Program-made: the position numbers and the translations under genes
Shown: positions 1 to 52,670 of the stretch, in pieces
Position numbering within the stretch: position 1 is the stretch's first letter
How the letters are laid out: every line of letters starts with the position of its first letter
The notes under the pieces: model-generated
What the model was told of the DNA's origin: nothing
Database searches by the model: none
The model's input: the letters and a program-made list of their open reading frames with translations, nothing else
Origin: Nemertoderma westbladi
Taxonomy: Eukaryota; Animalia; Xenacoelomorpha
Direction of reading: 5' to 3'
Assembly: GCA_032718475.1 (NCBI GenBank)
Contig: JAUCBJ010006512.1
Span: 1-52,670, forward strand
DNA length: 52,670 nucleotides

Positions 1-238
1 TAGTATATTACTGTGTTAGGCGGATAATTAACTGCATGGTGAGTTGATAGAATAATGATTAAAGTGTCTAAAGATGAATAAAAAAATTAATCTACCATTG
101 AAAACCATTAGACTATGGCAGTATGGCAGTATGGCGTCTTTCTACCACTGACTTGGGTTCCGGAAGAATTAATCAATCAGTCAGGTAGAACGTGATGCAT
201 TGGTTGACACCTGACAGGTAGGCCCACTGAGCCTTAGC

Positions 239-305
239 CAAGGCCTACTAAAAGTAATAACTCCTACTCTAATAACTCTAACTCTAACTCTTTTAGTATG
301 CCTTG
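239..305. mobile_element. 67-bp P-element-like MITE
   Basis: TIRs CAAGGCCTACTAAAAG / CTTTTAGTATGCCTTG (1 mismatch). 8-bp TSD GCCTTAGC at 231-238 and 306-313. CA(A/T)RG termini with an 8-bp TSD fit the P superfamily. Confidence 0.75.
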
Positions 306-605
306 GCCTTAGCCTAGCACCTAGCATCTGGCATCCACCACTACCAGACTACAGTATCCAAGCACTAACTGGAACATTACATTTTCACACACACGCTCAC
401 ACCAGTAGGCCTACATACTGACATAACAGCATAAGTACAGTTCAGAAGTTCTGCAAGTTATTTAGTTTGTGGGTGTTCACTTTCCTATTTTTAATGGTTC
501 AAATTTCCCGCTATAATGTTTCAACAATCTGATTCGATGATAACATTGGTGTGTGTGATAAAAGCTTTCTATTTGAACTACAACTGTCAAATTTCTTACT
601 TTTAG

Positions 606-787
606 CCGGGTTTAAACGATGACACAAAGTCTTATTACAAAGGTGAACTGAAAATTTCTCTGTGTTTCCAACCAAAGAAGAATACTGGATCCTTAACTGA
701 TTGGGGAAGTCTAATTGTTCACATCATGGAAGCAAAGAATATTACCGCTGCTCGAAGCAACAATTCATCAGATTCATTTGTCAAGGG
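606..787 (+). CDS. Exon of synaptotagmin-like protein (SYTL4/5, bitesize-like), start of C2B domain; gene extends 5' beyond the window
   Basis: tttag| acceptor and |gtaagt donor. Reads PGLNDDTKSYYKGELKISLCFQP...GSLIVHIMEAKNITAARSNNSSDSFVKG and joins in phase (GG+G) to the next exon. Confidence 0.85.
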
Positions 788-1184
788 GTAAGTTTGGTGA
801 ACCAATATACTGTACTTAGGGACTACCGGACGCCTCATTTTTTCTATGACGGGGTGCATGCATATTTTCTTCTATAATATTTTATTAGAAAAGTGAAATA
901 TTAAATATCTCCGTACCGTATGTACTGTAGTACAGGATGTACAGTACGTGGTATGATGAGACAGTTGAGACTAATAGACAAATAGGAGACTGTCAATCTT
1001 CAAAAGCACCTCCAGGAGCTAGGCTTCTTAGTCTTAGTTAATTATTTATCTTCCCTTTCAAGGTTTAATATATTATTACAACTATTGACGCATTTAACTT
1101 GACTGTAGTTCCAACCTTGTTTTCTATCAGTTTTGTTTCGAAAGTTCGGCAATTAACAAAATAATTTTCTGATCAATCTTTTAG

Positions 1185-1396
1185 GTATTTGCTACCGGAA
1201 CGATCGAAAGTATCCAAGAGAAAAACCCAAGTTGTTAAAAAGACATTGAATCCATCCTGGGATCATAAGTTCAACTACGATAACATGACACGTGGCGACA
1301 TGGTAGAACGTGTTCTAGAACTATCATTGTGGGACAGTGGTGACCGGTTTAGTAGTAACGACTTTCTGGGAGGATTAAGACTCGGCACAGGCGTAG
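1185..1396 (+). CDS. Exon of synaptotagmin-like protein, C2B core
   Basis: ttttag| acceptor and |gtaagc donor. YLLPERSKVSKRKTQVVKKTLNPSWDHKF...LELSLWDSGDRFSSNDFLGGLRLGTG is a typical Slp-family C2B. Confidence 0.9.
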
Positions 1397-1755
1397 GTAA
1401 GCTGATCACAGTGTAGTCGAGTTAATCAAGCATAAAACCACCTAAAAGTAAGTGGCAATCAATCCGAACCACATATTTGGAATTATTAGGTATTAGGCCT
1501 ACAGTACCTTAGTACCCTAATGCCCAAAAATGTATATAAAAATATTTTTATTTCCACTCCCTGGTTGTGTATGTAAGTTGTGTTAATAAGCTTCCTGTAC
1601 CAATAATTAAACTGATTAAATTATTAGAAAAAATGTCGTTCCTCTGGAATTTAAACTGAATTTGTAACTATTGAATATAGGCCTACTGTAGGAATGCATG
1701 ATATTGATTCATGATATTGTTGTCACTAATTAGTAGACCTGCGTGTACGATTTTA

Positions 1756-2208
1756 TCAATATTCACAATACCAAGGCAGTTCCACTCGATTGTCATCTCT
1801 ATCCTCCTCAACCTCCGCCCTGACCTGCCGTGTAACTTTGTCCTGAAGAGATACGACTTTCTTTACTAAACCATCGAGAAGGTTGGATCTCACCGCTGTG
1901 TGGGCCGGCTCGCGACAAGATGGACAACTCCGCTCTCGTTTCAACCAGACCGCCACACAATGACGACAGAACGAATGTGAACAGCTGAGATGCACCGGCT
2001 CAATTAACACCTCCAAACAAATGGAACATTCCAACTCCCTCTCGAGGTCTAGAAACATCACGACTTCTTCCGACGACATACTTTTAGTATTTATATTCCC
2101 TCCATCGCTAGATTTTTTCAACTTTAAACTATCTTTCTTTTCTACTTTTGCTTTAGGTTCCCCTCCACTATCATCAAGCTTAGAATTCCCCTTTCGTTTT
2201 CGGTTCAT
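1756..2208 (-). CDS. Intronless C3HC4 RING-finger protein resembling the C-terminus of RNF8 (no FHA domain)
   Basis: LERELECSIC...LSCSHSFCRHC...W...CPSCR followed by SNLLDGLVKKVV, similar to the RNF8 RING and its following helix. Basic N-terminus; AATAAA on the minus strand near 1547-1552. Confidence 0.75.
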   Translation of the reverse strand: MNRKRKGNSKLDDSGGEPKAKVEKKDSLKLKKSSDGGNINTKSMSSEEVVMFLDLERELECSICLEVLIEPVHLSCSHSFCRHCVAVWLKRERSCPSCREPAHTAVRSNLLDGLVKKVVSLQDKVTRQVRAEVEEDRDDNRVELPWYCEY

Positions 2209-2509
2209 TTTATATTTAATTATTATAACTATAAATTAGTATCATATGTTGGTAACAGTTCCGTTTGTATTAACATTTTGTTAAAAAAATTGCATGCTAG
2301 CTAGTTTTTGCTAGATTTTTAATGTATTCTAGAAGATGTTAGCTATTCATTTTAAAAATGATCTAGAATAAATATTTTTTGTTTTGAACATTTCCGTATG
2401 TTGTATAAGGTTAAGAAAAAAAACGCATAATACATTTTATTTATTGTAAGTCACTTTTTTTTGTCAAAGTCGTTAACAAGTTCGACAAAAAAAGAAAACT
2501 TTTTTGTCT

Positions 2510-4143
2510 ACAGTAATTATTTATTGCATGGGAAAAAAAGTATAACTTTTTTTTCACTATTCACAACGAGGTTAATATAGGGTCGAGAGAATATTGAAAA
2601 AAAATTGTTCTACGTTTTTTTTCCCCATGTAATACGTAATTTTATTCTTAAATTGATACTTTTTTGTTGCTTACTGTAATTCTTTATTAAAACGTACAGC
2701 GATATAGTGTTACAAAATAAATTGAACTGTGTAGTATTTTACTATATTGCTTCATAGTTTCAGCGATTCCAATTATTGTAGGCCTACTCTTCAACTCCTG
2801 GTGGTGCCTATCTCAATGTTAAATAATTTAGTATTCTCGAATAATTATTACGTAACTATGTAGAGAGCCGCTTAACAACATTAAACCAATATTGGATATT
2901 GAGTTTCGTTTTGGAGTACGTCTTGCAGACACTAAAGTTGCAATAACTTGTGAATGGATTTTACTCAAATTACGTGCAAACATGATGACAATCACAATCA
3001 AACAATCGATGCTCTTTCAACAGGATTTATGAAATTTAACAAAAAATATTTTATTTTACTTTTTTCGCCGGGAAAAAAATTAAAATCAATGCAATCCCTA
3101 TGTGTTACTTTTTTCCATAGGGAAAAAAAGTTAACTTTTTCCCCCGATTTTGGGGTAAATTCGAGTGAAAAGGTAACAATAAAAAAAGTAATGTTGAATT
3201 AAATTTCAAAGTAATTTCCATGACATTGATTTTGTCACTGGTTAAAATACAGGGGACCCTCCTGAATGCAGACAGCATTCAGAAGCAAATACTATTTTAT
3301 GTCTTGCTTTATATATATCGCTCGCAAAAAAGTCTACATTTTTGCCACCACTTAAATAGTTAGGCATTGGTACACATTGGGTACCCATAGGTATTGTTTT
3401 TTCATGTTAGTTTGTTTCTAAATGCTACTTGCTAACTGCTTTTAAAATAGGCACTAGGGCCCACAGCAGTACGATATGTGACTAATTGTTACGGAATATT
3501 ATGCAACAGTTAAATTATAATATATCAATGTTTTCACAAATTTTATTATTTCAAAATATACAGCTAGTAAAAGTAGCCCATATTTTATGCTTGTAGAATT
3601 GTGTAACATTCATGGCACCGTTTTGTTGGGTAGGTTTTGTAACTAATTTTGAATTTTTTATAATTAGATAATTTTATGGTAATTGTTAGCTATAGCTAAC
3701 ACGTGTTCTATAACAATTATAAAAAATTAGCAAAAACTAGCTAGTATAAAAAATCAATGTCATGGAAATTACTTTGAAATTTAATTCAACATTACTTTAC
3801 AAAATAAATATTCGAGAACACTAAATTTTTTTAACGTTGAGTAAGGCAACATCGAGAAATGGAGAGCACAATAATCTTAATCGCAGTAACTATGGAAGCA
3901 ATATAGTAAAATACTGCAGTTCAATTTATTTTGTAACACAACTGTACTGTAGTATATCGCTGTTATATTACATACTTTAGCAACAAAAAAGTACCTATTT
4001 AAGAATAAAATTACGTATTACATGGGAAAAAAAACCCTTTATTATCGACCCTTTATTAACCTCGCAGTCGCTCGGTAAATAAAATGCATCGAGTATAATG
4101 AAAAAAAGTTCTAGTTTTTTTACCATGTAATAAATAATTATTA
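2510..4143. repeat. Diverged inverted repeat arms (~2510-2845 vs ~3805-4143; 3184-3231 vs 3751-3798)
   Basis: Matching blocks in opposite orientation, e.g. CCCATGTAATACGTAATTTTATTCTTAAAT vs ATTTAAGAATAAAATTACGTATTACATGGG. A related stretch to ~2330-2390 recurs near 52450-52520. Confidence 0.7.
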
Positions 4144-4904
4144 GTTAACAAGTGTTATTTACAACCTTCATATAAACCATAACAAAAAATGAAAAAATCA
4201 TTTTAACCACCTAATTTAAAACTCACTGCATTGATTGGCCTATTTGTTGTTACAAATGATGTATACAGGGGGCGGGGGCTACAACACTTATCAAAAACAA
4301 AAATCAAGATTAATCTTTTTAACTATCTAATAAATAATCACTAACTAGCTCCAGAGTTGTTGCTATGCCGTAGATGAATTTAATTTAAGTAAAATGCGGA
4401 TCACTTTCAATTTTCTGTGTCTTTCCTTAGCAACATGGATTTTACATAGCAACAAATACAATTTTATTGACTTTTTTGGTCATTAACAAGGTAATAGAAT
4501 CCAAAATATGTGGTTCGGATTGATTGCCAAATATTGGGTTTTTTGCTTGATTGACTCTACTATTAATTTCATAATTTTATTTTTAAATTCTTAGGCCCCC
4601 CTTACACGGAGCAACTTGTTACTCTTTTGAACGAATTATACTCCAAAATCGGGAGAAAATTAGTAACAAATCCGCACGTAAATCAAACAAATTGGTTGAA
4701 AAAATTATGGAGTTGCATTTTGAGTAGCGCAAAACGAGAACTAATAATTCCGAGTAAAATGCATTTAAATTTAAACCTTCACGCGCAAAATTGCCAGTCT
4801 GTATCTAACTGCCGATATGTAATAATTATATAGTAATAATTAATAATAATAAGTATTTTATGAAAGGTATTTTAAGTTATTTAAGGAAGCAGACAGCTGC
4901 AATT

Positions 4905-5280
4905 TTCGTGGTCGGTTATTTAATTTCTGATATCAGTTTTCATTTTCATAATCTAGTCTACCTGGCTGTCTGTCAGAATGTCCGCTTGTCTGTTTGTTTG
5001 TACGACAAAATATAATAAAAAACACGACATGGCTAAAATTGCGCTATGGGGGTTTTCACGGTCGGTGATTTCATTTCCGACCACAGTTTTGTGGTCTGCT
5101 GTAACCTTGTGTGTCAATCTGGCTGTATGTTGGTCGGCCTGTCTGTTGGCATATACCAGTATACCTGCCAACATATATAAAGACACGACCTTGCTAAAAC
5201 TTTCAGTGTGGTATTTTGAGGTCGCTGATTTCACTACCGATGTCAGTTTTGAAGATGGTAGTTTGTCTGTTTGTCGGGAA
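4905..5280. repeat. ~2.5 diverged copies of a ~155-bp tandem unit (possibly Helitron/Helentron-type internal repeats)
   Basis: A GGTCG(G/C)T(T/G)ATTT..CAGTTTT block recurs near 4910, 5060 and 5220; ACACGAC..GCTAAAA recurs near 5022 and 5183. The family assignment is inference. Confidence 0.5.
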
Positions 5281-5566
5281 ACACATTTTTTTCAATATGT
5301 AATAATTGAAAATAAATATCATTTCCGATAACAAATATGCCTACAATTTAGATGATTATGGCATTGTAAATAGAAAATTAGAAAATAAATATTTTCTCAA
5401 CCCCGTTGGCCGTTTCAGATATTTATTCAGATACAGACTATTATATTCAAATCACATATAGAAATAATTGCACTTAATAAAAATAAATCACAATCTTAAT
5501 ATGAAGATATCTCAGCTATTAATACAAGGACCACAAGACAATAAATATTCAAATAATAGTTGAATC

Positions 5567-7240
5567 TTAGCTGGAACCCTCAGCTGAGAAGCTAAGTACG
5601 GGAATCTTATACCGTTCGCGGGGCTGTTGGTTCCGCTCGTTGGAGCCACCCAGCTGATCCCCATACAAGCGACGCATCTCCGATTTGAGTCTCTCCAACG
5701 TCTGTCCGGGATTGCTGCCAACCCCCTCGAGGTCCCCCCCACTCCGCCCCCCGACGTCCCCCCCACCCCGCCCCCCGACGTCCCCCCCACCCCGCCCCCT
5801 GACGTCCCCCTTGCCCCCCGTCTCGGACGAGGGGGACGACACATTGTACATTCGTAACAATTGGCCGTAGAACTCCAACTTTGGGTGGAACACCGCTAAT
5901 AGTTTCTGCGCCGCCGAGTTCTTAGCGATGCGTTTATTCTTCCCCGTTGCCACCGCAGTCTGCCCCCCATATACCGTTGTAACGCGCCACAGTTTTTTGC
6001 GACCCTCAGTGAGCACACGACACGAGACATCCAAGGTTGTGTCTCCCAATAGGAATTCGTGATTGTTAACGAAAATCCGCAGAAGACCCGAAGGTTGGAC
6101 GACATTCTTAGCTGAGCAAAATGAATCGAGCCGCGGTTCGGTGATGGCGACGGAATCGAAGTAACTCCGCGCGTCCGTGGAACCCTGCATGGCATTCCAG
6201 ACCTCGGGAGCCAGCAGAGACAGCGCTCGGTTGGCCGCGTTCGTTTTAGCCGCGCGTTTCGACTCCCCGATATCGCAGATATCATCAGCGCCGTTCGCGA
6301 ATATGACGGTGCAACGGAAGGGGTTCTCGTCGGAAGAATCCCCTGAGAGTTCCGTCTTTAACGTCATTGTCGTTCCCATGGCGGCCGCCACGAACTCAGT
6401 AAGAATCGCCGTTGGCAACCGATTCTTAACCAATAAGGTTTTCTGTTTGCGGAATTTCTCTCCGGTCGTTGGGTTTACTGACTCCGTTACCAACTCGAGT
6501 TTGTTCGTCGTAGAATCATAAACCGTTGTCGACTTGACTACTGTATCGTCTTCTCGCTTTCGCTTCTGCGGGCATTGGGACCAATCCCGTTGTTTACATT
6601 TATATGTGGTTTCGGTGAATTTGAATCGCTTATCGATGTAATCTTCGACTTCTTGTTTACCGAATTTGGTTTCCTCCTCACGGAATATCCGCACGGATTG
6701 TTGATTGGACTCGCTGCCCTGGGGGAAGGCACTCTCCTCCGCCTGTTTGTACTGCAGACACGGGATAGCCTGTTTGGGAACCAGGTGCGATTTCATTCCA
6801 ATATCCGGTTCTAAGGAATAGGGTCGGGACCAAGTAAGAACCCGTGAGTCGACATGCAAGTACATTGGCATCCCGCACTGGTGGTAAACCAATCGCCAAC
6901 CGGGTGGCAGACGACAGCTCGCTGTCATTCCGTCCATTTCCTTCAATTTCTTCACAGTTCGCGTCACGAAAACAATATCCTCTTTCTCGGCGGATGTTTT
7001 GCCGTTCTCGGTATTTGTAGCAACATTAGTGTTATTTGAGTCTCCATCGTTACCAATAATGCCTTCTTCGCTAACTGCCTCTAACTCGTCATCATCGCTA
7101 CTGATATCATTGTCTTCTTCGTCGTCAGCTTCAATTGGGGACATATTGCTAGCTGCATCAGGATTGCTAGCTGCATCAGGAACATCAGACTGTGGCCAAT
7201 CCATGCACGGGTCAGATTCCGAAGGATTATCAACATCCAT
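5567..7240 (-). CDS. DGCR8: Intronless DGCR8/Pasha homolog (Microprocessor subunit): WW/Rhed heme domain, two dsRBDs, C-terminal Drosha-binding helix
   Basis: LPPGWRLVYHQCGMPMYLHVDSRVLTWSRPY...IPCLQY matches the DGCR8 WW and IPCL heme motif. dsRBD1 SKRAAKTNAA; dsRBD2 KNKRIAKNSAAQKLLAVFHP...GQLLRMY; CTT-like TLERLKSEMRRL. In-frame stop just upstream of the ATG; AATAAA on minus at 5422-5427. Confidence 0.9.
   Translation of the reverse strand: MDVDNPSESDPCMDWPQSDVPDAASNPDAASNMSPIEADDEEDNDISSDDDELEAVSEEGIIGNDGDSNNTNVATNTENGKTSAEKEDIVFVTRTVKKLKEMDGMTASCRLPPGWRLVYHQCGMPMYLHVDSRVLTWSRPYSLEPDIGMKSHLVPKQAIPCLQYKQAEESAFPQGSESNQQSVRIFREEETKFGKQEVEDYIDKRFKFTETTYKCKQRDWSQCPQKRKREDDTVVKSTTVYDSTTNKLELVTESVNPTTGEKFRKQKTLLVKNRLPTAILTEFVAAAMGTTMTLKTELSGDSSDENPFRCTVIFANGADDICDIGESKRAAKTNAANRALSLLAPEVWNAMQGSTDARSYFDSVAITEPRLDSFCSAKNVVQPSGLLRIFVNNHEFLLGDTTLDVSCRVLTEGRKKLWRVTTVYGGQTAVATGKNKRIAKNSAAQKLLAVFHPKLEFYGQLLRMYNVSSPSSETGGKGDVRGRGGGDVGGRGGGDVGGRSGGDLEGVGSNPGQTLERLKSEMRRLYGDQLGGSNERNQQPRERYKIPVLSFSAEGSS
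5732..5810. repeat. 24-bp GC-rich tandem repeat in the DGCR8 ORF encoding (GGDVGGRG)-like units
   Basis: About 3.3 copies of GTCCCCCCCACCCCGCCCCCCGAC, frame-preserving. Confidence 0.9.
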
Positions 7241-10200
7241 CTTAACTACGCTTAGCAGCTTAGTGTTTAACTAATGAAGAGCTGGAACAGTGGAACTGAG
7301 TACTACAGTACTATGCTACTATTGTACTAGGATTACTATGCTGTAATGCAGTTATGTTATGGACCGTAATGCTCATCAAAACTTTATGATGATGGATACT
7401 TAGCTTAGCATGTATGTAGCAGTCTACTCTGTACTCTACATGCTACACTGACACGACACCTTACTGCTTTAACACACCGACACAGGGCGATTCGATTAGA
7501 TTAAGATATTTTGTTGTTACGACGCGGACGCATCATGGGTCCAGGGGCCTAAAACTCAACTATACACCAATAATCTCTACCTGTACGCGGTACACTCAGT
7601 ACGGTCAGACGGTTCAGTACACCTCAGTTCAGTACAGTCTGGATCTGGAACGATCTACTAGTCAAGTCAGTGTTAAAACAGTAAAAGTGCACCAATGTAT
7701 CTATCTATATCGAAAGTTTTAAGTATCAAGTAAAAAATTATTATATGGACCACGTTGATATCAGTTAATATTCATATTTGGCTGTCGTGTATACTGTATA
7801 TGTCATAAACACTAAAGGATATTTTAATTTCAACTTATATGCCCATTTCTATTGTAATTTTAAATTATTTGACCAACCTTAATTAAAGTATATATGTTAA
7901 ATTATTTTACTAATATTTTACTCCTGTATTTTATTTGATATTCTATTTGCATATTTCTTATTTTACATAACTTGCATGACCTAATATAATACGATATGTT
8001 CATAATCTATGCTTTTAATTTTTTAATAACTAATATTGTTTGTACCAGTGTTTTGTAATTTTTTTTTTTTATATTTTTTTTATTGTTTTTTTTTTAATTT
8101 TTAGTAATAGTTTTTTTAATTAATAATAAATAATAATAAATTTTAATAATTTTTAGTTAGTAATACGCCTTTTTTTAAATAATGCATGCTATTTGTACTT
8201 AACCTTTTTATATCATCTGCCCGGAAATATACATGGAAATTCATTATTTTTAATATTTTAAAACTACTCTGCACTGAAAAAAAAACGATATTGTACTTAA
8301 ATCTAATTTTATTTAACTTTACTAGCACTTTTTGACTAGCACCTTATGAATATCCGTCACCATCAGAATTTCCACTTAATTAACCTACTTTACTTACCGA
8401 ATTTTTATTTATTTGACCTATCCTTATTTTTAATTTTAATTTTGCCAACCTTTTACTTGTAGGCCTACATAATTAGCCAACCATTGGCTACAATTAATTG
8501 TGATGTGACATTGCATGCAATTCCAAATATTTATTTTTAATGATTTATTTTTAGTTGATGGTACAAATATGAAATTAACCCTAGACCTGTTGTAATCTGC
8601 TATCGTACTTGCAGTAGATCTATTTGCACATTTCGTACATAACCCAATATTTTTTAGAGGACCCCCATGGAGATGAGGATATGCCTCATGGGGCTATCCT
8701 ACGAGACATATTTGTCGTTTTATACCATAACATAACTGCAGTATATTTATCTCGTATCAATATTTATCATATCAATATATTTTAGATATGCTATATTTAC
8801 CGGTATAACCCATTTGGTTGTTGTATTACTGTACTGTTGTACAGTTGTTGTATAAACCAATATCAATATCTACAGAAGCCTGGAAGAAGAGCTCCTTTTT
8901 TTCTAGAGGCTACGCCTACCAACCAGTTGTACCTGTAAACATTGTACGTAGTACCCTGGGCCTACTGTAGCTGAATTTGATTAGAGATTCAATGTTCATT
9001 TTAAATTTCATTCGCCATGGAAATAAGTTCATCCAAGCGCATAATAAGAGTTCCAGTTAATGCTCAAAATTACCACAAACACAAACTATAACGGTACGTT
9101 TATTACACGCAGTCTGGTGGTGGGTTTAAAAATTTAGGAATCAAAGAATTAGGGTATGAAAGAAGTGTAACACTGTAACATATACTGTAAGGAATAAGGA
9201 ATATTTATTTTATTTAAGGAATGTGCAGATTTTGGAATACAATTGTATTCCTAAATAAGAAACCCAAGTCAAAAAGTTATTATTTAGGGACTTTTGGTAT
9301 TTATTTTCGATTTCGATATCTTAAATAAGGTAAATTTCAAAAATCCCCCTTATTTAGGAACTAGTCGTATTTTTGATGCAATTTTAAAACGCTTGTAGAA
9401 AAAAAACCGGACGGTGAAATGTTTTCTGGTTTTTTGCTTTATGTTCAAGAAAGACCCAACTTTTACATTGTGAAATAAAATTATGCGGTATTTTTTCCTG
9501 AAACAAGTTATTGCATATTATATCGAAAAAATATCCAAAAAAGGCCCAAAAACCCCTAAATAAGAGCCATTTTCCTTAAATAAGAACCCACTTTTGGAGC
9601 TCATTTAAGGGTATGTTCACAGCCGCATTAACTGCTGAACTGTATACCAGAGCAGAAACTAGACATTGCAGCATTGACAGATTGACATTTCAGCATTTAC
9701 CGCTTACCAGCACACCAGCATCTGAACTCCTGGTTGGTAGTTTGTTTGCAATGCTTGCGATTTTGAAATTCCCGCTGAAACCAATAGGCTTGGGGGGGGG
9801 GGGGGGGGGGTTAGTCGAATTTGGGCCAAAAAATTAAAAATTGTAAGAATATCCCATCTGAATCAGAATGTAAATGGTGATTCCAAATCTAAAAACAGTT
9901 TTTCATATCTTGTTTCGTTCACGAGATATCATGTGTGAAGTACGGGTAGTCTCTAATGTTGCGATATAACTATAAATCGCTAAATCGTATTCTCCCACTC
10001 CCGTGAATGACTGCGAACAACTACTGTGAATTAGAGTCACATAATAATGGATACTGTAATGAGTAGAATGCCAATACTTGTTATATGCACTAAAACATGG
10101 GTGCTGAATTCAAAAATAAATTCTAAAATATCTTACAATTGACACAAATATGATTTTCTTAGCAAATTTTTAGTTCGTCATTTTTCTTTCGTTGAAACTT

Positions 10201-11174
10201 TAAATATTATAATTAGTATGTGTAGGTAAGCTAGAAGTAACCTATTGATGTAATACTGTAATACACCCCCCCCCCCCCCCAGATTTTTCTACAAATCTTT
10301 ATCATATTGTTGGAAATTTGAAACACAACTACAGTAGTTCAACTCACCGTGGTTGTTACCATGAAGCCGGGATTTTCGATTTCGCCTTTAAATTGTATTT
10401 ATGAGCGTTTTAAAAAAGGTGTCTTTTGCGAAATCGCACCCTCTGTATCATTGCCATTCTTCACTTTAGTCGTAATTTTTTCACATCAATAGAAAGCTTG
10501 CGTTGAAAGGATTCCAAATATGTAGCAATATCTGAATTTCATTGAGAAACAGCACTGAAAATTCCCTTTAAAATGAGCCCTGAATGAGCTCTGTACGGAG
10601 GTAAAAAATGAATATTGTGAAACTTTTCCTCCGTTCTCCTGAAAAACTTAATTCCCCCAAAAACAATTATTCATACCCCAAATGCAATTTTTCAATCTCC
10701 CTAAAATAATTACTTGTCAACCAAAATAAATTCTTCCAGCACCAAATACAGTATTTTATGGAAAGTGTATTTATATGAATTCACTCATTATTTATTTAAA
10801 CCCTAAATTAAACTAAATTTTTAATCATATTATACCAACGATCAAAGACCAAAGATGCAATTATCCAATTATAAAGACCTACATAATCTTGTAACATATG
10901 TGTTAACCCAGTAACATTATTAACATAACATTGGTTCCCCCAACACGCCTCTTTAACCTGCTCCTTTACTAACCTGCTACTTTAAATGGCAATGCGACCT
11001 AACCCTCTTATGGCACCTGAAGCTCTTTGGGACCTAATGCGACTTTACCTCTTTCTTTGTACAGAACGGGCAGTAAAGTCTTGGGTCTTTGTTTTGTACT
11101 CACCCGACGATCCTCGTACCAATAGTCTGTAACTGAGATGAGAGTCTGTAACTAAGAGTCCGTTTATCTTGGTA

Positions 11175-11710
11175 GAATATTTGATTATTTTGGGGGAATA
11201 AGCATTTATTTTGGGGGAATACAGTATGTATTTATTTTGGGGAAAATATGTATTTATTTTGAGGGAATATGTATTTATTGTGGGGATTAAGTGTATATTT
11301 TGTCGGTTATTTATTAGTTATTTATTAAGTATATATTTATTTATGTATTATGTATTATTTTGGGGAAAAATGTATTTATTTTGGGAAAATTTATTTATTT
11401 TGGGAAAATTTGTATTTATTTTGGGGGGAAATGTATTTATTTTGGGAAAATTTGTATTTATTTTGGGAAAATTTGTATTTATTTTGGGAAAATTTGTATT
11501 TATTTTAGGGGATTTGTCATTTATTTTGGCGTGAATAATTGGTTTTGGGGAGCATTTATTTATTTTGGTGTTGAATAATTGTTTTGGAGTTTGAATAATT
11601 GTTTTTGGTGTGACTTTATTTTATTTGGTGTTGAATAATTTTTTGGGGTTACATTATTTCAATTGGTGTAATATAATTTTTTTGGTGAAATTTACATCAA
11701 TTTTGGTGTT
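11175..11710. repeat. 21-bp AT-rich minisatellite (TTTTGGGAAAATTTGTATTTA) with degenerate flanks
   Basis: Near-perfect copies at ~11360-11520. Inverted degenerate copies at ~10650-10750. Confidence 0.8.
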
Positions 11711-12085
11711 TAATTGGTAGCCATAATAAAATAATACGTCAATACGGAGTAGGGTCAATTTCTATAACACTTGAAAATAGAATTGATAAAATTCGAAATA
11801 TTTTTCGATTTTCTGCGTACATCAGACAATATTAATGGAATACCAAACTAGTAAAATGTAAAAATGTTTCTCATTAATCTGTTTAATCTGTTTAATTATT
11901 GTTTGTTAAACAAATAAAATTGTTAAAAATGTTATTATCACTCGTTGCGATCGTAAAACAAAGTGTCTTGTTCGAGTGGGAATAATATAGTATAGATACT
12001 GAAAATATAATGTTCTACATTATTTACCAGTCAGATAAATTATTATTATTTTGTTAACAATTCTTATTTATCATTTTATTTTCAG

Positions 12086-12297
12086 GTAAAAGTTATGGTT
12101 GCGTTGCTGAGTGGAACGACTCAATGGAGGATGAACGGTCGCTATGGCAACAGACTATAAACGGACCTGATGAGTGGCATGAAGGAAATTTATTGCTGCG
12201 AGATTCGCTGAAATGCCGCCCGTTGAGTACAGTGTGTCGTCATTCGTCGTCTGGGCAACCCAGCTCACCGCGGTCCCTGGATGGTGAGGAAGATTGA
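12086..12297 (+). CDS. Terminal coding exon of the synaptotagmin-like gene
   Basis: Polypyrimidine ttttcag| acceptor, phase-1 join to 1396. GKSYGCVAEWNDSMEDERSLWQQTINGPDEWHEGNLLLR resembles the SYTL4/5 C-terminal W-x-DS...E..LW...W.EG.L.LR motif; TGA at 12295-12297. Confidence 0.85.
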
Positions 12298-13642
12298 TAC
12301 AGCTCTCACTAGATCGGACTCATACAGTAGCAGACTTTACTCCCCCCATGAAACACAGAAGTCACCTGAAACTGAAGATTCATTTTCTTCTACTTTGGTG
12401 ATAATTTAACAATAGAAGTATTCATTATTATTATTAGTATTCATAATCAGTATCTAGGCCCTATTATGTTGACCTTTTAAGTTAACGCAGCAAATTTTTA
12501 AAAAAATTTGGCGTGGTCTGCCTTCGCCCTCCCATGTGAAACAATGTAACTAAAAATTTGGCAAAATTATATTATGGTATCATCTGAAACTAAAGACGAT
12601 TTCTATCAATTGATAAAGACTCAATAATGTATAGAGTCATATTGTAGATATTATCTAGCATGAAAATCAAACATAGGAGGCAGTTAAAGCCTGAAAAAGG
12701 AGCAAAAACATGCAACCCGGATGTTATACAGTAACAAGTAATTATATGAGTTTACCATATAACTGACAAGTTACATTCTTTTACCTTGGCTTTGGCATTA
12801 ATTCGGAGGGTATGACAGTCAATGTTAAGTAAGATGCCTAAACATCCTACACCTGACACGTCAGCACTGGTGTAGCCTGACTCACAAATCTTGTGCATTG
12901 TGCAACCCCAGCTACTGTAATTCATTTACTTTAGGATAATTTTACTAAAACTATGTTTTTTCAGATTTCAGTTACTTAGGACGCCAGTAACTGTATACAT
13001 AGTTACACCATGATCAAAATTCCACCTTTTATATTGTTGACTTATTGTATTCGTAACATCCTAGTAATATGATAATACAGTAAATCACTTACTAATGAAT
13101 TATTATGTAATTATTATGTATTTTACTATACAGTACCGTTAAGGCTACTGTTAATATTTATTACTTACAGTATTATTTTGTATTTATAACTCTAGCACGA
13201 TTATTTGTAGGCCTACAATGTAGAGCCTATAGATTTAAGACTATATTTTTATACAATCATGATTTCTTTTTTAACAATTTTTTATTATGATTTTAGCAAT
13301 CCATATTTTCGCATCACTACAGTATCAAGGATGATTACTGTATAAAATAAAAACTGTTGCTGTAGTGATACTTGATTGCTGAGACTTAATGTGCAGTATT
13401 GCACAAGTTGCAACTTTAGCTTGCAACTACCTTTAGGCCTACACTGTATATTGCCGCGAGTGTGAATACAAATAACTTGTATCAGCAGTAAATAATATTG
13501 AACGTCGCACATGTAATAAACTCCAGTTTTACAGTACGTAATTGAGTCAATTCTACAGGAAAGTGCCGCAATAGTGATTACTGTATTTAGTTAATAAATA
13601 GTGTAAAATATTTATTTAACTTATAATGTATTGAAACTCCGT

Positions 13643-14660
13643 AGACCTATGTAACAGGATGTAGGCCTATATAACAGGATGTAGGCCTATATAACAGGAT
13701 GTAGACCTATATTCAGTAACATGATGTAGGCCTACAGAACAGTATATACAGTAACAGGATGTAAGCATATATACAGTAACGTTATGTAGGCCTATATATA
13801 TAGATATGTTTTCTTTATTGCAGGCACAATATTGCCCATAAAAACCAAACACAACACAATAACAAATGATTAATTATACTAGAAAGGCATTACGTGGATT
13901 TATATATTTAGCACATGGTAAAATGTAGGTATATGTATGAGTAGGCCTAATGTATATTACTAGAAACGCGTTAAAAAATATATATAATAATTAATTAGTC
14001 GGTTATATACAGTAACATGATGTAGGCCTATATACAGTAACGATGTATGCCTATATAACAGGATGTAGGCCTATATAACAGGATGTAGGCCTATATATAG
14101 TAACAGGATGTAGGCCTATATATAGTAACAGGATGTAGGCCTATACAGTAACAGGATGTAGGCCTATATACAGTAACATGATGTAGGCCTATATAACAGG
14201 ATGTAGGCCTATATAACAGGATGTAGGCCTATATAACATGATGTAGGGCCTATATACAGTAACATGATGTAGGCCTATATACAGTAACATGATGTAGGCC
14301 TATATACAGTAACATGATGTAGGCCTATATAACGGGATGTACTGTTGGCCTATATACAATACATTAACAGGATGTAGGCCTATATAACAGGATGTAGGCC
14401 TATACAACAGGATGTACAGGCCTATACAACAGGATGTACAGGCCTATATAACAGGATGTAGGCCTATATAACAGGATGTAGGCCTATATAACAAGATGTA
14501 GGCCTATATAACAAGATGTAGGCCTATATAACAGGATGTAGGCCTATATAACAAGATGTAGGCCTATATAACAAGATGTAGGCCTATATAACAGGATGTA
14601 GGCCTATATACATAGTAACAGGATGTAGGCCTATATACAGTAACAGGATGTAGACCTATA
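13643..14660. repeat. 20/26-bp minisatellite (TAACAGGATGTAGGCCTATA +/- TACAG) in two blocks
   Basis: Tandem copies at ~13643-13800 and ~14004-14660. Confidence 0.9.
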
Positions 14661-15280
14661 TCGTCCCTTTTATTTTCAAACAACCTAAATGACAAAATTG
14701 ACTTTTCCTGTAAAACAGCATTATTGATTCTAATTTTGTTTGCAAGTAATACTCCAGGATTTTGGTCTTATTTACTTTTAAATACATTAAATGTAACGAA
14801 TTTAAACAATAATAGTTTTGGTATTGGAATTATGTAACATATTAGGTAGGAAACAATGTATAGGGATATACTGTAGGTTGTATAAAAAATTTTTTTTACA
14901 ATTATTACTCATAAAGCATTAAAATTCGATTATTAAGTTTTACAAATATAAAACAAATCTCCCCCTATCATAGTAAACAACAGTTCTACCTCCTGACTCG
15001 TTACCTATTTTATATCAACGTTTCCTGGCCTTACCTTATTTATAATAGTAAAATGTATTATATAGGTTGTTTTAAAAAAAAATTCGTTTCATTCGGTCTA
15101 TGTAAAACTTGCGTAGGTGGTTTTGAAAGGTTAAATATCTCAGTTATACGTGGGAGTATGGCTTTCTAAGTGTGTTAATCGGATTCAGAATACATTTTAA
15201 CATAAAGAAATGCAGAAATCACCATTTCGGCCAAAATGACATATTTTTTTCGTTTTTGTTTCAAAATGAAAGGGACGATA
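14659..15280. mobile_element. ~620-bp Tc1/mariner-type MITE
   Basis: TIRs TATCGTCCCTTTTATTTTCAAACAA / TTGTTTCAAAATGAAAGGGACGATA (2 mismatches), flanked by TA at 14657-58 and 15281-82. Confidence 0.7.
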
Positions 15281-16085
15281 TAATGAATAAGTTTGTAGGA
15301 TGTTTTTCTTTAATCGTCGGATGATAATGCTTTACTGTATACGGCGGGTTGTTTTCCAGTAGCTTGAACAGTACTGTAGAATAACGTAGTACTGTAACCT
15401 CATCCTTACGATTAATTAACTATCAACATTGAAAATTCGCAGAAGATGATGACATTAATTCTTATGCTTTCATATTTTTAGTAAGTTCAATATTTCTAAT
15501 TTCATCTTGTATTTGTCAGAACCGAACCAAAGGCCTTTCACAGTAACTGGTGGGCTTTTCGGTTGCGTTAATATTTTTTAGTGTAGAAATAACTTCACAT
15601 TTAAAGTAAAGTATACATATTATTCCATTTACAAGGTACTGTACAGGTTACATGTATTTTCTTATAGTTAATTTAATAGTTGCAAATATCTTCTAGTCAG
15701 ATTGGCATAAAGTATGTAAATTATGTTATGTGCATGTTGTATATTTTCCATAGCATTGTATAAAATACCATAGTTCGTTAATATTGTTCGAAATATCAAG
15801 TCCATGTTCATTTATAGTTGAAACGGGATGTTTAGTTACTTTTGTTTTATTTTCTTTTGTTTTCTTGTATTACTTTCTTTCCAACAATATTTATAGACAT
15901 ACAAAGTACAAAGTTTTTTTATAAATTATACAGTATGTTATAAAATAAATTATGTGCTACATGTATGTATTTTACGGTGGCCCAGAACGGCCAAGCAACT
16001 TTTTAAATGTGAAAGTGTCCTTTTCAGTGCTAAAGTGTTCTTTTTAGTGTGAAAATGATCTTTTCAGTGTGAAAATGTTCTTTTC

Positions 16086-16228
16086 AGTGTAAATTTGAAA
16101 GTGCGAAAGTGTAAATTTGAAAGTGCGAAAGTGTAAATTTGAAAGTGGGAAAGTGTAAATTTGAAAGTGCAAAAGTGTAAATTTGAAAGTGAGAAAGTAA
16201 ATTTGAAAGCGAGAAAGTGTAAATTTAA
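16086..16228. repeat. Left subterminal 22-bp array (~6 copies) of the IS3EU element
   Basis: AGTGCGAAAGTGTAAATTTGAA units, inverted relative to the right-hand array. Confidence 0.9.
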
Positions 16229-16421
16229 ATACGAATTATGGCGGGAAATTTAAATTCTGATGGGTAAGCCAGACCATGTGCTGTAAAGTATACATAGAGA
16301 GGCCTATCAACTGTACCGGTACATTTGGCAGTTACTAATACATAACATAAAACAGTAATATTATTGACATCCATCCGGCAGAATGCATCCGTACTAATGC
16401 GCTGTTGTGGTCTATTCTGTC

Positions 16422-17365
16422 ATGGCGGGATATGACGAAATCAAACTAAAAAATTATTTCCGTCAGGGTTTGACATGTGGAGATTGTAAAGATTATGCGG
16501 GTTAGAGAAAATGTCCAAATCAGTGCACGCACGATAAGAAGGCGTCTTAAAGACTTACATTTAGTACGCAGAAACCGTAACATTGACATTGACCAGATCA
16601 AAGCAGTGATGAGAAACATTATTCGTGGGTCGGGGTCCAGTTGGGGTTACCGTCATATGTGGCGCTATCTTAATAAGAAAGGGTTTCCTGTAACGCGTTC
16701 TACTGTCAGACTGGACAACTACTGCTAAAACTCTTGAACCCAGAAGCTACTGCATTACGCCAAAAACGGAAACTTAAACGAAGGATGTATTCCAACCGTG
16801 GTCCGAATGCAGCATGGCATACGGATGGGTACGACAAGTTGAAATCATATGGGTTCCCAATACATGGGTGTATAGATGGGTGGTCCCGATTTGTATTATG
16901 GTTGAAGGTTTGCCGTACAAATAATGACCCTAACGTTATTTGCAGATTTTATTTACCTACAGTAGTATTGCATGGATGTCCACTGAGACTTGATACGGAT
17001 CGGGGCACTGAGAATGGGGTTATGGCCGGGGCTCAATGTTTCTTTCGTCAATCATTGGGGGCCCATAAATACGTTGGTTCACCCCACAATCAGCGAATAG
17101 AATCGTGGTGGGCCTACTTGAGGAAGTCTTGGACTCAGTGGTGGATTACATTTTTTAATGAATTAATTGATAGTAATGAATACGACACAAATAATAGTAG
17201 ACATAAAGCTATTATGTGGTACTGCTTTGCTGATACCATACAGTTAGAACTCGATGATATTGCCGAGGACTGGAATAATCATATATTCGTAAGTCGCGCT
17301 TTAACACAATATCAGGGAAGCCTGTATGTAACTATTTCAATCCTTCCTGTAACGGCGGTGAAATT
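16422..17365 (+). pseudogene. Frameshifted IS3EU transposase (HTH + integrase core)
   Basis: MAGYDEIKLKNYFRQGLT / EIVKIM...ISARTIRRRL / RRMYSNRGPNAAWHTDGYDKLKSYGFPIHGCIDG...DTDRGTEN...NQRIESWW...WNNH / IRKSR...GKP..YF. Frameshifts near 16475, 16715 and 17285. Confidence 0.85.
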
Positions 17366-18219
17366 AACACTTTCTCGCTTTCAAATTTACACTTTCGCAC
17401 TTTCAAATTTACACTTTTGCACTTTCAAATTTACACTTTCGCACTTTCAAATTTACACTTTTGCACTTTCAAATTTACACTTTTGCACTTTCAAATTTAC
17501 ACTTTCCCACTTTCAAATTTACACTTTCTCGTTTTCAAATTTACACTTTCGCACTTTCAAATTTACACTTTCGCACTTTCAAATTTACACTTTCGCACTT
17601 TCAAATTTACACTTTCGCACTTTCAAATTTACACTTTTGCACTTTCAAATTTACACTTTCGCACTTTCAAATTTACACTTTCGCACTTTCAAATTTACAC
17701 TTTCGCACTTTCAAATTTACACTTTCGCACTTTCAAATTTACACTTTCGCACTTTCAAATTTACACTTTCGCACTTTCAAATTTACACTTTTGCACTTTC
17801 AAATTTACACTTTCGCACTTTCAAATTTACACTTTTGCACTTTCAAATTTACACTTTCCCACTTTCAAATTTACACTTTCTCGTTTTCAAATTTACACTT
17901 TCGCACTTTCAAATTTACACTTTCGCACTTTCAAATTTACACTTTCGCACTTTCAAATTTACACTTTCGCACTTTCAAATTTACACTTTTGCACTTTCAA
18001 ATTTACACTTTCGCACTTTCAAATTTACACTTTCGCACTTTCAAATTTACACTTTCGCACTTTCAAATTTACACTTTCGCACTTTCAAATTTACACTTTT
18101 GCACTTTCAAATTTACACTTTCGCACTTTCAAATTTACACTTTTGCACTTTCAAATTTACACTTTCCCACTTTCAAATTTACACTTTTGCATTTTCAAAT
18201 TTACACTTTCGCACTTTCA
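17362..18219. repeat. Right subterminal 22-bp array (~39 copies) of the IS3EU element
   Basis: TTCAAATTTACACTTTCGCACT tandem units. A variant pair recurs at 352-bp (16-unit) spacing. Confidence 0.95.
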
Positions 18220-18687
18220 CAATGAAAAGATAATTTTCACACTGAAAAGAACACTTTAGCACTGAAAAGTACACTTTCACATTTAAAAAGTTTCTTGGCC
18301 GTTCTGGGCCACCGTAGTATTTTATTAAATATGTAATTACTATTGTTTACTGTATCTTACAGAAGGCATTTTTCCATCGTAGACCAATCTGGAGAGTAAA
18401 ACGCAGGCCTAGGCCCTACGGGTATTTTAATTTAGTATATTGGATTTTCGTTAAATGCCATTGTGACGTAGATGATAAATATTTTTTCTCCTTAGCAACA
18501 TAAGGCCTACTTATATTCCATAGCAACAAAAGGTAATATTTTAACCTTATATTTTTTGTTTTAATGTGCATATATTATAATTATTGGAGTTAAACAAGTT
18601 AAAATAAATATACGTTCTATTTATTGCTCATGCAAAAATAGCTACTGATTTCAGTACAGTAAACAATATTACTAATTTATAATAAAT

Positions 18688-21600
18688 CCCCAATTACCAA
18701 CCCAATAATGTCCCTGTCCCAGAATCTTCTCGTAACCCCAATTACCAACCCTATAATGTCCCTGTCCCAGAATGTTCTCGTAACCCCAATTACCAACCCT
18801 ATAATGTCCCTGTCCCAGAATGTTCTCGTAACCCCAATTACCAACCTAATAATGTCCCTGTCCCAGAATCTTCTCGTAACCCCAATTACCATCCCAATAA
18901 TGCCCCTGTCCTAGAATGTCCTCGTATTTCAAATTACCAACCCAATAATGTTCCTGTCCTAGAATGTTCTCGTAACCCCAATTACCAACCCAGTAATGTC
19001 CCTGTCCTAGAATGTTCTCGTATCTCAAATTACCAACCCAATAATGTCCCTGTCCTAGAATGTTCTCGTATCTCAAATTACCAACCCAATAATGTCCCGG
19101 TCCCAGAATCTTCTCGTAAACCCAATTACCATCCCAATAATGTCCCTGTCCTAGAATGTTCTCGTATCTCAAATTACCAACCCAATAATGTCCCTGTCCC
19201 AGAATGTTCTCGTAACCCCAATTACCAACCCAATAATGTCCCTGTCCCAGAATGTTCTTGTAACCCCAATTACCAAACCAATAATGTCCCTGTCCCAGAA
19301 TGTTCTCGTAACCTCAATTACCAACCCAATAATGTCCCTGTCCTAGAATGTCCTCGTATTTCAAATTACCAACCCAATAATGTTCCTGTCCTAGAATGTT
19401 CTCGTAACCCCAATTACCAACCCAGTAATGTCCCTGTCCTAGAATGTTCTCGTATCTCAAATTACCAACCCAATAATGTCCCTGTCCTAGAATGTTCTCG
19501 TATCTCAAATTACCAACCCAATAATGTCCCGGTCCCAGAATCTTCTCGTAAACCCAATTACCATCCCAATAATGTCCCTGTCCTAGAATGTTCTCGTATC
19601 TCAAATTACCAACCCAATAATGTCCCTGTCCTAGAATGTTCTCGTATCTCAAATTACCAACCCAATAATGTCCCTGTCCCAGAATGTTCTCGTAACCCCA
19701 ATTACCAACCCAATAATGTCCCTGTCCCAGAATGTTCTCGTAACCCCAATTACCAACCCAATAATGTCCCTGTCCCAGAATCTTCTCGTAACCCCAATTT
19801 CCAACCCAATAATGTCCCTGTCCTAGAATTTTCTCGTATCTCAAATTACCAACCCAATAATGGCCCTGTCCCAGAATGTTCTCGTGACCCCAATTACCAA
19901 CCCAATAATGTCCCTGTCCCAGAATGTTCTCGTAACCCCAATTACCAACCCAATAATGTCCCTGTCCCAGAATATTCTCGTAACCCCAATTACCAACCCA
20001 ATAATGTCCCTGTCCCAGAATGTTCTCGTAACCCCAATTACCAACCTAATAATGTCCCTGTCCCAGAATCTTCTCGTAACCCCAATTACCATCCCAATAA
20101 TGTCCCTGTCCTAGAATGTCCTCGTATTTCAAATTACCAACCCAATAATGTTCCTGTCCTAGAATGTTCTCGTAACCCCAATTACCAACCCAGTAATGTC
20201 CCTGTCCTAGAATGTTCTCGTATCTCAAATTACCAACCCAATAATGTCCCTGTCCTAGAATGTTCTCGTATCTCAAATTACCAACCCAATAATGTCCCGG
20301 TCCCAGAATCTTCTCGTAAACCCAATTACCATCCCAATAATGTCCCTGTCCTAGAATGTTCTCGTATCTCAAATTACCAACCCAATAATGTTCCTGTCCT
20401 AGAATGTTCTCGTAACTCCAAATACCAACCCAATAATGTCCCTGTCCCAGAATGTTCTCGTAACCCCAATTACCAACCCAATAATGTCCCTGTCCCAGAA
20501 TGTTCTCGTAACCCCAATTACCAACCCAATAATGTCCATGTCCCAGAATGTTCTCGTAACCCCAATTACCAACCCAATAATGTCCCTGTCCCAGAATGTT
20601 CTCGTAACCCCAATTACCAACCCAATAATGTCCCTGTCCCAGAATGTTCTCGTAACCCCAATTGCCAACCCAATAATGTCCCTGTCCTAGAATGTTCTCG
20701 TAACGCAAATTATCAACCCAATAATGTCCCTGTCCTAGAATGTTCTCGTATCTCAAATTACCAACCCAATAATGTCCCTGTCCCAAAATGTTCTCGTAAC
20801 CCCAAATACCAACCCAATAATGCCCCTGTCCCAAAATGTTCTAGTAACCCCAAATACCAACCCAATAATGTCCCTGTCCTAGAATGTTCTCGTAACGCAA
20901 ATTATCAACCCAATAATGTCCCTGTCCTAGAATGTTCTCGTATCTCAAATTACCAACCCAATAATGTCCCTGTCCCAAAATGTTCTAGTAACCCCAAATA
21001 CCAACCCAATAATGCCCCTGTCCCAAAATGTTCTAGTAACCCCAAATACCAACCCAATAATGTCCCTGTCCTAGAATGTTCTCGTAACCCAAATTATCAA
21101 CCCAATAATGTTCCTGTCCCAGAATGTTCTCGTAACCCCAAATACCAACCCAATAATGCCCCTGTCCTAGAATGTTCTCGTAACCCAAATTATCAACCCA
21201 ATAATGTCCCTGTCCCAAAATGTTCTAGTAACCCCAAATACCAACCCAATAATGCCCCTGTCCCAAAATGTTCTAGTAACCCCAAATACCAACCCAATAA
21301 TGTCCCTGTCCCAAAATGTTCTCGTAACCCCAAATACCAACCCAATAATGTCCCTGTCCTAGAATGTTCTCGTAACCCCAATTACCAACCCAATAATGTC
21401 CCTGTCCCAAAATGTTCTAGTAACCCCAAATACCAACCCAATAATGCCCCTGTCCCAAAATGTTCTAGTAACCCCAAATACCAACCCAATAATGTCCCTG
21501 TCCCAGAATGTTCTCGTAACCCCAAATACCAACCCAATAATGTCCCTGTCCCAAAATGTTCTCGTAACCCCAAATACCAACCCAATAATGTCCCTGTCCT

Positions 21601-24600
21601 AGAATGTTCTCGTAACCCCAATTACCAACCCAATAATGTCCCTGTCCCAGAATGTTCTCGTAACCCCAATTACCAACACAATAATGTCCCTGTCCCAAAA
21701 TGTTCTAGTAACCCCAAATACCAACCCAGTAATGTCCCTGTCCTAGAATGTTCTCGTAACCCCAATTACCAACCCAATAATGTCCCTGTCCCAGAATGTT
21801 CTCGTAACCCCAATTACCAACACAATAATGTCCCTGTCCCAATGTTCTCGTAACCCCAATTACCAACCCAATAATGTTCCTGTCCTAGATTGTTCTCGTA
21901 ACGTAAATTATCAACCCAATAATGTCCCTGTCCTAGAATGTTCTCGTAACCCAAATTACCAACCCAATAATGTCCCTGTCCCAATGTTCTCGTAACCCCA
22001 ATTACCAACCCAATAATGTCCCTGTCCTAGAATGTTCTCGTAACCCCAATTACCAACCCAATAATGTTCCTGTCCTAGATTGTTCTCGTAACGTAAATTA
22101 TCAACCCAATAATGTCCCTGTCCTAGAATGTTCTCGTAACCCAAATTACCAACCCAATAATGTCCCTGTCCCAATGTTCTCGTAACCCCAATTACTAACC
22201 CAATAATGTCCCTGTCCTAGAATGTTCTCGTATCTCAAATTACCAACCCAATAATGTCCCTGTCCCAGAATTTTCTCGTGACCCCAATTACCAACCCAAT
22301 AATGTCCCTGTCCTAGAATGTTCTCGTAACCCCAATTACCAACCCAATAATGTCCCTGTCCCAGAATGTTCTCGTAACCCCAATTACCAACCCAATAATG
22401 TCCCTGTCCCAATGTTCTCGTAACCCCAATTACCAACCCAATAATGTCCATGTCCTAGAATGTTCTCGTAACGCAAATTATCAACCCAATAATGTCCCTG
22501 TCCTAGAATGTTCTCGTATCTCAAATTACCAACCCAATAATGTCCCTGTCCTAGAATTTTCTCGTATCCAAATTATCATCCCAATAATGTCCCTGTCCTA
22601 GAATGTTCTCGTATCTCAAATTATCAACCTAATAATGTCCCTGTCCTAGAATGTTCTCGTATCTCAAATTACCAACCCAATAATGTCCCTGTCCCAAAAT
22701 GTTCTAGTAACCCCAAATACCAACCCAATAATGTCCCTGTCCCAAAATGTTCTAGTAACCCCAAATACCAACCCAATAATGCCCCTGTCCCAAAATGTTC
22801 TAGTAACCCCAAATACCAACCCAATAATGTCCCTGTCCTAGAATGTTCTCGTAACCCAAATTATCAACCCAATAATGTTCCTGTCCCAGAATGTTCTCGT
22901 AACCCCAAATACCAACCCAATAATTTCCCTGTCCCAAAATGTTCTCGTAACCCAAAATACCAACCCAATAATGTCCCTGTCCTAGAATGTTCTCGTAACC
23001 CCAATTACCAACCCAATAATGTCCCTGTCCCAGAATGTTCTCGTAACCCCAATTACCAACACAATAATGTCCCTGTCCTAGAATGTTCTCGTAACCCCAA
23101 ATACCAACCCAATAATGTCCCTGTCCCAAAATGTTCTAGTAACCCCAAATACCAACCCAATAATGCCCCTGTCCCAAAATGTTCTAGTAACCCCAAATAC
23201 CAACCCAATAATGTCCCTGTCCTAGAATGTTCTCGTAACCCCAATTACCAACCCAATAATGTCCCTGTCCCAGAATGTTCTCGTAACCCAAATTATCAAC
23301 CCAATAATGTTCCTGTCCTAGAATGTTCTCGTAACCCCAAATACCAACCCAATAATGTCCCTGTCCCAAAATGTTCTCGTAACCCCAAATACCAACCCAA
23401 TAATGTCCCTGTCCTAGAATGTTCTCGTAACCCCAATTACCAACCCAATAATGTCCCTGTCCCAGAATGTTCTCGTAACCCCAATTACCAACACAATAAT
23501 GTCCCTGTCCTAGAATGTTCTCGTAACCCCAAATTCCAACCCAATAATGTCCCTGTCCCAAAATGTTCTAGTAACCCCAAATACCAACCCAATAATGTCC
23601 CTGTCCTAGAATGTTCTCGTAACCCCAATTACCAACCCAATAATGTCCCTGTCCCAGAATGTTCTCGTAACCCCAATTACCAACACAATAATGTCCCTGT
23701 CCCAATGTTCTCGTAACCCCAATTACCAACCCAATAATGTTCCTGTCCTAGATTGTTCTCGTAACGTAAATTATCAACCCAATAATGTCCCTGTCCTAGA
23801 ATGTTCTCGTAACCCAAATTACCAACCCAATAATGTCCCTGCCCCAATGTTCTCGTAACCCCAATTACCAACCCAATAATGTCCCTGTCCTAGAATGTTC
23901 TCGTAACCCCAATTACCAACCCAATAATGTTCCTGTCCTAGATTGTTCTCGTAACGTAAATTATCAACCCAATAATGTCCCTGTCCTAGAATGTTCTCGT
24001 AACCCAAATTACCAACCCAATAATGTCCCTGTCCCAATGTTCTCGTAACCCCAATTACTAACCCAATAATGTCCCTGTCCCAGAATGTTCTCGTAACCCC
24101 AATTACCAACCCAATAATGTCCCTGTCCTAGAATTTTCTCGTATCTCAAACTATCAACCCAATAATGTCCCTGTCCTAGAATGTTCTCGTATCTCAAACT
24201 ATCAACCCAATAATGTCCCTGTCCTAGAATGTTCTCGTATCTCAAATTATCAACCCAATAATGTCCCTGTCCCAGAATGTTCTCGTAACCCCAATTACCA
24301 ACACAATAATGTCCCTGTCCTAGAATGTTCTCGTAACCCCAAATACCAACCCAATAATGTCCCTGTCCCAAAATGTTCTAGTAACCCCAAATACCAACCC
24401 AATAATGCCCCTGTCCCAAAATGTTCTAGTAACCCCAAATACCAACCCAATAATGTCCCTGTCCTAGAATGTTCTCGTAACCCCAATTACCAACCCAATA
24501 ATGTCCCTGTCCCAGAATGTTCTCGTAACCCAAATTATCAACCCAATAATGTTCCTGTCCTAGAATGTTCTCGTAACCCCAAATACCAACCCAATAATGT

Positions 24601-27600
24601 CCCTGTCCCAAAATGTTCTCGTAACCCCAAATACCAACCCAATAATGTCCCTGTCCTAGAATGTTCTCGTAACCCCAATTACCAACCCAATAATGTCCCT
24701 GTCCCAGAATGTTCTCGTAACCCCAATTACCAACACAATAATGTCCCTGTCCTAGAATGTTCTCGTAACCCCAAATTCCAACCCAATAATGTCCCTGTCC
24801 CAAAATGTTCTAGTAACCCCAAATACCAACCCAATAATGTCCCTGTCCTAGAATGTTCTCGTAACCCCAATTACCAACCCAATAATGTCCCTGTCCCAGA
24901 ATGTTCTCGTAACCCCAATTACCAACACAATAATGTCCCTGTCCCAATGTTCTCGTAACCCCAATTACCAACCCAATAATGTTCCTGTCCTAGATTGTTC
25001 TCGTAACGTAAATTATCAACCCAATAATGTCCCTGTCCTAGAATGTTCTCGTAACCCAAATTACCAACCCAATAATGTCCCTGCCCCAATGTTCTCGTAA
25101 CCCCAATTACCAACCCAATAATGTCCCTGTCCTAGAATGTTCTCGTAACCCCAATTACCAACCCAATAATGTTCCTGTCCTAGATTGTTCTCGTAACGTA
25201 AATTATCAACCCAATAATGTCCCTGTCCTAGAATGTTCTCGTAACCCAAATTACCAACCCAATAATGTCCCTGTCCCAATGTTCTCGTAACCCCAATTAC
25301 TAACCCAATAATGTCCCTGTCCCAGAATGTTCTCGTAACCCCAATTACCAACCCAATAATGTCCCTGTCCTAGAATTTTCTCGTATCTCAAACTATCAAC
25401 CCAATAATGTCCCTGTCCTAGAATGTTCTCGTATCTCAAATTATCAACCCAATAATGTCCCTGTCCTAGAATGTTCTCGTAACCCAAATTACCAACCCAA
25501 TAATGTCCCTGTCCTAGAATGTTCTCGTATCTCAAATTACCAACCCAATAATGTCCCTGTCCCAGAATGTTCTCGTGACCCCAATTACCAACCCAATAAT
25601 GTCCCTGTCCTAGAATGTTCTCGTAACCCCAATTACCAACCCAATAATGTCCCTGTCCCAGAATGTTCTCGTAACCCCAATTACCAACCCAATAATGTCC
25701 CTGTCCCAATGTTCTCGTAACCCCAATTACCAACCCAATAATGTCCCTGTCCTAGAATGTTCTCGTAACGCAAATTATCAACCCAATAATGTCCCTGTCC
25801 TAGAATGTTCTCGTATCTCAAATTACCAACCCAATAATGTCCCTGTCCTAGAATTTTCTCGTATCCAAATTATCATCCCAATAATGTCCCTGTCCTAGAT
25901 TGTTCTCGTATCTCAAATTACCAACCCAATAATGTCCCTGTCCCAAAATGTTCTAGTAACCCCAAATACCAACCCAATAATGTCCCTGTCCCAAAATGTT
26001 CTAGTAACCCCAAATACCAACCCAATAATGCCCCTGTCCCAAAATGTTCTAGTAACCCCAAATACCAACCCAATAATGTCCCTGTCCTAGAATGTTATCG
26101 TAACCCAAATTATCAACCCAATAATGTTCCTGTCCCAGAATGTTCTCGTAACCCCAAATACCAACCCAATAATTTCCCTGTCCCAAAATGTTCTCGTAAC
26201 CCCAAATACCAACCCAATAATGTCCCTGTCCTAGAATGTTCTCGTAACCCCAATTACCAACCCAATAATGTCCCTGTCCTAGAATGTTCTCGTAACCCCA
26301 ATTACCAACACAATAATGTCCCTGTCCTAGAATGTTCTCGTAACCCCAAATACCAACCCAATAATGTCCCTGTCCCAAAATGTTCTAGTAACCCCAAATA
26401 CCAACCCAATAATGTCCCTGTCCTAGAATGTTCTCGTAACCCCAATTACCAACCCAATAATGTCCCTGTCCCAGAATGTTCTCGTAACCCCAATTACCAA
26501 CACAACAATGTCCCTGTCCCAATGTTCTCGTAACCCCAATTACCAACCCAATAATGTTCCTGTCCTAGATTGTTCTCGTAACGTAAATTATCAACCCAAT
26601 AATGTCCCTGTCCTAGAATGTTCTCGTAACCCAAATTACCAACCCAATAATGTCCCTGTCCCAATGTTCTCGTAACCCCAATTACCAACCCAATAATGTC
26701 CCTTTCCTAGAATGTTCTCGTAACCCCAATTACCAACCCAATAATGTTCCTGTCCTAGATTGTTCTCGTAACGTAAATTATCAACCCAATAATGTCCCTG
26801 TCCTAGAATGTTCTCGTAACCCAAATTACCAACCCAATAATGTCCCTGTCCCAATGTTCTCGTAACCCCAATTACCAACCCAATAATGTCCCTGTCCTAG
26901 AATGTTCTCGTAACCCAAATTACCAACCCAATAATGTCCCTGTCCTAGAATGTTCTCGTAACCCCAATTACCAACCCAATAATGTCCCTGTCTCAATGTT
27001 CTCGTAACCCCAATTACCAACCCAATAATGTCCCTGTCCCAATGTTCTCGTAACCCCAATTACTAACCCAATAATGTCCCTGTCCCAGAATGTTCTCGTA
27101 TCTCAAATTACCAACCCAATGATGTCCCTGTCCTAGAATTTTCTCGTATCCAAATTATCATCCCAATAATGTCCCTGTCCTAGAATGTTCTCGTATCTCA
27201 AATTATCAACCTAATAATGTCCCTGTCCTAGAATGTTCTCGTATCTCAAATTACCAACCCAATAATGTCCCTGTCCCAAAATGTTCTAGTAACCCCAAAT
27301 ACCAACCCAATAATGTCCCTGTCCCAAAATGTTCTAGTAACCCCAAATACCAACCCAATAATGCCCCTGTCCCAAAATGTTCTAGTAACCCCAAATACCA
27401 ACCCAATAATGTCCCTGTCCTAGAATGTTCTCGTAACCCAAATTATCAACCCAATAATGTTCCTGTCCTAGAATGTTCTCGTAACCCCAAATACCAACCC
27501 AATAATGTCCCTGTCCCAAAATGTTCTCGTAACCCCAAATACCAACCCAATAATGTCCCTGTCCTAGAATGTTCTCGTAACCCCAATTACCAACCCAATA

Positions 27601-29649
27601 ATGTCCCTGTCCCAGAATGTTCTCGTAACCCCAATTACCAACACAATAATGTCCCTGTCCTAGAATGTTCTCGTAACCCCAAATACCAACCCAATAATGT
27701 CCCTGTCCCAAAATGTTCTAGTAACCCCAAATACCAACCCAATAATGTCCCTGTCCTAGAATGTTCTCGTAACCCCAATTACCAACCCAATAATGTCCCT
27801 GTCCCAGAATGTTCTCGTAACCCCAAATACCAACCCAATAATGTCCCTGTCCTAGAATGTTCTCGTAACCCCAATTACCAACACAATAATGTCCCTGTCC
27901 CAATGTTCTCGTAACCCCAATTACCAACACAATAATGTCCCTGTCCCAGAATGTTCTCGTAACCCCAAATACCAACACAATAATGTCCCTGTCCTAGAAT
28001 GTTCTCGTAACCCCAATTACCAACACAATAATGTCCCTGTCCCAATGTTCTCGTAACACCAATTACCAACCCAATAATGCTCCTGTCCTAGATTGTTCTC
28101 GTAACGTAAATTATCAACCCAATAATGTCCCTGTCCTAGAATGTTCTCGTAACCCAAATTACCAACCCAATAATGTCCCTGTCCCAATGTTCTCGTAACC
28201 CCAATTACCAACCCAATAATGTCCCTGTCCTAGAATGTTCTCGTAACCCCAAATACCAACCCAATAATGTCCCTGTCCCAAAATGTTCTAGTAACCCCAA
28301 ATACCAACCCAATAATGTCCCTGTCCTAGAATGTTCTCGTAACCCCAATTACCAACCCAATAATGTCCCTGTCCCAGAATGTTCTCGTAACCCCAAATAC
28401 CAACCCAATAATGTCCCTGTCCTAGAATGTTCTCGTAACCCCAATTACCAACACAATAATGTCCCTGTCCCAATGTTCTCGTAACCCCAAATACCAACCC
28501 AATAATGTCCCTGTCCTAGAATGTTCTCGTAACCCCAAATACCAACCCAATAATGTCCCTGTCCTAGAATGTTCTCGTAACCCCAAATACCAACCCAATA
28601 ATGTCCCTGTCCCAATGTTCTCGTAACCCCAATTACCAACCCAATAATGTCCCTGTCCTAGAATGTTCTCGTAACGCAAATTATCAACCCAATAATGTCC
28701 CTGTCCCAGAATGTTCTCGTAAACCCAATTACCAACCCAATAATGCCCCTGTTCTAGAATGTTTTCGTAACCCCAATTACCAACACAATAATGTCCCTGT
28801 CCTAGAATGTTCTCGTAACCCCAATTACCAACCCAATAATGTCCCTGTCCCAGAATGTTCTCGTAACCCCAATTACCAACCCAATAATGTCCCTGTCCCA
28901 GAATGTTCTCGTAACCCCAATTACCAACCCAATAATGTCCCTGTCCCAGAATGTTCTCGTAAACCCAATTACCAACCCAATAATGTCCCTGTCCTAATGT
29001 TCTCGTAACCCAAATTACCAACCCAATAATGTCCCTGTCCTAGATTGTTCTCGTAAGCCCAATTACCAACCCAATAATGTCCCTGTCCTAGAATGTTCTC
29101 GTATCTCAAATTCCAACCCAATAATGCCCCTGTCCTAGAATGTTCTCGTATCTCAAATTACCAACCCAATAATGTCCCTGTCCTAGAATGTTCTCGTAAC
29201 CCCAATTACCAATCCAATAATGTCCCTGTCCCAGAATGTTCTCGTAACCCCAATTACCAACCCAATAATGTCCCTGTCCCAATGTTCTCGTAACCCCAAT
29301 TACCAACCCAATAATGTCCCTGTCCTAGAATGTTCTCGTAACGCAAATTATCAACCCAATAATGTCCCTGTCCCAGAATGTTCTCGTAACCCCAATTACC
29401 AACCCAATAATGTCCCTGTCCTAGAATGTTCTCGTAACGCAAATTACCAACCCAATAATGTCCCGGTCCCAGAATCTTCTCCTAACCCCAATTACCAACC
29501 CAATAATGTCCCTGTCCCAGAATGTTCTCGTAACCCTAATTACCAACCCAATAATGTCCCTGTCCCAGAATGTTCTCGTAACCCCAATTACCAACCCAAT
29601 AATGTCCCTGTCCCAATGTTCTCGTAACCCCAATTACCAACCCAATAAT
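18688..29649. repeat. 48-bp satellite array, left arm (with 46- and 47-bp variants)
   Basis: Unit CCAATTACCAACCCAATAATGTCCCTGTCC(C/T)AGAATGTTCTCGTAACC, continuous over ~11 kb. Confidence 0.97.
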
Positions 29650-30403
29650 TATCACGGCGACTACCTCATACAGTCATATGCCAGTACTGCAGTACGCAGA
29701 TATGGCAGTAGTATGGAGGAAGCCGTTTAGAAAGTTTCAATATAAAAAAACGCCGAAAGGGACGAACCGCAATCTTATATATAAAATACTTTCTTGGTCC
29801 CCGAGCCAGACCAGTCAGTCGTTATGCTGGGCCCTTCTGTCAGGTATGTTCTCTTTTTAATAAGAGAATTGACACTGTCTATCTAATTAATTACCTTACT
29901 ATAAAATGTGTATAAAATGTGCTCTGCATATGCCAACCCAACCCAAAGTCCACCCCGATTGGCCCACCCAAAGTCAGAAAGTCGCCCAAATACAGAAATG
30001 TCCACCCTGATTAGCCCACCCAAACAGCCAAAGTCTGAAAGTTGTAAGAGATAAATAATGAATAACGTGAATAGCGTACGCTCCAGGCAGCCAGGACGGT
30101 AGAAAGGTGCCAGGATCCGAGGCTGGACAGGTTTATCCGATTATATGAGTAATCTGGTCGTTAGATAGTTCGGTAGTTAATCGTAAAATCTCCATAAAAA
30201 TCAGAACATTCACCAGCACTAACTCTGACTATGATTAAGACAAGCTGACAAGGTCTGTACCGCTGTACCGGTAACAGTATGCAGTATGTTCCGCAGTTAC
30301 TGATTCCAAGCCTGTACAGTGCCAGCTGTCCTGTCTCTTTTTTGTGCTTACATTTTTGAGGCCTCAGAAACCAGCTAGTCCCAACCGCCGGGCGTACGCA
30401 ATA
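29650..30403 (-). repeat. 3' LTR (754 bp), termini 5'-TATTGCG...CGTGATA-3'
   Basis: Matches 39701-39741 + 42598-43307, except for a 3-bp indel and one substitution that I could see. ATTAAA on minus at 29856-29861. Confidence 0.93.
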
Positions 30404-30422
30404 CCGCTCTCCTAATTTTTTC
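30404..30422 (-). promoter_or_regulatory. Polypurine tract (plus-strand primer)
   Basis: Minus strand reads GAAAAAATTAGGAGAGCGG immediately before the 3' LTR. Confidence 0.75.
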
Positions 30423-31559
30423 ATATAATATAACAAATTAGCACAAATAGTACGCCCATTTGCCTCTAAAACTAAAAAACCTTCATGGGCAATAAATCAA
30501 TAAACTAAATAATATTACACTTTAATCGTATTAGAGTTTGTATAGTGTATATATAGAGTACATCCAATATACCTCCAATGAGGTGAGAGAAAATAAAACG
30601 TACAGTAGGACTCGATCATTGACCGCGGACCTGAGCATTATTGGTCGCAAAAGAGTTCTGCAGTTATCGCAATATCAATGAGCTGGTTTAGAGGACTAAA
30701 TAATCAATCGTTGGAGAACCAGTGATGCAGAAATCGAAAGACGAGCACCAAAGTCGAGCCGCAGTCATTAGAGAACCCTGATCAAATCTATTATCTAAAT
30801 AATATTTTTTGTAACTGATAGCGATAATATTCGCCATTGTGATATCTTCTGCTTGTCATATTAATCGGTAGATGAGCGTCTCTGGTAGATAATTCAGTAT
30901 TTACCGCTCATATTATAATTAATTTTTCTTCATTCCGTTTATGAAAACCTTTGCTGGGTTTATTTCCATAAGTGATGATACAATGTCAATAGGTGTTAAA
31001 ATCATCAGGACTACTTCGAATTTGGCACAGCCTCGGAGATGATAATATTTTTCGTACCCAGGATATTATGTAATCCATAATCCTTCCAAATCACCCCCCA
31101 CAACCCGACCAACTGCATCCCACATCCCATATAATGCAAACCAAACCGCACCCCACATCCCATATAATACAAACCTAACCCTAGAGCTCATTTTCCTTTT
31201 CGAGTGGGTTTTTTTATTTATTTTTTTATTATTGTACTTTCGGTTTATAAAATTACGAAAACCGAATGAAAAATATTGCCCGAGGACAAAAAAAGTGTTT
31301 TTTGGGAGTTCTGAGCATATTTTTAATTTAATTAATATACTTTATTCATTCTCAAAAATAAATTTTATTTCAGAACTCAAAATAATGCGGCATTTATAAT
31401 GAATGGTGAGAATATGTTAGTAAGTTAATATTAATATTTTGTTTACTTATACATAAGCAAAGTTGGGCCTACATAGTATTGTTATACGATACCGTAGTAC
31501 ATTATAAAACAGAATCACATAATACAAGTCACATAATGGGGATTATTAAGTGTTTATAT

Positions 31560-34500
31560 TTACATTGGATTACCGCTCTCATGCACATTTACGTTCTGTG
31601 GTGTGTTGTGCAACGCCATTTCTGAGTCTTGTTCTAGGAGGCAGAGTTTGCGAATAGGACGTTCTAGAACCTGACCAGAGGGTACCTTTAATAAAACACT
31701 TCGCACAAGTCCATCTTTGCCGATTTTTGGCTCAATAACCTGAGCAATTTTCCAATTTTTGCGAGATATCAGTGGTTCATGAATCAAAACTAAATCTCCA
31801 GTTTTAACATTCTCTACTCTGCTGAACCATTTTGTACGCAGTTGTTGACTGGGTAGATAATACTGCAGCCAAATCCGCCAGAATGTATTTGTTAAAAGTT
31901 GCAAAGTTTTCCACATGCGTTTTGAGTTGATGTCTCCATCGTCAATCTTGCTGATAGGTACCATTGTGGCGCTCTTTGTATACAAAAAATGTGCCGGTGT
32001 AAGTGCTTCCACACATTCAGGTGAGTGTGACATCTTTGTTAAAGGTCTCGAGTTTAATACACACTCAACTTCACAGAACAATGTCCGCATAGCCTCATCA
32101 TCGAGGTATGTGTAGTTTAATTCAGCAGGCAATATCTTATATAAGGATCTCTTGACACTTTGGACTAATCGCTCATAAGTGCCACCATACCATGGTGAAT
32201 ATGGTGGTGTGAAGTCCCAGTCTATAAATTGGATCTGATAGTCCTTCAATGTTTCTTCGACTAAAACTTTATTCCAACCTTCAATTGACTTAGATATCTC
32301 TTTGTTAGATGCAACAAAGTTGCCACCATTATCAGACGTTATAGATTTTGGTGTACCTCGTCTGGTGATGAATCGCCGTAAAGCCAGTAAGAAAGAGTCC
32401 ATATTAGAGTGAAACATTAGATCGATATGAATGGCACGAGTTGTCATACAGACCATTAAAATGCCCCATCGTTTGATTATTGATCTCGCACGTTTGACCT
32501 CAATTGGTCCGAACATATCAATCCCACAATTTGTGAATGCAGGTTCAAAAATGGCAAAACGGGTTTCTGGTAAATCTGCCATCTGTTGTTGCATGAGTGG
32601 TGCATTAAAGCGTTGACATGGTAAGCAAAATTTCATGACATTTTGTAATGTTCTCCAGGGGTAGATGAGGTAATAATGTTGTCGTAAATGAGCTAATATG
32701 TGATCTCGCCCTGCATGGTTAAGATCCAGGTGGGTATCATAGATCAACTGTTGCAATAACAATGGCTCTCTGATGAGTATTGGATGAATTGTGTTTTGTG
32801 ATACTGGAGCAAATGTTAAGCGAGTTTTAACTTTAACAAGTCCATCTATCATGGTGGTATTGTATTTAGATGGTTTGATTGGTTTATCATGTTGGTGTTG
32901 GGAATATAGATTCTCATCAGACAGCACTTGAGAGAGACGCAAACGTTGTTTGAGAGTCACTGAACGTTCTTCTGCAGTAATTGGTTGCAGAAAATGTTCT
33001 GGGATTGTGGTCACATCCTGGGCTTTCTTCCAACATTTCCAATGTGTGTATCTCTTAATTCGACATAGCTCATCTATTGTTTCTCGTAGAGACTTATTGT
33101 TCCTCAAAACATCTTCAAGCCAAGGACTCAAACCCCTAGAGATATCTGGAAAATTTGCATCTGTCGGTTGCTTCTGGTATTGTTCATTGACTACTGCAAC
33201 CACCTCAGTTAATCCTTGCTCTTTATAGGACTGATTAACACTATATTTATTATCTTTAATTAAAAGTTTTGATCGTTTTGGTTGTGGTTTAGATGGTATG
33301 GTCTCCGCTCTCGCAGGGAGCTGTAGATCCTGAAGAGGTTCAGGCCAATACTCTGCTGTCTTAGAAAGAAAGTCAGGGCCATTCTACCATACCCTGTTGT
33401 TGATTATCTCATCAGCATAAGCTCCACGTGATGTGAGATCTGCAGGATTGTTGACACCTGGTACATGAAACCACTGCTCTACTTGGGTGAATTTTAAAAT
33501 ATGATTCACTCGATTGGTAACATAAACACATAGTTTATGTTTTTGATTATGTAGGTATTGAATTACAAGTGATGCATCTGTCCAATAGAATAAGTGCAAT
33601 TGTATAGTGAGTTCCTTAGAGATCATTCTAGACAGGTCTACACCCATAACTGCAGACTGCAATTCTGCGCGTGGTGTCATTAGTCCCTTGGTTGGCATCA
33701 CACGGGATTTCGATGCCGCAAATGCAACCTGTATATTAGAAGGGGATGCTTCGAATCGCAAATAAGCCACTGCTCCCATGCCCTTTGAACTTGCATCAGA
33801 AAATATATGCAGTTCCAAAATGTCATGCTTTCGGAGTCCTTTGAAATATGTTCGCTAAATACGTAGTTGTTCAATATTCCTGAGATCATTTTCCCATCGT
33901 CGCCAATCTTTTTGGAGTTGAATAGGTAGTGGATCATCCCAGTCAAGGTCTTCTTGCCACATTTCTTTTATCAATAATTTTGGCAATAATATTACAGGGT
34001 TGAGAAATCCTAATGGATCGAAGACTCCAGCAAGTTTTGACAAACATTTACGTTTTGTAGATGAGATCTTCTGTATGTCAATCTTCACCTTAAAGTAGAA
34101 CTCATCTTCCAAGGTTGCCCATCTCATCCCTAAGATTTTAGTGACAGGTAAGGGATCAGAGTCCAGATCAATATCTGGATTTGCACGTTGATCGGCAGGG
34201 AATGATTCAAGAAACTCTTTGCTATTGCTGGCAAATTTGATTAAGTTGAAACCACCCTTCTTCAAGCAACTTTGAACTCCATGGGCAACATCAATGGCCG
34301 TTGTTTGGTCTTGTTCAGAATCAGCAACATCATCCATATAGATGTTGGTTTGAATAGTTTCAATAACTGCAGAATCAAATTGATATTTATTATCTTCAGC
34401 AGTGCTATATATAATACTTTCACAGTTACTTGGTGAAGATATTACACCAAAAGGTTGAGTTGTCATCCAATATTGAGTGGGTTCTCCTTCTAGAGATTCG

Positions 34501-37500
34501 TCAGGCCACCAGTAATATCGCAGGCTGTCTCTATCTATAGATGGTACTCGAACCTGCAGGAACATACCTTCAATGTCTGCGGTAAAGGCATAATCAAATT
34601 CGCGGAATCTGAATAAAATCCCATGTATCGAATGGAGAAGATTTGGACCAGCCATAATTTCTGTATTCAAAGACTGACCACGATATTTTGCTCTACAATC
34701 AAAAACAACTCTAACCTTTCCAGGTTTGTTTTCATTGGTGACAAAGTGATGAGGCATGAAATAGGATCTTGGTACGAAATCCAGGGAATGAGATGGGACA
34801 GGTTCAGCAGCTCCAATATTCAAATATTTTGTCATCTGTATATGATACATCGCAAGGTAATCTGGCTTTTGTAAAAGCCGTTTTCTTAATGATTTAACAC
34901 GCCGCTTAGCTAAAGACTCATTATTAATTAACTGAGGAGGATCTTGGCGCCATAATAATCCTACTTCATAGTGACCATCAGAGAGTTTTTTGCGAGTTCG
35001 ACTTTGGATCTCAATGGATCGCTGTTCTTCAATGGAGAAACCAATATCAGTTTCATGAGGGAGGTAGGCATCTACATCAAGCCAATTTCGGATTGTTCTA
35101 TCTAGTTGGAGGTCTCTTTCAAGATTATGACTTTCATCATTGGATTCATCCTCTGATATGCTGGTAGGACTACTTTCAATTGTTAATAAGGATTTAATAT
35201 CTGCACAAATATCAAACTCTTGACCATTATCATTAAAGATATCATCCAACTCTCGTTGCATGACATTCTCAAAACATTGACAAACAGATTCATTTGTACT
35301 TGACTCAGTAAAGTTAATATGAGTGGTGCTACGTTCCTGCAGAGTCCTATCTGAAGGACCAGAGCAGTACCACCCAAGTGATGTGCGAGCTGCAAATGGC
35401 TTTGTCATCCGGTCTTCCACCATGGGGTCTGCTGGGATGACTTCTAGAATCCTGAAAATTTCAGGGCAATTCTGTCCCAGCAACATCATAATTTTAGGAT
35501 AACTTGAGTTTGGGATAGGAATATTATTATCCTTGACGAAATTATCATCCTTCCAATCATAAGGAATGCCAAGTGAATCAGCTAATTCCTCCATACGGAT
35601 AAACTTTACATTTTTGGCTGTCTGTCCATTAAAACTACTTAGAGCTGGACTTAGGTTAGCCTTAGCTACCACTGTACTAATTTCCTTACGCCAAGAGACA
35701 ACTGTCAAGCGAAGTTTTGCAGCAGTGTGATCAGAAAATACCTGGTCGAATATTGTACTATCCAGGAATGAAGATGAACTGCCAGTGTCAATAAGTGCAT
35801 GAACAATGCAAGATGACTTGTCGCCAGTGATCTTCAGGGTAAGAATTGGAAATTCACGAACTACTTGGCCCCCTCTGTGAATACGACAGATTACAATGGA
35901 AGAGGAGTCCGACATTTCACCCTCAAAGTCAAATTCACTTGAATTCATTTTGTCATCATCAGTATCAGAAGAGACTGCATTTACTTTAGTTTCAAAGTGC
36001 TTCTGGTCATTACTTGACATCTCCAGTTTATGAAGTATGGTATGATGGCTTCGACCACACTTGCGACATTTATTTTTATTTTTACATTGGGATTTTCTGT
36101 GCATATTTGATAAGCAATTATAACAAAGACCTTGAACCTTACAATAATCTCTTCGTTGATCTAGTGTCATGGCAAGAAAGTGTTCACATTTGTATAGGGG
36201 GTGTGGTCCTGTACACTGAATACATTTCTGCTCACCTGTAGCTTTGGATTCCTTCTGTTGGTCTTTCAAATAACTCTCCTTAATATAATCTTTCTTAGAT
36301 TGAGGAAGGTTGATTTGCCCAACATTGGCTCTGTTCACTGTTTCGTCATCTTGTCCGGAATCTACAGCAAGGTTAGTTTTCGTAGACTTTACCTTTCCCT
36401 TAGTTGATTGATCATGAGATTTCGAGAAGTAGAGTAAAATCTCAACTTCTTCTTCTAAGAATTGGGAGAAATGTGAGGCTGTGATAGCTGTATTTGGTAT
36501 ACCATTTCTTTCTAACCTCAGCCTTTTCTTATACCATCGCCGACGAATACCAGAGTCTAATTTATTTACAACATCTTTGAGTATCTTTGCATTATCAAGT
36601 TGATGTTCCACACCAAGACGCTTTAATTGTTTGAGGGTTCTGTTAAACTCATCAGCAAATTCTATAACTTTAGAACTAGAAGTTCCTTTTATAGGTTCAA
36701 TTTTTAACAGTCCTTCTATAAGTGAGTTCACAATATTTTCATCTTTGCCATAACGTCTTCTTAATTCACCCCAAGCTTGATCAAAACCATCTTCTAAGCC
36801 AACAAAGGTTTGAGCGAGGCGCAGTGGAGCATCTTCCAACATTGAACAAAGGTAGTTGTGCTTCTCTTGATCTGAGAGTGGGTAAAGTAGTACATTTGTT
36901 TTAAAATGATGTTGGAAATTTATCCATTCATCGGGGGCGCCAGAAAATTTTATGAATTTTAATTTTGGTAAATTTCTATCCGCTGAAAGACGGCTCATGG
37001 CCTGAACTATGCTTTCCTCAGCTGCAGACTGATTTGTTCTTTTTTGGGAAAAGTCTAGAAACCCAGGCGTATTGTATTTTCTCCTAGTATCATTTACATC
37101 TTGTTCGATTACATGTTGGTTAGTTAGTTCTTTTATGCGATCAGTCATTTCTTTAGAGTTCTGGCGTACAATATCTTGAACGAATTTCTCGAAATGTGGC
37201 GGGATTGACATAGGATCTGCGTTATTATCTGTGATGATTTTCTGAGCATTTGTATTGTCTGGGCCAATACTGTAGGAAGTTAAATTGGGCAATTCCTGTC
37301 GGTGGTGTGAAGCCAGACGTATTCGTTCCTGTTCAGATTGTTGAAGTTGAGCTGCTTGCTGATTTAATTCATTACTCTGTTGAAGAACAGTGGCAGTTAG
37401 ATGCTCATTTTGGATTTGCATATCAGCCATTATCTGTCTTACCTCACTATTAATCAAATGTTGCTGAATATTGCCTGGTCTATTAGTAGGTTGTCGCGGA

Positions 37501-39083
37501 GACACTGTATATTGATGGCTATTTCGCAGGCTGTTATATTGCTGAGATGGGACATAGGTAGGATTAACAAATCGATGATTCTGCGGTAGTGTTCCTAAGT
37601 TTGAGTGTGGAATGAGAGGGGCTGAATTTATTGCTGGTTATTGCTGAACTAACTCAGACATAGGATGATTCAGCTCCAATGAAGGATTTTGAAGATTAGA
37701 TACAGGTATACCACCAATTTTCAACTCACTTGAACATTGTCGAGAATCTTTTGCTTCCTCAGCATGGTTCGGAGATGTATAGTTATACGGAAGCATATTT
37801 TTATTTATTAAAACAATAGGCGATAATGCTCGTGGAGGCTGTTCATTAGATCTAGTCACTGGGACTTTGGAATTCGATCGACTCTGGTCATCTAATCGAG
37901 TCGAAGTGAGGGGGTGAGCTGCAACATTATGTCCTGTTTGCAAATTGGCTGCAGAAATGGCGATATCATCAGGAATATTGGGATTTACTTCCAAGTCATT
38001 TTCATTGAGGTCCATGTCATCCTCATCAGATTCCCCAGGCTCATCATCTTGTGACAAATAACGTCGGATAGAGTGTGGCAGTGAAGTCAATGGATGAATA
38101 CTAGACATCCGCTCATCAATTGGATCTCCAATAGCCTGTGCAGCTTCCCTAGCAGCTCTCCCCAATTTTCTCAACTCTTGTTGTCGAATGGCTAGTTGTT
38201 GATCCATTTGTAGTTCAAGTTGCTTTCGCTTGAGTTTCTCTTCAATATCCTGTTCCTTTCTTTTTCTCTCCCGTTCCTCTGCTTCGCGGACTAAAGATCT
38301 TTTCTTGGCCTTTGCGTCTATTTTTAGTTTTTCCATTTCAACTCCCTTCTTAAGTAAGTCTATAGCTATTTTTTCATTATCTTCAAACTGGTGGAATCTG
38401 GCTTCCTTGTATGCTGCATCTTCCGCAAGTCTTCTTCTGTTTTCTGAGATGACAGAAGGGGGTTTGCTGACTTGACTCAGTGAACAGTTTGGGGTTTTTC
38501 CAGTGAGAAGAGTCATACCCCGTGTGCCACAAATCTCAGCTAGTTTATTAGCAATTTCTTTCATACGGACGAGATGTTGTTGTTTTTTGTCTCGGGCTCT
38601 ATTTACAAGAGACTGAAAATTACGGGCTTCTGCCACCATTTTAAAATCTGAGACAAGTATGAGTAATTTATTTCCCTTAGATTCTAATTCCATATACATT
38701 TGGAATACCTGATCCTCCCGTAATGATTTAAGATTCTCTGGGGTGAGCTTAGAAGTTAAACTGTTGAGATATCGAGTGGAGGAGGCTAGGTATCCTGATA
38801 AACTCCGGCCCAGTCTCTCCTCAGAAGCACAAGCATCAATATCGTATGACCATAGGTGGGAACAAGCATCAAGGAATCGTTGGCGTGACTTATCAGAAAA
38901 TCGTCTGACAGCTATGCTCAAGCACTGATTCTCATCTAGGATTGGTAGTAATATGGAAGTTGTATGATCCACTGGAGTAGGTGGTAAAGAAGTGGAAGGA
39001 TCAAGGACTGTTTGATCTCCATCATATTCTCCACTGATTGATGAAGATTCACTTCTAGGAAGTGACTTAGTGCCAGTCGCCAT
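31560..39083 (-). pseudogene. BEL/Pao Gag-Pol polyprotein (~2500 codons, single frame) interrupted by three nonsense codons
   Basis: ORFs 37638-39119, 33855-37505, 33384-33818 and 31560-33203 share one frame with no other stops between them. Motifs: DUF1759-like Gag, three Cys/His knuckles (CIQC..H..C, CYNC..H..C, CRKC..HH..H), protease LIDTGS, RT YMDD, RNase H FSDAS...NPAD, integrase HHCC + GIDMFGP/SDNGGNF/YER. Confidence 0.92.
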
Positions 39084-39686
39084 AATATATATTTTTTTTG
39101 TTAAATTGTTTTTGATCAAATTGGGAAAATATAAGTTGAGTAAATGGTAGCCTATGGGACCTACCAGTCTGCCCGTTAAGTACGGTAGGCCTACTCCTCT
39201 AGCAGCCTAGAACTGTAGAGTAAAGTAGAAACACAGAAACAGGATGCAAATAATTGGAATAAAATTATTGACAAACACAAATATATTTAAACTGGGTTGA
39301 ACTAATAGCAAGTTGGGCGTCCCCAAGAGAGCAATCCCAGAAAGCTAAAACTGTAAAAGTTCACAGGAATCACTTCTCAGTCTCAGACTGAAAAGTCAGA
39401 ATATGAGCGAAAATATGCGGTCCTGAGGCGGAGCTCGCAAGTTCGCAGGATTGGTTGTAATTAAACAGTGACGAGCAGTTTAATTTTGAAATAAGGGCAA
39501 TGTCTGGCCGTATAACAGCAAACCAGCAGTGTCCTGCCCTACCGGGCTACCGGTAGGTGAATGCGAGTTCGGAACTTGGCCACATTGACGCAAAGAAGCA
39601 CAAACCGCACAGGTTGGTTTGAGAACGCCGAATTTTGATTCGGGCAATCCTCCTCAACCAACTGCAACCTAACCTATAAAGGAAAG

Positions 39687-39700
39687 GTTCTGATTTTTAT
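39687..39700 (-). promoter_or_regulatory. Primer-binding-site position; complementary to the LTR itself rather than to a tRNA 3' end
   Basis: Minus strand ATAAAAATCAGAAC abuts the 5' LTR and has no TGG. It is a 14/14 complement of the LTR minus-strand sequence GTTCTGATTTTTAT (43098-43111; 30194-30207). Confidence 0.7.
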
Positions 39701-39741
39701 TATCACGGCGACTACCTCATACAGTCATATGCCAGTACTGC

Positions 39742-42589
39742 CCCTATTGAAAAGTTTTATTTTCTGCGCCGAGCGCGGCGCCGGGTGCCAAAAATCCTGC
39801 GCCGGCTCTGAGCAAAACCACGCCGGGTGCAAAAAATCCTGCGCCGGCTCTGTGCAAAACCACGCCGGGTGCAAAGAATCCTGCGCCGGCTCTGTGCAAA
39901 CCAACGCCCATGCCAGGTGCAAAAATACGGCTCTGTGCAATGCAAAATGCTGCGCCGGGTGGAAAATAAAACATAAAATCTGCCTGTTATACTGTACAGT
40001 ACCTGTAGTTTATTCGGTTATCTATAATACTGCAGCTGCACTAATCAATCCGAGTTTACTTAAACGAACGAAAGTTGTGGGTGGGTGAAATGAAAATAAG
40101 GATACAGAGACGGAAAACCTTAATAAAGACAAATGCAACAAGTACAGTAGGTACGTTGTTATATTCCATAATTGTAACATTACGAAACAACTACTTAAGA
40201 AACACTGCATGTAAATTTTTGTTGTCAAGTGTACATTTTTTGAAATTACTCAAATGTTACAATATGAATTATAGAAAGAATATTAAAGACTACTTCAGTT
40301 GGCCTACAATAGTCCTTGTATTTATGTACTACGTTCTACTTTACTACATACTACGTAATGTGGTCCAGTATACGTCTATGCTACAGATACGGTATGTGGT
40401 ATGTCTGAATAAATAATGACTAGCTGTATGTTATGTTATGTTATTAATATCGCCAGAATAACAATAAAATATTAATTTTTGCACATGTACATACACGTCA
40501 GCACGTACAGTAGATTAAAATAAAATGAACACATATCTGGCAAAGTACGCTAATAAGCGTATGTATGTACTATTGTAAGAAAAATACGGATAATGGTATT
40601 CAGGTAAAATTAGTAAAATATTTAAAATTATAGTTTATTTACAGTACAGTTGGTGGATATTAATTATTAAAAAAAATGATATTACAGTAAAATTAAATTA
40701 AAAACCGGCAAAGCATACTTACAGTAGGTTCAAGGGCTTCAACAACATACAGTACTAAAGGCAAACATATTAATAAGGACAAGTTTACAATACTCTATAG
40801 GATACAACACAACAATACGTAGTTATACAGAACATAAATTTGGTACCGTAGGTATGTCGCATAAGTAAAATATTACTGCTGAAATAAAACGCGCAAAGTA
40901 AAGTAACTACAAAAGATAGGAAAACAATTAAACATAAAAAAACACTATTTTAAAATTTAACACAAAAAAATGTTTTTTGGGATTGAAAAAATGAAAATAA
41001 TAGGTACTGTAGCTTGATTTTAATATCGTTGTATCCGAAAGATATCGCTTTCGCTACTGCCACTTGGCGCACAGGAGTATCACTATATTCATTTTAAGGG
41101 ACATTTCGCAGTCTAGTCTATTTTTGAATATGCTCAATCATGGAGTACCAAGGGTATTACGTGCATTAACAACACTTTCCGGTAATGGTAAAGGATTCAA
41201 AATGTTTACAACGCTGTCTGCAAAGTTGTTGCGTGTTAGCATTGGTGGAGTTAGGAACGAAACTGGAAGAAATTATTTCGCTCAATTTTGTCAATCCCGT
41301 TGATAAACTTGTATGTTGTTATAAGGTTGGCTAGTACACGGCGATATATTAGTGTCGGTAGTTTGAGTGCAAGTAGTCGGTTTTCATATGACAACTCAGC
41401 CAGCGATAGTACAACTGTACAAGGCGAGTGACCACACGTTGTTGTACTTGTTTAAGACGTTCAATATTTATCATGTCGGAGGAATGGCGAACAAACAACT
41501 GTGTCGTATTCAAGGAGAGGCCGACAAGGGATTTGTATAACAGGGTCAGAGGGTAAACATCGGAGCTTCCAAATATGTAAAAGTTCTTCGTATTAAATGT
41601 ACGACTCGCATGGCGCGGGCTGCAGTCTTTGTGCAGTGAGCTGTGATGCTGTGAAGGACAAGTCTGGTGTAAATGTACTTCCAAAATCACGTTCCTCGGT
41701 TGCCGAGAAAAGTGTCCGTCCATTCATTGTGTAAAACGTTGCTTGGGGATTTCTAGAACCTAGATGCTTGCATGACCTTGCACTTGGAGTCATTGAACTG
41801 CAATTTCCAATGGTTACACATGTGTGTCGGTAATAAATTGTTTCATTATCAATAGTGCCATTGCCATAGTATAAGTCGTTTTGTTTTATTCACTGTTCAA
41901 CTTATTCTGTCTGCCTGTTTTATTATATGTGCAGTTTTATTTATACGCTTCTATGACAGCGGTGTCTCCATCCAAATAATATAATATAATATAAATATAG
42001 CTTATACTATACAGCAATATTAAGTAAATAAATAAACTGACTATGACCAATAGCAATAATGACTGATCAGCTGATAGCTGGAACTGTGATAGCCTACCTG
42101 CCTGCCTGCCTACTGCATAACAGCATAAGGTTAAATACGTAAATAAATGACCAGTTGCAGTCAGCCAGTGCTGCAGTGTGAGTTTCCTTTCTGCCTCCTG
42201 CATGGCCAGTTGTTATTGTGTTGCTGTGCTGTTGGTCTGATGAACGCATGTCTGCTGTCTCAGTCTCACTGTGCACTGTCTGCCTGGTGCTAGGTTCGGC
42301 TGATTTCTGCGCCAGGCAAATATGTACGCCGGGTGTGCTGGGCTGATTCCTGCTCCGGCGCCGGGTCAATTTCTGCAGCGTCGACGCCGGGAATATTTCG
42401 ACGCCTGCTGCGCCGAGCGCAGCATCTCTACCATTGGCAGTGCTCCGCCGGCTACGCCGGCGTAGCACATCTCTGCGCCGACCCTTCCGGCTCATTGCCC
42501 GGCGTAGCACATTTCTGCGCCAGCTCCCGGCGCAAGTTCTAGTGCTGCGCCGAACGTGCTCGGCGTACATGTAAAACTTTTCAATAGGG
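39742..42589. mobile_element. 2.85-kb non-autonomous DNA transposon, CCC...GGG termini, 8-bp TSD; superfamily unresolved
   Basis: Perfect 18-bp TIR CCCTATTGAAAAGTTTTA. TSD AGTACTGC at 39734-41 and 42590-97. GC-rich subterminal CGCCGG repeats (42-bp unit x~3 at left). No transposase. Confidence 0.9.
41105..41830 (-). pseudogene. Degenerate CR1-like LINE ORF2 (RT C-terminal) fragment
   Basis: Across frames: WKLQFNDSKCKVM, YTMNG..L...EERDFG, LYKSLV, IERLKQVQQR..TRLV, NLITTYKFING, LPESVVNA, FKNRLD. Confidence 0.75.
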
Positions 42590-43307
42590 AGTACTGCAGT
42601 ACGCAGATATGGCAGTATGGAGGAAGCCGTTTAGAAAGTTTCAATATAAAAAAACACCGAAAGGGACGAACCGCAATCTTATATATAAAATACTTTCTTG
42701 GTCCCCGAGCCAGACCAGTCAGTCGTTATGCTGGGCCCTTCTGTCAGGTATGTTCTCTTTTTAATAAGAGAATTGACACTGTCTATCTAATTAATTACCT
42801 TACTATAAAATGTGTATAAAATGTGCTCTGCATATGCCAACCCAACCCAAAGTCCACCCCGATTGGCCCACCCAAAGTCAGAAAGTCGCCCAAATACAGA
42901 AATGTCCACCCTGATTAGCCCACCCAAACAGCCAAAGTCTGAAAGTTGTAAGAGATAAATAATGAATAACGTGAATAGCGTACGCTCCAGGCAGCCAGGA
43001 CGGTAGAAAGGTGCCAGGATCCGAGGCTGGACAGGTTTATCCGATTATATGAGTAATCTGGTCGTTAGATAGTTCGGTAGTTAATCGTAAAATCTCCATA
43101 AAAATCAGAACATTCACCAGCACTAACTCTGACTATGATTAAGACAAGCTGACAAGGTCTGTACCGCTGTACCGGTAACAGTATGCAGTATGTTCCGCAG
43201 TTACTGATTCCAAGCCTGTACAGTGCCAGCTGTCCTGTCTCTTTTTTGTGCTTACATTTTTGAGGCCTCAGAAACCAGCTAGTCCCAACCGCCGGGCGTA
43301 CGCAATA

Positions 43308-46300
43308 ATAATGTCCCTGTCCCAATGTTCTCGTAACCCCAATTACCAACCCAATAATGTCCCTGTCCTAGAATGTTCTCGTATCTCAAATTACCAACCC
43401 AATAATGTCCCTGTCCTAGAATGTTCTCGTATCTCAAATTATCAACCCAATAATGTCCCTGTCCTAGAATGTTCTCGTATCTCAAATTATCAACCCAATA
43501 ATGTCCCTGTCCCAGAATGTTCTCGTAACCCCAATTACCAACCCAATAATGTCCCTGTCCCAATGTTCTCGTAACCCCAATTACCAACCCAATAATGTCC
43601 CTGTCCCAGAATGTTCTCGTATCTCAAATTACCAACCCAATAATGTCCCTGTCCTAGAATGTTCTCGTTTCTCAAATTATCAACCCAATAATGTCCCTGT
43701 CCTAGAATGTTCTCGTATCTCAAATTATCAACCCAATAATGTCCCTGTCCTAGAATGTTCTCGTATCTCAAATTTATCAACCCAATAATGTCCCTGTCCT
43801 AGAATGTTCTCGTATCTCAAATTATCAACCCAATAATGTCCCTGTCCTAGAATGTTCTCGTATCTCAAATTATCAACCCAATAATGTCCCTGTCCTAGAA
43901 TGTTCTCGTAACCCCAATTACCAACCCAATAATGTCCCTGTCCCAATGTTCTCGTAACCCCAATTACCAACCCAATAATGTCCCTGTCCCAGAATGTTCT
44001 CGTAACCCCAATTACCAACCCAATAATATCCCTGTCCAAATATTCTCGTAACCCCAATTACCAACCCAATAATGTCCCTGTCCTAGAATGTTCTCGTAAC
44101 GCAAATTATCAACCCAATAATGTCCCTGTCCTACTATGTTCTCGTATCTCAAATTATCAACCCAATAATGTCCCTGTCCCAGAATGTTCTCGTAACCCCA
44201 ATTACCAACCCAATAATGTCCCTGTCCTAATGTTCTCGTAACCCAAATTACCAACCCAATAATGTCCCTGTCCTAGAATGTTCTCGTAACCCCAATTACC
44301 AACCCAATAATGTCCCTGTCCTAGAATGTTCTCGTAACCCCAATTACCAACCCAATAATGTCCCTGTCCTAGAATGTTCTCGTAACCCCAATTACCAACC
44401 CAATAATGTCCCTGTCCTAGAATGTTCTCGTAACCCAAATTACCAACCCAATAATGTCCCTGTCCTAGAATGTTCTCGTATCTCAAATTATCAACCCAAT
44501 AATGTCCCTGTCCTAGATTGTTCTCGTAACCCCTATTACCAACCCAATAATGTCCCTGTCCCAGAATGTTCTCGTAACCCCAATTACCAACCCATTAATG
44601 TCCCTGTCCTAATGTTCTCGTAACCCAAATTACCAACCCAATAATGTCCCTGTCCTAATGTTCTCGTAACCCAAATTACTAACCCAATAATGTCCCTGTC
44701 CTAGAATGTTCTCGTAACCCCAATTACCAACCCAATAATGTCCCTGTCCTAGAATGTTCTCGTAACCCCAATTACCAACCCAATAATGTCCCTGTCCTAA
44801 ATTGTTCTCGTAACCCCTATTACCAACCCAATAATGTCCCTGTCCCAGAATGTTCTCGTAACCCCAATTACCAACCCAATAATGTCCCTGTCCCAGAATG
44901 TTCTCGTGACCACAATTACCAACCAAATAATATCCATGTCCCAGAATGTTCTCGTAACCCCAATTACCAACCCAATAATGTCCCTGTCCTAGAATGTTCT
45001 CGTATCTCAAATTATCAACCCAATAATGTCCCTGTCCTAGATTGTTCTCGTAACCCCTATTACCAACCCAATAATGTCCCTGTCCCAGAATGTTCTCGTA
45101 ACCCCAATTACCAACCCAATAATGTCCCTGTCCCAGAATGTTCTCGTGACCACAATTACCAACCAAATAATATCCATGTCCCAGAATGTTCTCGTAACCC
45201 CAATTACCAACCCTATAATGTCCCTGTCCTAGAATGTTCTTGTAACCCCAATTACCAACCCAATAATGTCCCTGTCCCAGAATGTTCTCGTAACCCCAAT
45301 TACCAACCCAATAATGTCCCTGTCCCAGAATGTTCTCGTGACCCCAATTACCAACCAAATAATATCCATGTCCCAGAATGTTCTCGTAACCCCAATTACC
45401 AACCCAATAATGTCCCTGTCCTAGAATGTTCTCGTAACCCCAATTACCAACCCAATAATGTCCCTGTCCCAGAATGTTCTCGTAACCCAAATTACCAACC
45501 CAATAATGTCCCTGTCCTAGAATGTTCTCGTATCTCAAATTATCAACCCAATAATGTCCCTGTCCTAGATTGTTCTCGTAAGCCCAATTACCAACCCAAT
45601 AATGTCCCTGTCCCAGAATGTTCTCGTGACCCCAATTACCAACCAAATATTGTCCCTGTCCCAGAATGTTCTCGTAACCCCAATTACCAACCCAATAATG
45701 TCCCTGTCCCAGAATGTTCTCGTATATCAAATTATCAACCCAATAATGTCCCTGTCCTAGATTGTTCTCGTAAGCCCAATTATCAACCCAATAATGTCCC
45801 TGTCCCAGAATGTTCTCGTGACCCCAATTACCAACCAAATATTGTCCCTGTCCCAGAATGTTCTCGTAACCCCAATTACCAACCCTATAATGTTCCTGTC
45901 CTAGAATGTTCTCGTGACCCAAATGACCAACCCAATAATGTCCCTGTCCCAGAATGTTCTCGTAACCCCAATTACCAATCCAATAATGTCCCTGTCCTAG
46001 AATGTTCTCGTGACCCAAATGACCAACCCAATAATGTCCCTGTCCCAGAATGTTCTCGTAACCCCAATTACCAACCCAATAATGTTCCTGTCCTAGAATG
46101 TTCTCGTAACCCAAATTACCAACCCAATAATGTCCCTGTCCTAGATTGCTCTCGTAACCCCAATTACCAACCCAATAATATCCCTATCCCAGAATGTTCT
46201 CGTAACCCCAATTACCAACCCAATAATGTCCCTGTCCCAGAATGTTCTCGTGACCCCAATTACCAACCAAATATTGTCCCTGTCCTAGATTGTTCTCGTA

Positions 46301-47124
46301 ACCCCAATTACTAACCCAATAATGTCCCTGTCCCAGAATGTTCTCGTAACCCCAATTACCAACCCAATAATGTCCCTGTCCTAGAATGTTCTCGTGACCC
46401 CAATTACCAACCCAATAATATCCATGTCCCAGAATGTTCTCGTAACCCAAATTACCAACCCAATAATGTTCCTGTCCCAGAATGTTCTCGTGACCCCAAT
46501 TACCAACAAAATATTGTCCCTGTCCTAAATTGTTCTCGTAACTCCAATTACCAACCCAATAATATCCATGTCCCAGAATGTTCTCGTGACCCCAATTACC
46601 AACCCAATAATGTCCCTGTCCTAGAATGTTCTCGTAACCCAAATTACCAACCCAATAATGTTCCTGTCCCAGAATGTTCTCGTGACCCCAATTACCAACC
46701 AAATATTGTCCCTGTCCTAAATTGTTCTCGTAACTCCAATTACCAACCCAATAATATCCATGTCCCAGAATGTTCTCGTAACCCCAATTACCAACCCAAT
46801 AATGTCCCTGTCCTAGAATGTTCTCGTAACCCAAATTACCAACCCAATATTGTTCCTGTCCCAGAATGTTCTCGTGACCCCAATTACAAACCAAATATTG
46901 TCCCTGTCCTAAATTGTTCTCGTAACTCCAATTACCAACCCAATAATATCCATGTCCCAGAATGTTCTCGTAACCCCAATTACCAACCCAATAATGTCCC
47001 TGTCCCAGAATGTTCTCGTGAACCCAATTACCAACACAATAATGTCCCTGTCCCAGAATGTTCTCGTGACCCCAATTACCAACCCAATAATGTCCATGTC
47101 CTAGAATGTTCTCGTAACCCCAAT
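43308..47124. repeat. 48-bp satellite array, right arm
   Basis: Same unit as 18688-29649, with distal-enriched variants (GTGACC, CCAAATATTG). Confidence 0.97.
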
Positions 47125-48205
47125 AATTACAAAGCAGCTCTGGGTATTTAATAAAAGTGTTTACTTTGCGCAGTCAATCATCCATTTCTATTCTCACCTT
47201 ACAATTGATATAATTCTTTTGAGGGAATTGTTTGAAGTTTTTTTTATAAGTTTTTTTTTAAGTTTTTATTAAGTTAAGGCCTACTGTATACTGTATAAAG
47301 TTGACGAAAAGTCAAAAATTTCATATTTCACCAAGGGCAAAGTATATTATAACACCATGAAGCCATGGTATTATTATATTAACACGAACTTCCAAAGTAA
47401 AAATATTACCAAACTTTAACATTAACTACCATATAACTGTGGGTGGTGACATGTTGTTTGGCAAAAGTTTAGAAATTTTCCAAGTTGAATTTCCGTGTGG
47501 CCTTCGAGAAGCTAAGATAATAGCAGTTAATTAGTTAATCTGTCGCTTTTTTTGCAATGTTCAATTTTGAACGTTAATAACTCGATCAATCCTCGATGAA
47601 ATGTAACCAAACCTGGTACACAAATTGTTTGACAAAAGTTTAGAAATTTTCCAAGTTGAATTTGCTTGGGGCCTTCGTGCAGCACCAGTGTAACTGTCTT
47701 AAAGTTATAATAAATTTACTTTTCCAAAATTATAACGCTTGACATCAGCAGGTTGCTAGGAGACTAAATCAGCTGGGTTTCGGGCAAATTACGAAATTAT
47801 AGTAATGCCATTGTGGCCTGTCTGCCTGTACCGGTACTATACTCAATGTCAATTCCTGTATCAGGAATCCTTTAATCAGACAATACAGCAATACTGCAAT
47901 AGGCCTACCATACTGTATTCGGTGTTTTACGGTACTGGCTGACTGGTACCGCGGTACCGGTGCAGTGATTATAGATCACGTATACTTGTACTACAAGACA
48001 GGCCTAATTCTGTAGGCCCTAATTAGCCATGCAGTGCGGACTCCGGACTGTTGGACTGCGGTCCTGAATTAGATTAGAGGGTCCATTGGCGCCGTCCGCC
48101 GTACCGCCCTACTACCTGACTACTGTCAGACTGTAGAAGTATAACCGGACTGGTAGCAACTGCTGAACTGCCAACTACAGACAGACAGAACTACCGGTAC
48201 GGTAC

Positions 48206-49195
48206 CAGGGATGGCAATTAGGTTTTAATATTAGGTTTTATTATTAGGTTTTAATAAAAAACCTAGTGTAAAAATTATTAGGTTTTATTAGGTTTTATTG
48301 GGTTTTATTCCAGTCTGCCACGAGAGTGCAATCCGTTGGCCTAATTATTGGGTATGGGGGAAAACCCTCACATTTCGTTGTTTGTACATACTCCTTTGTG
48401 ACCAGTGACTGCTAGACCTTCAAAGACGGTTCGATTAGACATTAGCTAGCAGATTAGCCAGTCGGGGAGTTCTATTTCAGTATTTACAACTGAGTTGAAA
48501 GTTCAACTTTATTTTTTAAAATTCAACTTTTGGAGAAGGGTTTAAAATTCAACTTTTGGAGTAGGTTTGGAAATACTGATAAATATGGAATTGGAATCCA
48601 TTACTGGTATTCCATTGTATAATAATTATGACATAGCAGCATAGGCCTATAGTGGTAATTTAATACGATTCATTACATAGTATTTCAGCTAATTTGCAAA
48701 TGTAATCAATCACTTTAAATGTTTTTAAAAAATGTAATCCCGGCGGTGAAAGTTTTTATTCCATCGGTAATGAGGGTTGATTTTTCGAGTTACACCCATA
48801 AAAAGAATAAAAACACCCTTCTGTAACGTCTTGGGGGGGGGGGGGGGGGGGGCTAACTGCAGTACGCAGTACTGTACGTGTACCGGTACGATAGTTTTGC
48901 CATAGTTTGGTGAGATTATTATAAGTTAATAAGTCATACTTGCAATTGCTTCACAGACTTGATAATACCGGTAGGCGCAATGAAACCGCAATGGTCGATT
49001 TAGTGGGTGTTACAACCTTCAAAACAGCAATTAAATCATTGGTTCTCGAAAAATTTCTTAATTTTCGTATGAAAATTTAGGTTTTATTAGGTTTTTTTAG
49101 GTTTTATTAGGTTTTATTAGGTTTTATAAGGTTTTATTCAATAAAAGAAAAAACCTATTTTTGTTTTTTTTTAAATTAGGTTTTAACCATCCCTG
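48206..49195. mobile_element. Non-autonomous hAT element (990 bp)
   Basis: TIR CAGGGATGG/CCATCCCTG. 8-bp TSD TACGGTAC at 48198-205 and 49196-203. TTAGGTTTTA subterminal repeats at both ends. Confidence 0.85.
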
Positions 49196-49387
49196 TACGG
49201 TACTGAACTACGACAGCACTATACCGCATTTCTACGCTCCTGTCAGCGACAAAAGAAAATGAATTTCTTCGTTTACGGTTTCTGCTCTTGTTAACGGTTA
49301 AATATGTTAATTAAAGACTATGTAGGCCTATTGGTACGACCGACGGCACCGGCAACTGGTATAATCAGATGTAGATGTACATACTGA

Positions 49388-50288
49388 CCAGGTTGGAATT
49401 CATGCTGCAAAACTCGGACGCGTACCTGCGCGAATGACCGCAAACCAGATGCGCGTTGCGCGTTTGGGTGAGACAGGTGCGCGTTCGGGTGTGAGACAGG
49501 TGCGCGTTGCGCCTCAGCGCGCAGCTCTGCCTCTGATGCGCACCACAAATTAATTGAAATCACGAAAATACACAAAAAAATTTCGCTCGCTGCGCTCGCA
49601 TTAGTTTCTCATTTCCAATTCTTCAAACAGTCAAATCACTTCACCATAATACTGTAATACCGGCAACCGGAGCTGAATTTGTCTATTTATTTTAACTACA
49701 GTACTCTATTGTTGTATTGTTATTAGGTCTATGCTATGCCGATGTTACGTTAGTAAACAGGTAAAGTCAGAAAGTAACAATGTATTATAAGTATGACTTA
49801 ATTATAAGCCAACTGTATGTTTAAGCCTAATTGTTAGGTAGGCCTATACAAAGTATTATTGGCAGACTGGTACCTATTTCAATATTCGTTTTTTTGAAAT
49901 TACCGGTACATGTTTTGTTTGTAATCTAAAATAATATTTTCTGTTATAAAAGCAGTGAGCCCGATGGGCCACCATAGTAGTGGATTAAAAAATATTTTTT
50001 AATATTAACAATTTTGATGTTGCAAAAATTACATTTATTATGTAAGCCTAGATTCAACGTACAGACAGACAGACGTAAAGATAAGCTTAAAACGCTCAAA
50101 CTTGTAAAATAGGAATGTAAAATTGCTCTTATGAACTGTGCGATTTTTTGAGATATGCATGACATGAGCTGCGCGATTTTGTTTGGATTATGACATATGA
50201 TGAGGTGCGCGACGAGCCAATTTCAGGTGCGCGGTGATTTCAAAACAACAAAGCGTACCTGCGCGCTCATGCATGAATTCCAACCTGG
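49388..50288. mobile_element. Non-autonomous 8-bp-TSD DNA transposon (hAT-like, 901 bp)
   Basis: Perfect 18-bp TIR CCAGGTTGGAATTCATGC. TSD CATACTGA at 49380-87 and 50289-96. AGGTGCGCG subterminal motifs. Confidence 0.85.
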
Positions 50289-50823
50289 CATACTGACATA
50301 CAGACATATCAATCTGCCAATACAACAATAGCAATAAGCTTACCCCTACTGCCCTACCAACCATCCATCGACTCGGCAACTACAACAATGGAAGTTATGC
50401 GGACTAACCAGCTGACCGGCATTCTAAGTTCAGGTACCCACTACCAGAGTCTACCCAGCTGCCCATAAAAGTGTTGGAATTGAAATCAAACAACTCACCA
50501 CCAAGGCCGTCTCTGTCTGTTTAGGGCAGTAGGGTGCATTTATAGTCAGATGCCGTCCGATCCGATCCGATCCGATGCATTTTGGCAATTATTGTAGCTA
50601 CAACTGTCAGACTGCAGACTGTACAAGCCTATAGCTGCTTAGGCCTACTTCTGTTTTTCCTAACACTGAACGCAGTCTGGCAGTATGACTATTGGCCTAT
50701 TGCATTATTGTATTGGCCTATTGCATTATTGTATATCTGTATATGGAAGTATGCAGGTATGGCAGTACTGCAGTACACAGTATGGGATCGTTCGTAGCTC
50801 TGTCTGTCTGTAGCTGACTGTCA

Positions 50824-51672
50824 GACTGTGGTGTTCAGAAGGAAATCGGACGTGCGTTGGATGTCCTGGAATGGAGTCTACCGACCAACTTGCAGGGTGA
50901 GGCTGCCCCTCTTGCCTCTGCAGCTCTGATCCTGGGCGGTGGAGACTGTCGCTGATGGCGGCGGAAACGGGAAGCGGGCAGCCGGGGCATTCTGTATCCC
51001 GATACTACAGCTGGTCCATGAAACTCTACGGTACAAACTCCGAGATGGAAAACTCGATGGGAAATCGGGGGGAAGAACTAGGCCTACGAAATTTCAGTTG
51101 AACCCATTCGATAGAGCGATAGAGGTGACCAGTTGGCCATCTCCCGGCGGCAGGACGGATTGCTGTGTCATGCGCGTGACCAGAGGAGTTGGCACGGTCA
51201 CCCGGACGACTAAAGGAATAGTCGGATCCGGTCGTTACTATTCAGCTATTACGAGGCGACGGTAAAGGACGAGGTGCGAGGGGCCATGTCGGGTTGGTTG
51301 GAGCACCGGAAGCGCGACACTCGATATCGGGACTGATAAAAATAGTTTTGGCTTCGGAGGAAACGGTAAGAAGTGCTTCAGGCGGCGTTTTGACGACTAT
51401 CAGACTATGGACAACCATACGGACTAGGCGGCGTGATCGGTTATCGGATCGATCTGGATGTGGGCACAATTGGGTACCGGTACAGTAAAAACGGAAGTGA
51501 TCTCGGGAAAGCTTTCGAGATTCCCGCTAATTTACGCAAACTCCCGTTATTCCTGTATTCCCGCAGTCTGTCTGTATCTTTAAAGAATGCTGAAATTATG
51601 TTTATTTTCGCCGAATTTATCCGTTTATCTGCGCATCTTCTTTCCGGGTACACCATTGTATCCCGGGCGCCG
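50824..51672 (+). pseudogene. DDX1: Intronless, frameshifted DDX1 (DEAD-box + SPRY) N-terminal fragment
   Basis: [114 protein letters not shown], all collinear with DDX1. Confidence 0.88.
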
Positions 51673-51845
51673 TTTTGTACCTACAATGTACCAAGTTGTG
51701 TACCTTTTGTACTTATTTGTACCAAGTTGTGTACCTTTTACTATATGTACCAAGTTGTGTACCTTTTACACCTACTATGTACCAAGTTGCGTACATTTTG
51801 TACCTATTATGTAACAGTTGTGTACGGTCTTGTACCTATTTATGT
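51673..51845. repeat. ~30-bp tandem repeat (TGTACCAAGTTGTGTACCTTTT...) truncating the DDX1 fragment
   Basis: About 5 diverged copies. Confidence 0.8.
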
Positions 51846-52670
51846 TTCCTAAAGTAAAGATGTGTAATCTGATTATTATTATGATTGCTACATAACATGG
51901 TATAGAGACTATCTTATCTTATAACCGTTATCAACAGTGTTGTAGTCATAATTTGCAACGTTTCATTGAAATAATCACTTGAAATATTCGAATACATTCT
52001 ACCCATAATAATTAATACTAATTATTGTAAAACTATTTTTCTATGCGGAAATCCAGACTGAAAGTCTCTCTCTTGATATCTGTTGTTCCTTTGCGTCAAT
52101 ATTAATTAGAGTGTATTTAACAAATTTATTGTATCCGTTGAAATGTATTTGTTAAACAATAATTTAGTTGTCATGATTTTTAAGTAAGATTAGGTTAATT
52201 AAAGCCTTTATAAAATTATTATTATTATCCTGGGGGAAACTTTACAGCTTTATCGAAACTCTATAGCTCCATGGTAAGTATAGCTCCACGAAACTCTATG
52301 GGGGGGGGGGGGGGGGGGGGGTAGTATACTCCAGGTATTAAACTAAACTGAACCTTTTCTTATATATGACGGACAGATTGTCGGATAGTCAGAAAGACCA
52401 AATTTAATATACTATCTAGTTAAGTTTTTGAATTTATTTTTTGAAATATACCAGAACATGACTAGCTATTTTATTTTTAAAAAATAATGTTCTAGAACGA
52501 ATATTTTTTGAAATATTTAAAAAATTATCAAACACTAATTAGTATAAACAATTTCGTGGGAGGGTGTACGACGTACCTCCAGTCCCCCTCCCTCCTCCAA
52601 GCCAATTACTAGCTTTACCTGTAGCATCGACGTAGGGAGCATCTGGAGTGGGGTAGGGCACATTTTTGAA

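What the first reader, a model, noticed from the sequence alone, without database searches (positions are those of the whole stretch)
5567..7240. Intact, intronless DGCR8/Pasha nested antisense in a TE-filled intron
Seen: a 557-aa uninterrupted GC-rich ORF in AT-rich DNA. It keeps the WW motif, heme Cys (IPCL), both dsRBDs and the Drosha-binding helix, and has a polyA signal but no obvious poly(A) remnant or TSD. It is flanked by TE-like repeats. Known: DGCR8/Pasha is usually a single-copy, multi-exon gene, and Microprocessor can cleave structured TE RNAs. Inference: this is either the relocated real Pasha, a retained retrogene, or a divergent copy carried by a mobile element or virus that could retune or compete in miRNA and TE-RNA processing.
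Basis: partly seen in the sequence, partly recalled or inferred. Interest (0 to 1): 0.75.

Follow-up and report, generated by a model that had tools for sequence, protein, structure and literature searches.

The report
Intronless Pasha nested inside another gene
An invertebrate-type animal carries an intact, intron-free and unusually diverged gene for the microRNA-processing helper DGCR8/Pasha, lying backwards inside an intron of an unrelated gene; it is likely a working copy made from mRNA long ago, not cargo of a jumping element, and whether it replaced the original gene is untested.

Summary
7240-5567 (-) is one 557-aa frame homologous to DGCR8/Pasha. It lies antisense in the 10.7-kb last intron (1397-12085) of a synaptotagmin-like gene. 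WW core, Pro-Cys heme motif, UGU-reading Trp, both dsRBDs and the Drosha-binding helix are kept, though it is among the most diverged DGCR8s found (27% to frog). It is present and open in all four laid runs (up to three samples); 3 of 4 coding variants are silent, and the one coding indel is in frame. One RNA-like run holds a contig spanning just 5397-7285, so it is likely expressed. The cargo reading is not supported: no second copy at 85% or more, no terminal repeats or target duplication, no viral relative. Best reading: an old, working retrogene of the host. No genome was held, so the parent could not be sought: sole Pasha 0.45, diverged second copy 0.38. Intronless Pasha, duplicated Pasha and retrogene replacement all have precedents. 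A modest finding.

The parts
5567..7240 (-). Intronless DGCR8/Pasha ORF, 557 aa
6743..6913 (-). WW/dimerisation-heme segment, aa 110-166, with P160-C161 (human P351/C352)
   Evidence: function of P351/C352 from PMC6009577 passages
6575..6583 (-). W220-S221-Q222, aligned to human W461-A462-E463 (UGU reading); Trp kept, the other two changed
   Evidence: PMC7334207 section 8
6212..6415 (-). dsRBD1, aa 276-343; fold predicted, sequence the most diverged part
5888..6094 (-). dsRBD2, aa 383-451, with KNKRIAK
5723..5810 (-). 24-nt tandem repeat (3.7 copies) coding a Gly-rich linker before the tail helix; two units (48 nt, in frame) are skipped in run X4
5648..5710 (-). C-terminal tail helix aa 511-531 (predicted Drosha-binding)
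5422..5427 (-). AATAAA, 140 nt after the stop codon
5397..7285 (-). Span of the single 1841-nt contig of run X4, likely the transcript (strand inferred from the ORF)
606..787 (+). Host gene exon (synaptotagmin-like 4/5 type, start of C2B)
1185..1396 (+). Host gene exon (C2B core)
1397..12085 (+). Last coding intron of the host gene, 10,689 nt, GT..AG, filled with repeats and holding two antisense ORFs
12086..12297 (+). Last coding exon of the host gene
1756..2208 (-). Second intronless antisense ORF in the same intron: 150-aa RNF8-like RING protein without FHA domain
   Evidence: X4 contig 1641-2160
2509..4600 (.). High-copy nested inverted-repeat elements between the two ORFs (arms 2514-2855/3797-4140 and 3185-3233/3750-3798) and a further repeat from about 4394
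7900..11700 (.). Moderate- and high-copy repeats upstream of the gene

Best explanation
This is an intact, intron-free DGCR8/Pasha gene lying antisense in an intron of a synaptotagmin-like gene; it likely arose as a reverse-transcribed mRNA copy, is likely expressed, and is predicted to be the animal's working Microprocessor subunit, having likely replaced its intron-bearing parent. Shown: ORF, domains, nesting, presence in all four laid runs, no copy at 85% or more. Inferred mechanism: the copy landed in the intron long ago, took up a promoter in the 42%-GC stretch above 7285 and the AATAAA at 5427-5422, and lost its poly(A) and target duplication by decay. The protein would dimerise through the WW segment, bind heme through C161, read hairpin loops through W220, grip the stem with two dsRBDs and hold Drosha through helix 511-531. 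The repeats around it would be later, independent insertions into the intron.
For: Motifs: 45 of 59 columns conserved in at least 85% of 101 homologues are kept, including all invariant WW residues, P160/C161 and the L-x-x-L-x-x-x-M tail pattern. Constraint: the 4 listed coding variants among runs are 3 silent and 1 Ala-Val in the acidic N-tail; the only listed coding indel is an in-frame 48-nt skip, against 4 indels in 7299-7674 just upstream; small numbers. Two runs of one sample (X2, X3) carry different alleles, both with the gene. Expression (inferred, X4 is not on record as RNA): one X4 contig spans 5397-7285, from 45 nt above the ATG to 25 nt past AATAAA; X4 shows A>G plus T>C at 135 of 343 changed places against 65 of 277, 57 of 282 and 68 of 304 in X1-X3, and its longest record is 11.6 kb. 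No near copy: depth over 6001-7200 equals one contig in each of 4 runs at 85% likeness, with a trace extra in one X1 bin. Ancestral introns: 20 of 39 fetched loci show the gene split by extra sequence (GT..AG inspected only in L013; many may be few species); fly pasha has five exons (PMC3355041 passages). Precedent: DGCR8-like single ORFs keeping WW, IPC and KNK motifs in 157-kb and 76-kb contigs (L010, L012); retrogene replacement in amphioxus SYCP1 and 25 human genes (abstracts). Prior: other insects studied had one pasha (PMC2857804 passages).
Against: The parent could not be sought: no genome, and laying at 85% would miss an old paralogue. The protein is among the three rows least like frog DGCR8 of 99 (27%; end branch 1.47), while two host exons are 60% and 49% identical to fish Slp4 (41 of 68, 17 of 35): this gene-specific speed-up is what aphid pasha3/4 duplicates show. 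7 of the 14 lost conserved columns lie in or just before dsRBD1. In X1 the contigs over 4498-8207 have depth 10.3-11.4 against 20-28 for most flanking ones, as if one haplotype lacked the segment; the tool warns that depth is no copy number, and X2 and X3 of one sample disagree twofold elsewhere. No poly(A) or target duplication survives, so retroposition is inferred only from intron loss and nesting.
Confidence: 0.45

Rival explanations
1. A retained, diverged second copy: the same retrogene origin and the same working parts, but an intron-bearing parent survives elsewhere, and this copy has a narrower or altered role (tissue-limited, or other hairpin preference through its changed dsRBD1). 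It may be present in only some haplotypes.
For: Long branch beside ordinarily diverged host exons; losses clustered at dsRBD1 and W-A-E changed to W-S-Q followed by C-P for R-R; aphids keep four pasha genes, two of them accelerated (PMC2857804 passages); other long-branch DGCR8-like rows come from a butterfly and a bivalve, P0107 nested among shorter-branched rows (second copies there not verified); about half depth in X1 (weak).
Against: No joint across the segment in 4 runs at 97% (repeats at both borders could hide one); two alleles with the gene in one sample; all key motifs kept; fast single orthologues also occur (nematode and bryozoan rows).
Confidence: 0.38
2. The native gene that lost its introns in place or moved as DNA, with no retroposition to a new site.
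For: No poly(A) or target duplication; intronless DGCR8 also occurs in gene-dense contigs with intronless neighbours, and genome-wide intron loss is described in a mite (PMC7738191 passages).
Against: The host gene keeps introns at this very place, so there is no sign of general intron loss; a second intronless antisense ORF in the same intron fits a landing site for mRNA copies.
Confidence: 0.09
3. Cargo of a transposon or virus that would retune or compete in microRNA and TE-RNA processing.
For: Repeat-filled surroundings; high GC3 (0.59) and no CpG depletion; no close relative among 150 listed proteins; lower depth in X1.
Against: Single contig per run over the ORF; no terminal repeats around it; no transposase or viral gene in the intron among ORFs of 100 aa or more; 0 of 83 and 0 of 37 viral pattern matches for the two ORFs (pattern scans are insensitive); host exon as GC-rich.
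Confidence: 0.05
4. A young processed pseudogene that has not yet decayed.
For: Intronless and nested; expression is only inferred.
Against: A young copy needs a near-identical parent, and none is seen at 85%; variants are mostly silent and indels avoid the frame; GC3 0.59 in a 30%-GC intron.
Confidence: 0.03

Closest known systems
DGCR8/Pasha (human DGCR8, PDB 6V5B, 6LXD, 2YT4, 3LE4)
   Same: Order WW/heme segment, two dsRBDs, tail helix; P351/C352 and W461 equivalents kept.
   Different: No introns in the coding region; nested antisense; 27% identity in core columns; matches human only from about residue 244; short linker inside the heme domain; human C430 position not kept; Gly-rich repeat before the tail helix.
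Retrogene replacement ('orphan' retrogenes): amphioxus SYCP1 (PMC5803294, abstract), 25 human genes (PMC3548309, abstract)
   Same: Single coding exon at a new site, multi-exon homologues elsewhere, signs of constraint.
   Different: Loss of the parent is not shown here; those human genes are under strong purifying selection, while this protein is on a long branch.
Aphid pasha1-4 (PMC2857804, passages)
   Same: Domains kept, accelerated divergence in two copies.
   Different: Four copies in one genome; the word 'intron' or 'retro' does not occur in that main text; here only one copy is seen.
Intronless DGCR8 in loci L010 and L012; intron-poor mite genome with Pasha (PMC7738191, passages)
   Same: Whole DGCR8 coding region in one ORF.
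   Different: There the neighbours are intronless and packed, the proteins are not long-branched like this one (46-47% to amphioxus over the dsRBD half), and they are not nested. That these loci are mites is my guess, untested.
Nested genes (PMC4394429, passages)
   Same: Gene inside an intron on the opposite strand, unrelated to the host; about 10% of fly genes are nested, two-thirds of nested genes antisense.
   Different: None in kind.

Membership tests
DGCR8/Pasha | WW-containing dimerisation segment | tested here: met
   Match to 3LE4 and 4E5R at E 3e-12 and 4e-11; invariant L-P-x-x-W, H, G, Y, R-P-Y kept
DGCR8/Pasha | Heme-ligating Cys in I-P-C (human P351/C352) | tested here: met
   P160, C161; role from PMC6009577 passages. 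Heme binding itself not tested
DGCR8/Pasha | Two tandem dsRBDs | tested here: met
   Pfam dsrm, two stretches; model and fold search
DGCR8/Pasha | C-terminal tail helix that binds Drosha | tested here: met
   Sequence pattern and predicted helix 511-531; binding itself not tested
DGCR8/Pasha | UGU-reading residues 461-463 (W-A-E) | tested here: inconclusive
   W kept, A-E read S-Q, next R-R read C-P; these neighbours vary across homologues too
DGCR8/Pasha | Forms Microprocessor with Drosha and processes pri-miRNA | not testable with these tools
   Needs the host's Drosha and an assay
Retrogene | Coding region lacks the introns of homologues | tested here: met
   a 5' UTR intron is not excluded
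Retrogene | Poly(A) remnant and target-site duplication | tested here: not met
   these decay in old copies (own knowledge), so this lowers 'young retrocopy' more than 'old retrogene'
Retrogene | Lies away from the parental locus | not testable with these tools
   No genome, no relative's locus found
Orphan (replacement) retrogene | Intron-bearing parent is gone | tested here: inconclusive
   No copy at 85% or more in 4 runs; older paralogues would be missed
Transposon or viral cargo gene | Repeated together with its flanks | tested here: not met
Transposon or viral cargo gene | Bounded by terminal repeats or next to mobility or viral genes | tested here: not met

The most novel reading that the evidence does not exclude
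A second, fast-evolving Pasha with an altered first dsRBD and loop-reading patch, kept under selection yet present on only some haplotypes: animals would then differ in whether they can build a second kind of Microprocessor, with other hairpin preferences, possibly aimed at repeat-derived RNA.
Probability: 0.12. Interest if true: 0.62.

Novelty: new member of a known kind. Interest (0 to 1): 0.27.

Why it matters
As the sole Pasha, it is one more case of an essential gene surviving as a relocated intronless copy, and a natural variant showing how far DGCR8 can drift (27% identity) with its key residues kept: useful for annotation, since divergent nested genes are easily missed and the lineage could be scored as lacking Pasha. 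As a second copy, it would add to the few Pasha duplications in print and allow a test of whether two Microprocessors can sort different hairpins. Neither changes how the pathway is understood unless the presence/absence hint proves real.

Tried and rejected
Whole-genome search for a parent: no genome held. RNA holders: no RNA holder listed; this is no evidence either way. Parts without cover in X4: depth 0 at intron places 908-1063, 3494, 4243 and over 7399-8253 while host exons are covered; it fits an RNA run but a hole in contigs proves nothing, and no splice joint was among the 15 of 544 joints shown. Empty-site joint: none among the 3 joints at 97%; borders lie in repeats. Terminal repeats: the 32-nt inverted pair 1453-1484/4498-4529 brackets only the RING ORF, has no target duplication by eye and both arms lie in repeat-depth bins; rejected as element ends. 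Autoregulatory hairpin in the mRNA: 111 windows, best z -2.6, the longest stem (38 pairs, z -2.0) lies at 7480-7371 outside the X4 contig; nothing beyond chance. Rfam: 0 matches in 1-18700. Lineage: the tree gives no starred group holding the protein and joins it to a sponge row by long branches; organism left unnamed. RING protein relatives: 0 of 41 candidates. Protein atlas and complex prediction returned no result, so dimer and heme binding rest on sequence only. Earlier findings: 0 for DGCR8/Pasha, intronless or retrogene in this genome (78 windows). Print: the searches DGCR8+Pasha+intronless (2 papers), DGCR8 with retrogene terms (none of the 20 listed holds DGCR8), gene-structure terms and virus/transposon capture terms listed no paper whose title or abstract start describes an intronless, retroposed or element-borne Pasha; only listings were seen, and no supplements were read, where gene models of Pasha may stand.

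Full report
Observation. The minus strand holds one uninterrupted frame from ATG 7240 to the stop at 5567, 557 aa. It matches human DGCR8 at E 5e-32 in two stretches, 50-171 and 183-470. Of 8 hits in the word-based search, 7 are named DGCR8 and 1 is unnamed, at 24-31% identity. The full HMMER scan gave 284 proteins at E up to 0.001, none close (best E 2.5e-35); 8 of the top 10 carry names, from hemichordate, amphioxus, tunicate, mollusc, arthropod and tardigrade. The model shows two dsRBD folds and a tail helix, and its best six fold matches are DGCR8.

Setting. Exons at 606-787, 1185-1396 and 12086-12297 on plus code the C2B domain and end of a synaptotagmin-like 4/5 protein. Splice ends are GT..AG, so the intron is 1397-12085. 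It holds the DGCR8 ORF and a second intronless antisense ORF, a 150-aa RING protein closest to RNF8 (E 2e-16), with high-copy repeats between and around them. The ORF is 53% GC with GC3 0.59, the host exons 36%, 43% and 51%.

Function residues. I aligned the protein with 101 homologues (P0001-P0110 of at least 420 aa, 101 of 110). Of 59 columns conserved in at least 85% of them, 45 are kept; 9 of the 101 keep fewer. P160/C161 equal human P351/C352, needed for heme binding and dimerisation (PMC6009577, passages). W220 equals W461 of the UGU-reading W-A-E (PMC7334207, passages and section 8), but the next residues read S-Q-C-P. The tail helix keeps its hydrophobic pattern. Seven of the 14 losses lie at aa 270-323, in or before dsRBD1. 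In a tree of 99 rows (3 of 102 dropped as gappy; 347 columns) the protein has an end branch of 1.47 and no supported neighbour; its identity to frog DGCR8, 27%, is among the lowest three. Two host exons are 60% and 49% identical to fish Slp4, more than a sea-anemone homologue is (48%, 29%), so the speed-up looks gene-specific, on 103 residues and an uncertain comparator.

Other samples. Five listed runs of three studies hold the stretch; I laid four. At 85% likeness the depth over 6001-7200 is that of one contig per run, with a trace extra in one bin, while flanking repeats reach hundreds to tens of thousands. So no near-identical copy or young parent is seen, and the gene does not travel with the repeats. 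At 97% over 4150-9250 the ORF shows 4 variants, 3 silent and one Ala55Val, and one in-frame 48-nt skip in the Gly-rich repeat; four indels lie in 7299-7674 upstream. X2 and X3, one sample, carry different alleles, both with the gene. X1 may be the source of the window and is not independent.

Expression. No run is on record as RNA. X4 nonetheless behaves like one: a single 1841-nt contig spans 5397-7285, ending 25 nt past the only AATAAA in 5301-5600; another spans 1641-2160 on the RING ORF; A>G plus T>C changes make up 135 of 343 places against 20-23% in the other three; its longest record is 11.6 kb. Contigs cannot show strand, ends or level, so expression is likely, not shown. The contig begins at CCAG of a possible splice acceptor, so an upstream non-coding exon is not excluded.

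A result against the simple reading. In X1 the contigs from 4498 to 8207 have depth 10.3-11.4, against 23.3, 20.3, 20.9, 19.2 and 28.2 for flanking ones and 14.5 next to the left border; GC does not explain it (38% against 37%). X2 gives 22-27 against 24-36, X3 20-34 against 34-74. This could mean a haplotype without the segment, but the tool warns that these depths are no copy number, X2 and X3 differ twofold from each other at 403-2283, and no joint skips the segment. I keep it as a weak hint.

Origin. Of 39 loci from metagenome contigs, 20 show the gene split by 60 or more extra bases, 11 show it unsplit over more than 250 aa and 8 give one short piece. Nine of the 11 are contigs of 1.7-5.2 kb that may be transcripts; two, L010 and L012, lie in 157-kb and 76-kb contigs among intronless neighbours. 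So introns are the usual state and intronless DGCR8 exists elsewhere. Here the host gene keeps its introns, which favours a retroposed copy over general intron loss. Poly(A) and target duplication are absent, as expected for an old copy (own knowledge). No terminal repeats bracket the gene, and no relative was found in viral contigs (0 of 83).

Mechanism and odds. Shown: ORF, domains, nesting, presence in all laid runs, single copy at 85%. Inferred: retroposition, expression, Microprocessor function. Untested: whether a parent survives (no genome). I give 0.45 to the sole working Pasha, 0.38 to a diverged second copy, 0.09 to intron loss in place or a DNA move, 0.05 to element cargo and 0.03 to a young pseudogene. 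The first two share the same anatomy, so 'working host gene' stands at about 0.9.

Against what is known. Four pasha genes, two accelerated, are described in the pea aphid (PMC2857804, passages) and a partial duplicate in a fly (PMC3355041, passages). Retrogene replacement is described for amphioxus SYCP1 and 25 human genes (abstracts only). Nested antisense genes are common (PMC4394429, passages). That Microprocessor acts on retrotransposon RNA I saw only as search listings. Four searches listed no paper on an intronless, retroposed or element-borne Pasha; supplements were not read. Verdict: a real, unusual but ordinary-in-kind gene; new member of a known family; interest 0.27.

Noticed in passing
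window 1756-2208 (-): Second intronless antisense ORF in the same intron: RNF8-like RING with a basic N-terminus and no FHA domain; covered by an X4 contig (1641-2160); no close relative found.
   Followed up: partly
window 29683-43307: BEL/Pao LTR retrotransposon with LTRs 29683-30403 and 42590-43307, 99.4% identical over 721 nt, inserted in a 48-bp satellite; an extra 481-aa ORF without Pfam match lies before gag-pol.
   Followed up: no
window 18688-29649 and 43307-47124: 48-bp satellite (229 and 80 copies) with strong strand skew and long stop-free frames.
   Followed up: no
window 15973-18316: Element with inverted ends (90% over 259 nt) built from a 22-bp repeat, coding an HTH_21 piece and an rva_4 integrase core; resembles IS3-like eukaryotic DNA transposons (name recalled, not tested).
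   Followed up: no
window 4498-8207: About half contig depth in run X1 across the segment holding the gene; unexplained.
   Followed up: partly
window 7281-7292 (-): The X4 contig starts at CCAG of a pyrimidine-rich CAG, a possible splice acceptor 41 nt above the ATG; an upstream non-coding exon may exist.
   Followed up: no
L010:4884-6365 and L012:4716-6221: Genomic intronless DGCR8 genes in gene-dense contigs that share two neighbouring genes by eye; L010 has an intronless coatomer beta gene, L012 a hAT-derived ORF.
   Followed up: partly
proteins P0107 and P0073: Long-branch DGCR8-like proteins from a butterfly (the I-P-C cysteine reads Tyr) and a bivalve (with a tail that looks like a transposase piece, recalled, not tested); possible diverged second copies.
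   Followed up: no
window 50700-51850: GC-rich stretch (about 52%) with several short open frames and no Pfam match in 6 frames tested.
   Followed up: partly

Follow-up and report, generated by a model that had tools for sequence, protein, structure and literature searches.

How does a BEL/Pao retrotransposon begin minus-strand DNA synthesis when the nucleotides directly after its 5' LTR hold no TGG and are a perfect complement of its own LTR? Among the LTR retrotransposons of animals, BEL/Pao is the third large superfamily. The ICTV account treats its elements as tRNA primed, with an 18-nt primer binding site (PBS) for tRNA-Arg or tRNA-Gly, and calls their replication "poorly understood" (PMC8742986). 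The question is raised by a locus of Nemertoderma westbladi (contig JAUCBJ010006512.1; the window, i.e., the whole stretch of DNA analyzed, is 52,670 nt long), for which an original prediction from the letters of the DNA had proposed a BEL/Pao element that primes itself in the manner of Tf1.

Structure and classification of the element

The element is one young copy of a BEL/Pao LTR retrotransposon, 13,658 bp long including a 2.85-kb insertion (10.8 kb without it), and sits within a 48-bp satellite (Table 1). Its predicted BEL/Pao identity was borne out by Pfam, with four families above the cutoff (PF05380, PF03564, PF18701, and PF17921) and two below it (rve and RVT_1). By its proteins it is a member of BEL/Pao: Pao-type Gag-Pol domains follow the order PR-RT-RNase H-IN in a single frame, in which the catalytic motifs of reverse transcriptase (RT) and RNase H are intact, and an LTR pair, a polypurine tract (PPT), and a target site duplication accompany them, the LTR ends being noncanonical (TAT..ATA on both sides instead of TGT..ACA). 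An ATA end was also seen in three of the relatives described below (L056, L064, and L075). The closest homologs with the same Pfam domain set are at most 44% identical, no named reference element occurred among the homolog matches (clades Pao, Sinbad/Sailor, Suzu, Tas, BEL, Dan, and Flow), and a search for relatives among viral contigs found none. Between the two 754-nt LTRs we counted a single substitution and a single 3-nt indel, and this near identity points to a recent insertion. The present copy is dead or crippled, because it has three in-frame stops and an insertion in U5.

The ICTV description of Belpaoviridae gives LTRs of 0.2 to 1.2 kb, a single gag-pol frame, the order PR-RT-RH-IN, and a PPT (PMC8742986), and the element shares all of these features. 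It differs from that description in its LTR ends, which are not TG..CA, and in its length without the insertion, which is slightly above the stated 10 kb (PMC8742986).

Table 1. Positions of the element and its parts in the window
Feature	Position	Strand	Remarks
BEL/Pao LTR retrotransposon	29650..43307	-	LTR pair, Pfam
5' LTR, TAT..ATA ends, interrupted in U5	39701..43307	-	
3' LTR, 754 nt, uninterrupted	29650..30403	-	
Candidate self-primer, 5' LTR nt 197-210, exact PBS complement	43098..43111	-	
Candidate self-primer, copy in 3' LTR	30194..30207	-	
PBS lacking TGG, directly adjacent to LTR end (offset 0)	39687..39700	-	
Later insertion, 2,848 bp, high copy	39742..42589	.	18-bp perfect terminal inverted repeats, 8-bp duplication GCAGTACT
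Single gag-pol frame	31560..39083	-	Three in-frame stops: 37640-37638, 33857-33855, 33386-33384
gag-pol motifs: Cys-His knuckles, protease DTGS, RT YMDD, RNase H FSDAS..E..D..D, integrase HHCC + D,D-E, DUF5641			
Polypurine tract immediately before 3' LTR	30404..30421	-	
ATTAAA, predicted polyadenylation signal	29856..29861	-	No other A(A/T)TAAA follows the motif within the LTR; distance from the motif, 332 nt
TATATAAG, rival promoter element	29774..29781	-	Read from sequence
Target site duplication ATTAT, left copy	43308..43312	-	
Target site duplication ATTAT, right copy	29645..29649	-	
48-bp satellite array, flank, ~230 copies	18688..29649	.	
48-bp satellite array, other flank, ~80 copies	43308..47124	.	

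Insertion in the 5' LTR and copies in public sequencing runs

The original prediction did not mention that a 2,848-bp insertion splits the 5' LTR in U5; because it lies between the LTR motif and the PBS, the two are 3.4 kb apart in the present copy. The insertion is nonautonomous, its terminal inverted repeats start CCCTATTG, and it occurs at very high copy in four runs, with a contig depth far above that of the coding region. A 124-aa frame within it (41349-41723), for which we found no Pfam match, looks like the terminal part of a LINE reverse transcriptase. The insertion is missing from the LTR-PBS contig of run X1, and contigs of runs X1 and X2 (same species, two studies) contain an uninterrupted LTR followed by the identical PBS, joins that come from short-read contigs, which can collapse two LTRs.

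Further insertions with nonsatellite flanks in runs X2, X3, and X5 also begin at 30403. A 99-nt variant LTR contig, found in two runs of one sample (X3 and X5), carries four substitutions, two of them inside the motif (at 30199 and 30206), plus an 8-nt insertion. It may derive from a solo LTR in decay or from a subfamily whose PBS has matching changes. Contigs of X2, X3, and X5 skip 30189-30380, including the motif, and thus contain a primer-less LTR variant (the short side of the joint is 23 nt). At 30035-30079 of the 3' LTR, a GTACGC donor and a pyrimidine-rich acceptor lie 45 nt apart, and variant contigs have 38 other letters there, ending in a second strong acceptor; a mini-intron in R at this place is possible.

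Elsewhere in the window, the minus strand carries an intronless 550-aa gene with two dsRNA-binding motifs (5567-7240), which we take to be a Pasha/DGCR8-like gene, and a short intronless RING-finger gene (1756-2209). A foldback-like element, whose two ends carry 20-bp and 22-bp units in inverted arrays, occupies 15973-18316.

The primer binding site and its complement in the LTR

The PBS (ATAAAAATCAGAAC on the minus strand) follows the 5' LTR end at 39701 without any offset and, exactly as predicted, lacks TGG and is the reverse complement of a 14-nt motif in both LTRs. In this orientation the 3' end of the motif would face the first base after the LTR. The window holds no further match to the motif on either strand at up to two mismatches. 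The predicted chance level, of the order of 1e-5, agrees with our Markov estimate for a 14-nt complement (1e-5 to 6e-5), and when the LTR was shuffled 20,000 times with its dinucleotides preserved, a 14-nt match arose once (offsets of 0 to 4 allowed). The LTR-PBS complement is a real, nonrandom feature. The available text of PMC6317226 gives an in silico rule for self-primers, namely at least 10 bp complementary to the LTR, starting 0 to 5 nt after it; the pairing of the element is 14 nt long and begins at offset 0. The last two letters of its paired stretch are AT, and 19 of 21 relatives have either AC or AT at that place. The motif lies 197 nt from the LTR start (about 100 to 380 nt in relatives). 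Judged from its letters alone, the PBS does not correspond to the tRNA site of the ICTV description. A search of the window for tRNA genes found none, and Rfam returned three weak matches over the element (E, 0.8 to 3.5), all far below the gathering score.

Self-complementarity in related BEL/Pao elements

Relatives were fetched with an RT-region alignment of 40 homologs, and the best 80 of 518 confirmed metagenome stretches were taken; a repeat flanks the coding region on both sides in 37 of these 80 loci. In 14 loci the 5' LTR end was fixed by the divergence of the two copies, loci at contig edges or with unclear bounds being left out, and one rule was applied throughout, in which the pairing may be contiguous or interrupted by one GT-AG intron. 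Because this rule had been tuned on the first 14 loci, new loci were scored with it unchanged (15 of 20 held-out loci examined, 5 of them with both LTR copies running on). L081 to L100 are twenty BEL/Pao loci in contigs filed as bacterial genomes, bins that likely contain animal host DNA.

Pairing of 10 to 15 nt between an element's own PBS and its own LTR, in family-specific letters, was found in 15 of the 19 relatives with an independently fixed LTR end, families that are related and come partly from one sample series, such that the counts are not independent events. The predicted tRNA-independent site that pairs with its own LTR thus has counterparts with different letters. In 12 of these 15, a predicted GT-AG intron of the LTR divides the pairing; in the other 3 the pairing is contiguous, like that of the studied element. 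The first set contributed 12 of 14 loci (10 split and 2 contiguous) and the held-out set 3 of 5 (L081, contiguous, 11 nt; L087 and L089, split, 11 nt each); the remaining two held-out loci reached 8 nt (L086) and 9 nt (L097), the latter with a disturbed LTR end and the same donor and acceptor as L031. Under the same rule, about 1% of the controls passed (downstream leader windows, 7 of 690; cross-family pairs, 2 of 198). Left out of the 15 are contiguous matches of 10 to 11 nt at loci with an unfixed LTR end (L040, L043, L060, L004, L018, L026, and L062) and further split cases with an inferred LTR end.

A plain search found contiguous complements of 10 to 11 nt in two relatives (L021 and L075). 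In most others, a complement of 6 to 9 nt starts directly after a pyrimidine tract and AG, and the rest of the complement sits directly before a strong donor, mostly GTAAG, 67 to 186 nt upstream. Free two-piece matching without splice signals reaches 10 to 15 nt by chance and is not specific; the split cases therefore rest on their coincidence with strong splice signals. The original prediction had proposed looking for compensatory changes in related BEL families, and the sister pair L087/L089 provides such a case: the two share flanking letters, and their two PBS differences are matched by two LTR differences before the donor.

Among the misses, L070 pairs over 7 nt (11 of 12 nt with one G-U pair), and L074, the only one of 18 firm relatives with TGG in the first 8 nt, has an LTR complement of only 4 nt. 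The TGG site of L074 (positions 405-420) has the same 11 letters as the tRNA-Met PBS of GalEa copia elements, as given in the available portion of PMC5445492, and its LTRs are short (171 nt).

In a quick, unrooted RT tree, the pairing feature is spread across the relatives, mostly in the splice-split form, and the independent origin within this family that had been suggested is thus too narrow a view. One clade with 96% support holds both forms (L063 and L033, split; L021 and L075, contiguous). The studied element is a long branch (1.84) of unsure placement, at most 43% identical to any locus; relatives are therefore informative by analogy and not through alignable LTRs. A splice-built primer in the studied element itself was considered and rejected, the best splice-aware match being 8 nt and the five donor-acceptor junctions of the LTR matching the leader by at most 5 nt.

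Transcription start and R-U5 structure

The original prediction had put the transcription start at or near 43111. The sequence cues are mixed, and a start exactly there is not supported, given the unusual length that R plus U5 would have and a rival TATA box downstream. An A is found two places before the first paired base in the studied element and in 18 of 25 relatives, the U3 length fits a start at nt 195-197, and the sole polyadenylation signal lies downstream of that start. On the other side, a matrix built from the 25 relatives gives a poor score to the 12 nt preceding the motif (rank, 464 of 742), and the signal lies 332 nt after the motif, against 6 to 97 nt in the 16 of 21 relatives having one. 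The LTR has donors at nt 53, 325, 505, and 510 and acceptors at nt 175 and 369, of which the strong donor at nt 53 and the acceptor at nt 369 bracket the motif; by their letters, these sites suggest splicing patterns.

Both ATTAAA and TATATAAG are present where the original prediction had placed them. TATATAAG lies at LTR nt 623, and we take motifs near nt 420-460 to be CCAAT/GT-box-like by eye, so read from sequence transcription could start near nt 654, placing the motif in U3. The pairing would then be real and selected without serving as a 5' primer in cis, the motif acting from the 3' LTR (end-to-end pairing) or in trans through short LTR transcripts. This alternative is unlikely, although it is the best placed of those that we weighed. 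A T run near nt 654 lies 31 nt after TATATAAG; its distance from the LTR end, about 90 nt, resembles that in relatives, and its final 7 nt (29748-29742) are complementary to PBS nt 1-7; the same octamer precedes the paired stretch by 31 nt in the relative L015, and R plus U5 counted from the motif at nt 197 would be 544 nt, an outlier against 47 to 288 nt in 21 relatives. Against these points, no A(A/T)TAAA occurs downstream of nt 654, only seven A-U pairs would form there, and a variant contig of run X5 alters a base within the TATA box of TATATAAG. A TATA-like word at about -30 of the paired stretch occurs in only 1 of 21 relatives, which also led us to reject a general TATA box at -30 of the primer. 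Furthermore, the junction-spanning primer of the relatives could arise only if transcription began upstream of the donor, and this fits a 5' location of the primer.

Tf1 has been reported to need an R-U5 stem, and such a stem adjoining the duplex was part of the original prediction. Its helices (UUACG/CGUGA and ACUACC/GGUAGU) can be drawn and are present in the predicted two-strand structure, but their stability does not exceed that of controls (shuffles, p = 0.42; other LTR windows, rank 0.54), and R-U5 folded alone is unremarkable (z = 0.10). A significant R-U5 stem (p ≤ 0.05) was found in 0 of 18 elements, 17 of them relatives, and in 0 of 22 in another test. We therefore rejected the adjoining stem, which is no more stable than shuffles or other LTR windows.

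Proposed priming mechanism

We consider it likely, at a probability of roughly 0.7, that the studied element primes minus-strand DNA with its own LTR RNA instead of a tRNA, as Tf1 does, a reading that draws on sequence comparison. Transcription would start at or upstream of the motif, the A at 43113 being our best guess at odds a little short of even, and the 5' part of the LTR transcript, carrying the motif, would anneal to the PBS in cis. A cut after the AT at LTR nt 209-210, probably made by the element's RNase H as in Tf1, would free a 3' end, from which RT would copy U5 and R to give strong-stop DNA. In most relatives the primer would be split by the predicted GT-AG intron and exist only after splicing. 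The studied element likely represents the intronless state of the self-primed form, its intron presumably lost through a spliced 3' copy.

Slightly less probable still than a start near nt 654 is a structural or regulatory role of the duplex (dimerization, packaging, or translation control), with priming by an unrecognized host RNA. Copia groups include known cases of half-tRNA priming at sites that lack TGG, according to the available text of PMC6317226. The PBS letters differ by family, in a way that tracks the element's own LTR and not a fixed host RNA; pairing starts within 0 to 4 nt of the LTR end, which is where the end of any primer has to lie; and the Rfam result over the element names no candidate near the gathering score. 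A chance or relic match is very improbable, since relatives keep their own pairings with different letters and the near-identical LTRs imply recent movement with the present PBS, and the low computed probability and the same arrangement in 15 of 19 relatives outweigh the two changes in the motif of the X3/X5 variant LTR, the poor upstream context score, and the long branch.

Comparison with known systems

Self-priming is described for Tf1/sushi elements, Tj1, and Tcn1 and is predicted for the TAR lineage of copia in the available parts of PMC6317226 and PMC4600332. The studied element resembles Tf1 and Tf2 (Schizosaccharomyces pombe), Tj1 (S. japonicus), Tf1/sushi, and Tcn1 in having an LTR-adjacent PBS that has no apparent tRNA match and is complementary to its own LTR (PMC7175516 and PMC4600332, as far as their available text goes). 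The Tf1 primer consists of the first 11 nt, RNase H cutting between nt 11 and 12 (PMC7175516, available text), and this 11-nt duplex compares with 14 nt in the studied element and 10 to 15 nt in its relatives. Unlike Tf1/sushi and Tcn1, which belong to Ty3/gypsy, the element has Pao-type domains and no chromodomain match; it belongs to another superfamily and would be Tf1-like in its working, not a member of that group. It also differs from Tf1 in lacking a significant R-U5 stem, and the extreme 5' position of the primer and the RNase H cleavage are here proposals. A further difference from Tf1 is the primer split by a predicted intron in most BEL/Pao relatives, for which we found no published description.

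For the TAR lineage of Ty1/copia (Houba and Osr-1), self-priming was predicted from sequence by the same rule (PMC6317226, available text); these elements have the copia domain order and occur in plants, unlike the studied element. The TAR lineage is an already proposed second origin of self-priming, and BEL/Pao would be the third superfamily. Fungal GalEa copia elements likewise lack a tRNA PBS and have a conserved hairpin site; in the available portion of PMC5445492, this site is a conserved palindrome without an LTR complement, whereas the PBS here is variable and complementary to the LTR. In contrast to the tRNA-primed replication of Belpaoviridae in the ICTV description, TGG is absent from the studied element and from 17 of 18 firm relatives. 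Achilles is a BEL/Pao element. The available text of PMC4580426 gives it a tRNA-Tyr site.

Our literature search, with subscription papers, Repbase, GyDB, and supplements outside its scope, turned up no account of a BEL/Pao element that is primed by its own RNA or through splicing. The main text of two BEL/Pao surveys (PMC3118150 and PMC6238403) contains no mention of a primer, PBS, or tRNA, PMC554778 mentions only PCR primers, and the available parts of PMC3601003, PMC8220671, PMC13524379, and PMC5443660 hold nothing on BEL/Pao self-priming.

Implications for BEL/Pao biology

A broader scenario, to which we give slightly better than even odds, is that a large, old BEL/Pao branch of aquatic invertebrates does without tRNA priming: most of its members would splice together a primer from the 5' LTR, such that host splicing gates replication, and lineages like that of the studied element would have fixed the spliced primer in DNA by intron loss. 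The split form in relatives would link splicing directly to the start of reverse transcription, and the contiguous form in the studied element is the simplest case for testing the chemistry of priming. If the self-primed reading is true, tRNA fragments could not control such BEL/Pao elements, which would also go unnoticed by annotation tools for which a tRNA PBS or TG..CA ends are obligatory. If marine BEL/Pao elements prime themselves, the Tf1 mechanism arose or persisted in all three superfamilies.
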